Shown here one piece after another: positions 1-64,000 of a DNA stretch of 64,000 nt (positions are counted from its first letter, which is position 1; every line of letters begins with the position of its first letter). A program made the translations under genes and the position numbers. The stretch is from Candidatus Margulisiibacteriota bacterium (GTDB taxonomy: Bacteria > Margulisbacteria > Marinamargulisbacteria > JBFWNS01). The notes under the pieces were generated by a model that had not been told where the DNA came from, ran no database searches, and worked only from the letters and a program-made list of their open reading frames with translations. The stretch covers positions 18,331 through 82,330 of the forward strand of contig JBFWNS010000001.1 of assembly GCA_050250935.1 (NCBI GenBank), written 5' to 3'.

Positions 1-80
1 GAGTCACAAATCGAATTCAAACACGCGTTTAAGAACCGTTCGCCATTGTAATTGACAATGACGACCGAAGTTTTAAGCAT
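1..80 (-). CDS. Glycosyltransferase family 2, N-terminal fragment (runs off window)
   Basis: ATG at 80 overlaps the upstream stop; translates MLKTSVVIVNYNGERFLNACLNSICD, the typical GT2 N-terminal motif. Not in the ORF track. Confidence 0.75.
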   Translation of the reverse strand, partial: MLKTSVVIVNYNGERFLNACLNSICD

Positions 81-591
81 AAAGGGTTGCCGGATCCACC
101 CATCGCCCTGTTTCGTAGAGGGGGTTAATCAGCAAACCTTGGGTTCTGGAAACCGTGGGTCCCACCTGGGCAAATAAAGCATCCTGGTCCACGGTACCTT
201 CGACCACCAGCTCCCAAACCAACGATTTGGAAATGTGCCGAACCACGCCCCCACACACCGCGTTCAACTGGGCCAAAACAGCTGCATCAAACGCTCCACC
301 CGAGACTTCCAGCACATGGACCGTCTCGCTTTCTTTTAAGCTCGGCTTTGGCAAATGGGCCTGAAACGGGGTTTCTTTGTTGGGATTGATTAAATAAAAC
401 GTTTCTTGGAGCAGGTGATTCAGCACGCTGGCTGCATCCGTACCCGGCGAAAATTCCAGGGTAAAATGGGTGTATCGGTGCAGACGTTTTAGGGATGTCA
501 TTCCCAGAGTATGGGTCAGCGTCTCAAACGCAGAAAGCGCGTTCAGATCGGTGTTTTGAAGGTTCGAGTACAAGGAAATGGTAGGGTTCAT
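73..591 (-). CDS. PurS-like protein (extended FGAM synthase accessory subunit)
   Basis: ATG at 591 overlaps the purQ stop (ATGA); two LINP motifs resemble the PurS LxNP motif; directly follows purQ. Confidence 0.55.
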   Translation of the reverse strand: MNPTISLYSNLQNTDLNALSAFETLTHTLGMTSLKRLHRYTHFTLEFSPGTDAASVLNHLLQETFYLINPNKETPFQAHLPKPSLKESETVHVLEVSGGAFDAAVLAQLNAVCGGVVRHISKSLVWELVVEGTVDQDALFAQVGPTVSRTQGLLINPLYETGRWVDPATLYA

Positions 592-1388
592 GAGAGTGCA
601 TCCCGAAGCGACACAAAGAGGGGTTCCCAGGGACCTTCTTGCTTGGTGTCCGACACAATACCTGCTTTTCGATCCCGCCATGGGCCAGGAATCCAACTGG
701 GAATTTGCTTTAAAAAGGCAGCCCGTTCAGGATGGGGCATCATGGCCATGACGTTACCGGCACTGTTGCAGATTCCGGCCAAGCCTTCTTGGGCGCCATT
801 GGGGGTTTCTGGAAAATCGGCAGAAATTTGCCCAGAGGACGAACAATAAAATAAAGCGGTTAATCCTGGAAGGGCTTCGCGAACAGCATCTGAAATCACA
901 AACCGCCCTTCACCATGGTTCACGGGCACCGGGAACACCGTGTCGTCTTCCATATAGCGGGTAAACACACTGTTACGGCTATTTTGAGGCCGAACTTGGA
1001 CCCAATCGCAGACAAAGCCATGGGGTTGTCCGCTTTTTTGATTGTGGGTTAAGGCCATTTCGGTGTGATGAACCCCACCCAAATTGGGTACCAAGCCCGA
1101 TTCCGCTAAAATCTGACACCCATTACAAATGCCCAAAACCGGTTTTCCAGCCTCTGCAGCTTCTTGAATGGCTGTCAAAATGGGCAACTTGGCCGCAATG
1201 GCCCCAGACCGGACCCGATCCTGATAGGAAAACCCACCCGGTAAAATATAAGCCCCAAAAGACCGAACTTTGTCCAAGGGTTCATTCCACCGAACAATGG
1301 TAGAAGCCAGCCCATAAAACTCAGCAGCCTTTTGGGTTTCATATTCACAATTGCTGCCTGGAAACTGAATAATCGCCACCGTGTTCAT
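588..1388 (-). CDS. purQ: Phosphoribosylformylglycinamidine synthase glutaminase subunit
   Basis: FPGSNCE, LPGGFSYQD, LGICNGCQIL, HGEG and MMPHPER motifs. Confidence 0.95.
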   Translation of the reverse strand: MNTVAIIQFPGSNCEYETQKAAEFYGLASTIVRWNEPLDKVRSFGAYILPGGFSYQDRVRSGAIAAKLPILTAIQEAAEAGKPVLGICNGCQILAESGLVPNLGGVHHTEMALTHNQKSGQPHGFVCDWVQVRPQNSRNSVFTRYMEDDTVFPVPVNHGEGRFVISDAVREALPGLTALFYCSSSGQISADFPETPNGAQEGLAGICNSAGNVMAMMPHPERAAFLKQIPSWIPGPWRDRKAGIVSDTKQEGPWEPLFVSLRDALS

Positions 1389-2353
1389 CGTTTTAAATCC
1401 CGTTCTGCATTAATTGCTGCAATCATCCCATCCGATACGGCGGTGGCAATTTGACGAATCTGTTTGGCGCGAATATCGCCAGCTGCATAGATGCCAGAAA
1501 TGTTGGTTCTCATGGTTTCGTCCGTCACAATATAGCCCCGTTCATCGGTTCGAATGTTCAAGTTCAAAATATCTTTGGGAGGGATGCGGCCCACATAAAT
1601 GAAGACCCCTTTTACATCCACCCAGGTATGTTGCTGCGTGGTGCTGTGGCGAATTTTAATTTTTTCGACTTTGTCCAACCCAAACACATCATCCACGACA
1701 CTGTCCCACATCAGAGAAATATTCGAAGTTCCCAAAATCCGTTCTTTAAGGGTTTTAACCGCTTTTAAGGAATCGGACCGGTGAATCAAATACAGTTTGT
1801 TCACAAACCCAGACAAATAATCAGCGGCATAACAAGCACAGGTTCCGCCCCCTATTACCGCCACATCTTTGCCTCGGTAAGACTCGACATCGCATTGGGC
1901 ATAATAGGAAACCCCGCGCCCCATAAAGGCTTTTTCGAAACCGGCATTTAATTTTTTGGGCTCTAAACCCACAGCAATAATGACGGCTTTGGCTTTGTAA
2001 ACAGAACCCAGCTCGGTACGAATGATTTTTTCAGCATCCCCAGCATGGGCAATATCTTCGACGTTTTCGCAAGAATAATAGATGGGAAAGGAAAACAACT
2101 GGTCTTCCATCTGAGCGGTTAATTTAGGGCCTAAAATCCCACCGGGAAAGCCTAAATAGTTCTCAATCCGCCACGCCGTCGATGCTTCTCCGCCCGGCAA
2201 GGCTTTTTCCAGAACCAGGGTTTTAAGGTTCGCCCGCACACAACACAACGCAGCCGACATCCCTGCTGGACCAGCCCCCACAATCACCACATCAAAGGCA
2301 TCGTGGTGGCGTGGAACCAAACGCTGCAATTGGGCTTGCGTTTGGGTAATCAT
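1385..2353 (-). CDS. Thioredoxin reductase-like FAD/NAD(P)H oxidoreductase (atypical active site)
   Basis: GAGPAG, IENYLGF, VIGGG, GIYAAGD, RQIATAVSDG motifs; the redox CxxC reads YAQC. Confidence 0.85.
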   Translation of the reverse strand: MITQTQAQLQRLVPRHHDAFDVVIVGAGPAGMSAALCCVRANLKTLVLEKALPGGEASTAWRIENYLGFPGGILGPKLTAQMEDQLFSFPIYYSCENVEDIAHAGDAEKIIRTELGSVYKAKAVIIAVGLEPKKLNAGFEKAFMGRGVSYYAQCDVESYRGKDVAVIGGGTCACYAADYLSGFVNKLYLIHRSDSLKAVKTLKERILGTSNISLMWDSVVDDVFGLDKVEKIKIRHSTTQQHTWVDVKGVFIYVGRIPPKDILNLNIRTDERGYIVTDETMRTNISGIYAAGDIRAKQIRQIATAVSDGMIAAINAERDLKR

Positions 2354-2889
2354 GGTTTGTGCTTTAAGGTCTCGGAGGACAAAATGGCTTTTGCTTGTCC
2401 CGAGGTTGTTAAGCGCTGTTTTTTCAAATCGATCAAAATCACTTTTCCTGTCAGTTGGTCTTGGTCTTTCCAGGCTTTCGGACTGCCTGTTAGCTCGATG
2501 AATTGAGACCCCACATCGTATCTGGCTTTTTGCGCTTTGCCAAGAATCCGCCCATAATTAAACGAAACATCGCCAGTGGCTTCAATTCTGTCCTCTTTGC
2601 CATAGGCCGTCACTTGTTTGCAAGTCATGCGCATATTGCCCTTGGTCACTTGAATGCCATCAAACAACTGAATAATTTGCTTGGTTTTGTCGTAGCGGGC
2701 GTAACGGCCCGTCATGCGGACATCGTTTTGGGTGACCACAACATTACCCGTGGCCAAAACCGTGTTGGTTTCGCCATCCAACTCAAACTGACTGGCATCA
2801 ATACTGATGTTTCCAGTCTGAGCAAAAAGCGGCGAGGCCATCACCAGCACCACAAGCAAGGAAAAAAGTTTTAAGGGGAAACCGTTCAT
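2350..2889 (-). CDS. lptA: LptA/OstA-like periplasmic LPS transport protein
   Basis: Signal peptide followed by repeated ATGNVVVTQ/ATGDV beta-jellyroll motifs; start uncertain (2889 or 2919). Confidence 0.7.
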   Translation of the reverse strand: MNGFPLKLFSLLVVLVMASPLFAQTGNISIDASQFELDGETNTVLATGNVVVTQNDVRMTGRYARYDKTKQIIQLFDGIQVTKGNMRMTCKQVTAYGKEDRIEATGDVSFNYGRILGKAQKARYDVGSQFIELTGSPKAWKDQDQLTGKVILIDLKKQRLTTSGQAKAILSSETLKHKP

Positions 2890-3007
2890 GAGTTCTAATC
2901 TGAGTTTACACGTGTCCAATTGGCTTTGGCAATCGTCCTTGCGTTTTTTTTGAAACTGCTATAGAGTGTGTGCTCGTGTTTTTGAGGCCCAGTTTGGCCC
3001 AATCTGT

Positions 3008-3083
3008 GATCCGGTAGCTCAGTTGGTAGAGCACTTGACTTTTAATCAAGTGGCCCTGGGTTCAAGTCCCAGCCGGATCACCA
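3008..3083 (+). tRNA. tRNA-Lys(TTT)
   Basis: Acceptor GATCCGG/CCGGATC, anticodon arm CTTGA-CTTTTAA-TCAAG, GTTCAAG T-loop, encoded CCA. Confidence 0.97.
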
Positions 3084-3372
3084 TTTTCGCCTTGCGAAAA
3101 TGGTGATAAGCCTATCGTATACACAAACGCACAGCGTTTGTGGGTCGCCATTTTGAAGTAAATTCAAAATGGCTCCCGCTGCGCGGTGGGGGTTCGGGTA
3201 GGGATTGTAAACAAAAATGCTCAGCATTTTTGTATCGGCTCAGCCAAAGCAAGTTTGTCTGGCCTCCCCGCGGGGGCTGGTTCAAGCATTTTCGTCGTTT
3301 GGTGACGGGTGTAGAAGCTTTGGTTTTGGCTTTATTTTGCAATTTTTTGGGTCAAAGCTGCGATAATTGAGC

Positions 3373-4389
3373 ATGATTCGGTATAAACAGGTGTCTTTTG
3401 ATTATGCAGAGCCCTTGGTGGTTTTTCCGTCTACACCTGTGGCAGGGGAAAGAACCAATCGAAAAATTGCAAAGTCCCCCCAGCAAACCCACGCTATCCT
3501 GATTGGAGAGCGTGGCCAGTATCAAATTTTAACCACAGTCTCGTCTGAGAAAATTCGACAACTCAACCTTCCGCTACATCAATCTCCCCAACCGCAACGC
3601 GCGCTTTTGGGAAGTGGGGATTTTGGCAAGGTCAAATATGGGGTCAATGACGACAATAAGACTGTTGCTATCAAATGCATTAAAGGCGATGCGGCCCTTG
3701 AAGCATCCCGCCACGAGGCAGATATTTTAAGACAAATCCGTGGGATTCCCGGCGTTTGTGAACTATTGGATGTCATTACCGCCGAAACCCATACGCACGG
3801 CACCAGTCCCGCTCCAACAACAGAGCTTTGCACCTATCTTGTACAGCCCGTTTATCCGATTTCGTCTGATGATTTTAAAGCATATTGTTTACCTGAAGCA
3901 GAAGAACCCCGTATTCAGCTTATGGCCAACACTGCCATTCACCTGATCACTGCTGTGGAAATGCTTCATGCACGATCGGTGTATCACCAAGACATCAAAC
4001 CCGATAATATTCGGTTTATGAAACACGAGCATCCGCAATTGGCTTACTTACCCGTCCTCATCGACTTTGGATTGGCCACCAACCACAATGGCTTGGTTAC
4101 AAGCCTGGAAGCCCAAAAGGGCACCCCAGAATTTCGACCACCCGAAAGCACCGACACTACAGGATATACCCCAGCCCAACACGATGCTTGGGCACTTACC
4201 GCAACCCTATACACCTTGTTCGGTGGCCCAAACGCTATTGATTATTTTGCGTATTGGACAGAACATCCTGACTTTTGGGACCTTCCAGTCTCAATCACTC
4301 ATATTTTAGCGCAAATGTGCAGCAAAAACCCTGATCATCGCCTTCCCTTAGCCGATGCAAAAGCACAATTTCAGAGTCTCTTAGCGTAA
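3373..4389 (+). CDS. Hanks-type (eukaryote-like) Ser/Thr protein kinase, soluble, non-RD
   Basis: GSGDFGKV, VAIK, HQDIKPDN, DFG, GTPEFRPPE, DAWAL subdomains; no transmembrane or PASTA region. Confidence 0.9.
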   Translation: MIRYKQVSFDYAEPLVVFPSTPVAGERTNRKIAKSPQQTHAILIGERGQYQILTTVSSEKIRQLNLPLHQSPQPQRALLGSGDFGKVKYGVNDDNKTVAIKCIKGDAALEASRHEADILRQIRGIPGVCELLDVITAETHTHGTSPAPTTELCTYLVQPVYPISSDDFKAYCLPEAEEPRIQLMANTAIHLITAVEMLHARSVYHQDIKPDNIRFMKHEHPQLAYLPVLIDFGLATNHNGLVTSLEAQKGTPEFRPPESTDTTGYTPAQHDAWALTATLYTLFGGPNAIDYFAYWTEHPDFWDLPVSITHILAQMCSKNPDHRLPLADAKAQFQSLLA

Positions 4390-4470
4390 AACGTTTACAC
4401 CAATGCTGACTTAGATAAACACAACAACTTGTATCCGGTCTGGCGTACCAGCCGTAGCCTTGGTGAAGGC

Positions 4471-4547
<77 letters not shown>

Positions 4548-4641
4548 CTATAAAAGGGAAAATCTATTTGAAGAACAAATAACAAACCTAGCATGCGAGA
4601 ACGACCTTGTTTAAGTCTAAGCTTAAACCTTGTCTCCTTAG

Positions 4642-6166
<1,525 letters not shown>

Positions 6167-6287
6167 TTATGCTCTTTTATTAAAAAGAAAAATACTATTT
6201 CAAATTACAAACATCGCTGTTTGCAATTATTTTTGGCTCGCATGTTTTATCAAGATAAACTTGATAAAGTCTAGGTTTGTTATTTGG

Positions 6288-6350
6288 TTTTCAAAGAACG
6301 TCCTGAAAAATCAGGCCTCTAAATTTATCAGTGTGTTTTGGGCTTGTCAA
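6288..6350 (-). promoter_or_regulatory. rRNA promoter and boxA-like antitermination site
   Basis: TTGACA(6350-6345)-17 nt-TAAATT, then GTTCTTTGAAAA (6299-6288); leader 6271-6286 is the exact complement of trailer 4576-4591 (16-bp processing stem). Confidence 0.75.
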
Positions 6351-6792
6351 CATCTTTTTTTGGGGGCTTTATCGAGAATCCGCATCCCGGCAAAAAGACA
6401 GGCTTTTCAAAGAACCCAAAGTTCGGGTAATTTCGGCAAATATACGGTCGTCTCCAATAGATTCCACAGCGGTTTTCGGGGGTTAAATAGCGGCATTTAA
6501 AAATCAAAACCCGGCTGTCTTCTTCAATAAATCGCAATTCGAAGTTGTATACAAATTCGTACCACCACTGGGCCAAGCGCATTAGTTTTTCGTTTTCCCA
6601 ATAGGACTTGGACAAATAAACGGCAATGTTTTTGCAACAAACCCCGCGTTGCAGGCATCCCCCATCCAGGGCATATTTTTTGGGCAAAAACCGATAGGCT
6701 ATATAGGTGAAGAACCCATCTATGTCTCGAATGAGCCTTAACAAAGACCGAAGTAACAGCCAAAAGAGTCGCTTGAAGCTATTGGTAGGCAT
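6328..6792 (-). CDS. YkgJ-family cysteine-cluster protein
   Basis: CLQRGVCC and CRYL...RCGIYWRRPYICRNYP motifs. Confidence 0.75.
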   Translation of the reverse strand: MPTNSFKRLFWLLLRSLLRLIRDIDGFFTYIAYRFLPKKYALDGGCLQRGVCCKNIAVYLSKSYWENEKLMRLAQWWYEFVYNFELRFIEEDSRVLIFKCRYLTPENRCGIYWRRPYICRNYPNFGFFEKPVFLPGCGFSIKPPKKDVDKPKTH

Positions 6793-7501
6793 ACAACAGT
6801 TGGCCAAGGGCTACCACCCCAGCATGTTCAACCCGCAAAATCGATTGCCCCAAACTGGCCACCTTAAACCCTTGGGACTGCAACGCTTCGATATCCGTCA
6901 CACTTAAACCGCCTTCGGGGCCAATAACGGCCAAGATGCGATCGGTGGTCTTCAAGGCAGTATTCGATAGCACCTGCTTAAGGGGATCCGTGGCTTCTTC
7001 CCAAAACACGATTTTAAGCTCGGCCTCGACGGCTTTTAGCGCCTCTATGGTTTTGAGCGGCTGTAATTCGGGCTGAACCAAGCGCTTGGATTGCTCGGCT
7101 GCGCTTTGCAACACGGCTTCCCATCTGGGCTTTTTTTTGTCGACGGCGGCCACATCTGGACCTTGGGTTCTGTCGGTTTGAAGGGGGATAAAGGTCGATA
7201 CCCCCAGCTCGGTGCAACTGCGCAAAATCTCTGAAAATTTGTCTTGTTTGGGCAATGCCTGGGCCAACATAAGGGTTGGACTTGTGGATTTGAGGATTGG
7301 CTGCCGATTGAGAAGCTCAAAAACCAGGCCCTTCTTATGGAGCACCGATACCTGAATCTCCCACAACTCGGCTTGGTCCACCACCATGCCCACGCGATCG
7401 TGGGGCTTAACCCGAACCACGTTAGACAGATAGTGGGCTTCGTCTTTGGAAAGGGCCAGGGTATCGCCTTGAATGTCCCGGCTATTGGCAAACCAGCGCA
7501 T
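6779..7501 (-). CDS. rsmE: 16S rRNA m3U1498 methyltransferase
   Basis: HYLSNVVR, TELGV, AAEQS, IGPEGG and SLGQSILRVEHA SPOUT motifs. Confidence 0.93.
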   Translation of the reverse strand: MRWFANSRDIQGDTLALSKDEAHYLSNVVRVKPHDRVGMVVDQAELWEIQVSVLHKKGLVFELLNRQPILKSTSPTLMLAQALPKQDKFSEILRSCTELGVSTFIPLQTDRTQGPDVAAVDKKKPRWEAVLQSAAEQSKRLVQPELQPLKTIEALKAVEAELKIVFWEEATDPLKQVLSNTALKTTDRILAVIGPEGGLSVTDIEALQSQGFKVASLGQSILRVEHAGVVALGQLLYAYQ

Positions 7502-7508
7502 CACAGCC

Positions 7509-7682
7509 CTACTCTCCCCAAAAATAGGACAGGACCAATCGAATCCCATAATAGATCAGAATGGCCGGCCATAGGGCCAAAATATGGAAGGGGAAGGCAA
7601 ACAAGCCCAAATTCCACATCAATAACACCACGCCCAAGGCAATCCAAAGCAGTGCTGGCCAGCATTTAAGGCAGTTTTGCAT
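7509..7682 (-). CDS. Small membrane protein (LiaF/DUF5668-like TM hairpin)
   Basis: LWIALGVVLLMWNLG...LWPAILIYYG hydrophobic pattern. Confidence 0.55.
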   Translation of the reverse strand: MQNCLKCWPALLWIALGVVLLMWNLGLFAFPFHILALWPAILIYYGIRLVLSYFWGE

Positions 7683-7744
7683 GGGGTTTAGTGTAATACA
7701 CAACACAATTTCGTTGCAATTGATCGGCTAGACCCCGTTGCTTA

Positions 7745-8107
7745 CCGAGACAGGCGATAAGCCGGGTTCTGTTAAAAGCAGTCATCTCTCTGGGTTTGGC
7801 TTCGCAACCAAACTCTAGCAACCAACCCGGAAATCCAAACGAGACGGGCCGTCTCTCTTCCCCTATTTGGTCTTGCTCCGGATGGGGTTTACCCGCTGAT
7901 CTGTTGCCAGTGCAGCCGTGAGCTCTTACCTCACGTTTTCACCCTTGCCCACCCAGGCCGAAACCCGGGCAGGCGGTTTTGTTTCTGTGGCACTTTCCAT
8001 CACGCTGTCGCTTTCGCTTGGCGCGTCCTCTCGTTAAGAGGCATCTTACCCTGTGGAGCCCGGACTTTCCTCGATGCTTGCGCACCGCGACTGCTTGCCT
8101 GTCTCGG
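7745..8107 (-). ncRNA. rnpB: RNase P RNA
   Basis: Minus strand has GAGGAAAGTCCGGGCTCC and CAGAACCCGGCTTA; the ends CCGAGACAGGC/GCCTGTCTCGG form helix P1. Confidence 0.96.
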
Positions 8108-8121
8108 GCGTTATCCTAGCC

Positions 8122-8646
8122 TTAAAAGGTTTTGGTGTACAGATCTAGACCGGCTTTGACCGCTTCGATGGCCTTGGCTCTGCCAAAAACCCCTTTGATT
8201 TCCACAGCTTTTTTCTCTAGACGTTTATAGGTGACAAAAAAGTCGTGGATTTCGGTGATCAAATGGGGCGGCAATTGCTCTAGATCGGTGATGTGTTTTA
8301 GGGTGACGTCGTCGTTGGCCACGGCCAAGATTTTGGTGTCTTCTTCGCCGCCGTCGATCATGTCCAAACCGCCGATCACCCGGGCATCGGCCATGGATCC
8401 TGATGGTAAATCCACTGAACAAATTACCAAAATATCCAAGGGATCTTTGTCTTCACAATAAGATTTGGGGATAAAGCCATAGTTGGCTGGGTAGTAGGAG
8501 GTTGAAAAGAGTACCCTATCGAGTTTGATGAGGCCGGAGTCTTTGTCGAGTTCGAATTTGCCGCGGCTTCCACGGGGAATTTCGATGACAGCTGTGACGA
8601 TTTCGGGGGATTTTTTACCGGGGTTTAAATCATGCCAGGGATTCAT
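8122..8646 (-). CDS. ppa: Inorganic pyrophosphatase, family I
   Basis: IEIPRGS, LDRVL, YPANYGFIP, DKDPLD motifs. Confidence 0.95.
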   Translation of the reverse strand: MNPWHDLNPGKKSPEIVTAVIEIPRGSRGKFELDKDSGLIKLDRVLFSTSYYPANYGFIPKSYCEDKDPLDILVICSVDLPSGSMADARVIGGLDMIDGGEEDTKILAVANDDVTLKHITDLEQLPPHLITEIHDFFVTYKRLEKKAVEIKGVFGRAKAIEAVKAGLDLYTKTF

Positions 8647-9176
8647 TATAGAGGGCTCCTTATAAAAATGGTTTTTTTAAGTTCTACTTTATTTTTTTGG
8701 GGAAATCAATTTTTTGTGGAAGAGTAAGGGGGAACCACGCTGGCAAGACTAGGGGGGAACCACGCTGGCGCGAGGTGCCCCCCTAGGACCCCCCACCTAT
8801 GCTTTGGACGCCCGCTAACTCGCGCGGGATGGCTTCGCCCACACCGCGCTCAGACACAGCGGCTCAACGGTGCCGCCCTTTGGGCGGGATTCAGACCAAC
8901 GCGAACACGAACGCGAACGCAACGCAACACTAACGCGGTTTAGGATTGCTTCGTTTCACTTGCAATCGAGATTTATTTATTTTTTAGCCCACTTATTTTA
9001 GGAACAGGGTATCGGTTTTGCTGGAAAAAGCTGGAGCAAAAGCCGCTCAGCGGGAGGAGTGTTGAATTTACTTCAACGGTCCGACCCACAAACGCTTGTC
9101 GTTTGTGTATACAATCCAACACAAATGCTTCTCATTTGTGTTTACTATCGCCTTTGGGTACTATTAATGGACTTTG

Positions 9177-9253
9177 GGGCCCATAGCTCAGTTGGTTAGA
9201 GCACTCGGCTCATAACCGATTGGTCCTAGGTTCAAGTCCTAGTGGGCCCACCA
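9177..9253 (+). tRNA. tRNA-Ile2(CAT, lysidine-type); prophage integration target
   Basis: GGGCCCATAGCTCAGTTGGTTAGAGCACTCGGCTCATAACCGA...TGGGCCCACCA; CAT anticodon, no fMet features, resembles ileX-type tRNAs. Confidence 0.88.
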
Positions 9254-10694
9254 CATCTTGATTTACGAACTCGAAGAGCATTTTCCCTAGCAAATTGAGC
9301 TCAAATTCCAGTTTTCCTTCGTTATGAACCAGGTTCGTAAAAATCAATCCGATCACCTTTTGAAAATCCCCTGCATCATCGATTAAAGGTAGGTATTTAC
9401 GCACGAAAACGAAGGTATTTACGAGGTCCATAAACGAGGTTCGAGTCCTAATGGGGTTTTGGGCCAATACCTCGTACTTTGCTTGCAGTTTAACAAGGGT
9501 TTGGTTGAGCTGATCTTTGCGATCAAGATACTCGTCTTTGGTGAGTAGCCCGTCTTCGTAATGGTCCAGCAATTTCATGATTTTGGTCTTGGTAAGCTTG
9601 ATATCTCGGTTAATGGTGTCGCTTTGTTTGTCGGTATCATCATCCATCTGTTGAAACACTGTGCGGGCGATATCCTTAATCATATCGAATTGGGTATCCG
9701 TGATACTCACCTTCGACAATATAGTGTCCAGTTGCTCCATAATGGCTCTCTCAGAGAAGTATCTTGTTTGAGCCGGGCAGGTCCGTCCTTTATGTTTCGC
9801 ACCACATCCGTAAGTGACGTACTTTTCTTTCTTCAGCTCACCATACATTGGTGACCCACAGGAGCACTTTAAAAGGCTGGAAAATCGGAACTCACGGACT
9901 TTTCCATCCTTGGAGCGATGTCTACCCTTTAAACCTTCTTGGACAGCGTAAAAAAGCTCTGGCTCAATGAACGTTTCATAATTCCCGCTAAATAGCCCGA
10001 GCTTGGAGTTTATCTCTCCAATGTAGAAGACATTTTTAAGATGGTAGCTTACTTTTGAGGGATAGTATTTTGTACCTAAGGTCTTGTTCAGGTAATCAGT
10101 AATAGTGTGAACGGAGTCGCCAGCTTTGGCCATTTCGAAGGCTGTCTTAATAACAGGTGCTGATTGTGGATCCGGTTCGATGGTGGCGCGTCCGTTGATA
10201 CGGACATTGCGGTATCCTGGCGGTGCGAGATGACACCAGCCTCCGGCCATGAGTTTTTGCGTCATCCCTTTTTTGACTTCTTCAGAAAGGTTATTGACAT
10301 AGTTTCGGGCTAATACGACTTGGATATCCAGCTGGAATTTGTCTTGGGATTTGGAATTCTTATTGAGGATTAATGAGTTCTTGATAAGGTGAACATCCAC
10401 ATCGTGTTCTTCAACCAGGTCATACACGGCAATAAGGTCGTGGAAGTTGCGGGTCATCCGATCCACTTTTTCAAACAAAATGGCTTTGACCTTGTGCTTC
10501 TTTACATACCGAATCATTTCGTCAAACATCTTCCGGCCCTGCCCCTTGGCCGAGTAGGATTCATCGTATTGTTTGACTACCTCAAAGCTTTTTTGGTCAG
10601 CGTAATCCTTAAAGAGGCTATTTTGAGCCGAGATCGAGTAGCCGGAGTCCCGCTGTTCAGTGGATGAAACACGGGCATAGGAGACGGCTTTCAT
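9210..10694 (-). CDS. Large serine recombinase (integrase)
   Basis: YARVSS catalytic motif, DRMTR, PPGY recombinase domain, CSCG...C zinc ribbon, coiled coil; last 44 nt overlap the tRNA antisense. Confidence 0.95.
   Translation of the reverse strand: MKAVSYARVSSTEQRDSGYSISAQNSLFKDYADQKSFEVVKQYDESYSAKGQGRKMFDEMIRYVKKHKVKAILFEKVDRMTRNFHDLIAVYDLVEEHDVDVHLIKNSLILNKNSKSQDKFQLDIQVVLARNYVNNLSEEVKKGMTQKLMAGGWCHLAPPGYRNVRINGRATIEPDPQSAPVIKTAFEMAKAGDSVHTITDYLNKTLGTKYYPSKVSYHLKNVFYIGEINSKLGLFSGNYETFIEPELFYAVQEGLKGRHRSKDGKVREFRFSSLLKCSCGSPMYGELKKEKYVTYGCGAKHKGRTCPAQTRYFSERAIMEQLDTILSKVSITDTQFDMIKDIARTVFQQMDDDTDKQSDTINRDIKLTKTKIMKLLDHYEDGLLTKDEYLDRKDQLNQTLVKLQAKYEVLAQNPIRTRTSFMDLVNTFVFVRKYLPLIDDAGDFQKVIGLIFTNLVHNEGKLEFELNLLGKMLFEFVNQDVVGPLGLEPRTNRL
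9238..9253 (+). repeat. attL core (tRNA 3' end)
   Basis: CCTAGTGGGCCCACCA, identical to 45591-45606. Confidence 0.92.
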
Positions 10695-11296
10695 CCTTCA
10701 TTTAAGCCTTCATCCGGGCGTTTAATAATAATGTGGGCACTTTGGAATTGATCAAAAAGTTCGGATATATGGCGGATATCGTTTCGGATATCTTGAACAT
10801 CCTTACTCAGTTGGGTAACTTTTCCCGAAATCAACATGTGATCAACTAAGTGATTAGCTTCAATAGTATCCATTCGAGATTCAATACGACCTACTGTCTC
10901 TTTCAACAAGGCATACTCGGGTTGAGCAGCAATGATCTGGCGAAGCTCAACAAAAGCTCGCATGATACGAATGTTGATTTCTACAGCAATATCGCTTCGG
11001 AGTATTCCGGATAACATTGCCACTCCCTGTTCAGTAAACGCATAAGGAAATGATCCTCCAAGGTGCTTTATCGAAGGTATCACATTTTGTGATACCATGT
11101 TTTCAGCCTCAGTTTCACTTAATTGAAACATAAAGTCAGTAGGAAACCTCTTGAGATTACGCTTCACTTGTTGTCTAAGAACGATAGGCTTTACCTGATA
11201 TAACTCGGCTAAGTCCCTGTCGAGCATAACCCGAACTCCACGAAGGGTATAAATCCGCGATTTTAAATCCTCAAAACTTGCCAATTCTTTACTCAT
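10691..11296 (-). CDS. ORF6N-domain DNA-binding protein
   Basis: VMLDRDLAELY, RFPTDFMFQL, PYAFTEQGVAMLS motifs; stop overlaps the recombinase start. Confidence 0.88.
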   Translation of the reverse strand: MSKELASFEDLKSRIYTLRGVRVMLDRDLAELYQVKPIVLRQQVKRNLKRFPTDFMFQLSETEAENMVSQNVIPSIKHLGGSFPYAFTEQGVAMLSGILRSDIAVEINIRIMRAFVELRQIIAAQPEYALLKETVGRIESRMDTIEANHLVDHMLISGKVTQLSKDVQDIRNDIRHISELFDQFQSAHIIIKRPDEGLNEG

Positions 11297-11486
11297 CTAT
11301 CAGCACCATTTTCTTACCTAAAACCTTTAACAGCACCTTCAGCTCCTTATAGCGCAAAGTCTCATTGGCAAGTTTTTTGTACAAGTTTGCTCTTGATTGC
11401 CCCATGGCATCCGCCACTTGCTCAAGCGTCATCCCCCGCTCTACAGCCATTCCTCGCACTTTGTTTTTGAATTCATTTTCAGTCAT
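11289..11486 (-). CDS. Small Cro/C1-type HTH protein
   Basis: MTENEFK...GMTLEQVADAMGQSRANLYKKL helix-turn-helix; start at internal ATG 11486. Confidence 0.7.
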   Translation of the reverse strand: MTENEFKNKVRGMAVERGMTLEQVADAMGQSRANLYKKLANETLRYKELKVLLKVLGKKMVLIDE

Positions 11487-11618
11487 TGTCACAAAGTAGC
11501 ATATTAGGGGCCGCTTTGGTAGTACGGTGAAACTTTTTTTATGTGTCGATGGCCGATATAATTGTTCGTATACTTCCTCTTGGCACCGGTGCATAAGATT
11601 AAAATAAGAGGGAGTCTT

Positions 11619-11747
11619 ATGCCCAAAAAGATACGTCTGAAAATGTCCAAAGGAGCATTCAAAATTTACTATGCAAAGGAGGTCGCCCGAATCAAAAAAC
11701 GCCTGCGTCAATTAGCGGGTAAAATTGCTGCAAGACGGCTTAAATAG
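11619..11747 (+). CDS. Small basic protein (42 aa)
   Basis: GAGGGAG RBS before ATG; MPKKIRLKMSKG...ARRLK. Confidence 0.4.
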   Translation: MPKKIRLKMSKGAFKIYYAKEVARIKKRLRQLAGKIAARRLK

Positions 11748-11803
11748 GTAATTGATCCGGGCGCCCTGATCCCAGTTATTTAAGTTGAATGAATTAATGG
11801 ACT

Positions 11804-12094
11804 TTAGTGATGTTCATGGTCTTTCTTTTCGGAAATCAGGGTTAGTGCTGTTTTTAACTTCAAAACATTGATTTTGCTCTCTTTAAGTTCCTTTTTCGCA
11901 ATGGTTTGGCCGAGATTGGTTTGAGCTTTTGCAAGGTAAACCCAAAGGTCATCCGTAGATTTGGATTGCAGCTCCTTAAGTTCCTTTTCGAGGATTTGTT
12001 GATCTGTAAGGTGAACATGACCTTCGTGAGCAAACGATGCCACTGGAAGAGCCAAAACGCCTATAGCTATAGCGATTAAAAAAATATTTTTCAT
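11804..12094 (-). CDS. Exported His-rich putative copper-binding protein
   Basis: Signal peptide ending ASFA, mature N-terminus HEGHVH, C-terminal DHEHH. Confidence 0.65.
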   Translation of the reverse strand: MKNIFLIAIAIGVLALPVASFAHEGHVHLTDQQILEKELKELQSKSTDDLWVYLAKAQTNLGQTIAKKELKESKINVLKLKTALTLISEKKDHEHH

Positions 12095-12117
12095 AAAAAA
12101 TCCTTTCAAAATATGGT

Positions 12118-12633
12118 TTATTTTCCAAAAATATCCTTCATTTCAGAAGGCGTGTCTTTTTGATCGAGTTCTTTTAGAAGCGGAGACATTGAATCTGGCT
12201 TTTCTATCCCAACACCGTGCTCGTACACCAACCTTCCTCCAAGGTGCGCTCCAAGCGACATTGTTAAAACGCCAGCTAGAAAAACACCCAAATAAATACC
12301 TTGAAGGAGCTTGTTAGGGGGCAATTTTCCCTTCCATAGAAATCTAGCTAGAAGTATTAAACAAAAAATACCTGTAGCCCAAAATCCCAATTGCTCGTGT
12401 CGATCAATTAATCCATATACTTCAGGTCCATGAGGCACTGTCCGGTGGGAAATCCATCCACTTAATGCTGCAAGCCCCATTGAAGGAACACCTATCCAAA
12501 GCCCCCATTTACTGATGGGCTCTAAAGCAGTTTTTTTAAAAACAATGCTAATTCCGTCACAAACGAAAGTGACAATAAGAATAGCAATTGGAAAATGAAC
12601 AATCATTGGGTGTATTTGATAAATAGGAATCAT
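12118..12633 (-). CDS. DUF2231-type membrane protein
   Basis: HPMIVHFPIA and GAHLGGRLVYEHGVG motifs, four TM segments. Confidence 0.8.
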   Translation of the reverse strand: MIPIYQIHPMIVHFPIAILIVTFVCDGISIVFKKTALEPISKWGLWIGVPSMGLAALSGWISHRTVPHGPEVYGLIDRHEQLGFWATGIFCLILLARFLWKGKLPPNKLLQGIYLGVFLAGVLTMSLGAHLGGRLVYEHGVGIEKPDSMSPLLKELDQKDTPSEMKDIFGK

Positions 12634-12643
12634 AAAAACCTCC

Positions 12644-13999
12644 TCAATGATGATGAGAATGCATGGGCTCTGTCTTTTTTAGAACCAAGGTCATTCCACA
12701 TTTAGGACAACTTCCAGGTTTGTCCTTCTGAATTTCGGGATGCATAGGGCAGGTATAGACCTTTTGGGCTTCGTTCGGAGTTGTATTCTCGGTTGGCGCA
12801 GTTTCACTGCCGATGGCTTCTGCTACGGTGCCTTTTGGATGCTGATACCAAACATCTTGCAAATGCCCCTTGTCTCGTACCTTCAGAATGGTGAACATTC
12901 CGCCCATGCCAATATCTCCAAAGGGACCGTCGCCTGCCATCATAGGCAGTGTGTTGTCGGGTCCAGGCATGTGTTTAGACATCATCGTCATTTCGTCCAT
13001 ACCATTTTCACCCATGGCCATATAGTCAGGAACTAGCTTCTGGATTTTTTCCTCCGTGCCACTTTGATCCACACCGATCATATTGGGCGACTCATGTCCC
13101 ATGGTGTTCATGGGGTGGTGACGTCTGTGACAATGTAAAGGCCAGTCCCCGGGGGCATCCGCAATAAACTCAACATCTCTGGTTTGTCCTGGAAACACGA
13201 CAACCGTGGTCTCAGGGTATCGTGCAGATTGGGGAACATCACCCCCGTCTGTGGCTACCATTTTGAAGGCATGTCCGTGCAGATGAATAGGATGAGATTC
13301 TTGGCCTACATTTCCAAATCGGATGCGGACTCGATCTCCAGTTTTAACAACCAACGGATCGGTAGCTGGAAAGACCTTGCTGTTGAAGGTAAAGATATTG
13401 AAATCGGACATTTTGCTTGGGTCTGGCCTTGATGTTCCTGCCGGTACATACCACTCGTTCAAAAAGATCACAAAATCTTTATCAATCTTTTGCTTTTCAA
13501 CCTTTGGATGCACGATTAAAAATCCCATTGTCCCTAGTCCCATTTGGACCATCTCGTCTCCATGGGAGTGGTACATAAAAGTTCCATGTTGTTTTAGGGT
13601 AAATTCGTAAGCAAAGGTTTCGCCTGGGGCTATCCCTTTTTGGGTCAATCCGGTTACGCCATCCATGCCATTGGGTAGAAAAACGCCATGCCAATGTACA
13701 GATGTCACCTCTTTTAGGTTGTTGGTCACTAAAATTCTGACGCGATCACCTTCTACAGCCTCAATAACAGGCCCTGGTGTAGACCCATTATATCCCCAAC
13801 ATTTTGCTTTCATTCCGGGAGCAAACTCGTGCTCAATTTCTTCTACAGTGAGGTGGAATTCTTTTACCCCATGAACCATTTTGTAGGACAACTTATGCCC
13901 GTTTGGAACTGTTACTGGGGTATAGCTCTGAGCAAAAATTGGCTGACTAACCAAAGCCAGACAACTCAGCAAAAAAAGAACAAATGTTTTTTTGATCAT
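12644..13999 (-). CDS. Multicopper oxidase with C-terminal heavy-metal-binding domain
   Basis: HWHG, MYHSH, HPIHLHGH, HCHRRHH copper ligands; YTCPMHP...CPKCGM domain; signal peptide. Confidence 0.93.
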   Translation of the reverse strand: MIKKTFVLFLLSCLALVSQPIFAQSYTPVTVPNGHKLSYKMVHGVKEFHLTVEEIEHEFAPGMKAKCWGYNGSTPGPVIEAVEGDRVRILVTNNLKEVTSVHWHGVFLPNGMDGVTGLTQKGIAPGETFAYEFTLKQHGTFMYHSHGDEMVQMGLGTMGFLIVHPKVEKQKIDKDFVIFLNEWYVPAGTSRPDPSKMSDFNIFTFNSKVFPATDPLVVKTGDRVRIRFGNVGQESHPIHLHGHAFKMVATDGGDVPQSARYPETTVVVFPGQTRDVEFIADAPGDWPLHCHRRHHPMNTMGHESPNMIGVDQSGTEEKIQKLVPDYMAMGENGMDEMTMMSKHMPGPDNTLPMMAGDGPFGDIGMGGMFTILKVRDKGHLQDVWYQHPKGTVAEAIGSETAPTENTTPNEAQKVYTCPMHPEIQKDKPGSCPKCGMTLVLKKTEPMHSHHH

Positions 14000-15345
14000 T
14001 GATTTTCTCCTTGTGATGGAATTTTCCCGCCCACTTCTTTTTCCAATTCAGCCCATGCCATCCAAAACTCTTCCAAATGGTGGACATACTCTTGCCTTGC
14101 TTTCAGTTCATCTTGTTTTGCCTGGATGAGGGTGTATACCCCTACTAGCATGTAGTTATAGTGCTGTTGGGTCAGCTCTGTTACACGTTGATGTGTGGGG
14201 ATCAGAACCTTTTTTGACCGGTCTATTTCCAGTAGATGATAATGAAGCTGGGCGATGATCTTACGGCTTGAATACTGAGCTCGACGTTGATGGGCCTCTA
14301 GTAGTGCAAATAATTGAGCTGTTACCGCTTTATGCTCTTTACTTGCCCATTGACCTTGGTTAAATAAGGGAATCCCGAACTCAATTTTGGGGCCAATCGA
14401 TTTTGTGCCATCAAATTCTTGCTCGTATTGAATTCCGGCTTTTAAACTCCCCAATTTGTTTTGCCACTCCAAAGCATCGAGTCGATTCTTTTCAGAGTCT
14501 AATCTGGCTCGCAATGAAGCCAAATCTGGCCTTTGAGTTTCGATTAGCTTGTCTACTTCATCAGGCGATGGAATCTGGGGCAAAGCTTCCGAAAGAGACC
14601 CTGTAACGGTCCATTCCGTCTGCCCTGGGTCCAAGCCCATTATGTCTTGCAATTGAAGCTTTGACTCTTGAACCATTAAATCGGTCTTATGTTGAGCTGC
14701 CAATGCATCTTGATATTCTGCCTCATTGGTTTTGAGTTGCAATTCACTAATGTTGCCAGCAACAAACTGTTTTTGAGTAAGTTCAAAAGTGGCTTTTGCA
14801 GCTTCAGTGAAATCAAGCTGAATGTTCCAGATATCCTGAATGGCTTGATAACCCACCAACGCCTTTTTGGCCTTCTCACATTGTTCCAAAAGAGTTTCCG
14901 AAAAAGCCAATTTATCCGCTTCGAATTGTGTGTCAGCGGCACGGCTCTGCATTGGCACAATCAGAAGCTTAAGAAGATCTTGCTCTAAGCTTATGTCAAT
15001 CTTGGAGCCCTGACTTTGTGGCAAAACACTTGCCCCCAACACAGGATTTTCAATCGAGACATTACCCAAATATGCTGATTTACGTGCCCACAGTTCCTGA
15101 AACCCTGCCTTCAAGTCAGGCGATTGTATAAAACTGAGCTTGAGAACGGTTTCTTCAGTAAGTGGTTTGGATAGGTACTCTTGAACTATTTTTTGGCGTG
15201 CTTCTGGCGTCATCTTTAGATAGTCATCAATGGCTTGAAAGTTTGTTTCATTTGCAAAGATAACCCCTTGCCATAAAACACTCAGCCCAAAGATAACCCC
15301 CCAAATTTTTATCTGGCGCTTAATCTTGAAAAACAAAGAAGTCAT
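13996..15345 (-). CDS. TolC-family outer membrane protein (copper resistance-associated)
   Basis: RPDL, IPLFNQGQ motifs, helical repeats; translationally coupled to the oxidase. Confidence 0.85.
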   Translation of the reverse strand: MTSLFFKIKRQIKIWGVIFGLSVLWQGVIFANETNFQAIDDYLKMTPEARQKIVQEYLSKPLTEETVLKLSFIQSPDLKAGFQELWARKSAYLGNVSIENPVLGASVLPQSQGSKIDISLEQDLLKLLIVPMQSRAADTQFEADKLAFSETLLEQCEKAKKALVGYQAIQDIWNIQLDFTEAAKATFELTQKQFVAGNISELQLKTNEAEYQDALAAQHKTDLMVQESKLQLQDIMGLDPGQTEWTVTGSLSEALPQIPSPDEVDKLIETQRPDLASLRARLDSEKNRLDALEWQNKLGSLKAGIQYEQEFDGTKSIGPKIEFGIPLFNQGQWASKEHKAVTAQLFALLEAHQRRAQYSSRKIIAQLHYHLLEIDRSKKVLIPTHQRVTELTQQHYNYMLVGVYTLIQAKQDELKARQEYVHHLEEFWMAWAELEKEVGGKIPSQGENQ

Positions 15346-15488
15346 AGCTCATCTCCTTGTGCCGGAGCAGCATGGGCGTAGTGCCCTATAAAACTTATAT
15401 AGAGTTGAAAATAATTTTTTCATAAAACCTCCTATGAGAAACGCGGATAAAATGAATGCTTTTTTCAAAGCAAATGGAGGTTAAAGAA

Positions 15489-15842
15489 TCAACATTGAAG
15501 GCGGATGGGTTTTAGAAGAATTAAGTGTCCAGGAGGCAGGTACTCGCTGGCTTGATGCGAAAAGAAATAGACTGTAACTGGGGGGGAAGTGACCGGAGTT
15601 GTAAAAATGAAAGTGCTGACAAAATCAAGTTGAGGGAAGTGGATGGGATCAGGGAGTAGAGATTCTTTATGTGAATTACAGGATAAATTGCATTTTTCAG
15701 CCTGAGAGTGATCTGATTTTGTCTTGCAGCAGTCATGTTGCGTTGAGGTGGCCCGCAACTCTTGTGCCATGCAAATGCTTGGACATACGGTGGCAAACGC
15801 AAGAGCGATCAAGCATAAAAAGGTTACAAGACGCTTAATCAC
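15489..15842 (-). CDS. Cys/His-rich exported protein typical of metal-resistance operon leaders
   Basis: Signal-like N-terminus, HDCC...HSQAEKC...C cluster, C-terminal PP motif. Confidence 0.6.
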   Translation of the reverse strand: MIKRLVTFLCLIALAFATVCPSICMAQELRATSTQHDCCKTKSDHSQAEKCNLSCNSHKESLLPDPIHFPQLDFVSTFIFTTPVTSPPVTVYFFSHQASEYLPPGHLILLKPIRLQC

Positions 15843-15843
15843 T

Positions 15844-16272
15844 TTAAGAAAATCCTTTCACAACAGCTTCAACGGACTTTAATGCTTGGTCCAACTTCTT
15901 TTTATCCATCTTTGATAGCATGCCTAAGGCGTTGAGCATCTCTTGTCGGGTTATAACATCGACAACATTTTTATCAAACATCGGAGATACCAGTCCTCGG
16001 AGCATAGTATCTATCCTGTCTATATCATCTTCAGTTAAGGATGCCGCAGCATAAAGAGATTGTCTGTCCTGCTCTGATAATTCCAAAACCATGCAAATTT
16101 TTGCAAGCGTTTTAGACCCAGGCTTATTGGGCGATTTAGGGTCTTCATATTTAATCGCAGAGGTAGGTGAAACCCCTATCATAGTCGCTAGCTGGCTCTT
16201 ATTAAGCCCTTTGCGTTCTCTGAATGACCGGAGAAGGTTTATAAATTCTGTCTTGAATTGGTTACTGTTCAC
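15844..16272 (-). CDS. Prophage repressor (CI-like XRE HTH)
   Basis: LRSFRERKGLNKSQLATMIGVSPTSAIKYE HTH, divergent from a cro-like gene; no S24 peptidase domain evident. Confidence 0.8.
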   Translation of the reverse strand: MNSNQFKTEFINLLRSFRERKGLNKSQLATMIGVSPTSAIKYEDPKSPNKPGSKTLAKICMVLELSEQDRQSLYAAASLTEDDIDRIDTMLRGLVSPMFDKNVVDVITRQEMLNALGMLSKMDKKKLDQALKSVEAVVKGFS

Positions 16273-16278
16273 AGTAGC

Positions 16279-16343
16279 ATTATACCTTCATATCCTGTAA
16301 TTGTGGAAACAATGTTTGACAGTATATGATATCAGGGTATAAT
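16279..16343. promoter_or_regulatory. Divergent cI/cro promoters within a 16-bp inverted repeat
   Basis: TTGACA(16316)-16 nt-TATAAT(16338) on plus; TATAAT on minus at 16284-16279; 16279-16294 and 16328-16343 are inverted, 14/16 identical. Confidence 0.8.
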
Positions 16344-16351
16344 ACCTCTGT

Positions 16352-16636
16352 ATGGTCAAATCATCGATTACATTTAACACGGATCTATTGAGGACCCTGA
16401 TTGAAAAAAAGAACGGGTCAATTGTTGCGTTTGCCAAAGACCTTACCAGCTACGGCTATCCTGTTACAAGGCAGGCTGTTCAATTGTGGCTGATTGGGAG
16501 AAAGCCCTGCGTGGATGCTCTTCTTCATTTATCAGAATATTTTAACGAGCCTATAAAAAAATTTCTCATAATAAGTGATATGGCATCATATCATAAATTA
16601 TCAAAGGGTGAGTTTCCGGGGGATTCAAATGAGTAA
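16352..16636 (+). CDS. Cro-like HTH protein
   Basis: FAKDL...VTRQAVQLWLIGRKP HTH; first gene of the rightward operon. Confidence 0.7.
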   Translation: MVKSSITFNTDLLRTLIEKKNGSIVAFAKDLTSYGYPVTRQAVQLWLIGRKPCVDALLHLSEYFNEPIKKFLIISDMASYHKLSKGEFPGDSNE

Positions 16637-16850
16637 TTTCAAAGTGAGAGAGGCTTCAAAAGCAATTTCTCCACAAGCTGAGCTTCAATTCCAAATCGCC
16701 GAATGGATGCGCGTCTGGAATCGAATTTTGCAAAACCAACCCGAGCTTAGAAGCCTTGTGAAAGACACACCTATTTCATCCGCAAGTGTGTCCTTCAGAG
16801 GGCTTAAAAGCAAGGCTCTCAAACACGAAAAAAAGGAGGTGAAGGTGTGA
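16629..16850 (+). CDS. Phage hypothetical protein
   Basis: ATG overlapping the cro end; coupled to the next gene. Confidence 0.5.
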   Translation: MSNFKVREASKAISPQAELQFQIAEWMRVWNRILQNQPELRSLVKDTPISSASVSFRGLKSKALKHEKKEVKV

Positions 16851-17116
16851 TTGTTCGATGTGCTTGGTGTAAACGGATTCAAGGGGTTAAAAGACCGTTT
16901 TTTAACTGCTCCGTTACACACGGCATTTGTAAGGGGTGCTCCTTAAAGGAAATCGAAAAATCTTTGAGGGATAGCAAGTTAAAGGGGCTTGTATTGTCGA
17001 AGTTAAGAAATAAAAAAGCCCGCTGTGTCGCTAAACGTAACGGGCTTAAAAATCACAAAAGGAGTGATTCAAATGTTAATGATAGCAAATACATCTCTGA
17101 ACTTAAAGTTTGTTAA
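16847..17116 (+). CDS. Small phage zinc-finger protein
   Basis: CAWC...THGICKGC; AGGAGG RBS. Confidence 0.6.
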   Translation: MIVRCAWCKRIQGVKRPFFNCSVTHGICKGCSLKEIEKSLRDSKLKGLVLSKLRNKKARCVAKRNGLKNHKRSDSNVNDSKYISELKVC

Positions 17117-17302
17117 AAAGGTGGGTAATTTTTCTATGCAAAATAAGGGATTGATTATGAAGGCGTATCCGTGGATAAGGGGCAAAAATTTGAAACGGCT
17201 TTGCGACAAAATCGACCTTTACGTTTCATTGGAAAAAGGAAACGACACATCGGCATTGGAATTTTTAAAAGGGAGAGTCTTCGGACTTCTGGGGGCACAT
17301 TA

Positions 17303-17542
17303 ATGCAAGACCAACACTCCGAGGCAGCCAAGTTTCTGGAAACCAATTTAAACAAAGCGAACTTCACCTTTTTCTTAAGAGAACGCCTCCGGGTATTGGA
17401 GCAAGTCGTAGCTGATGCCAAATTACGAAGTGATCCAAATGTCCCACCAAACCCCAATAAGGAGTATTGGATTTTGCAGGGGCAAATTGTTGAGATCAAT
17501 TACATGCTTATTCTGGTAAACAGATCCTCGGGAGGACTTTGA
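17303..17542 (+). CDS. Phage hypothetical protein
   Basis: MQDQHSEAA... coupled to the replication gene. Confidence 0.5.
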   Translation: MQDQHSEAAKFLETNLNKANFTFFLRERLRVLEQVVADAKLRSDPNVPPNPNKEYWILQGQIVEINYMLILVNRSSGGL

Positions 17543-18606
17543 TGGCTCGCCAGCGCATTATAAAGCCTGAATTCTGGACAAATGAGCGTGTCGTAGACTG
17601 TTCGCCGACAAGTCGCCTACTGTTCATCGGATTATGGAATTTTTCCGATGACGGAGGAGTGCATCCGGCCTCACTGAAAACATTGAAGATGCAAATCTTT
17701 CCTGGTGATGACTACACGTCGGAGGATATTCGGCGAATGGTCGACGAACTGTTGGCGAATGGGCTTGTCATTGAGTATGAAGTCGGTGGCCGTGCCTATT
17801 GGAAAGTCACGGGATGGGACCATCAAAAAATTGAGTATCCGACCTACATGTACCCTAACCCAGACGGCATTATTCCTAAATCTCCGCCGAGAGGTAAGCG
17901 ACGTGTCGGCGACAATTCAGAGTCTCGTCGCTATCACGATGGCGACAAGTCGGAATCGGGTCAAAGACCTGTCGTCCCTAAGTTAAATAAGCAAAGCCAA
18001 GCTAAAGCTGCTTTATCTTCCACTACCGTTACAGATAAAGCAGCGGCAGCAGGCCCCCTAAGTCCCCCAACGGGGGAGCCTGCCGCTGCTGCTCTTTCCG
18101 AAATTGAAGTTCAAAAAATAATCGACAAGGTCGTTGAGATTCGGGTCAAACGTTCCAAGAAAAACGGGAAGCCCGTTAAAAGCCCCGCGACACTACGAGG
18201 CACCTTGGTAGACGCCTTGGCACAAAATCCTTTGGAGCTTAATGCCTGGCTTGAGCAGATTGCCGAAGATGAACAAAAAACCGAAGAAGAAAAAATACGC
18301 CAAGAAGAGCTTCAAAAACGCTTTGAAGAGGAATCTCGCCTGGAGGAAGAGCAACGGCGCGAGAAAGCCAGGATCAACCAGGGCATGAAGGTTTTTGAGT
18401 CTTTGTCCGAAGAAGAGAAAGCCGAGCTAGGCCAAACCGCAGAAGACATGGAGCTAAGGGCCCTGGATCCTGAGATCCGAGAAAAAGGTATTAAGCCTTT
18501 CCGAGTGACTATTGAGCGGCGAATTGTACGGCTACTGGAAGAGCAAGGCTATTTGGAAAATGAGGAAACCCTCATTTCCTCATCTAATCAGGGAGGAGAG
18601 TCGTAA
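17542..18606 (+). CDS. Phage replication initiator protein
   Basis: MARQRIIKPEFW...LLFIGLWNFSDDGG N-terminus typical of phage replisome organisers. Confidence 0.78.
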   Translation: MARQRIIKPEFWTNERVVDCSPTSRLLFIGLWNFSDDGGVHPASLKTLKMQIFPGDDYTSEDIRRMVDELLANGLVIEYEVGGRAYWKVTGWDHQKIEYPTYMYPNPDGIIPKSPPRGKRRVGDNSESRRYHDGDKSESGQRPVVPKLNKQSQAKAALSSTTVTDKAAAAGPLSPPTGEPAAAALSEIEVQKIIDKVVEIRVKRSKKNGKPVKSPATLRGTLVDALAQNPLELNAWLEQIAEDEQKTEEEKIRQEELQKRFEEESRLEEEQRREKARINQGMKVFESLSEEEKAELGQTAEDMELRALDPEIREKGIKPFRVTIERRIVRLLEEQGYLENEETLISSSNQGGES

Positions 18607-19238
18607 TGAAAACCATTGCGGTGTTAAGTCAAAAAGGCGGAGCTGGAAAGACGACTATCAGTATCAATTTGGCCGATGCTTTATTTCGTCGGGGGCTGAA
18701 GGTTTTATTGGTGGATTCTGATCCTCAAGGCAGTAGTCGTGATTGGCGGGAAACAAATCTTGACGGGAAAATCCCAGTGCTGGGGCTGGATCGTGAATCT
18801 TTGGCATCCGACATCAAGGCAGTCGATAGCAACTACGACATTGTGATTATTGATGGTGCGCCAAGAGTGGCAAAACTGAGTTCGGCAGCAATTCGGGTAG
18901 CAAATCTTGTTTTGATACCGGTTCAACCTTCACCTATGGATATTTGGGCTTGCGCTGAATTGGTAGACACGGTTATAGCCCGTCGGGAAGTCGCCGATGG
19001 TCTTCCGGCTGCCTATTTTGTTGTGAGTAGAGCCATCAAAAATACCAAGCTAAGCAAACAGGTAACCACTGCGGTCAAAGAATATGGCTTGGATGTTCTG
19101 AAGAGCCGTACGACAAACCGAATTTCATACCCAAGTACCGCCTCGGAAGGAAAGACTGTTTTTGATTCCGATGATGAGGTGGCAAAGGCAGAAATAGACG
19201 CTTTGGCCGATGAAGTATTGGAGATTATCCATGCTTAA
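18606..19238 (+). CDS. parA: ParA-family partition ATPase (short, ParF-like)
   Basis: Deviant Walker A KGGAGKTT, DSDPQGS, IIDGAP, IPVQPS. Confidence 0.9.
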   Translation: MKTIAVLSQKGGAGKTTISINLADALFRRGLKVLLVDSDPQGSSRDWRETNLDGKIPVLGLDRESLASDIKAVDSNYDIVIIDGAPRVAKLSSAAIRVANLVLIPVQPSPMDIWACAELVDTVIARREVADGLPAAYFVVSRAIKNTKLSKQVTTAVKEYGLDVLKSRTTNRISYPSTASEGKTVFDSDDEVAKAEIDALADEVLEIIHA

Positions 19239-19443
19239 AGCCAAGGTTCATCGCCGTTCAAACGATTTTCATGCCGAAGCTTTGGCTGAAGTGCGAAAAA
19301 CGGAGCTTCATCGGATGAATATCGATATTCCGGTTGAAACCTTCAAAAAATTGAAGGCCAAAATCATTTTAGAGGGTCGGTATAAGTCTGTAAGTCACGC
19401 AGTAAAAATGTGGGTAGATGCCTACCTCAAGGATGGCAAGTGA
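19231..19443 (+). CDS. Ribbon-helix-helix partition partner (ParG-like)
   Basis: RMNIDIPVETFKKLK...SVSHAVK RHH pattern directly after parA. Confidence 0.65.
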   Translation: MLKAKVHRRSNDFHAEALAEVRKTELHRMNIDIPVETFKKLKAKIILEGRYKSVSHAVKMWVDAYLKDGK

Positions 19444-19841
19444 TGAGTGGCAATATAAAAAATTCAAATCGGATGTCATCTGCTGAATTCAGAAAAATCA
19501 CGAAACATCGGAGACCTTTATCCGAAGATTTTATTCAAGCTTTGAACCTATTTGGTGGATCTGAGTTGAAAGGATTTGAGCAGGAATATCGTTTTTACTC
19601 TCTCAGAAAGTGGCGATTTGACTTTGCTTGGCCGACTCACAAAGTAGCAGTCGAATGTGACGGCATGGTTTGGCAGGCTGGCGGCGGACGGCACAACACC
19701 GATGCGGACAGAGAAAAGATAAACACTGCTGCTCTATTGGGGTGGCGTGTTTTGCGTTTCAGCGGCAATCAAATCAGAAGCGATCCCATAGGTTGTATAG
19801 AAATACTCAAAAAAACATTGAAGGGAGATGCGAACAAATGA
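19443..19841 (+). CDS. Vsr/DUF559-like PD-(D/E)xK endonuclease
   Basis: EYRF...KWRFDFAWP...VAVECDG...GWRVLRF. Confidence 0.8.
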   Translation: MSGNIKNSNRMSSAEFRKITKHRRPLSEDFIQALNLFGGSELKGFEQEYRFYSLRKWRFDFAWPTHKVAVECDGMVWQAGGGRHNTDADREKINTAALLGWRVLRFSGNQIRSDPIGCIEILKKTLKGDANK

Positions 19842-19929
19842 GCTCAAGTTGCTGTCACGCACGAACAAAAATAAACAAAAAGGGTGTAGTCATCTGCTTA
19901 GCATGCCAACAACCTTGCAGGAGGGTTAA

Positions 19930-20523
19930 ATGATTAAAGTCAAAAAAGTTAAGCTCGATAAAAAAGACGAAAAAATAGAAATCTTATGGGAAGTGGATCG
20001 CGGGCCCGCAGGTGATGATGAGCTTTCTCTCCGATGCAAAGATGAGGCAAGACCGGAGTTTTATTCGGCTATCCAATCTTTGGCAAAGCATTGGAAAGAA
20101 GTCCTTGAGCTTGATAGTGAAAAAATAGAGCCCCAGGTCAGTAGCGTATCCTTTAGCTGGACCCGAGATGATATGGGTGTGCCAGTTATGGGTGTTACGA
20201 TTTACGCCTCTGTCAGCCTCAATAAAAGCACTGGGGTTTGGGGATGTAACACACCTCACAGAATTGAGTCATTCTACTCTCAAAACGGCGGTGATGAAGG
20301 TCAGTTGATGAGCGATGACCTTGCCTCTGATTGCAAGGCATTACTGTCTGAAGCCGAACACTATATTCAAGGTGAACGGGCACAGCAAAACCTTTTTAGC
20401 TTATCCACATTGGATAGCAAGAAATTTGATGACTGCACACCAACAGAACAGAACTTAAAAGCTAGCCTTGTGAGTCGCCATGTTCGTGAAAAGGCTCTTG
20501 AGAAAGGATTGGTGACAGCATGA
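19930..20523 (+). CDS. Phage hypothetical protein
   Basis: GGAGAGG RBS; 197-aa ORF in the early operon. Confidence 0.65.
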   Translation: MIKVKKVKLDKKDEKIEILWEVDRGPAGDDELSLRCKDEARPEFYSAIQSLAKHWKEVLELDSEKIEPQVSSVSFSWTRDDMGVPVMGVTIYASVSLNKSTGVWGCNTPHRIESFYSQNGGDEGQLMSDDLASDCKALLSEAEHYIQGERAQQNLFSLSTLDSKKFDDCTPTEQNLKASLVSRHVREKALEKGLVTA

Positions 20524-20559
20524 TCAACAACCCAGTAAACAAGCAAAAGGGAGTCTCAC

Positions 20560-20700
20560 ATGATTCCTAAATGGATCTTCCCTTTGATGTTGATTGCTTT
20601 GGATATCTGCGCTGCTTGCGTGTATGCATTTGATGGGGATCTTAGAAAGACAGTCTATTGGTTTTCAGCGGCAGCACTCACAACGGCTGTAACGTTTTAA
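20560..20700 (+). CDS. Small phage membrane protein (46 aa)
   Basis: MIPKWIFPLMLIALDICAACVYAFDGDLRKTVYWFSAAALTTAVTF after AGGGAG RBS; below the ORF-track cutoff. Confidence 0.6.
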   Translation: MIPKWIFPLMLIALDICAACVYAFDGDLRKTVYWFSAAALTTAVTF

Positions 20701-20717
20701 GTATGTGAAGGAGGTAA

Positions 20718-21098
20718 TTGGGTATGTTCAGATTATTTGATTCGATTGAACAGTCTATTGGTAGGGAAAACGCAATGCGGTTAATTAGCAGCGTTCCTCG
20801 TAGGGGTAAGCGATCATGGCGAGTCGAGTTCTACATTCCCAAACGTATCGACGGTAACCACATGTTAGTACGGACACTCGGCGCAGACCTTGCAGAACGT
20901 TTATCCAGAGACCTTGGAGGCATGTCTATTCAAACCCAGAATGGCAACTCGGTGTATCGACACTTCCGCAATCAATCCATTCGTCGGCTGGCCGGTGACG
21001 GAATGCCGATTCCTCAGATTGCAAACATGATGGATCTGTCTGTGCGAATGGTCAGGAATATCGTGGGTCCTTCTCAGGGGGGTGTGCATTGCGGGTAG
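20718..21098 (+). CDS. Mor/C-like late transcription activator
   Basis: FYIPK, RNQSIRRL...GMPIPQIANMMDLSVRMVRNI C-terminal HTH; precedes packaging genes. Confidence 0.65.
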   Translation: MGMFRLFDSIEQSIGRENAMRLISSVPRRGKRSWRVEFYIPKRIDGNHMLVRTLGADLAERLSRDLGGMSIQTQNGNSVYRHFRNQSIRRLAGDGMPIPQIANMMDLSVRMVRNIVGPSQGGVHCG

Positions 21099-21110
21099 GA
21101 CGTGGCCGCG
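21065..21110 (+). other. Putative lambda-type cos site (cosQ + cosN)
   Basis: GGGTCCT, 23 nt, 12-mer GTAGGACGTGGC, then CGCG: same layout as lambda cosQ-cosN. Confidence 0.6.
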
Positions 21111-21237
21111 ATATTTCATTTCTGCGTGACAAAAAAAATTCATTTCGTTTCGTTTTTTTTGACCATTTTCGTGCGTGGGACCCCTCAAAAAGTGGCTCAC
21201 TTGGACGACGACCCATTTCGTTTTGGAGGACTATTGA

Positions 21238-22608
21238 ATGACAAAAACCCAATCAACTATCGAAACCCTTTTAATCAGTGAATTAAAACCGTATGAATCT
21301 AACCCAAGAACACATTCTGAAGACCAAGTTAAGCAGATAGCCGACAGCATTCAGGAGTTCGGTTTTACCAATCCGGTACTCGTCAACGATGAGTCAATGA
21401 TTATAGCCGGTCACGGACGATTCCTTGCTGCCAAGAAGTTGGGATTAAACAAGGTCCCTTGCATCCGGCTATCTCACTTATCCGAAGCACAAGTAAAGGC
21501 CTATATCATTGCCGACAACAAGCTGGCTTTGAATGCTGGGTGGGATAAAGAACTCCTGACCTTGGAGCTGGGGTGTTTAAGGGATGAGTACGGGTACGAT
21601 TTAAAGCTGACTGGATTTTCAGAGGATGAACTATTGGAGCTTCTCTTGGATGAAGACCTGGAAGAGGATGGCAACACTGATGATGATGCAGTTCCGGATA
21701 CCGAAGAGAAGGTAGTCACCAAGACCGGAGATGTCTGGATACTTGGAAATCATCGGCTAATGTGTGGTGACAGCACAAAAAAAAACGATGTGGACAAGCT
21801 CATTGCCGGGTCACTGTGTGACGGCTGCTGGACCGATCCACCTTACAACGTCAATTACGAAGGTAAAACAGAGGACCGGCTCAAGATCCAGAATGACAAA
21901 ATGGGAGCGGGAGACTTTTCAAAATTTATCAAAGCAACCTATGAATCTGCCTACGCAGCTTTAAAGCCAGGATCCGCAATTTATGTGGCCCATGCTGACA
22001 CCGAAGGCTTAACATTTCGCTCAGAGTTTGTGGGTGTCGGATTCAAGCTGTCCGGCTGTTTGATTTGGGTGAAAAACTCCATGGTGCTTGGCCGATCTGA
22101 CTATCAATGGAAACACGAGCCGATCCTGTATGGCTGGAAGCCTGGAAAGTCGCATCGGTGGTACGGAGGCAGGAATAAAACCACGGTCACGGAGTCCGGT
22201 GGAGTGCTGCCGTTTGTCATTCTTCCGGATGGACGGCTTCAAGTGAACGTTGGCGACAGTGCCGTGATTCTCAGCGGTGACAACATGGTTGTTGAAGAAG
22301 TTGTTGGCTCCGTACTTCGCCATGAGAAGCCAACAAAAAACCTAGAACATCCGACTATGAAGCCGGTATCCCTCATACTTTCAATGCTGAAGAACAGCAC
22401 GAAGCGAGGCGACATTGTATTGGACCTGTTCGGGGGTTCCGGATCCACATTGATTGCTTGCGAAAAAATTGGACGTGCTTCCAGGTTGATGGAGCTGGAT
22501 CCTGTCTTTTGCGATGTGATTGTCAGACGTTGGCAAAACTTCACCGGTAAAGAAGCCGTTCGTGAATCCGGTGACCGAAAGTTTAGCGCACAGGCAAATG
22601 CGAAATAA
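21238..22608 (+). CDS. ParB-like N-terminal domain fused to N6/N4 DNA methyltransferase
   Basis: IIAGHGR, ADNKLA; TDPPYN, HPTMKP, LDLFGGSGSTLIA motifs. Confidence 0.9.
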   Translation: MTKTQSTIETLLISELKPYESNPRTHSEDQVKQIADSIQEFGFTNPVLVNDESMIIAGHGRFLAAKKLGLNKVPCIRLSHLSEAQVKAYIIADNKLALNAGWDKELLTLELGCLRDEYGYDLKLTGFSEDELLELLLDEDLEEDGNTDDDAVPDTEEKVVTKTGDVWILGNHRLMCGDSTKKNDVDKLIAGSLCDGCWTDPPYNVNYEGKTEDRLKIQNDKMGAGDFSKFIKATYESAYAALKPGSAIYVAHADTEGLTFRSEFVGVGFKLSGCLIWVKNSMVLGRSDYQWKHEPILYGWKPGKSHRWYGGRNKTTVTESGGVLPFVILPDGRLQVNVGDSAVILSGDNMVVEEVVGSVLRHEKPTKNLEHPTMKPVSLILSMLKNSTKRGDIVLDLFGGSGSTLIACEKIGRASRLMELDPVFCDVIVRRWQNFTGKEAVRESGDRKFSAQANAK

Positions 22609-23104
22609 TGTACCCACATACCCTGTTCAAACGATTGCGAAGCTGCTTCTCATTTCTGAAAGGCGGGTGCAACAACTTACCAAAGAAGGGGTACTCCCAA
22701 AGTCCAATCGCGGGAAATACGAACTTGCGCCTACCATCCAAGGATACGTCCGGTATCTTCAAGAGCGGGTGGCCGGTAATGCCGCTCAGTCAACCAATAT
22801 TGAGTACCACAAAGAGAAGGCCAGGAAGACCAAAGCTGAAGCCGATATCGCTGAAATGGAAGCGGCTAGGATGGCTGGTGAATTGGTTCCGGTTGAGGAA
22901 GTAAAAATGACCTGGTCAAACTTGGCATCGGAGGTATGTACCCGGTTGCGTAACGTTCCCACACGAGTGGTCTCCTCTGTTATCGGAGAGACTGACGAGA
23001 ACCGACTTAAATCTGTTTTGTTAAATGAAATCGACTCTGCGTTGACCGCAATTGCAGACGGAAACTCTCGTGGATCTCGCAAACCTGCAAAAAATAACAA
23101 GTGA
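22598..23104 (+). CDS. Terminase small subunit (Nu1-like)
   Basis: IAKLLLISERRVQQL winged HTH plus coiled coil, just upstream of the large subunit. Confidence 0.82.
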   Translation: MRNNVPTYPVQTIAKLLLISERRVQQLTKEGVLPKSNRGKYELAPTIQGYVRYLQERVAGNAAQSTNIEYHKEKARKTKAEADIAEMEAARMAGELVPVEEVKMTWSNLASEVCTRLRNVPTRVVSSVIGETDENRLKSVLLNEIDSALTAIADGNSRGSRKPAKNNK

Positions 23105-24950
23105 TGTCCGTGAATTTTTCAGGCCGCCTGAAAATCTCAAGCCCAGCGAATGGGCCGAACGAAATATTTATATCCCCGTTGGCAACGCTCTTCCGGGGTT
23201 AATTCGTTTCGATAATGCGCCTTACCAGCGGGAGCCTCTCGATATGCTGGCAAATCCGGAGTGCCGGAAAATCACTTTAATGTGGGCGGCACAGACTGGT
23301 AAAACCAACGTTGTGAATTGCGGCATAGGTTTCTTTGTGGCTAAAACCCCGCAGTCTCAAATCGTAATGTTTCCCACCCAGGGAGATATGTCGACTTGGC
23401 TTGAAACCAAGCTAAATGCTTTCGTTTCAGCAAGCCAAGTATTGCAGGAACGAATCGCCAAACCTCGGGGGCGTCAGGGGGTTAACAATCAACGAATGAA
23501 ATCATATCCGGGCGGGTTTCTAATGTTCTCTTGGTCGGGCAGTCCAAACACAATGCGAGGCCGGTCTGCACCCAAGATTTACTGCGATGAGGTGGATGGG
23601 TACGAGGTGACACCGGAGGGCGACCCGATTAATTTGTTGTGGCAAAGGGCTGCCACCTTTGGGGACAATCGCTTACTGTTGGCAACCAGTACGCCTACGG
23701 TAAAAGACATCAGCCGGATTGAAAAATCGTTTGATGAGGGTGACAAACGTCGGTATTGGCTACCATGTCCATTTTGTGGTGAGTATCAGCACCTTAAGTG
23801 GGCTCAGGTTAAATGGGACAAAGATGAGCAAGGAGAACATCTTCCGGAGACGGCCAGGTATGAATGTGAGTTTTGCCGTGGTGAAATCAAAGATGGCCAT
23901 AAGCTGGCAATGCTTCGGTCCGGTAAATGGCAAGGTGAAAAACCATTTCGTGGCCACGCAAGTTATCACCTTAACGAATTGTATAGCCCGTTCCGACGGT
24001 TTAGAGACATCGTTGGATCCTTCTTGGAAAAGAAACAAAGCAACGACCTACAAACCTTTGTGAATGTATCTCTTGCCGAAACCTGGGAAGAGCAAGGAGA
24101 GAAAGTCGACTCTACCGGCTTAATGAAGCGGGTTGAATCTTACTCTGCATCTGTTCCCAAAGGCGGGTTAATTCTTACTGCCGGGGTCGATATGCAAACT
24201 GATCGTCTCGAAGTGGAATTGGTAGCATGGGGCTTTGGAGAGGAGTCGTGGTCCATTGATTATAAAGTCCTTTGGGGTGACCCTCTGCATGGCGACGTTT
24301 GGGAAGATTTGGACGATTACTTGGCTACCACCTGGAGACATGAATCCGGGAATGAACTTCCCATATCTGCAGCTTGCCTCGATACCGGAGGTACCAGTGG
24401 GTACACTCAAGCGGCTTATGACTACGTTAAGCGGAAGTCTGGCAGAAGAGTATTTGCTATCAAGGGTGTTGGTGGATGGGGGCGGCCTATTGTTGCGGCT
24501 CCAAGCCGTAAACGTTCCGGGCCAAAACAGCGGAAGGTTGATCTGTTTGCTGTAGGCACCGATGAAGCCAAGTTGGTAATTGCTCGTCGATTAGGTATTA
24601 CGGATCCAGGGCCGGGATATTGTCACTTTCCGGATAGCCGAGATCCAGAGTGGTTTCACCAGCTAACAGCAGAGCGTCTTATCACCAGGTATTCGAAGGG
24701 ATTTCCAATCCGAGAATGGCATAAGACCCGTCCACGTAACGAAGCTTTGGATGCCCGAGTTTACGCCTTGGCAGCGTTAAAAATTATGAGTCCGAATTAT
24801 CAGAAACTTGCAGAACGGGTAGCTTCGCCTTTGAAAGAAACAATCAGCAAAGACAAGCAACAAATTCAAGCAAAAACACCTGCAAAAGATCAGTCTAAAA
24901 AATCCTTAAACAGGCAACGAAGAACCGGGGGTTGGTTGAAGTCTTGGTAA
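23052..24950 (+). CDS. Terminase large subunit (lambda GpA family)
   Basis: PYQREP, AQTGKT, DEVDGY, STPT, CPFC, GVDMQ, NEALD motifs. Confidence 0.95.
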   Translation: MQTETLVDLANLQKITSDVREFFRPPENLKPSEWAERNIYIPVGNALPGLIRFDNAPYQREPLDMLANPECRKITLMWAAQTGKTNVVNCGIGFFVAKTPQSQIVMFPTQGDMSTWLETKLNAFVSASQVLQERIAKPRGRQGVNNQRMKSYPGGFLMFSWSGSPNTMRGRSAPKIYCDEVDGYEVTPEGDPINLLWQRAATFGDNRLLLATSTPTVKDISRIEKSFDEGDKRRYWLPCPFCGEYQHLKWAQVKWDKDEQGEHLPETARYECEFCRGEIKDGHKLAMLRSGKWQGEKPFRGHASYHLNELYSPFRRFRDIVGSFLEKKQSNDLQTFVNVSLAETWEEQGEKVDSTGLMKRVESYSASVPKGGLILTAGVDMQTDRLEVELVAWGFGEESWSIDYKVLWGDPLHGDVWEDLDDYLATTWRHESGNELPISAACLDTGGTSGYTQAAYDYVKRKSGRRVFAIKGVGGWGRPIVAAPSRKRSGPKQRKVDLFAVGTDEAKLVIARRLGITDPGPGYCHFPDSRDPEWFHQLTAERLITRYSKGFPIREWHKTRPRNEALDARVYALAALKIMSPNYQKLAERVASPLKETISKDKQQIQAKTPAKDQSKKSLNRQRRTGGWLKSW

Positions 24951-24969
24951 TAAAATATAATTGATTCCT

Positions 24970-25758
24970 ATGGATCAAAAACTAGCTTCCAATTTAGATA
25001 GATTTAAGAAGGAATTAGACGAGCTAATATTACTCGGCAAAGGAATTTTGGCTTCGCTTTGCGATGAATTAGAACAGAAATATGAAAACAAATCAAAAAA
25101 GGCACAAAAAAAGGATTTGCCCAGCTTCCAATTAAATTATGAACGATGGTACTCAGTTTCAATGCAAGTAATTAAGCAACTACTTCCTGATCGCTTGAAT
25201 GATTTTAATAGATTGTATCGGGATGAAAAACGCCGAGAAATTGACTATTTAACCTACGGGATCGCTGACTATATGCTTGGACTCCAAACCTCCCGAAATG
25301 GAAAAGTAATAGCAGATGGTAAAGCCGCTCTTCCAAAGTTTATACAACAGCTAGATATTCTTTCTTCTGCTAAATCCCGTTTAGAAAGCTCCTTGTTTGA
25401 TATGAAAGAAATTGTCCAAGCTGACCTATTTGATTCCGAATTAGACTCTGCAAAAGGATTATCTAAAAAGGGCTTTTATAGAGCGGCGGGTGCTGTAGCT
25501 GGCGTGGTAGTTGAGAAACACCTCAAAAATGTTTGTCAAAATCATGGTGCTTCAATGAAAAAGAAAGACCCAACTATTAATGATTTAAATCAAGCCCTAA
25601 AGGATGCTGATGTTATAGATGTACCAACTTGGAGAAAAATCCAGCATTTGGGAGATATACGAAATCTTTGCGACCACGCTAAGGATAAAGAACCCACAAA
25701 AGATGACATTGAAGACCTTCTGTCCGGTGTTTCTAAAATCATAAAAACTTTATTCTGA
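24970..25758 (+). CDS. HEPN-like (DUF4145-type) moron protein
   Basis: AAGAVAGVVVEKHL and RNLCDH (RxxxxH); AT-rich insert between terminase and head genes. Confidence 0.7.
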   Translation: MDQKLASNLDRFKKELDELILLGKGILASLCDELEQKYENKSKKAQKKDLPSFQLNYERWYSVSMQVIKQLLPDRLNDFNRLYRDEKRREIDYLTYGIADYMLGLQTSRNGKVIADGKAALPKFIQQLDILSSAKSRLESSLFDMKEIVQADLFDSELDSAKGLSKKGFYRAAGAVAGVVVEKHLKNVCQNHGASMKKKDPTINDLNQALKDADVIDVPTWRKIQHLGDIRNLCDHAKDKEPTKDDIEDLLSGVSKIIKTLF

Positions 25759-25806
25759 AATCCCGCCAGTATCTAAGACCTTAAAATCAACCAACAATGT
25801 CTCGGT

Positions 25807-26346
25807 ATGGACTGTATACCAAGGACCATCCGCGCAGGTACAACACTTAAATTTTTACTTCACCTATCGGCCTATCCCGCGCCGGGGTGGACCGCTTCGC
25901 TTATCCTTCGAGGGCCTTCACAAATTGACCTAACTTCAACCTCCGACGGTACCAAACACTTGTTTGAATCCGACCCGGATACCACCGGCGAATGGTCCCA
26001 AGGGAAATATTGGTATGCCCTACGTGTAGAGAAGGATGGAACAATCTTTCAAATTCAGGACGGCACTGTGCGAATTGAAGCGGATTTGGCTTCAATAACG
26101 GCACCATTCGATGGCCGTGACCATGTCCGAAAAGTCTTGGATGCCATAGAAGCCGTTATCGAAGGCCGGGCAACCATAGACCAAGAGAGCTACACGATTA
26201 ACAACAGACAATTGCGGCGTACTCCCATTGCCGACCTTTTGAAATTACGCGACCGCTACAAGGAAGAATTACGTCGTCAGGAAAGTGCAAAAAAGAGCGG
26301 CGGCAGCCTTTTGGGAAGGCCCGTTTATGTGAGGTTTAACGGATGA
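25807..26346 (+). CDS. Head-tail joining protein (gpW-like)
   Basis: SYTINNRQL...IADLLKLR motif, position before portal. Confidence 0.7.
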   Translation: MDCIPRTIRAGTTLKFLLHLSAYPAPGWTASLILRGPSQIDLTSTSDGTKHLFESDPDTTGEWSQGKYWYALRVEKDGTIFQIQDGTVRIEADLASITAPFDGRDHVRKVLDAIEAVIEGRATIDQESYTINNRQLRRTPIADLLKLRDRYKEELRRQESAKKSGGSLLGRPVYVRFNG

Positions 26347-27881
26347 GTATTTTTGATTTTTTCCGCAAAGATGATTCCTTGAATCAACTTGCAGCTCTGG
26401 CAACCATAACGACATTGAACAAACGAACCCGTCGCGGATCCGGACAACGCATGTTTCAAGCTGGGCAAAGTGACAGGCTTACTGAAAAGTGGACTTCGTT
26501 TCCGGTCACGGCAGACCAAATCATCCGAGATCATCAACGGGTGCTTGTATCTCGGTCTCGGGAACAGGCCGTTAATAACGACTACGGCAAAGCATTTATC
26601 CGGATGTGTACTCAAAACATCGTTGGACCTCGCGGGGTAATACTTCAGGCCCAAAGCCGTGATCCAAACGGACGGCTGGATACCTTAGCCAATGACGCCA
26701 TTGAGTGGGCGTGGTGGGATTGGGGCCGAAAAAAGAATTGCGATATTACCGGCACGCAATCTTGGCGGTCTATACAGTCTTCTTGTATTGCAAGTGCTGC
26801 TAAAGACGGCGAGTTTATGATTCGAATTCTCAGGGGCAGAGAGGCAGGGCCTTGGGGCATTTCCCTCCAAGTTATTGATCCGGTCCGCTGTCCTGTGGAC
26901 TTTGAGGAAATGAGGATTTCCTCAGGGAATTTCATACGGCACGGAATTGAATTCACCCCTTACGGGCGACCGGTTGCCTATTACTTCTCCTCTACCCAAG
27001 ACGATGATGTGTATTACCGATTGGGCGGTCGGAACTATGTTCGCGTGCCAGCCGAAGAAATTATTCACGGATTCAGTTCGGATATTGTCGGCCAAAAGCG
27101 CGGACTTCCTTGGATGGCTACATCACTTTACCGGATGAAAATGCTTCACGGTTTTGAAGACGCTGCCTTGGTAAATGCCCGGGTTACTGCCTCCAAAATG
27201 GGCTTTTTTGAACGTGAAGAAGGATATGGCCCCGAAGACGACGAAGACTACGAACTGACCATGGATGTTGAGCCCGGGATGTACCGAGAGCTACCCCCTG
27301 GAGTTCGGGTAAAAGAGATTAATCCTCAATACCCCAACGGCGAGCTGGCGGTATTCAGTAAGTCGATGTTGAGAGGTATCGCCTCGGGGTTAGGAGTTGC
27401 GTACAACAACCTGGCCAATGATCTTGAAGGGGTCAATTACAGCAGCATTCGGCAAGGTACTTTGGATGAACGGGAGCATTGGAAAGACCTTCAGGAATGG
27501 TTCATCGAAGCGTTGGTTGAACCGGTTTTTGAAGCGTGGCTTCCCATTGCACTGTTGTCCGGACGCATCACGGTTAAGGACAAGCCGTTAAAAGCTGAAC
27601 GCTTGGACAAGTACCGAATTGTGGAGTGGCAGCCCCGCCGCTGGCAGTGGATCGACCCAAGGGCGGATGTGGTTGCAGCAGTGGAATCCAAAAACAATTT
27701 ACTGACTTCACCCGGCCAAATTATTCGCGACCAAGGCCGTGATCCGGACGCAGTGTGGAGAGAAATTGCATCGGACATAAACCAGATGCGGGAAGCCGGG
27801 ATTCCGGATGAATTTATTCAAGCAGCTTTAGGCCGAAAAGGAGAAATAAAAGATGTCCCAGAAAAAACAAATAACGATTGA
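26343..27881 (+). CDS. Portal protein, lambda family
   Basis: GQKRGLP, NYSSIR, WQWIDP motifs. Confidence 0.93.
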   Translation: MSIFDFFRKDDSLNQLAALATITTLNKRTRRGSGQRMFQAGQSDRLTEKWTSFPVTADQIIRDHQRVLVSRSREQAVNNDYGKAFIRMCTQNIVGPRGVILQAQSRDPNGRLDTLANDAIEWAWWDWGRKKNCDITGTQSWRSIQSSCIASAAKDGEFMIRILRGREAGPWGISLQVIDPVRCPVDFEEMRISSGNFIRHGIEFTPYGRPVAYYFSSTQDDDVYYRLGGRNYVRVPAEEIIHGFSSDIVGQKRGLPWMATSLYRMKMLHGFEDAALVNARVTASKMGFFEREEGYGPEDDEDYELTMDVEPGMYRELPPGVRVKEINPQYPNGELAVFSKSMLRGIASGLGVAYNNLANDLEGVNYSSIRQGTLDEREHWKDLQEWFIEALVEPVFEAWLPIALLSGRITVKDKPLKAERLDKYRIVEWQPRRWQWIDPRADVVAAVESKNNLLTSPGQIIRDQGRDPDAVWREIASDINQMREAGIPDEFIQAALGRKGEIKDVPEKTNND

Positions 27882-29730
27882 GCAATTGAACCGGGACGGA
27901 ATGTCACGGTATGCGGAAATTACCAGTGTTTCCGAGTCCGAGAGAACTGTCGAACTGTCCTTCAGCTCAGAAGAAGCCGAAGTTCAGCGTTGGTTCGGCA
28001 TCGAAAAGCTCGACCATTCCCCTGGTGCGGTTCGTTTGGACCGCATAAATCAGGGCGGAGCATTGCTTGTAAACCATGACCGTGATGACCAAGTTGGGGT
28101 CAACGAAAAGGCTTGGATTTCTTATGAGGAAAGGAAAGGCCGCGCAGTAGTCCGCTTTGGCAAAAGCGCACGGGCGCAGGAAATTTTCGACGACGTTAAA
28201 GACAAAATCAGGCAGAACGTATCGGTGAACTACTTCGTGCATGCGATGAAGCTGCTGGAAACCCGTAGTGACGGTGAGGATGTCTACCTCATGACCGATT
28301 GGGAACCAGCCGAAATCAGCATTGTGTCTGTGCCTGCCGACACGGGAGTTGGCATTGGACGCAGTGAAAATACGCCAGTAGTACCTACCGAGCACGGACT
28401 GCCATTATCAACGCAAGAGGAGCGTGAATTACCTATGAAAAATGAACAAAATCAAGAAGTACGGACCACTGAGCCTCAAGCTCCTACGGTAACCGTGCAA
28501 GAAAGAACACAACCAGAAGAATCAAAGGCAATTAGCCAGTTAGGCCGCCAATATGGCGAGTCTGAAATGGCATTAAAATTTATCGAAGAAGGCAAAACAT
28601 CTGCTGAATTTCAGCGGGCTTTATTGGATAAGCTAAACGAACGTGGAAGCAAACCGCTTAAAGATATGGACACACCGGAAATCGGGTTATCCGAACGGGA
28701 AGCCGGGAAGTTTAGCTTCGTAAAAGCAATTCGTGCTTTGGCCAATCCCGGAGATATTGCATTGCGAGATGCTGCCGGTTTTGAGTTTGAGTGCTCTCGT
28801 GCTGCTGCCAAGAAATTAGGACGTGATGCACAAGGGATTTTAGTTCCTTACGAGGTTCTATCTCGGGCTATTACCACATCAACAGCCGGTAACGTTGCCG
28901 GTGCAACTGGCGGACATTTGGTCGGAACCACTCACATGGCCGGTAGCTTTATCGATGTCCTACGAAATCGAACCGTTGTTATGCGGATGGCCATGGTGTT
29001 ATCCGGTTTGGTTGGAAACATCGAGGTTCCAAAACAAACATCAGGTGGACAAGGATACTGGGTTGGTGAAGATGGGGATGCGACGGAATCCGGTGCGGAA
29101 TTCGGGCAAATTGCTATGGGTCCAAAAACAGTTGGCGCTTATACGGAAATCACCCGCAAATTGCTTCAACAGTCTACTCCGGATATTGAGACACTCGTTC
29201 GGATGGATTTGGCTAAGTCGTTGGCCATTACCATTGATAAGGCCGCTTTTTACGGGACCGGTGACAATAACCAGCCGTTAGGAATCATTGCAACTGATGG
29301 GATTAACGTTTCGGAATTTACGGCGGCCAACCCGACATTTGCTGAGATCGTCGAGATGGAATCCAAGATCGCAGCCGACAATGCGGACGTGAATAGTATG
29401 GCTTACGTGATGAACGCTTTGATGCGAGGTCATTTAAAGACCACTCAAAAATTCCCCGGAGAAACCGTTAACAACGGCGGTTCGATTTGGGAACAAGGAA
29501 ACACCGTAAACGGATACGGAACCGAGGTTACCAATCAAATCACCACTGGTGACATTGTATTTGGGAACTTTGCCGATCTGATTATTGGTATGTGGGGTGC
29601 ATTGGATTTAACTGCCGATCCATACAGCAATTCTAAAAAAGGCCGTCTTCGAATCGTTGCATTTCAAGATGTCGATTATGCGTTGCGTCACCCAGAGTCG
29701 TTTTGTCTCGGACGCGAAGCTGAAGATTAG
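27853..29730 (+). CDS. Prohead protease-major capsid fusion protein
   Basis: LLVNHD and EISIVSVPAD protease motifs followed by HK97-fold capsid (WVGE, FGNF). Confidence 0.9.
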   Translation: MSQKKQITIEQLNRDGMSRYAEITSVSESERTVELSFSSEEAEVQRWFGIEKLDHSPGAVRLDRINQGGALLVNHDRDDQVGVNEKAWISYEERKGRAVVRFGKSARAQEIFDDVKDKIRQNVSVNYFVHAMKLLETRSDGEDVYLMTDWEPAEISIVSVPADTGVGIGRSENTPVVPTEHGLPLSTQEERELPMKNEQNQEVRTTEPQAPTVTVQERTQPEESKAISQLGRQYGESEMALKFIEEGKTSAEFQRALLDKLNERGSKPLKDMDTPEIGLSEREAGKFSFVKAIRALANPGDIALRDAAGFEFECSRAAAKKLGRDAQGILVPYEVLSRAITTSTAGNVAGATGGHLVGTTHMAGSFIDVLRNRTVVMRMAMVLSGLVGNIEVPKQTSGGQGYWVGEDGDATESGAEFGQIAMGPKTVGAYTEITRKLLQQSTPDIETLVRMDLAKSLAITIDKAAFYGTGDNNQPLGIIATDGINVSEFTAANPTFAEIVEMESKIAADNADVNSMAYVMNALMRGHLKTTQKFPGETVNNGGSIWEQGNTVNGYGTEVTNQITTGDIVFGNFADLIIGMWGALDLTADPYSNSKKGRLRIVAFQDVDYALRHPESFCLGREAED

Positions 29731-29742
29731 GAGGCAAAAACG

Positions 29743-30132
29743 ATGGCTAAAAACAGCAAGAACAAAGATAGCAAAGCCGGAGCTAAAAACTCCGGCCAAG
29801 TTCAAATTTCACAATCTCAACAAAGCCCTAAAGCCCCTGAGACTACCGTACGGAAAACTCGACCGGATACGGTATTGGTTGAGTTAACTGTTGCATCCGT
29901 TGTGAATAAACAAGTTGTCGGGGCAAAAAAAGTAGTGGAAGTCTCTCAAAAAGAAGCCGAAAAGCTTTACCGAAATGGCAAAGCAAAACCCTATGTTGAG
30001 AAAAAATCGTCTGCCAAAAATACAGAAACCCCGGCCAATCCTCCAGCACCTCAAACCGAGGAAAATGAAGTAAACGACGACGAAGAAACCGACTTAACCG
30101 GCGACGAAGACGAGGGCTCAGGTGATGAATGA
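29743..30132 (+). CDS. Phage hypothetical protein (capsid-adjacent)
   Basis: GGAGG RBS; basic N-terminus, acidic tail. Confidence 0.65.
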
Positions 30133-30736
30133 AATCATTTCACTTTTACCTGCTGAGTCCAGAAATGCCAACGCAACCGGGGACGCCGTAGACATCCGAG
30201 ACCTTGAAGGGTTTGCGGATTTGCTTTTAGACAGTACGGAAACACGGTTTAATTTGGAACTTAAAACCATCACAGTGACGAATGGCGGTAGCAGCTATAG
30301 CTCTACTCCTACAGTCAACTTCAGCGGAGGGGGTGGAACGGGAGCTGCTGCAACGGCAACTGTTTCCGGCAATGCCGTAACGGCAATCACAATTACCAAC
30401 AAAGGAAGCGGATATACATCGGCTCCTACAATCAGCTTTTCGGGAGGCGGTGGATCAGGGGCCGCTGCAACGGCAACGGTTACCGATCCTGCCACAAAGA
30501 CTGCTAAGTATTCGTTGGAGCATAGCGATGCTGAAGGTTCAGGGTTTACAACGGTAACTGAAGCAGACTTCACCACCGTAGGACATAGCGACGCACTGTT
30601 CCAAAAACTCACGCTTCAAACTGATAAGTTGAAGCGGTATGTCCGAGCCAAAATGACACTTGCATCTGCTGATTCCGGCAACCCGATTTCTACCATCGCA
30701 TCGATGCTCTTAATCGGTAAGAAAAAGTACGAATGA
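30125..30736 (+). CDS. Putative head decoration protein with Gly-rich repeat insertion
   Basis: LEHSD...KRYVR motifs; two GYTSAPT(I/V)xFSGGGG-type repeats. Confidence 0.6.
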
Positions 30737-30740
30737 GTCC

Positions 30741-31082
30741 ATGCCAAAACCAGCGTGGGAAAACCTGGATGCCTTTTTCAGTACGGATGATTTTGCTCAA
30801 ACCGTAACCATTACCCCACAGACCGGGGACACTTTTGAGGTTCCCGGTATTTTCGATGATCCCTATTTAAATTCCGACCTTGGCGAATACGACATGGACA
30901 CCACACAACCTCGCGTTTGGTGCAAAGAGTCGGATGTGTCTTTGGTAAAAATGGGCGATCAGGTCGTGGTTAACGAGGTTGTCTATGATCTATTGCACAA
31001 CCCTGAACCGGACGGCACCGGACTTGCCATGCTTCGTTTGGCTGAAGCTCCTGTCGAAGAAGATGAGGAGGAAGAACCCTAA
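30741..31082 (+). CDS. Head-tail joining protein (FII-like)
   Basis: GIFD...PDGTG motif and gene position. Confidence 0.7.
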   Translation: MPKPAWENLDAFFSTDDFAQTVTITPQTGDTFEVPGIFDDPYLNSDLGEYDMDTTQPRVWCKESDVSLVKMGDQVVVNEVVYDLLHNPEPDGTGLAMLRLAEAPVEEDEEEEP

Positions 31083-31630
31083 TGCCTTCACGTCTGATTG
31101 ATTTGGATATCCACGAAGGGGAAATTAACCAAGTTATCGAAGATTTGGCCGCAACACCTGCACAAGTTGAAAAGGCCATGACTTCGACAGTTAATCGAAT
31201 GGCTAGATGGCTAAAAACACAATCTGCCAGGGGCTTATCGACTCACCTTCAAATTCCCCAAAGCATCTTGCGGCGGAGGCTTAAAAACTTTCGCTTGCGA
31301 AAAAGCCCGGGCACTACGGAAATGAACGTGTGGTACGGCTTAAATCCAGTGTCCTTTATCCGACTAAAACCCAAGCAAACTGTTTCGGGAGTTCAAGCCG
31401 GACGCCATTCAGTTGAAGGCGGGTTTATTGCATCAGGGAAAAGTGGTAACCGCCACGTCTTCAAACGGCGCGGTTCCAAACGTCTTCCGATTGATGCTCA
31501 GTACTTAGATATCGAAGACCAGGCGGTCGTTTTTATTGATGACCATCTTATGGGATCCAGCAATTTCGACACGGTCTTTTTAGAAACCTTTGAAAGGGAG
31601 CTTGCATGGCGGACGCAAACACAGAAATAG
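31082..31630 (+). CDS. Minor tail protein (gpZ-like)
   Basis: Basic protein with HVFKRRGSKRLPI motif. Confidence 0.7.
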   Translation: MPSRLIDLDIHEGEINQVIEDLAATPAQVEKAMTSTVNRMARWLKTQSARGLSTHLQIPQSILRRRLKNFRLRKSPGTTEMNVWYGLNPVSFIRLKPKQTVSGVQAGRHSVEGGFIASGKSGNRHVFKRRGSKRLPIDAQYLDIEDQAVVFIDDHLMGSSNFDTVFLETFERELAWRTQTQK

Positions 31631-32166
31631 ATTTGGATGAGATTCATCAAGCCATCATTGATGCTATTGAGGATCAATTTCCGGACTTAAAAACAGTCGC
31701 CGACTACTATGAGGATCGAAAAAAAATCCCATTGCCCGCGTGTTTTATTGAGCTGACGGAACTGACCCAAGCCGATATGGATCCGGGTACGGACCAATTG
31801 GCCCTGCTTTCCCGCTGGGAGGCACGGGTCATTATTGGGTTTAGAACTCAAAATGCAAAGAGAAATGTCCGAAAACTGGTTACGGCGTTGGCAGCATTTA
31901 TTCGCACTCAACGTTGGGGGAAGCCAATAGGGTCTGCGGAAGTTATCGGGTGCTACCCAGATGAATTTAATCCGGGGCTGGATCAGTATGAAGTTTGGCG
32001 TGTGGAGTGGACACAAGTCATCCATTTTGGGGCATCTGTTTGGACCAATGACGGTACTTTACCGACCAGTGTTGAAGTTGCCTTTTCTCCAAATACTGGG
32101 GAAACGGAAGACTACTCACCTGTTGTTGAACCGGAAGAAGAGCCGGAGGCCGACGATGAGCCTTGA
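31606..32166 (+). CDS. Tail completion/terminator protein
   Basis: PACFIEL, VWRVEWTQ; position before the spike gene. Confidence 0.65.
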   Translation: MADANTEIDLDEIHQAIIDAIEDQFPDLKTVADYYEDRKKIPLPACFIELTELTQADMDPGTDQLALLSRWEARVIIGFRTQNAKRNVRKLVTALAAFIRTQRWGKPIGSAEVIGCYPDEFNPGLDQYEVWRVEWTQVIHFGASVWTNDGTLPTSVEVAFSPNTGETEDYSPVVEPEEEPEADDEP

Positions 32167-32905
32167 TTTTGCTGTTTCAGAATTAACTCGACGGTTGGCT
32201 AACCTAATCCGAGTAGGCATTGTCTCTCAGATAGATGTTGAAAATGCCCGCGTAAAAATTGTCACATCACAAATTGAGACTGACTGGCTGCCTTGGTTAA
32301 CCTCCCGTGCCGGTGATGACACATCTTGGTGGGCCCCATCCATTGATGAGCAGGTCTTGATTTTGTCTCCATCCGGAGAGCTGTCGACTGGGGTCGTTTT
32401 ACCTGCGATTTATTCGGATTTAAAGCCTGCAAATGCCGACACCAGCCAGGTTCACCGCATTACTTATTCGGACGGAACAGTTATCGAATACGACAAAGAG
32501 CAAAATAAGCTTAAAGTCGATTGCGTGGGGTCTGTAGACGTCATTGCAGCAGGAGATGTCCATGTCGAAACGGAAGCCAATGTATCGGTGGTCGCAGAAG
32601 GAAATTTAACGGCTGAAGCTGCTTCGGCGGAAATTACCGCAGCAACCGTAACGATCAACGGTAACGTAACCGTCAATGGCACACTTCACGCTACGGGAAA
32701 TATTTCGTCCGATGCCAATGTCGCGGCTGCCGCATTATTAAGCGGTGCAACTATCTCCGCAGGGGGAATGTCTGCTTCCGGAGGAGCGATGTCGGCAGGA
32801 TCTGTAAGTGCTTCCGGGGATGTAACCGCAGGTGGTATCTCGTTAGCGTCTCATGTTCACGGTGGTGTTATGGGTGGACCAGGAACCACGGGAGGACCGC
32901 AGTAA
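32156..32905 (+). CDS. Baseplate spike protein (P2 gpV-like)
   Basis: TDWLPW...RAG...WWAPSIDEQV, beta-helix, C-terminal HVHGGV. Confidence 0.9.
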   Translation: MSLDFAVSELTRRLANLIRVGIVSQIDVENARVKIVTSQIETDWLPWLTSRAGDDTSWWAPSIDEQVLILSPSGELSTGVVLPAIYSDLKPANADTSQVHRITYSDGTVIEYDKEQNKLKVDCVGSVDVIAAGDVHVETEANVSVVAEGNLTAEAASAEITAATVTINGNVTVNGTLHATGNISSDANVAAAALLSGATISAGGMSASGGAMSAGSVSASGDVTAGGISLASHVHGGVMGGPGTTGGPQ

Positions 32906-33243
32906 TGCCTGGAATGAACGCTATTACCGGAAAACACTTAACCGGGATCGATCACCTTCGGCAATCCATCGTCGATATCCTCACAACTCCCATCGGCACG
33001 AGAGTCATGCAGCGGGATTATGGCAGCCGTCTGTACCAACTGGTCGACAATCCCATCAATGCCACCACACTGATTCAGATTTACGGCGCAGCAGTTGAAG
33101 CCCTTTCGATATGGGAGCCCCGTTTTGTTGTGGATCGTGTACAAGCTGAATCAGCAGAACCAGGGAGTGTGGTTCTTTCCCTAACCGGCCAATATCTCCC
33201 CGATGGTCGGGAAATTAAAATCGATGGAATAGAGGTGACCTAA
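32905..33243 (+). CDS. Baseplate wedge protein (gpW/gp25)
   Basis: HLRQSIVDILTTPIGTRVMQRDYGS, WEPR. Confidence 0.92.
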   Translation: MPGMNAITGKHLTGIDHLRQSIVDILTTPIGTRVMQRDYGSRLYQLVDNPINATTLIQIYGAAVEALSIWEPRFVVDRVQAESAEPGSVVLSLTGQYLPDGREIKIDGIEVT

Positions 33244-34142
33244 TGACAACATCAGCATTTACAGCCTTGGATCTTTCCAAGTTAGAAGCCCCGGATGTGG
33301 TTGAAGAGCTGAGTTTTGAGGCTATTTTTCAGGCAATGTTAACCGACCTACAGGAGCGGGATTCGTCGTTTACGGAATTGGTGCCTTCCGATCCGGCTTA
33401 CAAGATTTTGGAAGTAGCTGCGTATCGGGAGCTTTTAATCAGACAGCGGGTAAATGAGTCTGCCCGAGCTGTCATGCTTGCTTATGCTTCCGGATCTGAC
33501 TTGGATCAAATTGCCGCAAATTTTAATGTCGCAAGACTTGTGCTGGATCCAGGTAATGAAAATGCAATACCTCCCGTACCTCCTACTTTAGAAAGCGATG
33601 CCGCGCTTCGACGCCGTACTCAATTGGCTTTTGAGGGACTCAGCGTTGCAGGTCCGGCAAGTGCATATATTTTTCATTCGCTAGGTGCTCATGCGGATAT
33701 TAAAGACATCAGCATAACGAGTCCGGATCCGGGTGAGGTAGTTGTGTCAGTCCTGTCTGTTGAAGGAGACGGTGAAGCTGATTCCGATATCTTAGAGGCT
33801 GTTGAAGCTGCTTTGAACGATGATGTCCGGCCCTTAACAGACAATGTGACGGTTCAATCAGCCGCTATTATCGAATACCAAATCGAGGCTGTCCTGACTG
33901 TTTTCTCAGGTCCCGATTCCAACGTAATCTTGGAAGCTGCAAATACAGCCATTCAAGCGTATGTAAGCGATAGCCACAAAATTGGTAGAGACATAACTTT
34001 GTCTGCGATTTATGCAGCTTTACATGTGGCCGGAGTTCAAAAAGTAACCCTTACTACGCCTACTGAAGACATTGTTGTTGAAAATGACGAAGCTCCATAT
34101 TGCACTGACATCGATGTAACAGTTGGAGGTGTTGATGAGTAG
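33243..34142 (+). CDS. Baseplate J protein
   Basis: LDLSKL, SVAGP, VRPLTD motifs. Confidence 0.92.
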   Translation: MTTSAFTALDLSKLEAPDVVEELSFEAIFQAMLTDLQERDSSFTELVPSDPAYKILEVAAYRELLIRQRVNESARAVMLAYASGSDLDQIAANFNVARLVLDPGNENAIPPVPPTLESDAALRRRTQLAFEGLSVAGPASAYIFHSLGAHADIKDISITSPDPGEVVVSVLSVEGDGEADSDILEAVEAALNDDVRPLTDNVTVQSAAIIEYQIEAVLTVFSGPDSNVILEAANTAIQAYVSDSHKIGRDITLSAIYAALHVAGVQKVTLTTPTEDIVVENDEAPYCTDIDVTVGGVDE

Positions 34143-34836
34143 CCTTCTCCCTAACAATGCAAGCAACCAAGAACGAGCCTTAGAAGCAACACTTTCGAGA
34201 ATCTCCGATGTACCGGTATCTATTCGCCAAATATGGAACCCAGATACTTGCCCCGAGACATTTTTACCTTGGCTGGCGTGGTCATTCAGCATAGATAACT
34301 GGAGTCCGGATTGGTCTGCATCTCAAAAGAGAGAAACGATTAAAACTGCGATGATCGTACATCAGCGGAAAGGAACAATCGGGGCCGTTCGAAGCGCACT
34401 AGAAAGCCTTGGCTATCTTTTACAGGTCATTGAATGGTTCCAAGAGGAAGATACGCCAGCAGACCCTTACACTTTTAGGGTGTTAATTGATGGTCAATAT
34501 GAACCGATTACACCTCAGTTATTCGACGATATCGTCCGTATCATTCGAGACACCAAGAATGAACGAAGCTATCTGTCTGCCATTACCATTCAACGGAAAA
34601 TATTTGGTTCGTTCCGTACACCTACAACACCAATATCCGGGGTTAGTAGCCGGGTTTATCCGCTTCAAATTACAGATAGAGAGATTCCTCAAAATAGCAG
34701 GCTTGGAAGCGGTCACAACAGTGGTGCCTCAACTCGAATTTACCCGCTTCAAACAGTGGAAAATCAAATTAACCAGCATAGTTTCTGTGCTGTTGGACAG
34801 CAAATTTGCGATGAAATTTCAGTTTATCCAGGATAG
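34135..34836 (+). CDS. Tail protein I (P2 gpI-like)
   Basis: SLLPNNA, WNPDTCP, LPWLAW, HQRKGT. Confidence 0.9.
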   Translation: MSSLLPNNASNQERALEATLSRISDVPVSIRQIWNPDTCPETFLPWLAWSFSIDNWSPDWSASQKRETIKTAMIVHQRKGTIGAVRSALESLGYLLQVIEWFQEEDTPADPYTFRVLIDGQYEPITPQLFDDIVRIIRDTKNERSYLSAITIQRKIFGSFRTPTTPISGVSSRVYPLQITDREIPQNSRLGSGHNSGASTRIYPLQTVENQINQHSFCAVGQQICDEISVYPG

Positions 34837-34848
34837 GAGGAAAAAATA

Positions 34849-36759
34849 ATGCCGTCACCGACATACTACTCAATTTTAACCACAGCCGGACTTGCAAAAA
34901 TTGCCAATGCGATTGCAACTTCAACACCAATTCAGATTACGCAAATGGCCCTCGGCGATGGAAACGGGAGTATCCCAACTCCAAACGCTAGCCAAACGGC
35001 GTTAGTTCATCAAGTTTATAGAGAGGATCTTTCTCAGCTAATTACTGATCCGGACAATCCGGCGTATGCAATTGCAGAGCTTATTGTGCCTGCCGAAGAT
35101 GGGCCGTTTACGGTCCGAGAATTAGGACTGTATGACAGTTCCAATACATTAATCGCGGTTGGAAACTTTCCAACAACCTATAAACCAGTGGCAAGTGAAG
35201 GATCCGTACGTGACCTTGTAATTCGAATGGTAATTGATGTTGAAAATGCAAGCTCTGTAACCATCACCATTGATCCTGCGGTTGTTTTAGCTAGTCAAGA
35301 ATATGTTCAAAATAAGCTAAAAGATACCTTCATTCAAGACGATGGGGAATATATCGCAACGGATAAAGTTCGGGCTCGTGATGGAGACGGGCTATCACTT
35401 CAAGACGATGGTGGGAATGGTATTTTCATTGCCGACGGAGGAAATGCTACTCTTTCGGGTCCCACTACTTCAGCAATTGACGGACCTTCCCTGACTTTAA
35501 CTAGGCGTGGAGATCATGCACCGGGTTACAAGGTAGGGTCATTAAAATTTACAACAACAGATCCCCAAGTAACCGGTATCCGATCTGAGATAACCGCGCT
35601 TGCTGAATCTACATCAAATTGGGGACCCGGCGGACAAGGAAGAACCGCTTTAGTCTTCAAAACTGGGGACAGTGATTCCGATGCTACTGAAAAAATGCGT
35701 ATTACAAGTTACGGGAAAGTTGGTATTGGAACCGCAAGCCCGGGTACTCAATTGGAAGTTCGTGGAGCAGGTAACACATCAGCAAGTTTAACCGTAAATA
35801 GTCCTTCGGGAAGTATGTCTGTTATAGACACTCAAACTCAAGCACAAGGTTCCGGGCCTGGGATCGCATTTGGCCTAACATATAACTCTGGAGCCAATTC
35901 ATCAGGTACTGGGTCAATCAGCACTTATATGGAGAATGTACCGAATAATACCAGTTCGGATTTTATGCATTCTATGATCTTTAAAACGAGCACCACATCA
36001 GGCATTAGGGAAAGCTTAAGGATTAATAGCTCAGGCGATATTTTGCCGGGTGTTGATGACGCTCAAGATTTAGGCAGTTCCAGCAAACGATATGACGACG
36101 TTTATGCAACCAACGCAACAATCCAAACCTCAGATGAACGGTTAAAAACCAACATTGAAGATACTCCTCTAGGGTTGGATTTTATCAATGCGCTTCGGGC
36201 TGTTCGGTACAAATGGGCTAATCGGGAATCGCAAACAGCCACACGTATGGTTCAAAAAACCGAACTTGTAGAACGGGAAATTGAGCAAACTGAAATTATT
36301 GAAATTGATGGGAAATACGTTCGGGTTAAAAACATCATCACTCAACAGATTGCCGAGCCGGTTTTTGATGAGTATCCGGTTTATGACGAGGATGGCGAGC
36401 CGATTTACACCAAAATCAAACTGATTTTATTAGACGAACATGGCGAAGTTATTTTGGGTGAAGATGGCAATCCAACATTTAATGAAATCAATGGCCCTCA
36501 ATTGATGCATAAAATCCCAGTAATGATCGAGGAAGAATACGAAGTTCCGGGTAAAGCGTTTACCCGACGACATTACGGGTTAATTGCTCAAGATGTTCTT
36601 GCCGTACTGGAACAATTCAACGTTGATTCGGCTGACTTTGCGCCGCTGACGTACGACTCGGAAGCAGACCTTTACGGAATGCGTTACGGGGAATTGGTCG
36701 GCATTCTGATCAAAGCGATTCAAGAGCTGACTGCTCGCGTGGAGGTATTGGAAAGCTAA
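34849..36759 (+). CDS. Tail fibre (gpH-like N-terminus) with C-terminal S74 intramolecular chaperone
   Basis: ILTTAGLAKIA, RELGL; KVGIGT repeat; TSDERLK, GLIAQDV, IKAIQEL. Confidence 0.88.
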   Translation: MPSPTYYSILTTAGLAKIANAIATSTPIQITQMALGDGNGSIPTPNASQTALVHQVYREDLSQLITDPDNPAYAIAELIVPAEDGPFTVRELGLYDSSNTLIAVGNFPTTYKPVASEGSVRDLVIRMVIDVENASSVTITIDPAVVLASQEYVQNKLKDTFIQDDGEYIATDKVRARDGDGLSLQDDGGNGIFIADGGNATLSGPTTSAIDGPSLTLTRRGDHAPGYKVGSLKFTTTDPQVTGIRSEITALAESTSNWGPGGQGRTALVFKTGDSDSDATEKMRITSYGKVGIGTASPGTQLEVRGAGNTSASLTVNSPSGSMSVIDTQTQAQGSGPGIAFGLTYNSGANSSGTGSISTYMENVPNNTSSDFMHSMIFKTSTTSGIRESLRINSSGDILPGVDDAQDLGSSSKRYDDVYATNATIQTSDERLKTNIEDTPLGLDFINALRAVRYKWANRESQTATRMVQKTELVEREIEQTEIIEIDGKYVRVKNIITQQIAEPVFDEYPVYDEDGEPIYTKIKLILLDEHGEVILGEDGNPTFNEINGPQLMHKIPVMIEEEYEVPGKAFTRRHYGLIAQDVLAVLEQFNVDSADFAPLTYDSEADLYGMRYGELVGILIKAIQELTARVEVLES

Positions 36760-36825
36760 TGCGGAAATTTAGCCAGTGTGAACCGGACATCAGAATTCAT
36801 AAAATATTAAGGAGGTAGATTCAAA

Positions 36826-38250
36826 ATGACAGAAACTTTTTTACATGGTGTACAGGTACTAGAAATTGACGCGGGGCCTCGTCCGATTAGGACGCTGCGT
36901 TCCGGTGTCATCGGAATTGTTGGGACTGCTCCCGACGCCGATGAAGATATTTTCCCGTTAAACACACCCGTGCTTGTTTCAAGCCGAGGTGCAGCCACAA
37001 AGTTAGATACCTCTGAAGAGGGGGATCAAGCCGGAACTTTGCCTAAAGCTTTGGATTCTATTTTTGACCAAGCCGGAGCCTTGGTCGTTGTAGTCAGAGT
37101 GGAAGAAGACGAAGATGACGATGAAACGTTGGCCAATATTCTTGGCGGAGTTGATGCTCAAACCGGACAATATTCCGGTATTCAAGCATTGCTTGGGGCC
37201 GAATCGATTCTAGGTGTTTCGCCTCGAATTTTATGTGTGCCAGGCTTTACCCATCAAAGAACAGATGGAGCTGTATTAACTCTTACAAAAAGTGCAGGCG
37301 GCAGCGGATATACTTCTGCGCCGACTGTGTCGTTGACTGGTGGAGGCGGAACTGGGGCAACCGCAACAGCAACGGTAGTGTCTGGGGTCGTAACAGCTCT
37401 CACTATCACCAATCGTGGCCATGGCTATACTTCTGCGCCTACGGTTGGATTCTCAGGCGGCGGTGGAACCGGGGCTGCTGGAACTGCAACCGTTGGAGAC
37501 ATTATCAACTCTGTCGTCTCGGAATTAATCGGCATCGCAGAGCGTCTTCGTGCAGTTATTGTCGCTGATGGCCCCAATACCACCGATGAAGCAGCTATTG
37601 CTTATGCTGGTGACTTCGGAAGCTCAAGAGTTTTTGTGATCGATCCTTGGATTATGGCCATTGACGGAGATGGTGAGTTAGAAGCCAGACCGGCATCACC
37701 TTGTGTGGCCGGACTTATAGCCAAAATTGATAACGACAAAGGGTTTTGGTGGTCGCCATCCAACAACACTATCAATGGAATTTCCGGTACTGCTCGGGCT
37801 GTTGATTTTATGTTGGGTGATGCCAATGCACGAGCCAATGTTTTAAACGAGGCCAAAGTCGCAACAATTATCCGCCAAGACGGGTATCGTCTTTGGGGTA
37901 ACCGTACCTTATCTAGTGACCCCCTCTGGGCCTTTTTATCCGTTCGCCGAACCGCAGATATTCTTCAGGATAGTTTGCTCCGGGCTCACCTTTGGGCAGT
38001 AGACCGAAACATCACCAAAACCTATGTCCAAGATGTTGTTGAAGGGGTGAATGCCTATATCCGAGATTTAGTAGCCAAAGGAGCTTTGCTTGGAGGTGAA
38101 TGTTGGGCCGATCCGGATCTGAATACTCCGGCAAATGTTCAAGCCGGTAAGGTGTATTTTAACTTTAACTTCACACCGCCGTATCCGGCAGAAAACATCA
38201 CCTTTAGATCCCAGCTCGTAAATGACTATATCAAGGAGGTATTCGCATGA
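36826..38250 (+). CDS. Contractile tail sheath protein (FI-like)
   Basis: [25 protein letters not shown]. Confidence 0.93.
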
Positions 38251-38753
38251 GCGCACGAGACGTACTGAAAAATTTTCATTTGATGATTGACGGGCGTGGA
38301 TATGCCGGTCAAGTTGAAGAATACACACCGCCGGTTTTGAACCTGCAAGTCGAAGACTTTAGAGGAGGAGGAATGGACTCCCCCGTATCCGTCACAATGG
38401 GTATGGAGAAGCTTGAAACAAGTTTTTCTCTTGTATCCTATGACCAATACGTTTTGGCATTGTGGGGCGTTCAGCAAGGCAAAGAAATTCCGATGACTGT
38501 AAAGGGTGCTTTGGAATCCTATGACGGGACGGTCAAAGGCGTTACCCATTCAATGCGCGGTAAAATCCGGTCAATGGATTCGGGTACTTGGCAAGCCGGG
38601 CAAAAGCCTTCCTTAAAGATCACAATGGACCTGAATTACTACAAGCTTGAACATAGCGGCCAAGTGATTCACGAAGTAGATGTTATCAACATGGTCCGAA
38701 CCATTAACGGTATCGATGTGTTGGCCGAAACGAGAGGGGTATTAGGGTTATGA
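38247..38753 (+). CDS. Tail tube protein (FII-like)
   Basis: FRGGGMD, YYKL, DVINM motifs. Confidence 0.92.
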
Positions 38754-39001
38754 AGAATTTTAAGGATATTGAGCTTTCAAGTCCGATTGAAATTGATGGC
38801 ACTGAGATTGCTGCATTAAGAATGCGTGAACCGACGGTTGCCGACCAATTGGCTGCCGACGCGGTCAAAGGCGGGGACTCCGCAAAAGAAGTGAATCTGT
38901 TTGCAAATCTTTGTGAAATCACCCCAGACACAATCAAACGGCTAACCCTAAAAGATTATAAGAAGGTGCAAGAAGCCTTCGTTTTTTTTACCTCGGATTA
39001 A
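38750..39001 (+). CDS. Tail assembly chaperone (gpE-like)
   Basis: LRMREPTVAD, LFANLC, DYKKVQ; T8 run near the 3' end. Confidence 0.85.
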   Translation: MKNFKDIELSSPIEIDGTEIAALRMREPTVADQLAADAVKGGDSAKEVNLFANLCEITPDTIKRLTLKDYKKVQEAFVFFTSD

Positions 39002-39129
39002 CCTCCGAAAGTATCCGTGACGGCGTGCTCAGTATTGCTTTTCATACCGGATGGAGCAAAGCGGAAATCATGGCCATGCCGTGCTCGGAATTTATGTTTT
39101 GGATAGAGGGGCTGCCGAAGAATGGCTAA
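38750..39129 (+). CDS. gpE+E' extended chaperone by -1 frameshift
   Basis: -1 frame after T8 (38982-38989) reads YLGLTSESIRDGVLSIAFHTGWSKAEIMAMPCSEFMFWIEGLPKNG. Confidence 0.78.
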
Positions 39130-41515
39130 CAAAAAACTCAGCGCAGTTATTACCATCGGAGGGGCTGTTGCCTCGACCTTTGGGACAGCAATTAAAAGCA
39201 CCACGGGCCGAATCAAAGAAATCGGCAAGACAGTCCGTTCCCTTGAAAAAGACCATAAGGCACTCGGTAGCCAAATTGAGATTTGGGAAAAGCAAGGTAA
39301 AAATGTTGCCTCACTCCGCACTCAATATGTCAAATTAGGATCGGAAATAGACCGTCTCCGACTCAAGCAAAGTGCCCTAAAAAGAATCGTTGATGCTGAT
39401 GTGGCTGGATCTTTCACCAGGATGGGATCCACAATTAAAAGCACAGCGTTGATGTTCACTGGCCTCGCTACAGCGGCTATCGGCGGTATTTTTGCCATTG
39501 CAAAATCAACCTCAGACCTTGGCGACGAAATCGGAGAAACAGCCCAAAAACTTGGCATTGGTACGCAAGAACTTCAGGAACTTCGATATGCAGCATTAAA
39601 AGCCGGTGGCCAGGAAGTCGAACAGTTCGACAAGTCCATGGAGCTTATGATTAAGAATGTGACCGAAGCTGCAAACGGTACGGGCAAGGCAGTAAGTGCA
39701 TTGGAAGAACTGGGGCTTCAGGCCGGAGCTTTGGCTTCTATGACCCCGGATGAAATGCTCAATCATATCGCAGACGCAATGGGCAAAGTAGAAAACCATT
39801 CCGAAAAATTGAGGCTTGCTCTCCGGATATTCGGTAAAGGCGGAGCCCCAATGTTGTTGATGTTGGATCAGGGCAGCAAAGGGTTGGCGGAGTTTAGAAG
39901 GCAAGCCAGAGCAACCGGCTTCGTTCTGAGCGACCAAGCTATCCGTGCAGCCAGCGATTTTGATGACCAGCTTCGGGATCTGAAGCTTAGTGCTCTTGGG
40001 GTACGAAATACCTTAGGAGCTGCTTTGATGCCCGTGGTCACCAGAGTAATGGGTCGCATGACAACGTATCTCCAAAGTAATCGTGGAGAGGTAGTCAGGT
40101 TTGCCAATCAGTTTGCCGCAGCAGTCGAACGTGCAGCACCCACATTATTCAAGTTGGCCGACGGTGTTTTACAGTTTGCTAAGTTTTCGTCCATCGTTAT
40201 TGGCAAAGTTGCTCACATGGTAGGTGGATTTGAAAATCTTGGATTTATCATTGGAGCTGCTTTTAGTGCAAAATCCATCTTTTCGGTAATAAGTTTTGGT
40301 GGAGCTCTGTTGAAGGCGGCAGATGGTCTCCAAATGTTCTTTACAGGAAAATCGGCCATCGTCGGTTTATCCAAGGGATTTCAGTTTCTAGGAAAAGGCA
40401 TACTGTCTTTGGTGAAGAATATATTTCCACTCCTTCTTTCAGGCATTCGGGCCATTGGAGTAGCAGCGACGGCCAATCCAGTTGGTGCAATCATTGCCGG
40501 AGTTGCCATCGCAGCAATCCTAATCATCGCAAACTGGAAGCGGGTTAAACCTTTCTTTGAGTCACTATGGGCTTCTCTTAAGCCTATCTTTGCAGGTGCT
40601 TGGGCTGTAATTAAAACCGTAGCAGAATACACACCGCTAGGGATCCTGATAAAAAACTGGAAGCCTATAGTTGGTTTCTTTTCTGCACTGTGGCTAAAGG
40701 TTAAATCCGTAGCACGAACCGGCATCAACTTGGTTTTCAAGGTGTTGGACATTTCTCCATTGGAAGTATTGAGAGCCGCCTGGTCAGGGATAACCGCATT
40801 TTTTGGAAGTGTTTGGGACAAGGTTAAATCTGGAGCCGATTCGATGTCGGCCAAAGTTAAATCCATTTTTGGGTTTTCACCTGTGGGTTTACTCAAATCC
40901 TCATGGGCTGGCATTACCGGTTTCTTTGACTCAACCAAGGACAGCATTGCAACCAAGCTATCAAGCCTTGGCGAAGCATTAAAAACATCACCTCTGGCTA
41001 ACTTTTCGCCTGACTGGGCCAAACTTAAAACCAAGTTTGAGGGTATTTGGAACAGCATCAAAAACGTACTGAGTCAGATCACAGATGGCATAAAGAAAGC
41101 GTTCGAATTTAAGCCGCTGGCCGAAATCAAGAAAGTCTGGGAAGAAACCTTCAAGTGGTTGGAAGACAAAGCCACTCTCATTGGAACAGTCTTTGGGAAA
41201 GTGTCCCGGTTTTTTGGGTTTGGAGAAAAAGACGATGATGCAGATCTGGCAAAACCAAAGGCAACCATCCCGCTCAAATCGCCACTCAAAGTGAAATTGC
41301 CGACTGCTTCAAATTCGGATAATACGGCTATTCCAAAGTTGCAGGCCGGATCCACGTCGATATCCAAGCAGTTCACCAATACATTCAATATCACCGTAAA
41401 TGCTAGCTCCGGCCAGGATGAACAATCCATCGCCCGAAAGGTGATGGATCTCATTATTGCTCAACAACAAAAAGCCCAAGGTTCCTTGATGTTTGACGGA
41501 GCGGGGGCCTACTGA
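39122..41515 (+). CDS. Tape measure protein
   Basis: 797 aa Ala/Gly-rich with Trp/Phe periodic repeats, ANPVG; follows the chaperones. Confidence 0.9.
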   Translation: MANKKLSAVITIGGAVASTFGTAIKSTTGRIKEIGKTVRSLEKDHKALGSQIEIWEKQGKNVASLRTQYVKLGSEIDRLRLKQSALKRIVDADVAGSFTRMGSTIKSTALMFTGLATAAIGGIFAIAKSTSDLGDEIGETAQKLGIGTQELQELRYAALKAGGQEVEQFDKSMELMIKNVTEAANGTGKAVSALEELGLQAGALASMTPDEMLNHIADAMGKVENHSEKLRLALRIFGKGGAPMLLMLDQGSKGLAEFRRQARATGFVLSDQAIRAASDFDDQLRDLKLSALGVRNTLGAALMPVVTRVMGRMTTYLQSNRGEVVRFANQFAAAVERAAPTLFKLADGVLQFAKFSSIVIGKVAHMVGGFENLGFIIGAAFSAKSIFSVISFGGALLKAADGLQMFFTGKSAIVGLSKGFQFLGKGILSLVKNIFPLLLSGIRAIGVAATANPVGAIIAGVAIAAILIIANWKRVKPFFESLWASLKPIFAGAWAVIKTVAEYTPLGILIKNWKPIVGFFSALWLKVKSVARTGINLVFKVLDISPLEVLRAAWSGITAFFGSVWDKVKSGADSMSAKVKSIFGFSPVGLLKSSWAGITGFFDSTKDSIATKLSSLGEALKTSPLANFSPDWAKLKTKFEGIWNSIKNVLSQITDGIKKAFEFKPLAEIKKVWEETFKWLEDKATLIGTVFGKVSRFFGFGEKDDDADLAKPKATIPLKSPLKVKLPTASNSDNTAIPKLQAGSTSISKQFTNTFNITVNASSGQDEQSIARKVMDLIIAQQQKAQGSLMFDGAGAY

Positions 41516-41955
41516 TGGATATCATGATGATGATCGGCACCTTTATTTTTAGCGTAGATACCGCTTCCTACCAGCAATTTTCCAGGGCAACTGAATACCG
41601 ATGGAGAAGCCAGGAGCGAGTCAATGCCATAGAGGCATTGCAGTTTATCGGCGAAGGATCTGATGTCGTCACGTTTGTTGGCACCATTTATACCGAATAC
41701 AAGGGAGGAGTTGGACAGCTCACAGTTATGAGGGGCATCGCCGGAAATGGGAAGCCGCTTGTTTTGATTGATGGTCGTGGATTTGTTCACGGGCTATGGG
41801 TCATCGAAAAGGTTGAGGAAAACGTTGAAGCCTTCTTTGGACAAGGTGTGCCGCGCCGTCAAAGGTTTACGATGCAGATCCGCAAATATGGCGACAACAA
41901 AGCCATCCTCAAAAATGGGATTGTAGAATCCGTTATCGGAAGGAGCCTTCCATGA
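41515..41955 (+). CDS. Tail protein U (P2 gpU-like)
   Basis: FIFSVDTASYQ, LQFIG, GLWVIE. Confidence 0.85.
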   Translation: MDIMMMIGTFIFSVDTASYQQFSRATEYRWRSQERVNAIEALQFIGEGSDVVTFVGTIYTEYKGGVGQLTVMRGIAGNGKPLVLIDGRGFVHGLWVIEKVEENVEAFFGQGVPRRQRFTMQIRKYGDNKAILKNGIVESVIGRSLP

Positions 41956-42164
41956 CGGCAACCTATGTCAGTAAGTCCGGCGACGTCGTGGATGAGATTG
42001 TAAAGTCCTACTACGGAACTTTAAAGGGCCGAATGGTAGAACAGGTTTTGGATGCCAACCCCGGATTAGCTGACTACGGGCCTACACTCCCTTATGGTAT
42101 CAGCATTGTCCTGCCGGATATTCAAACCCCGGTACAGGAGGCCAGTATCCGTTTATGGGATTAA
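41952..42164 (+). CDS. Tail protein X (LysM-like)
   Basis: GDVVDEI...YYG...VLDANPGLA...IRLWD. Confidence 0.88.
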   Translation: MTATYVSKSGDVVDEIVKSYYGTLKGRMVEQVLDANPGLADYGPTLPYGISIVLPDIQTPVQEASIRLWD

Positions 42165-43222
42165 TCAATATCACCCCAACCATCCGGATTGAAGCCAACA
42201 ACAAAGACATCACCGACATAATCAAGGAGCGGTTTGTATCCCTAAAGATTACGGATGAATCCGAGTATCAGTCAGATATTGCCGAAATAACCCTGGCCGA
42301 CCACAAGCCGGATGCCAGAATCAAAATGCCGCCAACCGGTGCTGAACTTCGAATTTGGGTTGGCTATGACGAAAAAGCCACCGATATGGGGCTCTGGATT
42401 GTCGATGAAATCCGTCTTGCGGGTCCGCCGGATTCAATGACTCTGGTTGCCCGAGCAGCACCGTTTATGAAAAGCATGAAAGGCAGGCTTGCCTTAACCT
42501 CTCATCGAAACCGCACGTGGCCGGCAGGAACCACCATTGGCGGGATGGTCAAAAAGATGGCTGATAAAAGTAAGCTGGAAGCTAAAGTGTCATCGACAAT
42601 GGCGGGAATAGTGCTTCCACACATTGCTCAAATCAACCAGTCAGACCTAGACCTACTTACTAAACTCATACCCAAATATTTCGGGATTGCCACGGTTAAA
42701 AACGGTGCCATTGTTGTTACCAGTTTGGCCGAATCAAAAACAGGCTTAACCAACTCGGAAATCCCACCCATCACGTTGGTTCCTTCAGACGTCACTTCCT
42801 ATCAGACTTCCGTTAAAAGCCGTGGGCAGTATGGAAAGGTAATTGCGAAATACCGGGACTATAAAACATCGACTGACAAGCAGGTTGTCGTTGGGGATGA
42901 AGAACCAGTCTTGAGGCTACCATTTACCTTGCCAAATATGGACTCTGCCTATAATTCGGCCAAAGCCAAATATATGAATGGTAAGCGGGGTCTTCAGGAG
43001 GTTTCTTTAACCTTGCCAGGACGGACCGATATCTTTGCTGAAAGACGATTGGTTTTGACCGGATTCCGGGACGAATTAAGCGGTGAATGGAAAATAAAAC
43101 GGGTCGAACACCAGATCGATCAGGGTGGATATTCCTGCTCTGTAACCCTGGCCGTGAATATAACAAATGAGGACATACCGCCAGTATCCGAATCTGACGA
43201 AAGCGAAGACGATGAAGAGTAA
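42155..43222 (+). CDS. Baseplate hub / late control protein D
   Basis: GPPD, QINQSDLDLL, GEWKIKRVEH. Confidence 0.85.
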   Translation: MGLINITPTIRIEANNKDITDIIKERFVSLKITDESEYQSDIAEITLADHKPDARIKMPPTGAELRIWVGYDEKATDMGLWIVDEIRLAGPPDSMTLVARAAPFMKSMKGRLALTSHRNRTWPAGTTIGGMVKKMADKSKLEAKVSSTMAGIVLPHIAQINQSDLDLLTKLIPKYFGIATVKNGAIVVTSLAESKTGLTNSEIPPITLVPSDVTSYQTSVKSRGQYGKVIAKYRDYKTSTDKQVVVGDEEPVLRLPFTLPNMDSAYNSAKAKYMNGKRGLQEVSLTLPGRTDIFAERRLVLTGFRDELSGEWKIKRVEHQIDQGGYSCSVTLAVNITNEDIPPVSESDESEDDEE

Positions 43223-43497
43223 TGGAACTCATAACACTCTTAAAAGAAGTCCGAGACCCCGCAGTCTTTTTGTTCTGCGTCGCAATTGTTTTCTATCTCA
43301 ACCGTAACTATGTAAGCAAGGAAACCTACCGGGAAAACTTTGATTCTTTGAAAAAAGAGCTTGAAGCCATTCGTGATGACTATGTTTCCAAAGAAAAGTT
43401 GGCCGACGTGTTAAAGCCTGTTGAGGACCAGCTAAAAAGTATTGGCCGTGAGATTGGTGAAATAAAAAAGTTCATCGTCGATGTCATCAAAAAATAA
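43222..43497 (+). CDS. Single-TM coiled-coil protein in lysis cassette (holin candidate)
   Basis: One hydrophobic helix then coiled coil; precedes the endolysin. Confidence 0.5.
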   Translation: MELITLLKEVRDPAVFLFCVAIVFYLNRNYVSKETYRENFDSLKKELEAIRDDYVSKEKLADVLKPVEDQLKSIGREIGEIKKFIVDVIKK

Positions 43498-43509
43498 GGA
43501 GGCCGTATC

Positions 43510-43962
43510 TTGGATTTGAATCAAAAATTGAGTGAGCACTTCCAACTTTGGGAGTTTGTTACTTCTCAAGTTGCTCAGCGTAACGGCATCAACAACAACC
43601 CAACTCCCGAAGTTATCCAATGCCTAAAAAAGCTCTGTGAAACAGTTTTGGAACCTGCCAGGTTTGCCTTGGGGCCGTTGCGTATTTCATCCGGGTACAG
43701 ATGTCCGGCTTTGAACAAAGCTGTAGGAGGGGCGGCAACCAGTGCCCATCAATTTGGGTTTGCAGCGGATGTTTTGCCACTCAAAGTAAGCAAGCTGGAA
43801 TTTGCCAAGTGGATCGTTAAAAACGTGCCGTTTGACCAAATTATTTTGGAGTATGGAACAGAAGCCGATCCTGCTTGGATTCACGTTAGTGCGGATCCTC
43901 GTCATCGCAAAAAAGTGATGCGGATTTTAAACGGAACCGGTTATCAAAAAATCAACCTATAG
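43510..43962 (+). CDS. Endolysin, peptidase M15A family
   Basis: LSEHFQLWEF, ISSGYRCPALN, SAHQFGFAAD, WIHVS. Confidence 0.9.
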   Translation: MDLNQKLSEHFQLWEFVTSQVAQRNGINNNPTPEVIQCLKKLCETVLEPARFALGPLRISSGYRCPALNKAVGGAATSAHQFGFAADVLPLKVSKLEFAKWIVKNVPFDQIILEYGTEADPAWIHVSADPRHRKKVMRILNGTGYQKINL

Positions 43963-43971
43963 GAGGAAATA

Positions 43972-44349
43972 ATGGATATTTTAGGTGCAGTTGGAAATGT
44001 ATTCGGTGGTGTCGGTAAGCAAGTGGTTATTTGGACCATCGGTGGGGCCATTTCACTTTTTGTTGTCAATGAAATCCGCAAGTTTCTGAACGAAATCAAG
44101 GACCACATCATTCGTAAGGTAAAGGGGGAAGTGGCTAATATTGAAGACGAAAACCTTCGAGAAGCTGCACGGCATGTTGTACGGTATGTGGCCGGAAGGT
44201 TTCCGGATATTTCCGGAGACGCAAAGCTCCAAATGGCTATCAAGCAGCTTCAGGACATTACTCCAGACATCTTGGTTTCGGACGACAAATTAAAAGTACT
44301 CATCGAATCAGCTTACAGTGACTTCAAACAAGAGCTAAAAAGTGTTTAA
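43972..44349 (+). CDS. Putative holin (LL-H-like)
   Basis: N-terminal TM, GDAKL and LIESA motifs; follows the endolysin. Confidence 0.55.
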   Translation: MDILGAVGNVFGGVGKQVVIWTIGGAISLFVVNEIRKFLNEIKDHIIRKVKGEVANIEDENLREAARHVVRYVAGRFPDISGDAKLQMAIKQLQDITPDILVSDDKLKVLIESAYSDFKQELKSV

Positions 44350-44779
44350 ACGCTTTATCGTTTCACTGGCACTGATGGGGCTTTTTGCGGGATCCTTAAG
44401 TGCTGCCGAATTTCCCGAAACCTTTTTAGAAATAAGCCCGGAGCTATCATATGGCGTTCACGATAACGGCCCGGCCTGGATTGAACTGGTTCCACTAAGA
44501 GGCGGCTGGCAAGCCACAAAGCAAACTGCCGTAAAAGCGGGCTTCAGCTATGCCTACGAAATTGACCGTGATAAAAAGCCCTTTGGAACTCCCAATCATT
44601 ACGGTTGGAGAATTTCAGCACGATTGGAGCATGCCTTTGTTCCTAGTAGTGATATGAGGTTTTTTTATGAGGTGAACGTGGGCGAGAAAGTTGACGGCTC
44701 AAGGAATGAGATTAACTACCTTCAAACGATGAATTATCAGCGGTTTGGGCTTGTTTGGAGGCTTTGGAAGGTTATTTAG
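44342..44779 (+). CDS. Exported protein, possibly a small beta-barrel
   Basis: Signal peptide; alternating aromatic strands; ends FGLVWRLWKVI. Confidence 0.55.
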   Translation: MFKRFIVSLALMGLFAGSLSAAEFPETFLEISPELSYGVHDNGPAWIELVPLRGGWQATKQTAVKAGFSYAYEIDRDKKPFGTPNHYGWRISARLEHAFVPSSDMRFFYEVNVGEKVDGSRNEINYLQTMNYQRFGLVWRLWKVI

Positions 44780-44824
44780 CTGAGTGGTTTTACAGTACCA
44801 CTTTATTGCCACTATAATCTTTAA

Positions 44825-45505
44825 ATGACCTACAGTTTTTGGGGAAAGTTTTTTAGAAAAGATTTAAAGCTGAGTGATAGATGGTGGCACAGACTTTTAT
44901 CAGTTAGTTTCCTTATTTTTGTAGTATGGTTTTTCTTCTATTTAGCACCTCGTCCTGAAACAAGATGGATTCAGGCGGAAAAATTTTCCAACAGAATAAC
45001 ATCCGACATTAAGCCAATTGAATCATTATTAAAGCAGAATGAAAGACTTGGAGATAAAAACGAAGAGCTTTATGGAAATGACTCCTCCATGGATGCCTAT
45101 TCTAAAGATACTTATTATTCAAATAATCTTCAGGCCACTTACAAGCAAATTATGATTGAGCGAAACATCCACAATCTGTATATCTATGATCACAATAGTG
45201 CGCCGGACAGAATCGAAGTTACCTCTGAAAAATTTTTAGACTACATTCAAAAAAATAATATAAAAGGGTTAGCGATAGACAGCTTTAGCTTTGAAGATGG
45301 CCATAAACTGTATTTCTTACAGGTTCCAACTATGGAACCTTATCAAGATTACTTTGTTTATAAAAAATCTTTATTCAAGACGGCGGTAGGATATGGCGGA
45401 ATCTTATGTATGGTATCAGGCATTACCTTAATTTTTTCTGCTTTGATTCTTACTGCATATTATAAGGTTATTCTTTACATAATATTTGGATCTAGGAAAG
45501 AATAA
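44825..45505 (+). CDS. AT-rich two-TM membrane moron protein
   Basis: Own TATAAT (44813-44818); TM segments at both ends; last gene before attR. Confidence 0.65.
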   Translation: MTYSFWGKFFRKDLKLSDRWWHRLLSVSFLIFVVWFFFYLAPRPETRWIQAEKFSNRITSDIKPIESLLKQNERLGDKNEELYGNDSSMDAYSKDTYYSNNLQATYKQIMIERNIHNLYIYDHNSAPDRIEVTSEKFLDYIQKNNIKGLAIDSFSFEDGHKLYFLQVPTMEPYQDYFVYKKSLFKTAVGYGGILCMVSGITLIFSALILTAYYKVILYIIFGSRKE

Positions 45506-45573
45506 ATTTTGTGACAAACATCAAGCCACCTTCAAAGCCTCCGAATACAAATTAAAGTAAAATAGCAGCCGAT

Positions 45574-45606
45574 TAGGAGCGTAAACCTGACCTAGTGGGC
45601 CCACCA
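45574..45606 (+). repeat. attR (site 1)
   Basis: TAGGAGC-10 nt-CCTAGTGGGCCCACCA; core identical to the tRNA 3' end. Confidence 0.92.
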
Positions 45607-45667
45607 GCGCTTTTTTGATACTTTTGAGGCTAAATTTAGTTCAAGTCCTAATGGGTTGGTAGCTGAT

Positions 45668-46114
45668 TTATCTTCCCTGTGTCGAGATTCTTGTGACCAA
45701 TAGCAGTTCTTCCAGCATTGGATGAATTAAATGGGGAGCCGGCATATACGGATTAGTAAAAAACTTATACCTCAGAGCATGCGACGAATATTGTGAACTT
45801 AATCCCTTAACTATTGTTTGTGTTTCATCTGTAATCAGAATGTCTTTTTTTTGCAATTCGCCCAAGAGCGCTTTTAAGTTGTGGCGATAATCATATTTTT
45901 TAAGATTTCTTTCTTCCCATCCTCTTTTTAGGAGAGCCGCTTTTAAAAATAATTCTACCGCCTGTGATACTAAAAAATAGAAAGGAATAGCCGTTAATTT
46001 TGCTGGAGATCCATCTTCGCGTTTTTCCATAGTGTTTTCTAGTTTTTTAGCGCTTTCCCAGAAATTTACAGCAACTAATCTATAGGTGGATGCTAAGACA
46101 ATACTATCTTCCAC
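45668..46114 (-). CDS. HEPN-like protein
   Basis: FLVSQAVELFLKAAL, RHNLKAL, ALRY pattern typical of HEPN folds. Confidence 0.55.
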   Translation of the reverse strand: MEDSIVLASTYRLVAVNFWESAKKLENTMEKREDGSPAKLTAIPFYFLVSQAVELFLKAALLKRGWEERNLKKYDYRHNLKALLGELQKKDILITDETQTIVKGLSSQYSSHALRYKFFTNPYMPAPHLIHPMLEELLLVTRISTQGR

Positions 46115-46116
46115 TG

Positions 46117-46941
46117 CTAATCCAAAAATTTCTGACTACCCGAAGAAATTACACCCAGCCGCCTTAACTGATCCATAGCCAGTTGCCTTAATTTCTGAAA
46201 CCGCTCTTCCTTGCTTTTTCTTTCAACTATCAAAATCGAATTGTAGCTTTCCAAATTTGCCAAAATCACAAGCTGTGTCGCAGTAGCTTCATCCCTCATA
46301 TTTGCAACCCCATCTAAAATTGCTTTGGGATTTTCATCTCGCCACTGTTTAGCGGTTTTTCCAAAAAGTGCAACATTGATAATGTCGGCTTCCTCCGCAT
46401 AAATAAGCCATTCCTGATTTTTAGGAATGTTGGGCAACAGATGCTCTTTGACCGCATCCGTATGTAGTTTGTAATTCACTTTGCTTAAAAAGCGTTTAAC
46501 ATCCCATCCTTCTTGAAGCCGTTGTTGCTCTTGTTCTTTGAGTCGTTGAAACTCTTTGATAATAAGGAGCTTAAATTCTGGACTTAACCAAGCACCAAAC
46601 TCAAAAGCGATATCCTTGTGTGCAAAAGTGCCACCATATCGACCGGCCTTAGCTTGCAGGCCAACGGCATTAGTTTTATCAATCCATTTTTTAACTGAAA
46701 TTGTGAATCGATTTGTACCCGCTTCATTTCTAATTCCCCCGAATTCGGGGGAATTAAAATCAGGGTTGTTCAGTTCTTCCCAAACGCCTAAAAACTCAAT
46801 GGTATTTTTGTTAATCAGCCACTTTTCGATGAGCCTGCTGCCATCCTCGTAGGAAGACGTCATATCTGTTAAAGAGACAAAATCCATGCCGTTTTGTGTT
46901 AAAACTGATATTTTTGACCCTTTAACTTCAATTTTGGGCAT
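46117..46941 (-). CDS. KilA-N domain protein
   Basis: VSLTDM, TIEFLGVWE, GRYGGTFAHKDIAFEF, LSKVNYKLHTDA. Confidence 0.9.
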   Translation of the reverse strand: MPKIEVKGSKISVLTQNGMDFVSLTDMTSSYEDGSRLIEKWLINKNTIEFLGVWEELNNPDFNSPEFGGIRNEAGTNRFTISVKKWIDKTNAVGLQAKAGRYGGTFAHKDIAFEFGAWLSPEFKLLIIKEFQRLKEQEQQRLQEGWDVKRFLSKVNYKLHTDAVKEHLLPNIPKNQEWLIYAEEADIINVALFGKTAKQWRDENPKAILDGVANMRDEATATQLVILANLESYNSILIVERKSKEERFQKLRQLAMDQLRRLGVISSGSQKFLD

Positions 46942-47080
46942 AAATCCATATCTCCTTTAAAAAGTTTCCCTATTTTAACCTACACCCACTTTGCATCCAA
47001 TACGAAAAGGTTCGATAAATACCCCTTAAGCAGCCTTTAAAGCCACCCATTCCAAGAAGAAGTCCATCATTTCGATGAAA

Positions 47081-47123
47081 TTTTCGTGCGTAGGAGCGTC
47101 CTGGTGCCCAATTGGGCCCACCA
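47081..47123 (+). repeat. att-like site 2
   Basis: TTTTCGTGCGTAGGAGC-10 nt-CCAATTGGGCCCACCA (core 14/16 to the tRNA end). Confidence 0.85.
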
Positions 47124-47300
47124 GCCTTCGCAATAAAATGGCGATCTGCACGATTTTCGCTGCGGTCACATATTTGCAATATGTTCCCTCTGCGAGAAAT
47201 CGCACATCTCATCCATTTTATTTGCGAATGCCTCTGCTTCGGATTTATTTGCAAAAATTGCGCCGATTGTTGCCTTCGAAGCAACTCCCTACGCGAGTTT

Positions 47301-47843
47301 TTACGAATCTGACGCACTCTCGAAGCTCGATTCCTCAAGGCCTTTAATCACAAGGAAATCTTTCCATGCATCTATGCATTTGTTGCACAAATCAAATATG
47401 TCAAATTTTACAATTTCCTTTGTGTCAGGGTTTTCAAATGCCGCTCTATATTTGATTGGACTTCCTTTTGTCTCGAAATAATCATATTCACGATACCAAT
47501 TAAAGTCTGAATCTAATGGCCTTCGATCTATTTTTTTGTGTTTATATCCATTTGCAATATCTCGACAAAATCGAAGCTCAATATTCTGAGAAAATAGATT
47601 GTCTATATCAATTTTGAAATCTGGATAGGAATTTAAAAGATAATCTTTAACATGGAAGCAATTCTGAAAAAATGCAATAAGTTCGTCGTCGTCGAAATTA
47701 GACAATTCCGAATTCTTTGACTTATTGGCTAAAATTTGAACTCGACTATACCACCTTAATACTCGATTCCATTGAATGCGCCATTGATCTTTCTCTTCAA
47801 TTGTAACGGGACTTAATGCACTCCCACCGAACCATTGCGGCAT
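47301..47843 (-). CDS. Hypothetical protein, possibly HEPN-like
   Basis: FFQNCFHVKDY and CRDIANGYKH; coupled to the antitoxin gene. Confidence 0.55.
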   Translation of the reverse strand: MPQWFGGSALSPVTIEEKDQWRIQWNRVLRWYSRVQILANKSKNSELSNFDDDELIAFFQNCFHVKDYLLNSYPDFKIDIDNLFSQNIELRFCRDIANGYKHKKIDRRPLDSDFNWYREYDYFETKGSPIKYRAAFENPDTKEIVKFDIFDLCNKCIDAWKDFLVIKGLEESSFESASDS

Positions 47844-48124
47844 TACCCAATTCTCACAAGCTCAGTTCCCAAGGCTTTTGACACCTTAAAGATTGTCGAT
47901 AGTTTTACATCTTGTGGATGCCTCTCCAACCGAGAAATTGCTTGTTTTTTAGTATGAATTAACTCTGCTAACTGTGATTGAGTAAGACCTTTTTCTTTCC
48001 GGGTCTTTCGAATCAATTCACCCAAGACTTCAAGCTTAAAGTCTTCATATTCATCGTCAAATTTTTCAAATGTTTTGGGGTGTTTCTTTTTTTGTTCTTC
48101 AAGGTAATTACGAAATGTGGCCAT
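47843..48124 (-). CDS. XRE-family HTH antitoxin (HigA-like)
   Basis: RKEKGLTQSQLAE...ISRLE HTH, downstream of a RelE-like gene. Confidence 0.85.
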   Translation of the reverse strand: MATFRNYLEEQKKKHPKTFEKFDDEYEDFKLEVLGELIRKTRKEKGLTQSQLAELIHTKKQAISRLERHPQDVKLSTIFKVSKALGTELVRIG

Positions 48125-48129
48125 GGTTG

Positions 48130-48489
48130 TTACCTCCTACTTAGATAATCGTTTTTGTAATTTTCCGCAATTTCAATCTCATTTTGCGGTGTTTTTTGCG
48201 ATTTCTTTTGAAATCCGTTTGTCAAAATAACCAACTTCCCTTTGTGCATAAATCCCAAAAACCGATAAATGTTGGACTCGTATTCAATCCGCGCTTCCCA
48301 AAGTCCATTTGAACCTGTCATTTTTTGCCAATATTTCGAAGGAACAATCTGGAGCTCTTCAATTAGACTGAATACAAATAATATCTTTTTACGAACCTTT
48401 AGTGGTAATTCATCTAGATAATCTTTAACAGGAACTTTTCCCGAAGATTTTTTGTAAAATTCGATGATTCGATGCCGGTTCTCTGTCAT
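48130..48489 (-). CDS. RelE/HigB-like (Gp49-type) toxin
   Basis: GKVPVKDYL, GLWEAR, LTNGFQKKSQKTP...EIEIA. Confidence 0.88.
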   Translation of the reverse strand: MTENRHRIIEFYKKSSGKVPVKDYLDELPLKVRKKILFVFSLIEELQIVPSKYWQKMTGSNGLWEARIEYESNIYRFLGFMHKGKLVILTNGFQKKSQKTPQNEIEIAENYKNDYLSRR

Positions 48490-48668
48490 TTGTATTTCCC
48501 AGTTACGATCAATTGTAAACATGAGAGTTGACTTTTTTCAAGTGTCGCTTGTGATGCCAAATTGGCAATATGTACCATCCAAAATAGGTTCGAGAAACGC
48601 CCCTAAGCTGCCTTCAAACCCGACCATTCCCAGAAAAATCCCAGAAAAATCCCAGCAAAATCCCAATG

Positions 48669-48711
48669 TTTTCGTGCGTAGGAGCAGAACAGTAACCAAT
48701 TGGCCCCACCA
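48669..48711 (+). repeat. att-like site 3
   Basis: TTTTCGTGCGTAGGAGC-10 nt-CCAATTGGCCCCACCA (core 13/16). Confidence 0.83.
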
Positions 48712-48790
48712 TCTTGAATATGTCCAAAAAATTAATAATTATGGACACGTTTTATTGACATGTCCATGCCATACACATATTCTATTGGAT

Positions 48791-49870
48791 ATGCACATTA
48801 ATTCAGAAACACCCTATAATGAGCTTCCGCTACTTCCACTTCAGCAGTCTTTTGAGACAATACCAGTGATGCAAGCGGCTATTCGAGCGAATAGGGCGTT
48901 AGCTGAGCTCAAAGGAATTGCTCAAACGATTCCAAACCAAAGTATCTTTATCAATACAATCAGCCTTAAAGAAGCACAATATAGCTCTGAAATCGAAAAT
49001 ATTATTACAACAACAGATGAGCTGTATCAGGCGTTTTCTGTTTCAGACGGGAAGATGACACAATCGGCAAAAGAAGTTTTGCAATATCGCAATGCGTTAT
49101 GGCAAGGATTTTCTCAGCTCAAAAAACGTGGAATCTTAACCACATCTGTAATGAATGAAATTCAGGCAACACTTTTAGATAATAACGCAGGAATTCGGTC
49201 TTTACCTGGAACAGCACTAAAAAATGCTATTACAGGTAAAATTATATATACACCTCCGGTAGGCAAAGATGTCATCTTGGATAAGTTGAAAAACTTGGAA
49301 ACTTACATCCATTCTGAAACAGTTGATCCGTTGATTAAAATGGCCATTATGCACTATCAATTTGAGTCTATTCACCCATATTATGATGGCAATGGTCGTA
49401 CGGGACGGATTTTAAATGTTCTCTACCTTATTTATGAAGGCTTGTTAGATCAGCCTATTCTTTATCTCAGCCATTACATTATTCAACACAAAGAAGAGTA
49501 CTACCGCTTATTGCAAAATTGTACTTTTAAGGAAGATTATGAGCCTTGGATTTTGTATATGCTCAGAGGTGTTGAAGAGTCAGCAAAGGAATCGATTTCG
49601 AAAATAAAATCGATCCAGCTTCTTATGCAGGAGACAATGGCAATTATCAAAGAAAAACTGCCTAAAATTTATTCAAAAGAACTTGTGGAGGTTCTTTTTC
49701 AGCAACCATACTGCAAAATCAAATTCCTTGAAGATTATGGCTTAGCAAAAAGAAAAACAGCTTCTGAATATCTTTATCAGCTTGAGGCTATTGGTGTTTT
49801 AGAATCCAAAAAAATTGGACGGGAAACGTTGTTTTTGAATGTGCGGTTGTTTGAGTTGTTTAGAGGATAG
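48791..49870 (+). CDS. Fic family protein adenylyltransferase
   Basis: HPYYDGNGRTGR Fic motif, SSEIEN inhibitory motif; TTGACA-17-TATTCT promoter just upstream. Confidence 0.92.
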   Translation: MHINSETPYNELPLLPLQQSFETIPVMQAAIRANRALAELKGIAQTIPNQSIFINTISLKEAQYSSEIENIITTTDELYQAFSVSDGKMTQSAKEVLQYRNALWQGFSQLKKRGILTTSVMNEIQATLLDNNAGIRSLPGTALKNAITGKIIYTPPVGKDVILDKLKNLETYIHSETVDPLIKMAIMHYQFESIHPYYDGNGRTGRILNVLYLIYEGLLDQPILYLSHYIIQHKEEYYRLLQNCTFKEDYEPWILYMLRGVEESAKESISKIKSIQLLMQETMAIIKEKLPKIYSKELVEVLFQQPYCKIKFLEDYGLAKRKTASEYLYQLEAIGVLESKKIGRETLFLNVRLFELFRG

Positions 49871-49893
49871 GCTATGTGTGTAGCCCTAGGATT

Positions 49894-49936
49894 TTTTCGT
49901 ACGTAAGAGCAGAACCGTAACCTATTAGCCCCACCA
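49894..49936 (+). repeat. att-like site 4 (outermost)
   Basis: TTTTCGTACGTAAGAGC-10 nt-CCTATTAGCCCCACCA (core 13/16); core-genome genes resume beyond it. Confidence 0.78.
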
Positions 49937-50038
49937 CGATAAATATGTCGAAAAACCACAAAAAGATCGACACATTTTATCAATATTTCGATGGGATCGA
50001 CATCTCTGCCCAAGCTAGCGGGCTAATCCTTTGCATCT

Positions 50039-50073
50039 TAATGGCGTAATCATCAGCTGGTATTACGCCATTA
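50039..50073. terminator. Hairpin between the island and rpoD 3' end
   Basis: TAATGGCGTAAT / ATTACGCCATTA 12-bp inverted repeat; no clear U-tract. Confidence 0.4.
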
Positions 50074-50180
50074 CTGCAACATTCCTCCAATAATCCCCCT
50101 TATCGAATCGGCGTTATCCCCGATTTTTCCAAACCAAGGCCATCAATGGGGTGACGAGGGTGAAGAGGGTTTTTGAACAC

Positions 50181-51152
50181 TTAATCTTGCGTATACGCCT
50201 TTAAATCGGACCTGCCGGACTTGTCTTTGAGGCGTTGGAGGGCTCGGCTTTCGATTTGGCGGATGCGTTCTCGGGTGAGGTTGAATTGTTTGCTGATTTG
50301 ATCGAGGGTTTGAGGGGGGTGATTGTCGAAGCCGAAGCGCCGTTTGAGCACCTCTTGTTCGCGGTCGGGCAACTCGGTTAGAACTTGTCGCAAGGTCTCT
50401 TTCATGAGGGTTTGCATGGCCGCTTCTTCGGGTTGTGGATGCTGGTCGTCTTCCACCACATCGCCCAACACATAGCCGTCTTCCGAGCCGATGGGTAAAT
50501 CGATGGACAAGGGCAGTTCTGCAACCTTTAAAATTTCGTGAACCCGCTTGAGTTCCATGCCCGATTTGGCCGCAATTTCTTCTTCGGTTGGGGTTCGGCT
50601 GAGCTCTTGCACCAGCTGGCGAGAGATCATGCGCAGGCGGTTGATGGCCTCGACCATGTGCACCGAAACGCGGATGGTTCGCCCTTGATCGGCCAGCGCT
50701 CTGGACATGGCTTGGCGAATCCACCACATGGCATAGGTGCTGAACTTAAACCCTTTTTTATAATCAAATTTTTCGACGGCCCGAATCAGGCCAATGTTGC
50801 CTTCTTGAATCAGATCCAAAAAGGGCAAACCCCGACCCACAAACCGCTTGGCCACACTGACCACCAAGCGCAGATTCGCCAAAATCAGTTGATGCTTGGC
50901 CTCCAGATCGCCGGCTTCGATTTGCTTGGCCAGGACAATTTCTTGGTCGCGGTCCAACAGGGGAATCCGACCAATTTCGCGTAAATACACTTTAACCGAA
51001 TCTTCAGTGACAATCGAAGTTGGAACTTCGAGGGCATTTTCGGCTTCCGCATCGGCGGCTGCATCGTCTAGGGTATCGGGTTCCTCCTCAAAAAAAGCGT
51101 CTTCAATCGAATGTTCGATGCGCGGATCAAGCGGTTTATTGGGCTCCACCAT
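50181..51152 (-). CDS. rpoD: Primary sigma-70 factor (short form)
   Basis: [54 protein letters not shown]; downstream of dnaG. Confidence 0.88.
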
Positions 51153-52872
51153 GACTCTCCTTCCTCAATAAGGACTGCAATTCGGTCAAAAGCGCATTGA
51201 TTTCGGGTTCTTGTCCGGGGAGCTTCTCGAGCTCCGCCACGCGGGATTTTAGGGTTTCAATACGACGTTGGGCTCGGGTTTCTTCAAACAACTTCAGACA
51301 GGCTTCGATCTGAAAACCGTCATGAGCGGCCATCATCACCCGTCCCATTTTCTGTTTTAACTGCGGATCGGTCAATGATCCCAAAAACGCCTGATCGACC
51401 AAATCGGACTTGGCCAACTGCTCGGCCAGCTCGCGGTGATCGGGAACAGTAAACGCTTCGCTGCGCCACTGGGTAAAAAAGTGGGTTCTTAAATTCAGAT
51501 CGCCCACCAAGCCCGCCAACACGGTTTCTTCGGCTTTGTCGAATTTGTTTTTTTGGGGTTGAACACGGTTTGGCGTTGGGGCACCGGAAACCGGGGTTGT
51601 CATGCGCAAGCGATCCAAAATCCATTCCGGCTCGACATTAAGGGTTTTGGCCATGTGGCGAATGTAGTATTTTTGGACCACATCGTCGGTTTCGGCCTTT
51701 AACAATGGGGCCATGAGCCGCAAAATATCGGCGGCATATTCGATGCGTTTGCCCGGGTATTTTTGCAGCAACCGCTCGAACATGACCTCGATGATGGATT
51801 TCGGAGATTCGACCAAGGCCCGGTAGGCGGCTTCGCCTTGTTCGGTGAGCACATCGGCAGGGTCTTTTTCGGGCAAAGCCAACACGAACACTTTAAGCTC
51901 TTGTTGGCGCAACACCTCGAAACTGCGCTCGACAGCCCGTTGCCCAGCCTCATCGCTATCGAAACCCAACACCACGGTTTGGGTGAAGCGTTTGAGGCGA
52001 ATGGCGTGTTCGTTCGTCAAGGCTGTGCCCAGGGTGGCAACGGTGTTTTTGAATCCAAATTGGTGAGAGACCATCACGTCCATATAGCCTTCGACGACGA
52101 TGGCCTTGTCTTGGGCTTTGATGGCTTGTTTGGCCAAATCAAGACCGTACAACACGCGGCGTTTGTTAAACAGCAGGGTCTCTTCGGAATTGATGTATTT
52201 TGCCGCCGATTCTGAAGGCTGAACCAACCGCCCCCCAAACCCCACCAACCGACTGCGCTCGTCGTGGACGGGGAACATCAGGCGTCCCCGAAACCGGCAA
52301 ACCCAATCGCCCCGCTCGGTTTTGAAAAACAACCCCGACTTGGCCAAGAGTTCTTGGGCATAGCCTTTTCCCAGCAAGATCTGATTTAAATCGAGGTTCG
52401 GCGGGCAATAGCCGATGTGAAATTCGGCCAAAGACAGCTCCGTTAGACCCCTTTTTTTGGCATAGTCTTCGGCCAAAGAGCCCGGAAAATGCTGCTTAAA
52501 CCATTCCCGACACACCACCAAAAGGTCTTGAATGGCCCCGCGGTCTTTGTCATCTTGGGATTCGAAGGTTGTTTTTTCGTCTTCTTCGATGGGAATGCCA
52601 GCCTTGGTGGCAATTTGGCGAATGGCATCGGTAAAGGACAGGTTTTCGATTTTCATGATGAAGGTGATGTGGTCCCCAGACTCTTGGCACCCAAAACAAT
52701 GAAACAGCTTTTTTTCGGCACTAACAGTAAACGATGGGCTGCGCTCGGAATGAAACGGACAAAGCCCCAAATGGTTACGCCCCCGCTTGCGCAGCGAGAC
52801 ATAATCGCCAATAATTTGGACAATGTCTGGGATGTTTCGAACTTGTTCTACGGTTGTTTTTGAAAGTGCCAT
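51136..52872 (-). CDS. dnaG: DNA primase
   Basis: CPFHSE zinc finger, FGGR, KYINS, VEGYMDV, FDSDEAG Toprim motifs. Confidence 0.97.
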
Positions 52873-53348
52873 GGTGTTGCAGAAAGGGTGATGGATAGCC
52901 CGCTGTCTTTGGGAATGCGGTGCTGTTTTCGATAGTTAAACATAGCATCTGTGTTCCATAAACCCAACGCCGTGACCACCCAAAAGATCAGATGATCGGC
53001 CAAGGTAGTGGGCAGTCGAATTCCCCGAGATTCGAGGTGATGCTGAAAAGCCGAGACAGTGGGTTCCAACTCTGCCCTTTTGGCTTCGGAAACCCGGAAT
53101 CCCCAGTGTAGAACCTGGATCCAATAGGCCAAGGCTTGGGGGTGGGCACTATCGGTGACAATCGGGCCAATGCTGGTAAACGCCAAGGGGGCATCGGGCT
53201 GTTCAAAGTGCACTGAAACCGACACCGCCTGACCCTGATGGTCTTGTGCGAAGTCGGCGATTTCTTTAAGCACAGCTTTGTCCAAGGTTTTCCCGGCCAA
53301 ATAGAATTGGTGACACAGCGTAGCAGGCAATACCCATGGATTTGGCAT
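52848..53348 (-). CDS. Hypothetical protein
   Basis: 166-aa ORF overlapping the dnaG start; no recognised motif. Confidence 0.5.
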   Translation of the reverse strand: MPNPWVLPATLCHQFYLAGKTLDKAVLKEIADFAQDHQGQAVSVSVHFEQPDAPLAFTSIGPIVTDSAHPQALAYWIQVLHWGFRVSEAKRAELEPTVSAFQHHLESRGIRLPTTLADHLIFWVVTALGLWNTDAMFNYRKQHRIPKDSGLSITLSATPWHFQKQP

Positions 53349-53455
53349 GCCTTATATTACTATTTCTTACCGCACTAGCCCACTCTTCTGGCCTTTTTTG
53401 AGCAAGCATTCTTGAAAACTTGCCCGAAAAAAGGGGTTTGCTATACTGGTTTGCT

Positions 53456-54058
53456 ATGAAAAAAACCCTAATTTTATTGTTGATTGCCCTGTGTTTTGCC
53501 AACCCGGTTCTCTGGGCAGCCGATAGCCCCTATCGTCTGAAACCCGGCGATACCCTCGAGGTTCGGGTGACCGGCCATACCGATTTGACCGTTGTCCAAA
53601 CCATTACCCCCGACGGCACCGTTTCGCTGCCCATGATGGGACGCACCCAGGCCAGCGGGAAAACCTTTGCCGAACTGGATGGCATCTTAAAACGCGGTCT
53701 TTCGGCCTATCTTAAAGACCCCGATGTGATGGTTTCGCTGAAACCCACCTCGAGCCCCAGTTCTGGGCCGGCCCCCTATTTTGTGACCATTCATGATCTT
53801 AAAACTGACACCTGGGAAGTCCATCCCGTACAAACCAAAGACGAAGTTGTTGCGTGGGCAGCCGGAAGATCCTACGACATTATCCCTGTTTTGGGGGCTC
53901 CCACAGCCCCACCCACATCCAACCTGAACACCTTGGTTTCCGGTCAAACCGTGCTGGTGCACATGGGCCGAACCCCCGATTTTTGGGAAGAGCATTGGTA
54001 TAAAATTGTCACCGCCGCCTCGATTGTGGTGGGGATTGTGGTTAGCTTGCGGCACTAG
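53456..54058 (+). CDS. Polysaccharide export (Wza-like) protein
   Basis: Signal peptide, YRLKPGDTLEV, PDGTVSLP, YLKDPDV; C-terminal hydrophobic helix. Confidence 0.8.
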   Translation: MKKTLILLLIALCFANPVLWAADSPYRLKPGDTLEVRVTGHTDLTVVQTITPDGTVSLPMMGRTQASGKTFAELDGILKRGLSAYLKDPDVMVSLKPTSSPSSGPAPYFVTIHDLKTDTWEVHPVQTKDEVVAWAAGRSYDIIPVLGAPTAPPTSNLNTLVSGQTVLVHMGRTPDFWEEHWYKIVTAASIVVGIVVSLRH

Positions 54059-54164
54059 TCCTTTTTGATGCATGACATTAATTCGATGTTTCGAACCCTT
54101 CTAGAAGCGGCATAATGGGGGTAGCACGTTTTGTGCCCATCACATTTTTTGGAGGAAAATACCT

Positions 54165-54284
54165 ATGGACCGTGAAAAACAATCACTAGATCATCCCGCA
54201 CACCAAGAGTTGGATGTTACAGAAATGGACAAGGTTGTGGGGGGCAGTATTGATGATAGCCAAAGCGGCGGAGATGGGTGGTAG
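54165..54284 (+). CDS. Double-glycine-leader peptide precursor (39 aa)
   Basis: GGAGG RBS at 54151; MDREKQSLDHPAHQELDVTEMDKVVGG-SIDDSQSGGDGW. Not in the ORF track. Confidence 0.7.
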   Translation: MDREKQSLDHPAHQELDVTEMDKVVGGSIDDSQSGGDGW

Positions 54285-54298
54285 CTATAGGACGTGGC

Positions 54299-57200
54299 CT
54301 AACGAATTCTTGCACCAAGGCCTCGGCTGATTATTAAATAGTTTATAGCCGAGGCTATTGCTCCAAAAATGTCTCCTAAACTAGCCGATACTGCGTTTCC
54401 AAAATTAAATAACAACACCAAACCACCCACAACCCTTGCTTGCTGAAGGGCCGTAAGCCCACCCCCTACCGAAAACAACGATCCCTCAAAAAAATGCTGA
54501 TTCAAGGCCTCCTGTGAAGACCGTCCACCCAATTCTGCATTTTGCTTGAGCATGGCATAAAGCTGTCGTGCTTCTTCTTGCTGGCCAACCCAAGCTTCAA
54601 AATCGGCTTCTTTCATGGCCAAAAGCTCGCCTACCCCTTGATGCAAAATGGAAGCCAAGCCCCCCGTGGAATCAGAAGCAGAAGAACTTACCCAATAGGG
54701 ACTGGATAATAGTGTGCCCAAAAGACCAATTAATTTTTGGCGAAAATGAGGGGCTAAACCAGGGGAATTCCAAAGCATTTTGGCCAACTCGTCAATTAAA
54801 ACCCCTTGCTTATTTCCACCAACGACTGGCAACAAATACTTCAAAAAGCTCCCTACAAAATTGCGCGCCGCCTTTCGGGCTTGGGATCCTTGAACATTAA
54901 TATTCAAATCCCTCAGCAAAGGCTCCATTAAACGATTGGCTTCATGCAAATAGCCTAGCTGCTGACCAATACCAGTTCGTTTGACCAGAACATCTTTTAT
55001 TTTTTGTGCCGTTAACCACTCTAAACCATGTTTATCCATTTTATGGTTAAGGTACATTACAACCGTTCGAACATCTGTCTCTTGGAGTTGGTATTGTCCT
55101 TTTTGAATAAATCGCAGATTTTCAAGCGCATCCCGAATATTGGCCTCATTATAGTTTCCGTTATAGCCCCCTATTACCTTTGCACAATCGAGAAGTTGAT
55201 CTTCCCATTTGGATGCCGGCAACATTTCCAAAGCTGCTGATTGGCGGTGACTGATACGATCGCTGGCACGTTGTGTCAGTCTAGAAATACCCCCCGAGAG
55301 TTTACGTAGTCCCAATCCAGCCAGCTTTGGAACACCCAAACAAACCCCTTTAACCACCGTTTTCCCTGCCGTGTAAAGTTTTACAGCACCACGACTTGTT
55401 GCCTCACAACACCTTCTTAGTATCCTTCGCTTTACTGGCGCAGAGCTCTCTCTCTTTATTTTATTAAAGAGCTTGGTTGCTTTAGCCGCATCCAAAATAC
55501 GTTCACCAACCACAATTTGTTGAGCGGCCAAAATACTAAAAACACTGTCCAACCCCTTAACCCAATCGGCTTTATTATTGGGGTTTGCAATACACTGCCA
55601 AAAACGAAGGTTATTGCCATCATAAAGCATGGCTTGCTCGCAATGCGCCAAACTGAGCCCAGGAATGGGGTGTTCTTGGCAATAGGCCCGCAATAACGCA
55701 ACACATTTATTGTCTAAGGAAACTTCAAAACCCAAGGTTGTTGCCAACAAGTGAAGGGCCACTTGAGCTTGGTCTGTGGTTGAATCCACCAACGATAATA
55801 AATGGCGCTGAAAATCCAATTGACTTCTAGACAAATGAATTTTTCTGGCGGCTATGGCAGGAACAGCCTTCCATAATTCCGCACAATAAGAACCCAGATC
55901 ATGACCATAAACACTTCCAGACACCATCTTCATCACCATGGCATCCAGTGTTAAAAATGTTGCGGCTCCTGCTCCAATACAAAACCGTAATCCTATCGTC
56001 CCCAGCTGATACAGTGCATTCACAGGGTTTTTAAGGGCAGCTTTAACAGTTTGACCCACTGTTCTTTCTTCGGCTCGGTGATGGGGAAATTTGCTTGTTT
56101 GGTCGGTTTCACTGGCGGATGCAGCAGATTCGATAGACATGCTATTCAGCATTTTTCTAAAGAGTTTTTGGAGCATATCCGCACGAACAATCCGCTCTGG
56201 CGGTTCTTTTGGTTTTTTCAGTTCAGGTTGAGGTTTTCGCCCACAACACGATTTCACCCATCGCCAAGCACGACTGAAGCGGCCTGGGGCTTTATCTTGC
56301 TCCATCACTCTTTTTTCGAAGTCCGGGGCGGTTCGTTCTGATAAAGTCACCATCCACATCGCCATAAAATTGGCTTTGGACTGAATGTCGGCTAGGGTTT
56401 TGGTGTTTTTGCTGTCATTCAGCTTCCAACCCGATAGTTGAGGGGGAAGATACTGGAAGGTCAGATCGCCATCTTTGATGTATTTGATGATTTCACCTTG
56501 CGTTGTATCAATGACCAAGCAGGTGAGTTTCTTGGCAAATTCATATAGCTGCGCTTCTGAACCATAATATATTGATAAAGGCATCAAAGCCGGGCCTGCG
56601 GTTTGATGTTGATTTACCCAATCGATGATGGTGTTGATATAGCTTGTTAAAACTGTTTCAAACGATGTCGTGGTCTTACTTGTACCGCTAGAAGACTGAA
56701 TTTCGTCATCTAATAATGCTTGTATAGGGCTTCGGAGCTTATCGGCCAAGTCTTGTTTCGTGCTTACTGGGGCTGCTTTGGATGGGGTTGTGACAAAAAG
56801 CGCATCCGATGTGGCCTGGGCCAGGGCATCGTTTTGTGTTTCAACACGGACAAAAGCACCCGCTTGGAGGGCGAGCTGAAAAGGGATTTCCGTGGCCTCC
56901 ATCTCTTTTCGCACCGAACGTTTGCCAACGGGAGTCCCCTGTTGGGCATAGTACCAAAGCCATTTGGGCAGCGTATTTTCTGGAAGGTCTGGAGGTGCTG
57001 GCTTTAGCCTTCTTCGAAGCGATCTTTGATCCAGCTTATCTGGTAAAACACTGTGAAAATGATGATCTTTTGATTCTAGGGTAAGCAAATAACCGATGCG
57101 TCCCCCTGTTTGTTCGATCAGTGCAAAAGACGCCTGTCTGGCAACAGAGATTAACTGATTATCCTGCAGTGAATCCAGTTGTGTCTCATCCCAATTAGCC

Positions 57201-57496
57201 CCATGTTTATTCAGAATAGCAAACAAAACCTTCAAATAAGCCAAGGTGGCATTTCCTGTTTGAGAGCGCACAAGGCCACGTTCTGCATCATCCCCACTTT
57301 GCAATAAGGGAAGCTCCATAGCACCTCGTTGTGATGGTCGTGATGTGATTTGAACTTGCCGAGTAGTGGCAAGCATTCTTTGGGCATCAGCTAGCCAACG
57401 CGCATGCTCTAGGTGCATCTGGCCAAGAATGGTTGGAAGATCTCTAAACCGTTGTGGATCTATAAACGATGTTGTGACTGCAATAAGCTTTTTCAC
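54299..57496 (-). CDS. Large orphan protein (1065 aa) with hydrophobic segments
   Basis: Long uninterrupted ORF; no family motif recognised. Confidence 0.8.
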   Translation of the reverse strand: MKKLIAVTTSFIDPQRFRDLPTILGQMHLEHARWLADAQRMLATTRQVQITSRPSQRGAMELPLLQSGDDAERGLVRSQTGNATLAYLKVLFAILNKHGANWDETQLDSLQDNQLISVARQASFALIEQTGGRIGYLLTLESKDHHFHSVLPDKLDQRSLRRRLKPAPPDLPENTLPKWLWYYAQQGTPVGKRSVRKEMEATEIPFQLALQAGAFVRVETQNDALAQATSDALFVTTPSKAAPVSTKQDLADKLRSPIQALLDDEIQSSSGTSKTTTSFETVLTSYINTIIDWVNQHQTAGPALMPLSIYYGSEAQLYEFAKKLTCLVIDTTQGEIIKYIKDGDLTFQYLPPQLSGWKLNDSKNTKTLADIQSKANFMAMWMVTLSERTAPDFEKRVMEQDKAPGRFSRAWRWVKSCCGRKPQPELKKPKEPPERIVRADMLQKLFRKMLNSMSIESAASASETDQTSKFPHHRAEERTVGQTVKAALKNPVNALYQLGTIGLRFCIGAGAATFLTLDAMVMKMVSGSVYGHDLGSYCAELWKAVPAIAARKIHLSRSQLDFQRHLLSLVDSTTDQAQVALHLLATTLGFEVSLDNKCVALLRAYCQEHPIPGLSLAHCEQAMLYDGNNLRFWQCIANPNNKADWVKGLDSVFSILAAQQIVVGERILDAAKATKLFNKIKRESSAPVKRRILRRCCEATSRGAVKLYTAGKTVVKGVCLGVPKLAGLGLRKLSGGISRLTQRASDRISHRQSAALEMLPASKWEDQLLDCAKVIGGYNGNYNEANIRDALENLRFIQKGQYQLQETDVRTVVMYLNHKMDKHGLEWLTAQKIKDVLVKRTGIGQQLGYLHEANRLMEPLLRDLNINVQGSQARKAARNFVGSFLKYLLPVVGGNKQGVLIDELAKMLWNSPGLAPHFRQKLIGLLGTLLSSPYWVSSSASDSTGGLASILHQGVGELLAMKEADFEAWVGQQEEARQLYAMLKQNAELGGRSSQEALNQHFFEGSLFSVGGGLTALQQARVVGGLVLLFNFGNAVSASLGDIFGAIASAINYLIISRGLGARIR

Positions 57497-57678
57497 GGTT
57501 GGTTCCTAATTTTTACACTAAGTTATCGGGAGCTTGCTGTCAAAATTGCAGTTGTGTCTATTTTGAAGGGAAGAGAAGTTTTGAATTTTTTGGCTAAAAT
57601 GAGGTTATTTTGGGCAGTCTCGTGGATAAAATTAAGACTGGCCTAGCAAAAGTTTCTACAATTTGAGTTAGAAAGTAG

Positions 57679-57754
57679 TGGTGGAGATGACAGGGATCGA
57701 ACCTGCGACCTCCTGCGTGCAAGGCAGGCGCTCTCCCAGCTGAGCTACATCCCC
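57679..57754 (-). tRNA. tRNA-Ala(TGC)
   Basis: Reverse complement GGGGATGTAGCTCAGCTGGGAGAGCGCCTGCCTTGCACGCAGG...CTCCACCA. Confidence 0.97.
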
Positions 57755-57854
57755 ACAAGGGACCCCCAGGATACCGAAAATTCGGGTCCAGGACAAGGTG
57801 GATCTCTTTTATTGAAATTTTTTGGGGTTGGGCTCGAAAATTTAGTAATACAAG

Positions 57855-59285
57855 ATGCAGTACAAACAGGTCAGTTTACACATCGGCATCTCCCTTCGGG
57901 ACCTAGAAGACATTGTTTGGCAATGTCATCGCGAAGGGCTGGTTAATATCCATGATTTTGAGTCTCGGTTCTGGGACACTTTTCCAGCCATGCGGCTGCA
58001 CCAAGATAGTGTTCAAGCGCCACGAACCCCAGCCATCCTAGGACTCATCGATCGCATTCATCAAGAGATTTTAGCCCTTCGCGAGCAGCATCCCAATCTG
58101 TCCTTACTTTTTGACGCGTTGGATGAAACCCCGAGACAAACCATCTCTTCTCCCCTACCCTTTACACCTCAAAAACCGTTTCGGGTTCTGGTGAAAGGGG
58201 AAGGCCCCAACGGACAAGTGTGTGTGATGCAACTGAAGCAGGTGGGCGCAGATGTTGTGGCCACGGAATCCCGCAGCGACCATGGCTCTCGGGCTTTTGA
58301 TACCCGCTATGGATCTTTGAGCTATAAAAACCATAGCTATTTGGCCGGATTGTTGGGGCAAGATAGCCTGAGGTACCTTGAAACCCAAACCGATTGTGTT
58401 CGATTTAGCTCAACCGATTCTCATTCTCCCAATGCCCTTCGTGCCAGTACTGGCACGTTTCAAGACGTCTTTGATGCTCGAATTCGAGGAACATTAAAGG
58501 TACGAGTATGGTTTGAACACGAACTTCCAGATGCCCCTAGCACCTGGAATTTGATCGTCCATACCACTGGCGTTTCTGGACGAAACCGAGAACTTCAAAA
58601 CGATACCCTTCGGTCCCAAGCCGGATTCTTTTCCCTGCCCGGGCTGACCACCTATGCCGAAACCGCTGTTAATCTTGAACATACCCAGGCTACCCATGGC
58701 TTTGTCCGCGAAAACAACTATGCCTTGCCCAATTTTTTCCATGTTCGAAAACATGTGACCACGGGCCGCAACCTTGGGCCTGTTGTGACGCATTTGCGTG
58801 CCTCGATTCCGGAAACTGAAAGAACCAATCAATTGTTTGCCGACATTGTCCAAGCACCCACAGCCGCGTTTGTGTATTACATGAGATCCAAAACCCACGC
58901 CGATGAACCCACTCGCTTTGCCGATCACCTGAAACACAGCGGATTTTCCATCACCCCAGACTGCCTAAAAACACCCTTAATCGAGGGGGACGACTGTCTG
59001 CATGCCTTTGTGGGAGATGCCAGCGGACAATCCCATTTTGTGGGCGGGTACGGGCAAAACAAGGGCTCCATCGAAGCCGCGTTGTTGGGCCGACTGGTTC
59101 GGGCCAAACACTGTTTGTCCGAATTGGAGGCCCAGGGAGTTTCGCCAAAACAGCTGGGCCCCCTCCATCGCCTGTTTACCCAATTGGCCAAAGCCGAACA
59201 CGAGGCCGTGGTGGAACTCTTTTTTTGGAACTGTGTTTTCGATGCCCTATGCTGCCACCTGAACCCCACGCCCAACAGGACCTAA
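57855..59285 (+). CDS. Hypothetical protein with divergent FAD-monooxygenase-like motifs
   Basis: RVLVKGEGPNG (GxGxxG) and FVGDASGQSHFVGGYGQNKG. Confidence 0.6.
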   Translation: MQYKQVSLHIGISLRDLEDIVWQCHREGLVNIHDFESRFWDTFPAMRLHQDSVQAPRTPAILGLIDRIHQEILALREQHPNLSLLFDALDETPRQTISSPLPFTPQKPFRVLVKGEGPNGQVCVMQLKQVGADVVATESRSDHGSRAFDTRYGSLSYKNHSYLAGLLGQDSLRYLETQTDCVRFSSTDSHSPNALRASTGTFQDVFDARIRGTLKVRVWFEHELPDAPSTWNLIVHTTGVSGRNRELQNDTLRSQAGFFSLPGLTTYAETAVNLEHTQATHGFVRENNYALPNFFHVRKHVTTGRNLGPVVTHLRASIPETERTNQLFADIVQAPTAAFVYYMRSKTHADEPTRFADHLKHSGFSITPDCLKTPLIEGDDCLHAFVGDASGQSHFVGGYGQNKGSIEAALLGRLVRAKHCLSELEAQGVSPKQLGPLHRLFTQLAKAEHEAVVELFFWNCVFDALCCHLNPTPNRT

Positions 59286-59326
59286 ACCCTGGCTAAACGG
59301 AGGGGTCCTTGTGTATGATTTTGGCC

Positions 59327-60616
59327 ATGTCAATTTCTAGAGCTCCACGCATTCTATTTGCCCTAACCCATGTCGCAAGGCCATTTTTTGCAAGCGTGTT
59401 GGTTCAGATGCGCAGGGCATCGGATGCGGCAGCCCCACAGCCTCCAAAATTTCGACACATGAGCCCAGAACACCGGCGACGGGCTTTGGAAGCTTGGCAC
59501 AATCTTCCTGTCGGCACCTTGGACGAGCACGTTGTCCCCGAACCAACCTTAAACGCACTCTACGAAAACGTGTGGGGAACCTTTGGCATGGCATTTTGCG
59601 CGGTTCCCAATGTGGTGATTAACGGCAAGAAAGTGACGATACCCGGTGTTACCGAAGAGCCCTCGATTGTGGCCGCCTTGGCCAATGCCAGCAAAGTCCC
59701 CTATGAAGGCGAAGGGCCCTCGAGAGCCATTTGCACAGCCCAACTTCTTTTTGTTCGCCAAGCCCCTGGAGGTTTACTTAAACAAGCCATCAATAGGCTG
59801 CGGGCCGAAGAAAATGGGCTTCGGGCCCTGCTTCAAGATCAGGGCCCGGACAAAATCAAGCGCCTCTTCATTCGAGGCGGGGGGTTTGCCGGACCCTGGG
59901 TCTATTCTTGGCTTTCGAAACAAATGTTTGTTACCGAGATGCCTTTTGATGTTCGAGAGGCCATGGGGGCAAATTTGGTGAATATCGCAGCCGAATATTT
60001 AGGCCCCAAAATGGCCCAAATTCTGGGAAAAGAATGGGCCAGTCGATTGCATATTTTAACCAACAATGCCGAATATCGTATTTCCACTGCAACCCAACGC
60101 ATTCCCATCGCTTCGCTTGCAACCTCGACCTTAACCGGCAAAGAAGTTGCCGAGCGAATGGTGGATGCTTATCGCTTCGCCAAACTCAATGAAAACCGCG
60201 CTATCACCAACAACAAAGGGGGCATGAACGGGGCCTCGGCTCTGGCCCTTGCCACTGGACAAGACATTCGGGGATTGGAAGCAGCTGCCCATTTTTATGC
60301 TCGGAATTTGGGCGTTAACCCCAACACAGGGGCTCCCCAATATGGCCCCTTGGCTTCTTGGGCCATTGAAGGGGACCACTTGGTGGGCCGTGTGGCGCTG
60401 CCCACCCCCACCACCACCGTTGGTCGCTTGGTTGAAGAACATCCAGGCGTCCGGCTGGCCTTTAAGCTATTGGGAAATCCCACCAACCGGGACTTGGGCT
60501 TGTACCTAGCCGTTGCATTTTTGGGCAGCAACGGCGCCGCCTTACGGGCCCTTTGTACCGATGGCATTAACGCAGGCCACCTTCGGCTACACAGCGAGTA
60601 TAAAAGCAAACCCTAG
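59327..60616 (+). CDS. Class II HMG-CoA reductase-like protein
   Basis: ENVWG, TEEPSIVAA, EAMGAN, TNNKGGMNG, GQDIRGLEAAAH, GHLRLH motifs. Confidence 0.85.
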   Translation: MSISRAPRILFALTHVARPFFASVLVQMRRASDAAAPQPPKFRHMSPEHRRRALEAWHNLPVGTLDEHVVPEPTLNALYENVWGTFGMAFCAVPNVVINGKKVTIPGVTEEPSIVAALANASKVPYEGEGPSRAICTAQLLFVRQAPGGLLKQAINRLRAEENGLRALLQDQGPDKIKRLFIRGGGFAGPWVYSWLSKQMFVTEMPFDVREAMGANLVNIAAEYLGPKMAQILGKEWASRLHILTNNAEYRISTATQRIPIASLATSTLTGKEVAERMVDAYRFAKLNENRAITNNKGGMNGASALALATGQDIRGLEAAAHFYARNLGVNPNTGAPQYGPLASWAIEGDHLVGRVALPTPTTTVGRLVEEHPGVRLAFKLLGNPTNRDLGLYLAVAFLGSNGAALRALCTDGINAGHLRLHSEYKSKP

Positions 60617-60703
60617 GTCCTTTGGGTTTCCAAGTCCCAATGTTATACTCCGCCCATCCCCTAGGCTCCAGGTTTAAGGGAAATTTTTTTGGGAGGGTTA
60701 TGT

Positions 60704-61114
60704 ATGGACCAGATTAATTGGGTTGCCGTTGGGGTGGCCACCGTTTTGCAGTTTGGATTGGGAGGCTTGTGGTATTCGCCCAAAGTCTTTGGCAAAATTT
60801 GGATGACTTCGATTGGCCTGACCCCAGACATCGCCGAAGAAGCCAAGAAAAAAGGCATGGCCAAAGCCATGATTATTTGTCTGATTTCTTGCTTTTTTCT
60901 GGCAACATCTACGGTGCATTTTATCGGCTTGGTTCAAGCCACGAGTATTAAATCGGCCATCTATCAGCTGATTTGCCCTGTGGTTGGCTTTATTTTGGCG
61001 CCCGTTGCCATGGGCATCGAATTTGAGCAACGCAAATGGGGTTATTTTTGGGTGACAGCTGGGTATTTGGTTGTGGGAATGGGGATTGCAGCAGTGGCTG
61101 CGGTGTTGTTGTAG
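60704..61114 (+). CDS. DUF1761 membrane protein
   Basis: INWVAV, LGGLWYSPKVFGKIW; four TM segments. Confidence 0.85.
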   Translation: MDQINWVAVGVATVLQFGLGGLWYSPKVFGKIWMTSIGLTPDIAEEAKKKGMAKAMIICLISCFFLATSTVHFIGLVQATSIKSAIYQLICPVVGFILAPVAMGIEFEQRKWGYFWVTAGYLVVGMGIAAVAAVLL

Positions 61115-61166
61115 GAAGAACTCGAATTGTGGAAGAGTGGAAATCTCCACCCTTCCACAGCAACGC

Positions 61167-62015
61167 TTACAGTTTGTCGGCGTTTTTGGTGATTTTGGTG
61201 TCTTTACGCAATTTTTCGAGATAGGCCTGGGTGATTTCCCGTTTTTTGTCGGCGACCAAGGCATCTCGGATTTGCTCGGCCACTTTGGGGGTAAAGTCGA
61301 CTTTGGGGCGAACCTGAACATCGATTAATTTAATGATGTGATAGCCGAACTGGGTTTTAACAGGCTCTGAAAGATCGCCTTTTTTAAGTGAAAAAGCCAC
61401 TTTTTCGAATTCGGGCACCATTTGGCCTTTGCCAAACCAACCCAAATCGCCGCCGTTGTTGGCTGCTGAAGGATCGGTGGATTTGGCTTTGGCCAGGGTT
61501 GCGAAATCGGCACCGGCTTTAAGCTGCTTTTGGATATCCAGCGCTTCGGCTTCGGTTTTAACCAAAATATGGCTGGCATGACGTTGTTCCAATTCAGCAA
61601 ATTGTTGGGGGTTTTGAACATAATACTGGTAGGCTGCGTTATCGCTGACTTCCGCTTCTTTTTCCACATGGTTGCGGATCATCAAAGCCAAGGTGAGTTG
61701 GTTTTCGGCCAATTGCAGCTGTTGTTTGTATTCGGCGGTTTTGGCGATGCCTTCTTTTTTGGCAGCGGATAAAATCAATTGTTCATCCACCATTTGGTCC
61801 AGAACTTTGGCTTTATTTTCTTTTTGCTGAAGGGCTTCGGCATATTGGGGCGGATAGGTGGCCAAGCGGTCATTGAGATCCTGCAAGGTGATTTTTTGGG
61901 TCCCTACTGTGGCCAATACCACTTTGTTGGGATCGTAAGACGCCATACCGCACAAAACACTAGAGGCCAGAAGCGCCGTCAGAATCAAAACAGCTTTTTG
62001 AGGAGAGGTACGCAT
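61167..62015 (-). CDS. PpiC-type peptidyl-prolyl isomerase (PrsA-like foldase)
   Basis: ASHILV, GGDLGWF, MVPEFE, TQFGYHII; signal peptide. Confidence 0.92.
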   Translation of the reverse strand: MRTSPQKAVLILTALLASSVLCGMASYDPNKVVLATVGTQKITLQDLNDRLATYPPQYAEALQQKENKAKVLDQMVDEQLILSAAKKEGIAKTAEYKQQLQLAENQLTLALMIRNHVEKEAEVSDNAAYQYYVQNPQQFAELEQRHASHILVKTEAEALDIQKQLKAGADFATLAKAKSTDPSAANNGGDLGWFGKGQMVPEFEKVAFSLKKGDLSEPVKTQFGYHIIKLIDVQVRPKVDFTPKVAEQIRDALVADKKREITQAYLEKLRKDTKITKNADKL

Positions 62016-62137
62016 GTGTATATCCTTTATCAAGATAAAATTCGGTCGAGGCCTAGTATAGAGAAGTCTGGGGCCAGTGTGAAGATAGACCCTAATAGAT
62101 GACAATTCGTTCCATTCGATGGTTCAATAGATTCACT

Positions 62138-63925
62138 ATGGATTCTGTACTTTTTAGGTCGCCTGCGGCTGTTTTAAAAGAGGTGTTTGGGTATAACGCA
62201 TTTCGGCAACACCAAGAATCCATCGTTTCAGCGTTGTTGAATCGGCAGGACTGTTTGGCCATTTTGCCCACCGGGTCTGGCAAATCGTTGTGCTATCAAT
62301 TGCCGGCCCTGTGTATGCCTGGCGTGACCTTGGTGATTTCCCCCTTAATTGCTTTGATGGAAGATCAGGTGATGCAACTGCAAAAAATGGGGGTGTCGGC
62401 CACGGTGCTCAACAGCAGCCAATCGTCTTTCGACAATGCCCGGGTGTTGAATACCCTATCTGCTTATAAGCTGATTTATGTGTCGCCAGAACGGGTAGCC
62501 ATGCCCGGTTTTTTTGATGCCTTTGCCCCAGGTGAACTGGCCATGGTGGTGGTGGACGAGGCCCATTGTATTTCGCAATGGGGACATGCGTTTCGGCCCG
62601 AATACCGGCTGTTATCGGCCATCAAGACCCGGTTTCCCACCGTCCCGGTTGCTGCGTTTACTGCCACAGCCACCCGAGACGTGGCCGCCGACATTGTGTC
62701 CCAATTGGGATTAATGGCGCCTTTTCAAGTACTGGGCGCTTTGGACCGAGAGAATTTAACCATTACCGTTAAAGAACGCAGCAATGCCAAACAACAGTTG
62801 CTGGACTGTTTGTCCCAACACCCCCAAGAAGCCTGTATTGTGTATGCGGGGACCCGAAAACGGGTGGATCAGTACCACGAGTTTTTGAATCAAAATGGCT
62901 TTGCGGCGGTCAAATACCATGCCGGGCTTTCGGATGGGGCCCGCCAAAAAGCCCAGCGCGATTTCGTGGCCGATGATGTTTCCATTATTGTGGCCACAGT
63001 GGCCTTCGGCATGGGCATAAACAAACCCGATGTTCGGTTGGTTTGCCACTTGGACATGCCCAAAAACATGGAGCAGTACTACCAAGAAATTGGCCGGGCG
63101 GGTCGGGATGGGTTGCCTGCCGAGTGCGTCTTGCTGTTTTCGGTTCAGGACGCGATTTTACAAAAACAGCTGTCCGAAGACCTTCCTGCGACCATCAAAC
63201 ACCACCAGTTTCGCAAAACCGACCAAATGCTGGCCTATTGCAACGCCACCGACTGCCGCAGAAAGGTATTGCTGCACTATTTTAACGAAACCTATCCCCA
63301 CGAAACTTGCGGGCAATGCGATGTGTGCACCCACCCCATTGCCTGGATGGACGGCACGGTTATTGCCCAGAAAATTTTGTCCTGTATCTATCGGCTGGAA
63401 AACCGATTTGGCCTGAGCACGGTGGTCGATGTTTTGGCTGGGGCCCAAACCGCGTCCATTGCCTCTCGGGGCCATGACAAACTCTCGACCTATGGTCTGC
63501 TTAAAGAACACCCCAAACACGACATTCGGGGCTGGGTTTTTGCCTTGATTAATTTGGACTATATTCTCTGCACCGATGGCGACTATCCGGTCTTAAAGCT
63601 AACCCCCAAAGCCAAATCGGTGTTGGTGGGTGGACAAACCGTTCAATTTAAACAAACCCAACCCCGTCCAGGCCGAAGTCGAAAGCCAAAAGCCACAATG
63701 GCATTTACCGAAAACACCTCGCTGTTGGCCCAATTAAAAGCCCTTCGCAAAACCCTAGCCGACAAACTTGGAGTGCCACCCTACGTGGTGTTCCACGACA
63801 AAACCCTCCACGAAATGGCCAGTGTTCGGCCCCAAACCCCCGAAGCCTTCCTCGAGATCAGTGGCGTGGGGCCCGCCAAACTGCGGCAATTCGGAACCGC
63901 CTTTTTGGGTATTTTAAACCCCTAG
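62138..63925 (+). CDS. recQ: ATP-dependent DNA helicase RecQ
   Basis: PTGSGKSLCYQLP, DEAHCISQWGH, QEIGRAGRDG, RQC zinc motif, HRDC domain. Confidence 0.96.
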   Translation: MDSVLFRSPAAVLKEVFGYNAFRQHQESIVSALLNRQDCLAILPTGSGKSLCYQLPALCMPGVTLVISPLIALMEDQVMQLQKMGVSATVLNSSQSSFDNARVLNTLSAYKLIYVSPERVAMPGFFDAFAPGELAMVVVDEAHCISQWGHAFRPEYRLLSAIKTRFPTVPVAAFTATATRDVAADIVSQLGLMAPFQVLGALDRENLTITVKERSNAKQQLLDCLSQHPQEACIVYAGTRKRVDQYHEFLNQNGFAAVKYHAGLSDGARQKAQRDFVADDVSIIVATVAFGMGINKPDVRLVCHLDMPKNMEQYYQEIGRAGRDGLPAECVLLFSVQDAILQKQLSEDLPATIKHHQFRKTDQMLAYCNATDCRRKVLLHYFNETYPHETCGQCDVCTHPIAWMDGTVIAQKILSCIYRLENRFGLSTVVDVLAGAQTASIASRGHDKLSTYGLLKEHPKHDIRGWVFALINLDYILCTDGDYPVLKLTPKAKSVLVGGQTVQFKQTQPRPGRSRKPKATMAFTENTSLLAQLKALRKTLADKLGVPPYVVFHDKTLHEMASVRPQTPEAFLEISGVGPAKLRQFGTAFLGILNP

Positions 63926-64000
63926 CGAAGCATTCAAGCCCCCTGAAAATTTAAAAGTTCTTTTTTATTTTATTTATATAAAAATTAACTATTTGAAAAA

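What the first reader, a model, noticed from the sequence alone, without database searches (positions are those of the whole stretch)
45521..45606. Integration swaps the recombinase C-terminus: attP form ends in a degron-like tail
Seen: the recombinase ORF runs through the att core. In the prophage it ends VGPLG-LEPRTNRL (tRNA antisense). Rejoining attP in silico gives VGPLG-QVYAPNRLLFYFNLYSEALKVA (stop at 45521). In the same frame, site 2 encodes VGPIG-HQDAPTHENFIEMMDFFLEWVALKAA (stop 47026) and site 3 VGPIG-YCSAPTHENIGILLGFFWEWSGLKAA (stop 48603, once an 11-bp duplication is removed). Known: ClpXP recognises C-terminal LAA/LVA-type tags, and mycobacteriophage BPs removes an ssrA-like tag from its repressor by integration. 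Inference: conservation of LK(A/V)A across otherwise divergent tails suggests the excised-form recombinase is unstable and the integrated form stable, a possible directionality or copy-control switch.
Basis: partly seen in the sequence, partly recalled or inferred. Interest (0 to 1): 0.85.

Follow-up and report, generated by a model that had tools for sequence, protein, structure and literature searches.

The report
Integration rewrites a phage recombinase's tail
A prophage's serine recombinase gene runs across its own attachment site, so the free phage makes a longer enzyme ending in an alanine-rich, degradation-tag-like tail that integration into a tRNA gene replaces, and the same pattern recurs across a large family of such enzymes.

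Summary
A 36-kb tailed prophage (window 9254-45606) sits in tRNA-Met. Its large serine recombinase ORF (9210-10694, minus strand) crosses the 16-bp att core. The integrated gene ends VGPLG-LEPRTNRL (494 aa). Rejoining the prophage ends gives a 508-aa form ending ...EALKVA.

Natural homologues carry this joined form: P0003 ends ...EELKAA and P0004 ...EQLNAA. Three fossil att sites lie downstream, not two.

- Of 240 homologues, 28 of 80 with extended non-tRNA tails end in Ala and 13 in Ala-Ala. The other 160 give 15 and 1.
- In viral contigs, 26 of 49 ORFs that do not end on a tRNA finish in Ala, against 1 of 9 that do.
- Three blind reconstructions of the free-phage junction (attP) in other genomes ended NVA, NAA and NVA.
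- The host tmRNA tag ends AQAA, and clpX and clpP are present.

So a selected C-terminal Ala on the free-phage isoform is well supported. That it is a proteolysis tag remains an inference. I rate it a new variant of integration-dependent tag removal, known for the BPs repressor.

The parts
9177..9253 (+). tRNA-Met (anticodon CAT), the integration target. Its 3' end is rebuilt by phage sequence.
   Evidence: ARAGORN; sequence
9238..9253 (.). attL copy of the 16-bp att core cctagtgggcccacca. The crossover probably lies in the GGGCCC palindrome.
   Evidence: identical block; dyad centred on GGG|CCC, 13 of 26 ungapped matches; 83 of 10,000 random window positions reach that
9210..10694 (-). Large serine recombinase, integrated isoform, 494 aa, ending VGPLG-LEPRTNRL (tRNA antisense).
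   Evidence: Pfam Resolvase + Recombinase + Zn_ribbon_recom; fold of homologue P0003 matches full-length serine integrase-DNA complexes
9254..45590 (.). Prophage body of about 36.3 kb. It holds a replication initiator, ParB-methyltransferase, large terminase, portal, major head protein, baseplate, tail fibre, sheath, tape measure and endolysin.
   Evidence: PHROGs; Pfam
45521..45590 (-). Coding sequence of the free-phage (attP-form) tail QVYAPNRLLFYFNLYSEALKVA plus stop. In the prophage it is separated from the recombinase gene by the whole phage.
   Evidence: homologous tails are contiguous with the recombinase in P0003 and P0004
45591..45606 (.). attR copy of the 16-bp att core.
45607..45667 (-). 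Remnant of the 3' end of an older recombinase gene (...KFSLKSIKKALVGPLG), which is the P' arm of decayed element 2.
   Evidence: compared by eye with the P0003/P0001 C-termini (inference)
45668..46941 (-). Cargo of decayed element 2: a HEPN-domain ORF (45668-46114) and a KilA-N-domain ORF (46117-46941).
   Evidence: Pfam
47026..47124 (-). Fossil att site 2 with an intact tail frame, VGPIG-HQDAPTHENFIEMMDFFLEWVALKAA*.
47301..48522 (-). Cargo of decayed element 3: an unknown ORF (47301-47843), an HTH_3 ORF (47843-48124) and a Gp49/HigB-like ORF (48130-48522).
   Evidence: Pfam
48603..48712 (-). Fossil att site 3. The tail frame ...GFFWEWSGLKAA* is broken by an extra 11-nt unit of a tandem repeat (48619-48662).
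48713..49870 (+). Cargo of decayed element 4: a Fic-family gene (Fic_N, Fic, SoFic-like_C). The listed ORF starts at 48464, but the true start was not determined.
   Evidence: Pfam
49872..49936 (-). Its tail is truncated to VVGLIGYGSALTYEKILGLHT*.
50181..52872 (-). Chromosomal flank: rpoD-like sigma-70 (50181-51152) and dnaG primase (51136-52872). This marks the end of the accreted array.
   Evidence: Pfam

Best explanation
The element is a temperate tailed phage whose large serine recombinase gene contains the phage attachment site in its last codons.

In the free or circular genome the gene encodes a 508-aa enzyme. Its final 22 residues form a predicted helix ending ...LKVA and are encoded at the opposite end of the prophage map. 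Recombination with the 3' end of tRNA-Met cuts the gene inside the codons for VGP. The lysogen therefore makes a 494-aa enzyme ending in eight residues read from the tRNA antisense strand.

I propose that the free-form tail is an ssrA-like C-terminal degradation tag, most likely read by ClpXP. The isoform that performs integration would then be short-lived. The isoform made from the prophage, which must perform excision, would lack the tag.

Shown:
- the ORF crosses the att core, giving two isoforms;
- homologous joined forms exist in nature;
- a terminal Ala or Ala-Ala is selectively kept on free-form tails across the family.

Inferred:
- proteolysis, the protease involved and the regulatory consequence.
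For: 1. Anatomy.

2. The joined form exists. P0003 (65% identical, 509 aa) ends VGQIGQDYAPKVIRHYFKLYVEELKAA and P0004 ends ...HYYNIYCEQLNAA. Both are homologous residue by residue to the window tail. P0006 ends ...RLKKAA.

3. Family-wide contrast. I classed 240 homologues of at least 440 aa with a rule of my own.
- 80 extended non-tRNA tails: 28 end in A, 13 in AA.
- 125 tRNA-antisense tails: 11 end in A, 0 in AA.
- 35 short stops: 4 end in A, 1 in AA.
- Host background from 1,279 ORFs: P(A) 0.081, P(AA) 0.0047.
- Binomial p 1.3e-11 and 1.3e-16; Fisher p 2.4e-6 and 3.2e-6.

4. Viral contigs, classed objectively with ARAGORN. Of 74 complete ORF ends:
- 49 have no tRNA and at least 300 nt of contig beyond the stop; 26 end in A and 7 in AA.
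- 9 end on a tRNA or tmRNA; 1 ends in A.

5. Blind attP reconstructions. All 3 recoverable cases end in A...FEEWDNVA...WQALPNAA and ...ETLLNVA.

6. The constraint is at protein level.
- Tail length beyond the core varies from about 12 to 35 residues, yet the last residue stays Ala.
- The three window tails use TGA, TAA and TAG at the same relative place.
- Differences in the last five codons of sites 2 and 3 are synonymous or stop changes.
- Most of the tail lies outside the roughly 20-bp P half-site suggested by the dyad.

7. Host side.
- The tmRNA tags end ...ASAQAA (window host)...LALAA and ...PQAIAA (two other hosts).
- clpX and clpP are adjacent in the host genome.

8. Precedent. The BPs repressor loses a C-terminal degradation tag on integration, and BPs Int is itself tagged (PMC3694055, passages read).
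Against: - No degradation data exist, and the host is an uncultured MAG.
- The window's own tail ends VA, not AA. That ...LVA-type ends are good ClpXP tags is recalled from the E. coli literature and was not tested here.
- AlphaFold2 models the tail of P0003 as a helix (residues 485-508) with pLDDT 73-82. It may dock on the enzyme rather than hang free. I could not inspect contacts.
- A sizeable minority of extended tails do not end in Ala, for example ...INGF...RAVI...PVFV...FKNAV...LKKAE.
- My 'extended' class is noisy. It includes truncated ORFs and some undetected tRNA tails.
- Relatives are not independent, so the p-values overstate.
- For 7 of 12 other integrated elements no second junction was found, so the reconstruction sample is small.
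- Serine integrases need a directionality factor for excision. A stability switch is therefore not obviously required for directionality.
Confidence: 0.5

Rival explanations
1. The tail is a working part of the integration isoform rather than a degron. It would be a C-terminal helix that tunes recombinase activity, for example by favouring attP x attB synapsis or by blocking binding of the directionality factor or attL x attR activity. Integration would then convert an 'integrase' isoform into an 'excisionase-competent' isoform.
For: - The tail is predicted helical at moderate confidence, directly after the last beta-hairpin and helix of the C-terminal domain.
- Its hydrophobic pattern is conserved between the window, P0003 and P0004 (Y-A-P ... 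Y-F-x-L-Y-x-E-x-L-K). A second tail type keeps L-R-T-x-L ... H-S ... I ... A-L-x-A.
- The two isoforms are strictly tied to the two reaction directions by gene topology.
Against: - A docking helix does not explain why the very last residue is Ala across tails of different length and otherwise unrelated sequence.
- Integrated isoforms carry arbitrary tRNA-encoded ends of 3 to 30 residues and must still excise, so the region tolerates anything.
Confidence: 0.25
2. The tail recruits the ClpX unfoldase to take apart the very stable post-integration recombinase-DNA complex. ClpX does this for MuA transposase through its C-terminus (recalled knowledge). On this view the tail does not set the steady-state level of the protein.
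For: - The same sequence evidence for a ClpX-type C-terminal signal applies.
- clpX is present.
- Only the isoform that ends up bound to attL/attR after integration carries the signal.
Against: - No evidence here separates remodelling from degradation.
- Serine integrase product complexes are not known to me to need a host unfoldase.
Confidence: 0.12
3. The tail has no protein-level function. The ORF simply reads through attP until a stop appears. The resemblance among tails would reflect common descent plus DNA-level constraints, such as the attP arm or a terminator for the convergent gene.
For: - Sites 2-4 are fossils of related elements and share some DNA similarity even beyond the stop codon.
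- The first six or so tail codons overlap the presumed P half-site.
Against: - Terminal Ala is enriched across representatives clustered at 50% identity, in several phyla, and with varied tail lengths.
- 0 of 125 tRNA-encoded ends finish in AA.
- Three different stop codons occur at the same place, and the changes in the last codons are synonymous.
- Tail identity between the window and P0003 is about 12 of 22 residues by my count, against 65% for the whole protein.
Confidence: 0.08

Closest known systems
Integration-dependent immunity of mycobacteriophage BPs and relatives
   Same: attP lies inside an ORF, so integration swaps the protein's C-terminus and removes a C-terminal degradation tag. 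The integrase of these phages is also C-terminally tagged and responds to host proteases such as ClpXP (PMC3694055, passages read).
   Different: In BPs the ORF crossed by attP is the repressor, the recombinase is a tyrosine integrase that works in both directions alone, and its own tag is not removed by integration. Here the crossed ORF is the recombinase itself, it is a large serine recombinase, and the target is a tRNA 3' end.
SSV-type 'suicidal' tyrosine integrases of archaeal viruses and plasmids
   Same: The attachment site lies within the recombinase's own gene, so integration alters that gene (PMC8371274, passages read).
   Different: Those genes are split into two inactive halves. [quoted passage not shown] Here the enzyme is bacterial and serine-type, only the last 22 codons are exchanged, and the catalytic and DNA-binding domains stay intact.
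Canonical large serine integrases (Bxb1, phiC31, SPbeta, Listeria A118/LI)
   Same: Same domain set (resolvase catalytic domain, recombinase domain, zinc ribbon, long coiled coil) and same overall fold. The att sites are short and dyad-like around a central crossover.
   Different: I found no description of an attP inside the coding sequence, or of a tRNA-antisense C-terminus, for these enzymes. Their directionality is attributed to the coiled coil and a directionality factor (abstracts listed).
KplE1/HK620-type prophages, where attL overlaps the integrase promoter
   Same: Integration at a tRNA gene places the recombination site over a control element of the integrase gene, so the integration state feeds back on integrase (PMC2951348, passages read).
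   Different: There the overlap is with the promoter at the 5' end and control is transcriptional, in a tyrosine integrase. Here the overlap is with the 3' coding end and the proposed control is post-translational.
tmRNA (ssrA) tag and ssrA-like C-terminal degrons
   Same: The tail has a non-polar C-terminus ending in A-A or V-A. Host tmRNA tags end AQAA, LALAA and AIAA.
   Different: The tail is genetically encoded rather than added by trans-translation. Residues upstream of the last two differ from the host tag. Recognition by any protease is untested.

Membership tests
Large serine recombinase (serine integrase) | N-terminal resolvase-type catalytic domain with the nucleophilic serine in the R-V-S-S motif | tested here: met
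   PF00239 E 1.8e-24 over residues 3-152. R8, V9 and S10 are invariant in 13 relatives.
Large serine recombinase (serine integrase) | Recombinase domain plus zinc-ribbon domain, with an inserted long coiled coil | tested here: met
   PF07508 and PF13408 hits. The AlphaFold2 model of homologue P0003 has helices 334-381 and 387-438. Foldseek top hits are full-length serine integrase-DNA complexes, with 9dxh_A at E 4.7e-21.
Large serine recombinase (serine integrase) | Short att sites with a central crossover, and a mobile element flanked by attL and attR | tested here: met
   A 16-bp identical core lies at both prophage ends. The reconstructed attP shows a dyad around GGG|CCC. Recombination itself was not assayed.
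Integration-dependent immunity system (BPs type) | attP located inside the repressor gene | tested here: not met
   The ORF crossed by the att core is the recombinase. The HTH genes upstream (11289-11711) are not crossed.
Integration-dependent immunity system (BPs type) | Integration removes a C-terminal degradation tag from the crossed protein | tested here: inconclusive
   The C-terminus is exchanged and the lost end is Ala-terminal and conserved. That it is a degradation tag was not testable.
Integration-dependent immunity system (BPs type) | Tyrosine integrase acting in both directions without a directionality factor | tested here: not met
   The enzyme is a serine recombinase.
ssrA-like ClpXP degron | Free C-terminus ending in small non-polar residues of the L-A-A / L-V-A type | tested here: met
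   The window tail ends LKVA. Fossil tails end LKAA. Homologues end LKAA, LNAA, KKAA, ALVA, ALCA, SLAA, LVAA and so on. The motif definition is recalled, not taken from a call.
ssrA-like ClpXP degron | ClpXP present in the host | tested here: met
   clpX scores 575.6 bits and clpP 300.8 bits, adjacent on contig C1.
ssrA-like ClpXP degron | The tag shortens protein half-life in a ClpXP-dependent way and is abolished by AA-to-DD | not testable with these tools
   Needs reporter or in vitro degradation assays.
SSV-type suicidal integrase | Integration splits the integrase gene into inactive parts; tyrosine recombinase; archaeal | tested here: not met
   All three Pfam domains remain in the integrated 494-aa ORF. 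The enzyme is serine-type and the host is bacterial (tmRNA, rpoD, dnaG).

The most novel reading that the evidence does not exclude
A whole, widespread family of bacterial large serine recombinases writes the integration state of the element into the recombinase's own C-terminus. These enzymes target the 3' ends of many different tRNA genes and of tmRNA, in Margulisbacteria-like, Planctomycetota, Patescibacteria and deltaproteobacterial MAGs and in many uncultured phages. Free elements would make a tagged, short-lived 'integration' isoform. Integrated elements would make an untagged 'excision' isoform. That would be a built-in, protease-read commitment and directionality device, working alongside or instead of a directionality factor. 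It would also be the first case of a bacterial recombinase whose att site lies inside its own gene.
Probability: 0.4. Interest if true: 0.85.

Novelty: new variant of a known kind. Interest (0 to 1): 0.75.

Why it matters
**Regulation.** If the tail is a degron, these phages couple recombinase stability to their own physical state with no extra regulator. That would be a new, very compact solution to the directionality and commitment problem for serine integrases. The same logic was thought special to the BPs-type repressor switch.

**Annotation.** Thousands of prophage 'integrase' ORFs in databases end in meaningless tRNA-antisense residues. The true free-phage protein can only be read after attP is reconstructed.

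**Genome engineering.** Serine integrases mined from prophages would be the untagged, chimeric isoform, while those mined from phage genomes may carry a destabilising tail. This could affect activity in heterologous hosts.

**att-site prediction.** The tRNA-antisense end and the Ala-terminal tail together give a sequence signature. It locates attL, attR and the crossover for this family without comparative genomes.

Tried and rejected
**Searches for free-phage forms**
- The search for related loci in viral contigs with P0001 alone and with the 13-sequence alignment A2 gave no relatives. The broader alignment A3 did.
- The cultured-phage collection held only distant recombinases of 27-30% identity (Bacillus and Anoxybacillus phages, fecal contigs). 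I did not use them.

**attR searches that failed**
- G003:C12: only a 19-nt match with 3 mismatches, inside another ORF, judged chance.
- G004:C160 and G005:C747: no junction repeat on fragmented contigs.
- G103:C12, G131:C4, G075:C2 and the window genome's second element at C2: no repeat of 10 nt or more at the junction.
- G137:C3 and G086:C6: no antisense tRNA at the ORF end.
- Metagenome records behind L024, L027 and L031 are not held, so they could not be extended.

**Sequencing runs**
- Three landfill-metagenome runs of one study were listed, all kept as contigs.
- One contig of the likely source run spans 43000-51500.
- No loose end or joint at any att site appeared among the 18 loose ends shown; 72 more were not shown.
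- This says nothing about excision, because contigs drop rare forms. No RNA holder was listed.

**Other**
- I considered reading sites 2-4 as an integron-like cassette array serviced by the phage recombinase. The remnants of recombinase 3' ends on their right flanks, and the truncation of site 4, fit serial integration and decay better. The cassette reading is not excluded.
- I considered a terminator or overlapping ORF in 45506-45590. No + strand ORF overlaps the tail. I did not run the terminator scan.
- Supplementary files of papers were closed and not consulted. Supplements of the large recombinase survey (PMC10083194) could list att sites overlapping recombinase genes. Its main text has 0 occurrences of 'tRNA' and of 'C-terminal'.

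Full report
**What is there**

The window holds a prophage of about 36.3 kb between 9254 and 45606.
- Its genes include a replication initiator, a ParB-methyltransferase, large terminase, portal, major head protein, baseplate, tail fibre, sheath, tape measure and endolysin (PHROGs).
- At its left end a 494-aa ORF (9210-10694, minus strand) carries the Resolvase, Recombinase and Zn_ribbon_recom domains of a large serine recombinase.
- The ORF runs out of the phage into the 3' end of tRNA-Met(CAT) at 9177-9253.
- A 16-bp block, cctagtgggcccacca, is present at 9238-9253 and at 45591-45606. These are the attL and attR cores.

**The observation**

- The integrated ORF ends ...NQDVVGPLG-LEPRTNRL.
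- The minus strand below the attR core reads ...VGPLG-QVYAPNRLLFYFNLYSEALKVA, with a stop at 45521.
- Joining the two ends by coordinates gives one ORF of 508 aa with that end.
- I add a fourth site at 49894-49936. Its tail is cut short (...YEKILGLHT*) next to a Fic gene.
- To the right of site 4 lie rpoD and dnaG, which is the chromosome.

The locus therefore reads as follows:
- tRNA-Met, then the prophage, then site 1;
- HEPN + KilA-N genes, then site 2;
- an unknown ORF + HTH + Gp49/HigB-like genes, then site 3;
- a Fic gene, then site 4, then the chromosome.

The right flank of site 1 still reads like the last codons of a recombinase (...KFSLKSIKKALVGPLG; compare). I read sites 2-4 as fossils of earlier, related elements that integrated serially at the same tRNA and decayed to their cargo genes. 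Their tails are samples of related attP tails, not sequences maintained in place.

**Where the crossover lies**

- Sites 2 and 3 differ from the tRNA to the left of gggcccacca (ccaatt against cctagt). The exchange point therefore lies in or to the right of GGGCCC.
- The reconstructed attP shows dyad symmetry about GGG|CCC, with CGTAAA boxes 20 and 21 nt out.
- It has 13 of 26 ungapped matches, and 83 of 10,000 random window positions reach that.
- On that reading the P half-site covers only the first six or so tail codons. The remaining 16 or so codons lie outside a minimal attP.

**Does the joined ORF exist in nature?**

Yes.
- Among 120 listed homologues (240 with E <= 0.001), P0003 (65-66% identical by the two searches; 509 aa) ends VGQIGQDYAPKVIRHYFKLYVEELKAA.
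- P0004 ends VGPIGQDLAPGIISHYYNIYCEQLNAA.
- These tails align residue by residue with the window's tail, which in the prophage lies 36 kb from the gene.
- In those contigs the gene is therefore in the free (attP) configuration.
- P0006 (51% identical) ends ...MQRLKKAA.
- P0002 (84% identical) is an integrated form ending ...VGPLGLEPRTCRL.

**The family**

- In 40 loci from genomes and metagenomes, 30 had a stop codon in the locus. In 18 of those 30 the ORF ended inside an antisense tRNA gene (Tyr, Leu, Gln, Arg, Val, Ser, Asn, Trp, Gly).
- In 80 viral contigs, 74 ORF ends were complete. Nine of them ended on a tRNA or tmRNA.
- This is a large family of serine recombinases that target tRNA 3' ends with the att core inside their own last codons.
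- In the window host's phylum, 30 of 146 species genomes have a match at E <= 1e-40, counting the window genome itself.
- The genome behind locus L001 is titled a Marinamargulisbacteria MAG and appears there as 'same phylum'. This suggests a Margulisbacteria-like host, which is an inference.

1. *Database proteins.* I classed 240 homologues of at least 440 aa, out of 265 gathered, by a written rule of my own.

| Class | n | end in Ala | end in Ala-Ala |
|---|---|---|---|
| tRNA-antisense motif in the last 40 residues | 125 | 11 | 0 |
| Stop within five residues of a Trp | 35 | 4 | 1 |
| The rest ('extended') | 80 | 28 | 13 |

   - The host background from 1,279 ORFs of at least 200 aa is 0.081 for Ala and 0.0047 for Ala-Ala.
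   - Binomial p is 1.3e-11 and 1.3e-16. Fisher p against the other two classes is 2.4e-6 and 3.2e-6.
   - The 'extended' class is noisy, because it contains truncated ORFs and some tRNA tails that my rule missed.
   - By eye, about 41 are clear long non-tRNA tails and about 28 of them end in Ala (notes).

2. *Viral contigs, classed with ARAGORN.*

| Class | n | end in Ala | end in Ala-Ala |
|---|---|---|---|
| No tRNA, at least 300 nt of contig beyond the stop | 49 | 26 | 7 |
| ORF ends on a tRNA or tmRNA | 9 | 1 | 0 |
| No tRNA, stop within 300 nt of the contig end | 16 | 3 | 0 |

   - Among the 29 closest relatives of the first class, 20 end in Ala.
   - Many are near-duplicates. I count about 17 distinct Ala-terminal tail types.

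3. *Blind reconstruction.* I tried 12 other integrated elements.
   - In three, a 10-14-nt junction repeat was found 30.2, 8.0 and 9.7 kb away.
   - The tails read in the recombinase frame end ...VFEEWDNVA...SIWQALPNAA and ...RLETLLNVA.
   - Two of the three are in what seems to be one genome.
   - Seven gave no repeat, and two had no tRNA at the ORF end.

Non-Ala ends exist, for example INGF, RAVI, PVFV, FKNAV and LKKAE. The rule is strong but not absolute.

**Protein-level or DNA-level constraint?**

- Tail length beyond the core varies from about 12 residues (...WWAIVDAIRMAQAA) to about 35, yet the last residue stays Ala.
- The three window tails use three different stop codons at the same relative place.
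- Sites 2 and 3 differ in their last five codons only by tta/ttg, gct/gca and taa/tag.
- A recurrent tail type in distant members ends Y-R-A-L-V-A, H-K-A-L-C-A, H-Q-A-L-R-A, Y-N-A-L-S-A or Y-H-S-L-A-A.
- This resembles the end of the E. coli ssrA tag as I recall it. That is a recalled resemblance, not a tool result.

**Host side**

- The host tmRNA tag is GKVHTFPGAAVYGHASAQAA.
- The hosts of two reconstructed elements have tags ending LALAA and AIAA.
- clpX and clpP are adjacent in the host genome.

**Structure**

- An AlphaFold2 model of P0003 built on an 80-sequence alignment has mean pLDDT 91.4.
- The tail (residues 485-508) is a helix with block pLDDT of 74, 82 and 73.
- The model matches full-length serine integrase-DNA complexes (9dxh_A at E 4.7e-21, then Bxb1, phiC31 and LI integrase).
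- I could not see whether the tail helix docks on the body. This keeps a structural or regulatory role alive.

**Mechanism proposed**

- The free genome encodes a tagged recombinase, and the prophage encodes an untagged one.
- Gene topology ties the tagged isoform to integration and the untagged isoform to excision.
- The most economical reading of an invariant C-terminal Ala is recognition of the free carboxy-terminus by a protease or unfoldase, most likely ClpXP.
- The integration enzyme would then be transient. The prophage-encoded enzyme would persist, ready for a directionality factor.
- Confidence is about 0.5. Variants are ClpX-driven disassembly of the product complex (0.12), a tail that tunes activity (0.25) and no function (0.08).

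**Comparison with what is known**

- BPs-type phages remove a degradation tag from the repressor by integration and tag their tyrosine integrase (PMC3694055, passages read).
- SSV-type archaeal integrases carry the att site in their own gene but are split and inactivated. The review states that such self-disrupting recombinases are exclusively archaeal (PMC8371274, passages read).
- KplE1-type prophages overlap attL with the integrase promoter (PMC2951348, passages read).
- Seven full-text searches found no description of a serine recombinase whose C-terminus is exchanged by integration.
- The main text of the large survey of serine recombinases does not mention tRNA or C-terminal features (PMC10083194). 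Supplements were closed.

**Verdict**

The comparative prediction holds across a large family. The degron reading is plausible but untested. I rate the finding a new variant of a known kind, with interest 0.75.

Noticed in passing
window 45607-49936: Three short segments of 1.2-1.6 kb lie between att-like sites, at start-to-start spacings of 1517, 1588 and 1225 nt. Each carries toxin-antitoxin or defence-type cargo (HEPN + KilA-N; unknown + HTH + Gp49/HigB-like; Fic). They look like serially integrated and decayed relatives of the prophage. A cassette-capture reading is not excluded.
   Followed up: partly
window 48619-48662: An 11-nt unit (CCAGAAAAATC on the + strand) is repeated about three times in tandem inside the fossil tail of site 3. 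One extra unit breaks the frame.
   Followed up: yes
window 48666-48778 and 49891-50003: The right flanks of sites 3 and 4 are 74% identical over 113 nt. They contain repeated ATGTCC/ATCGAC-like words, although the flank of site 4 should be chromosomal. This may be a binding-site array, or a sign that the array grew differently from simple serial integration.
   Followed up: no
own genome G000:C2:260093-261469 (-), beside the tmRNA gene at C2:259545-259924: A second recombinase of the same family (E 7e-50) reads into the 3' end of the tmRNA gene and ends ...NELWWR. So an element of this family sits in ssrA itself. No second junction was found within 30 kb.
   Followed up: partly
window 12644-15345 (-): A multicopper oxidase with a heavy-metal-binding domain (12644-13999) and a neighbouring 449-aa ORF lie inside the prophage near the recombinase end. 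They are probably phage cargo.
   Followed up: no
window 10691-11711 (-): Directly upstream of the recombinase, on the same strand, are an ORF6N-domain (antirepressor-like) gene and an HTH gene. They may be co-transcribed with it and are candidate regulators or a directionality factor.
   Followed up: no
loci L075, L094, L128 (viral contigs): In three viral contigs the family recombinase ends on an antisense tmRNA gene rather than a tRNA. The family's target range therefore includes ssrA.
   Followed up: no
window 21238-22608 (+): A ParB-like domain is fused to a DNA methyltransferase (PHROG 498, E 5.5e-168) in the prophage.
   Followed up: no

Follow-up and report, generated by a model that had tools for sequence, protein, structure and literature searches.

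Integrase-less units stacked at a tRNA(CAU) gene in a Margulisiibacteriota genome: a probable tandem accretion island

Described systems and how the locus compares

How do small elements without an integrase come to lie in tandem at one gene? CIMEs are att-flanked units without genes for recombination or transfer and presumably move in cis; they and the tandem accretion of ICESt1-type elements were reportedly treated by Pavlovic et al. in 2004. Staphylococci have integrase-less pseudo-SCC composite islands, and in Mx8 (intP/intX) and SSV1 the C-terminus of a protein changes upon integration. The ssrA islands of Dehalococcoides lie in tandem, with a large serine recombinase (LSR) adjoining attL; 15 of them have no integration module and were suggested to be mobilisable in cis, and a conserved 15-bp motif is found just upstream of each repeat (McMurdie et al. 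2011, PMC3146451, which also mentions CcrA/CcrB of SCC). In the tycheposon arrays of Prochlorococcus, newcomers drive older elements into the island (10.1101/2020.12.28.424599). Integration-dependent immunity in mycobacteriophages involves a viral form of a protein that is tagged C-terminally for degradation, and the integrase is tagged too (PMC3694055).

We analyzed a 64,000-nt stretch of Candidatus Margulisiibacteriota contig JBFWNS010000001.1 (positions 18,331 to 82,330; "the window"). The region around 45–50 kb probably forms the outer portion of an island that grew by tandem accretion, through serial LSR insertion at tRNA(CAU). Its units are best read as CIME-like, with the ssrA islands and SCC as the closest known systems. 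As in the ssrA islands (PMC3146451), a reverse-strand LSR gene adjoins attL, integration takes place at the 3' end of a gene for a small stable RNA, and tandem members, some integrase-less, are separated by ~20-bp direct repeats with an upstream motif. The target differs (tRNA(CAU) here, tmRNA in Dehalococcoides), as does the integrase carrier (an apparently complete tailed phage here, an island whose integration module has 6 genes there); units without an integrase measure only 1.2–1.6 kb here, with toxin or defense genes, and the upstream motif can be explained as integrase tail coding. SCC likewise combines LSRs with a stack of cassettes at the 3' end of a single conserved gene; short direct repeats lie between the cassettes, and some cassettes have no recombinase. 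The integrase here is not Ccr, however (NCBIfam CcrB score 75.6 bits; cut-off 900), the target is a tRNA instead of rlmH, only one integrase gene is present, and unit sizes are far below those of SCC.

The resemblance to CIMEs and ICESt1 lies in att-flanked units that share one site with, and sit in tandem to, an element carrying an integrase; ICESt1-type elements, however, are conjugative and rely on a tyrosine recombinase, whereas we find a phage serine integrase and infer mobilization. Tycheposons also integrate one after another at a single tRNA, leaving partial tRNA copies between them and degenerate remnants, and a minority have an LSR; 910/937, however, use tyrosine recombinases and carry replication modules, and the paper describes remnants rather than recurrent integrase-less mini-units with conserved ends (10.1101/2020.12.28.424599). 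With the mycobacteriophages (PMC3694055), the locus shares an attP inside a coding sequence and different C-termini in the viral and prophage proteins, but in those phages it is the repressor gene that contains attP, and their integrase belongs to the tyrosine recombinases, whereas here attP lies in the serine integrase gene. The ..LKAA tail described below could conceivably be a degron.

The tRNA(CAU) locus and its junctions

The features of the window are as follows, with strand and basis in parentheses.

9177–9253 (+): tRNA(CAU), integration target (ARAGORN, labeled tRNA-Met, anticodon CAT)
9210–10694 (−): LSR of E0, 494 aa (Pfam Resolvase, Recombinase, and Zn_ribbon_recom; homologues)
9254–45590 (no strand): prophage E0, 36.3 kb, myovirus-like (PHROGs; 16/16 cores at both ends)
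10691–11296 (−): ORF6N-domain protein (Pfam ORF6N 6.4e-31; PADLOC PDC-S05)
45521–45606 (−): junction 1, attR of E0, motif and core 45574–45606 (tblastn; frame reading)
45607–47107 (no strand): unit E1 (Pfam; PADLOC)
45668–46114 (−): HEPN gene, E1 (Pfam)
46117–46941 (−): KilA-N gene, E1 (Pfam; PADLOC PDC-S22, 4e-120)
47026–47123 (−): junction 2, intact tail ORF LVGPIGHQDAPTHENFIEMMDFFLEWVALKAA and stop, motif and core 47091–47123 (motif search; frame reading)
47124–48695 (no strand): unit E2 (Pfam)
47301–47843 (−): 180-aa protein with no Pfam family, E2 (Pfam)
47843–48124 (−): HTH_3 antitoxin-like protein, E2 (Pfam; NCBIfam antitoxin-type HTH matches below cut-off)
48130–48522 (−): Gp49/HigB-like toxin, E2 (Pfam)
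48590–48711 (−): junction 3, frameshifted tail ORF, motif and core 48679–48711 (frame reading)
48712–49870 (+): unit E3 (Pfam; homologous units in other genomes)
48791–49870 (+): SoFic-type Fic gene, E3, with Fic_N, Fic, and SoFic-like_C (Pfam; PADLOC SoFic 2e-118)
49871–49936 (−): junction 4, truncated tail VVGLIGYGSALTYEKILGLHT and stop, motif and core 49904–49936 (motif search; frame reading)
49937–50012 (no strand): E4 stub, gene-less homologue of the E3 left end (alignment; frame reading)
50181–51152 (−): rpoD, where host DNA resumes (Pfam sigma-70 regions; G+C step)

The last 16 nt of tRNA(CAU), 9238–9253, form a core that is repeated on the + strand at 45591 (16/16 matches), 47108 (14/16), 48696 (13/16), and 49921 (13/16). 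The window holds five + strand matches and one overlapping palindromic match on the − strand; shuffles gave 0.37 on average, and 0/100 reached six. A first-pass annotation had described four sites with exactly 10 nt between TARGAGC and the core, and we found exactly these four (0.00 expected by chance) and no further match across the 1.95-Mb genome. Its observation of TTTTCGTRCG upstream of sites 2–4 also held when we read the sequence (the motif immediately precedes TARGAGC), as did its 1517-, 1588-, and 1225-bp integrase-less units, given the distances between cores and the absence of any Pfam recombinase among the ORFs of E1–E3. The genome has three CAU tRNAs. Because the first base of the target is paired and one other CAU tRNA is initiator-like by eye (from the start of the printed sequence), the target could be Ile2 or elongator Met. 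G+C is 0.35–0.40 over 45–50 kb and 0.52 beyond 50 kb. Around 50040–50075 there is an inverted repeat that resembles a hairpin by eye. One contig of run X1, possibly the source, spans 43000–52000 without differences, and an identical piece in a separate run (X2) crosses junction 3; over 45–50 kb, the contigs of three runs contained no deletion, circle, or alternative joint, at a low depth that leaves rare forms invisible.

What do the shared motifs represent? The reading frames show that the sequence left of each core encodes, in antisense, the C-terminal tail of an integrase (signature ..VGP[LI]G-xxx-AP.., terminal LKAA or LKVA), because the prophage's attachment site lies within its large serine integrase gene. 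TARGAGC-N10-core and TTTTCGTRCG are then the antisense of ..G-xxx-A-P-(T/N)-(H/Y/R)-E-(N/K).., and the exact 10-nt spacing thus reflects a reading-frame constraint. Each junction thus runs from a tail (P arm) through the core into the left end of whichever unit follows, the order expected from serial insertion at the tRNA. The first-pass annotation had seen a real motif but missed both its integrase-coding nature and the next unit's left end.

The frames at both ends of E0 fit this interpretation. In the integrated form, the integrase takes its final 14 codons and stop (9210–9212) from the tRNA's antisense strand (..VNQDVVGPLGLEPRTNRL and stop, by frame reading), while junction 1 holds an antisense tail, LVGPLGQVYAPNRLLFYFNLYSEALKVA and stop, that would join the integrase gene in the circular phage. 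The tails of two integrase relatives, P0003 and P0004, match window 45607–45524 (tblastn, E 3.6e-5 and 8.4e-5), the former with 57% identity over its residues 482–509. P0003, P0004, and P0006 end in ..YVEELKAA, ..CEQLNAA, and ..QRLKKAA, respectively, and the 84% identical P0002 ends in ..GLEPRTCRL, resembling the integrated form; close relatives thus occur in integrated-like and free forms. At distant family loci, the integrase ORF enters an opposite-strand tRNA in 6/6 checked (Tyr, Ser, Asn, Gln, Gln, and Val), and a second LSR of this genome terminates within the tmRNA gene. E0 is the most recent insertion and, with PHROGs matches to large terminase, portal, major head, tail sheath, tape measure, and tail fiber, is apparently complete. 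The stop of its ORF6N gene overlaps the integrase start by 4 nt; the encoded protein, homologues of which adjoin integrase-less stubs in G045 and G019, might be a regulator or directionality factor.

The tails of junctions 1–4 are intact, intact, frameshifted, and truncated; an alternative frame of junction 3 still finishes ..GLKAA, and the stop of the junction 4 tail adjoins the Fic stop. Decay grows away from the tRNA in cores and tails alike. Among 12 non-tRNA junctions read in the integrase frame, seven are open over 28–32 codons and end in [AV]A, and one more is open over 32 codons and ends in NTV. The 10 nt of E0's own site (GTAAACCTGA) differ from those of sites 2–4, so its integrase may not act on them.

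Units E1–E3 carry genes of toxin or phage-defense type (Pfam, PADLOC). E1 starts with a short left-end stub bearing a tRNA T-arm-like fragment (45637–45662); a homologue of this stub follows junction 2 of G027. The E3 left end (48712–48790) has three TGTCCA/TGGACA repeats and a TTGACA-17-TATTCT promoter-like site, and its Fic protein scores 467 bits against NCBIfam SoFic, under the 550 cut-off. In the E4 stub, the repeats have changed in step to TGTCGA/TCGACA; similar gene-less stubs follow the last junction in G045 and G019.

Junctions and units in other genomes

How widespread is this arrangement? The composite motif occurs in 7/146 genomes of the phylum, including the present one, all from one class. 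In G027 (with two junctions), G014, G011, and G045, its distance downstream from the same tRNA is 1.7–3.2 kb. The first-pass annotation had pointed to a comparison of cassette number and order: beside the same tRNA(CAU), 92–100% identical among genomes, other families of the class have the same junctions with varying unit number, order, and content (GIY-YIG with HAD, SoFic, a second Fic type, HNH, ORF6N). At E ≤ 1e-20, no homologue of the E0 integrase was found in G011, G014, G019, G045, G012, G041, or G042 (completeness 64–97%), and the sole LSR found in G027 is 26% identical and sits at a tRNA-Glu locus.

Compared with its counterparts in G027, G011, and G045, the SoFic protein shows 85, 89, and 91% identity, as against only 49–52% for RpoD (pS 0.54–0.70 for Fic vs. 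0.81–0.83 for rpoD, the latter saturated). Fic dS of ~1–2 makes the transfers old, and within one family (f17) nucleotide identities to the window span 69 to 84%. The core, E3-type left end, and Fic gene abut the functional tRNA in G011, G019, and G041 and a junction in G027 and the window; in all five, the left boundary falls 0–6 nt from the core. Fuller units in G011, G027, and G045 have extra downstream ORFs that the window's SoFic unit lacks, the left junction is eroded or absent in G012, G045, and G042, and G012 and G042 yielded no right junction. A search of 54 other class genomes turned up neither E1 nor E2 as a whole, but single genes recur (KilA-N, 81% nucleotide identity in G043; HTH, 83% in G027); the G043 KilA-N homologue adjoins an ORF6N gene like the neighbor of E0's integrase. 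By these comparisons, the SoFic unit is a discrete, integrase-less module spread horizontally between families. Because the same module and left boundary occur at the same tRNA in other families, E3, at least, is not a random leftover.

Possible origin of the array

How could such an array form? In this LSR clade, the attachment site would lie inside the integrase gene. While the element is circular, the ORF would cross the 16-bp core into ~28–32 more codons ending ..LKAA or ..LKVA; integration would strand those codons at the far end (attR) and leave the integrase to finish in tRNA antisense codons. Each new arrival would insert beside the tRNA and displace earlier elements outward, an internal junction then being the inner element's tail, the core, and the outer element's left end, with E0 the newest and E1, E2, E3, and the E4 stub older and integrase-less. 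Units would travel in cis when an integrase-bearing neighbor excises via a more distal junction and takes them along, and would stay at the tRNA when that neighbor later excises alone (CIME-type accretion and mobilization). In a composite circle, the unit's tail would provide the integrase C-terminus, which could explain why tails stay open; open tails could also simply reflect recent descent from integrase-bearing elements, and many unit copies are now eroding in place.

Serial accretion is favored because the integrase is an LSR reading into the tRNA, with relatives in two forms, tRNA entry at all six distant loci, and most tails open; because decay rises with distance from the tRNA; because the motif lies near the same tRNA across the class with variable unit content; because SoFic identity exceeds that of RpoD and the core and E3 left end adjoin the tRNA or a junction; and because precedents are published (PMC3146451 and 10.1101/2020.12.28.424599). 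Integrase homologues missing from most unit-bearing genomes, the lack of whole E1 or E2 copies elsewhere, old transfers, eroded SoFic junctions, and low-depth contigs without circles or deletions weigh against it. Canonical LSRs, moreover, recombine attP only with attB, whereas insertion beside a resident element requires an enzyme that accepts the tRNA half, the core, and a foreign right half; the differing 10 nt at sites 2–4 also count against accretion.

Several of these points would suit inert scars, i.e., E1–E3 as random-deletion leftovers of three full-length prophages, never mobile and fixed in the chromosome, whose shared motif persists only as recent integrase coding sequence. This history is possible but rather unlikely. 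The damaged tails 3 and 4, the missing downstream ORFs of the window's SoFic unit, the eroded junctions, the absence of whole E1 or E2 copies and of a cognate integrase in most unit-bearing genomes, and the G043 KilA-N–ORF6N pair all agree with it. Yet it needs three to four independent deletions, each starting within ~35–180 bp of a core and sparing only whole ORFs, and it sits poorly with a SoFic left boundary held in five genomes despite differing neighbors, with SoFic identities that are far higher than RpoD's and do not follow taxonomy, and with 7/12 tails still open to the same C-terminal ending. Of the two readings offered by the first-pass annotation, which together were partly right, eroded ends of earlier elements agree with the tail decay, fuller units elsewhere, and eroded junctions.

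Its other reading, an integron-like platform on which a fixed-site recombinase collects promoterless cassettes with their own sites under a common promoter, draws on the small, similar-sized units, each with one to three intact toxin or defense genes, and on their variable number and order, but is already contradicted on its defining features and seems to us extremely improbable. The window has no tyrosine recombinase (nearest PF00589 match on the contig ~39 kb past its end) and so no IntI-type enzyme; the units are bounded by direct repeats of the tRNA 3' end with integrase-tail sequence, and no attI or attC-like palindromes were seen by eye. E1 and E2 genes lie on the − strand and those of E3 on the +, a promoter-like site lies inside E3, and the sole recombinase belongs to a phage that is itself an inserted unit. 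Homing endonucleases, or homologous recombination between conserved flanks with the junctions as bystanders, are very unlikely as well: units of G027 and G045 contain GIY-YIG and HNH genes, several tRNAs or junctions are followed by a conserved G+C-rich element, and the tRNA and conserved tails offer homology for recombination after uptake, but E1–E3 carry no endonuclease gene (Pfam), and boundaries fall at cores rather than at such genes.

Overall, serial accretion remains our preferred reading. It agrees with the first-pass proposal of repeated integration at one tRNA with older material pushed outward, and the att-delimited, integrase-less units proposed there stand, with junctions related to those of the serine-recombinase prophage. 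The locus would belong to an already described type of genomic island, with a few unusual features.

Junctions that carry the tail of an integrase gene

What marks the boundaries of the small units behind the prophage? The last 16 nt of the tRNA(CAU) gene—the core—recur on the forward strand at 45591 (16 of 16 matches), 47108 (14/16), 48696 (13/16), and 49921 (13/16), with core-to-core spacings of 1517, 1588, and 1225 bp. Core matches number 6, against a mean of 0.37 in shuffled sequence, and 6 was reached in none of 100 shuffles. The composite pattern TARGAGC-N10-core is found at exactly those four places in the window, with no further match anywhere in the 1.95-Mb source genome, and TTTTCGTRCG lies upstream of TARGAGC at sites 2–4. 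The first-pass annotation had described such a four-site array of units without an integrase, and both points are confirmed: four composite matches were found where 0.00 are expected, and Pfam searches of the six unit ORFs returned no recombinase, while the tyrosine recombinase family PF00589 is absent from the window. G+C content is 0.35–0.40 over the units versus 0.52 in the rpoD-dnaG DNA beyond them. The tRNA, given as tRNA-Ile2 in the first-pass annotation (a putative identity), is one of three CAU tRNAs in the source genome, and the start of one of the others looks initiator-like. The features of the locus are as follows.

9177-9253, + strand: tRNA gene with anticodon CAT (ARAGORN)
9210-10694, − strand: integrase gene of the prophage E0
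9254-45590: prophage E0
45607-47107: unit E1, with a HEPN protein and a KilA-N protein (Pfam)
47124-48695: unit E2, with a 180-aa protein without family, an HTH_3 protein, and a Gp49/HigB-like protein (Pfam)
48712-49870: unit E3 (the SoFic unit), with a Fic_N+Fic+SoFic_C protein (Pfam)
49937-50012: stub E4

Large serine recombinases (LSRs) are recognized by an N-terminal resolvase catalytic domain followed by a recombinase domain and a zinc ribbon, over about 450–550 aa. The 494-aa ORF at 9210-10694 has this layout (PF00239, 1.8e-24; PF07508, 3.5e-10; PF13408, 1.1e-7). It passes the prophage end, through the 16-bp core, and into antisense tRNA, so that the C-terminus reads ..VNQDVVGPLGLEPRTNRL before the stop. 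In the circular phage, the ORF would cross the core into DNA that now lies at the far prophage end. Read in the integrase frame, site 1 at that end gives LVGPLGQVYAPNRLLFYFNLYSEALKVA and a stop, and the tail at site 2 gives LVGPIGHQDAPTHENFIEMMDFFLEWVALKAA and a stop; the tail at site 3 is frameshifted, yet ends ..GLKAA and a stop in another frame, and that at site 4 is truncated. Because the sites read as integrase tail, TARGAGC is antisense Ala-Pro (Ala-Leu at site 4) plus one base, and TTTTCGTRCG is antisense Thr-His/Tyr-Glu-Asn/Lys. The exact 10-nt spacing consists of three full codons together with a single base from a Gly codon; an indel there would therefore break the frame. Where the cores differ, they encode variants of ..VGP(L/I)G.. 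(Leu/Ile and synonymous Gly), with site 4 as the exception (Pro to Leu). Judged by codons, the core differences at sites other than 4 are coding variation, not random decay.

Across genomes, 12 non-tRNA junctions could be read in the integrase frame: 7 are open for 28–32 codons and end ..KAA, ..EAA, ..KVA, or ..AVA, another is open for 32 codons and ends NTV, and the other 4 are frameshifted or cut short. The E0 integrase gene crosses its own attachment site, and the junction motif is its tail coding sequence. The motif is conserved and its spacing exact because every insertion leaves the coding tail of an att-crossing integrase as its footprint. Since the left end of the next unit sits to the right of each core, an internal junction consists of the inner element's tail, the core, and the outer element's left end; the junctions are hybrid sites, in an order that would arise if each newcomer inserted beside the tRNA. 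Decay grows outward from the tRNA, both in the cores (16, 14, 13, and 13 of 16) and in the tails (intact, intact, frameshifted, truncated). Past site 4, a gene-less stub of 75 bp shows homology to the E3 left end.

Two further observations concern the DNA right of the cores. The left end of the SoFic unit (48712-48790 in the window; see also L138 14603-14678 and L140 13684-13758) contains three TGTCCA/TGGACA copies in alternating orientation that overlap a promoter-like TTGACA-17-TATTCT, and in the stub (49937-50012) every copy reads TGTCGA/TCGACA. This in-step change looks like that of an operator whose binding protein switched specificity, and the winged-helix C-terminal domain of SoFic is one candidate for the binder. 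At 45637-45662, about 30–45 nt right of core 1 and after ..TTTTGAGGCTAAA.., is a fragment similar to the T-arm and 3' acceptor strand of tRNA(CAU), and the same arrangement is found past the last junction of genome G027 (L138 11441-11478; 87% identity over 38 nt). A serine-integrase core alone does not explain the fragment, because the tRNA sequence in it is from the part that precedes the 16-bp core. An integrase 3' stub was considered for the first 11 codons after core 1 and rejected, since the match is weak (E 1.2) and the stretch holds the T-arm-like fragment also seen in G027.

The prophage and its integrase family

E0 is a 36.3-kb prophage with genes for large terminase, portal, major head, sheath, tape measure, and tail fibre. 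Serine integrases act on short attP and attB sites around a central crossover dinucleotide and, barring a directionality factor, recombine attP with attB only. The predicted E0 attP, rebuilt from both ends, is an imperfect palindrome, CGTAAA-N9-GTGGGCCCAC-N10-TTTACG. Two C-terminal forms occur among the closest integrase homologues: P0002 (84% identical) ends ..GLEPRTCRL, an integrated-like form, while P0003 (66%) ends ..LVGQIGQDYAPKVIRHYFKLYVEELKAA, P0004 (65%) ends ..LVGPIGQDLAPGIISHYYNIYCEQLNAA, and P0006 ends ..QRLKKAA. In tblastn, window positions 45607-45524 are matched by the tails of P0003 (57% identity, E 3.6e-5) and P0004 (50%, E 8.4e-5).

Is a gene laid across its attachment site peculiar to E0? 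At distant loci of the family, the integrase ORF ends inside an opposite-strand tRNA gene in all six cases checked (Tyr, Ser, Asn, Gln, Gln, and Val). The source genome itself encodes a second LSR (G000:C2:259545-261500, L043) of 539 aa, 27% identical to the E0 integrase, whose stop codon (C2:259913-259915) lies inside the 3' end of the tmRNA gene, the same arrangement again; no tmRNA-end repeat (≤3 mismatches) was found in the 70 kb downstream of that locus. These integrases seem to form a clade that targets the 3' ends of t(m)RNA genes and has attP within the integrase gene; none of the publication titles listed in our literature searches concerned a serine integrase gene crossing attP at a tRNA. 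No tRNA-end repeat arrays were seen near three distant family members: G055 has a single additional core, at a distance of 30 kb, G056 has no further core on that contig, and matches in G057 have 3 mismatches, the control level.

Two genes at the prophage ends deserve description. An ORF6N gene (10691-11296; PADLOC PDC-S05) overlaps the integrase start. Its homologues (42–60% aa identity) adjoin integrase-less stubs past the last junction in G045 (L141 10134-10718) and G019 (L144 5362-5546), and one sits beside a KilA-N gene in G043 (L149 1642-2268). ORF6N genes seem to be part of the left-end module of these elements, and the protein could be a directionality factor or a regulator. At the other end, Pfam, PHROGs, PADLOC, and NCBIfam all gave no match for the last E0 gene before the tail (44825-45505; 226 aa), and its DNA has a unit-like G+C content of 0.35 versus 0.40–0.51 in the phage body; it may be E0's own cargo, in a position equivalent to that of the unit genes.

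Cargo of the units and probable spread of the SoFic module

The units carry putative defence or toxin genes. In E3, the Fic_N, Fic, and SoFic-like C-terminal Pfam domains all score above their cut-offs, and the protein matches PADLOC SoFic at 2e-118 over profile positions 11–358 of 361; against NCBIfam SoFic it scores 467 bits, under the equivalog cut-off of 550. PMC12249575 describes SoFic as an abortive-infection protein that is AMPylating and toxic. The KilA-N protein of E1 matches the PADLOC defence candidate PDC-S22 (4e-120); a 143-aa ORF of G043 was ruled out as a counterpart of the HEPN protein (E 0.64), being a GNAT. In E2, the HTH_3 gene (47843-48124; PF01381, 4.7e-13) and the Gp49/HigB-like gene (48130-48522; PF05973, 2.9e-21) lie on the same strand with a 5-nt gap and the toxin-like gene first, the layout of a HigBA-type pair and a putative toxin-antitoxin system.

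The compared genomes nearest to the source belong to its class but to other families, and RpoD identity does not exceed 57%. Among 146 genomes of the phylum, 7 (source included) have the composite motif, all in one class. In four of them (G027, G014, G011, and G045) it lies 1.7–3.2 kb downstream of the same tRNA(CAU), with two junctions in G027 and one in each of the others, and unit content varies: GIY-YIG+HAD, SoFic, a second Fic type, HNH, and ORF6N. Comparison across families of the class shows that the units at this tRNA vary in number and content.

E1 and E2 differ from E3 in their distribution. DNA searches of 54 other class genomes found no whole copy of E1 or E2; the KilA-N gene is 81% identical in nucleotides to a copy in G043, there beside an ORF6N gene like the one at the E0 integrase, and the HTH gene is 83% identical to a copy in G027 beside a degenerate tail-core remnant near tRNA-Ala. 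E1 and E2 may each be either a hitchhiking module or a deletion remnant. The E3 region was found near full length in 8 of the same 54 genomes (five at 79–85% nucleotide identity and three at 66–70%), with just one partial match among 91 genomes outside the class; identities to the window within family f17 span 69–84%. The SoFic protein shares 85, 89, and 91% identity with its counterparts in G027, G011, and G045, genomes whose RpoD is 49–52% identical; Fic pS is 0.54–0.70 and dN 0.05–0.08, against an rpoD pS of 0.81–0.83, which is saturated. By sequence comparison, the SoFic unit is a discrete module whose divergence is much lower than that of RpoD, and we read it as having spread horizontally within the class, though not recently (dS about 1–2). 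On this reading, a SoFic module of 1.2–3 kb has passed from family to family in an uncultured class that is poorly sampled.

The left boundary of the SoFic unit is shared between genomes. A core followed after 0–6 nt by an E3-type left end and Fic abuts the functional tRNA in G011, G019, and G041 and a junction in G027 and the window. One to three extra ORFs lie between Fic and the right junction in other genomes; the window lacks them, and its Fic gene and shortened tail meet stop to stop. Erosion is also seen: the G012 junction lacks the last part of the core, G045 and G042 lack the left core, and no right junction of the SoFic unit was found in G012 or G042. The suggestion that the units are eroded ends of earlier elements accordingly survives in part, for the tails at sites 3 and 4 are broken and these three genomes have eroded junctions, but it does not readily account for a SoFic unit that recurs as a discrete module.

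Several observations on neighboring DNA accompany this comparison. In five genomes (G027, G014, G045, G019, and G041; L138, L139, L141, L144, and L147), tRNA(CAU) has rpoD as its immediate upstream neighbor, in the same orientation, and in G011 the two are separated by a glutamine-synthetase-like gene; in the window, the tRNA (9177-9253) and rpoD (50181-51152) are convergent with the whole island in between, which suggests that the tRNA-plus-island segment was inverted in the source lineage. A G+C-rich element, GCCTTCGCCAAGGCTACGGCTGGC.. (L138 about 16357-16390, − strand; L139 8140-8175; L150 about 630-663, − strand), lies directly 3' of tRNA(CAU) in G027, of the terminal junction in G014, and of tRNA-Ala in G027, and in both G027 and G045 a GIY-YIG gene comes after this element or a related stretch. 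The element may represent the original right-hand flank of the target, or else a small independent element that is mobile or structured. The tmRNA gene is a classic integration target, and just downstream of it in G054:C1 is a more distant SoFic homologue, about 66–67% identical in nucleotides (L148 2612-3556 and 3835-4214). A 280-bp stretch by tRNA-Leu(TAA) in G044:C149 (L142 1300-1580) has two ~50-bp repeats resembling window 47153-47218, followed, with no gene between, by the tail-core remnant TAGGAGC-N10-CCTATTACACCCACCA; it resembles an "empty" remnant, here located at another tRNA.

Viral and metagenomic data were searched as well. The integrase alone, the integrase alignment, and the junction pattern gave no match in IMG/VR; the Fic alignment matched a single gene, 49% identical, which closes a viral contig of 31 kb that has no tRNA or junction. 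In metagenome contigs, the 17-mer TTTTCGTRCGTARGAGC occurred at 73 loci, none followed by core-like sequence (best 6/16 mismatches), and these are taken as chance matches. Three sequencing runs of one study contain the organism, with contigs identical to the window. Those contigs, which are blind to rare forms, held no alternative joints in the 45–50 kb region; skips near 44.1–44.5 kb and 50.7–50.9 kb, with sides of 21–32 nt in prophage or conserved rpoD, were attributed to other organisms.

Probable accretion at the tRNA and its relation to known systems

To which known class of element does the locus belong? Integrons combine an IntI tyrosine recombinase, an adjacent attI, and a common promoter with attC-bounded cassettes that are mostly promoterless and in one orientation. 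Here the sole recombinase is the phage LSR, the boundaries by inspection are direct tRNA-end repeats plus tail sequence, unit genes lie on both strands, and a promoter-like site lies within E3. Since it lacks an IntI, has genes in both orientations, and by inspection has no boundary resembling attC, the locus is no integron, and the integron-like array first offered as an alternative is set aside. SCC elements use CcrA/CcrB or CcrC and insert at the 3' end of rlmH, whereas the target here is a tRNA and the E0 integrase is no Ccr (NCBIfam CcrB 75.6 bits, cut-off 900; CcrA 71.5, 700; CcrC 37.2, 900). Features of CIME-type elements are present: direct repeats of the integration target flank the units, the six unit ORFs include no recombinase or transfer functions, and an integrase-bearing element lies in tandem with related att sites (the E0 LSR, with homologous tails at junctions 1–4 and in free-form relatives). 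Stacking islands at tRNA genes are well known; the arrival and spread of tiny integrase-less defence or toxin packets are less so.

The closest published case is the Dehalococcoides ssrA islands, in which a CcrB-like serine recombinase lies beside attL, 20-bp repeats part tandem islands, a conserved 15-bp motif lies upstream of each repeat, and 15 islands without an integration module are proposed to be cis-mobilisable (PMC3146451). Outward pushing of older elements at tRNAs, as here, is described for tycheposon arrays (10.1101/2020.12.28.424599). Relative to these cases, the present locus has a tRNA target and a complete phage as carrier, its units are very small and integrase-less with defence or toxin genes, and its integrase ORF crosses attP, accounting for the junction motif. 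The locus is of a stacking kind already known, set apart by its integrase-less mini-units and att-crossing integrase.

How might such an array accrete? Each newcomer would insert beside the tRNA, making the outer units older. The integrases may recognize chiefly the tRNA half and core of the target; a tRNA with a resident element behind it would therefore still be a target, which would explain stacking. Integrase-less units may travel in cis when an integrase-bearing neighbor excises via a more distal junction, and would stay at the tRNA when that neighbor later departs alone. In a composite circle, the unit tail would be translated as the integrase C-terminus, and this could be why the tails are open. 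Against these steps, canonical serine integrases do not, to our knowledge, use attL-like targets; the 10 nt adjoining the core differ between E0's own site and sites 2–4; no cognate integrase was detected in most unit-bearing genomes; and no alternative joints appear in the contigs of the three runs. We guess, by analogy with integration-dependent immunity as outlined in PMC3694055, that the Ala-Ala ending could be a proteolysis signal; the source genome's tmRNA tag ends ..SAQAA, which resembles it.

A more far-reaching reading is that tRNA-targeting serine-integrase phages of this lineage shuttle detachable defence mini-cassettes and, jointly, that the integrase tail switch is a built-in integration sensor; as a combined claim, we consider this rather unlikely. 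A phage would gain a neighboring SoFic, PDC-S22+HEPN, or HigBA unit by excision at a more distal junction, with the tail of that unit serving as its integrase C-terminus; once integrated in a new host, it could depart by itself, and the unit would stay behind at the tRNA. Integration would swap the integrase C-terminus from an Ala-Ala-ended, possibly protease-targeted tail to a tRNA-encoded ending, and integration state would thereby regulate integrase stability.

The integrase tail is a search handle for such junctions elsewhere, which here located them in 6 further genomes. If the integrases take a tRNA plus any right flank, they would be unusual among serine integrases and relevant to genome engineering; if the tail swap controls integrase stability, integration-dependent regulation would extend to the serine integrase itself. 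Were both the shuttle and the tail switch real, they would amount to cassette exchange run by a serine recombinase and equipped with its own sensor.
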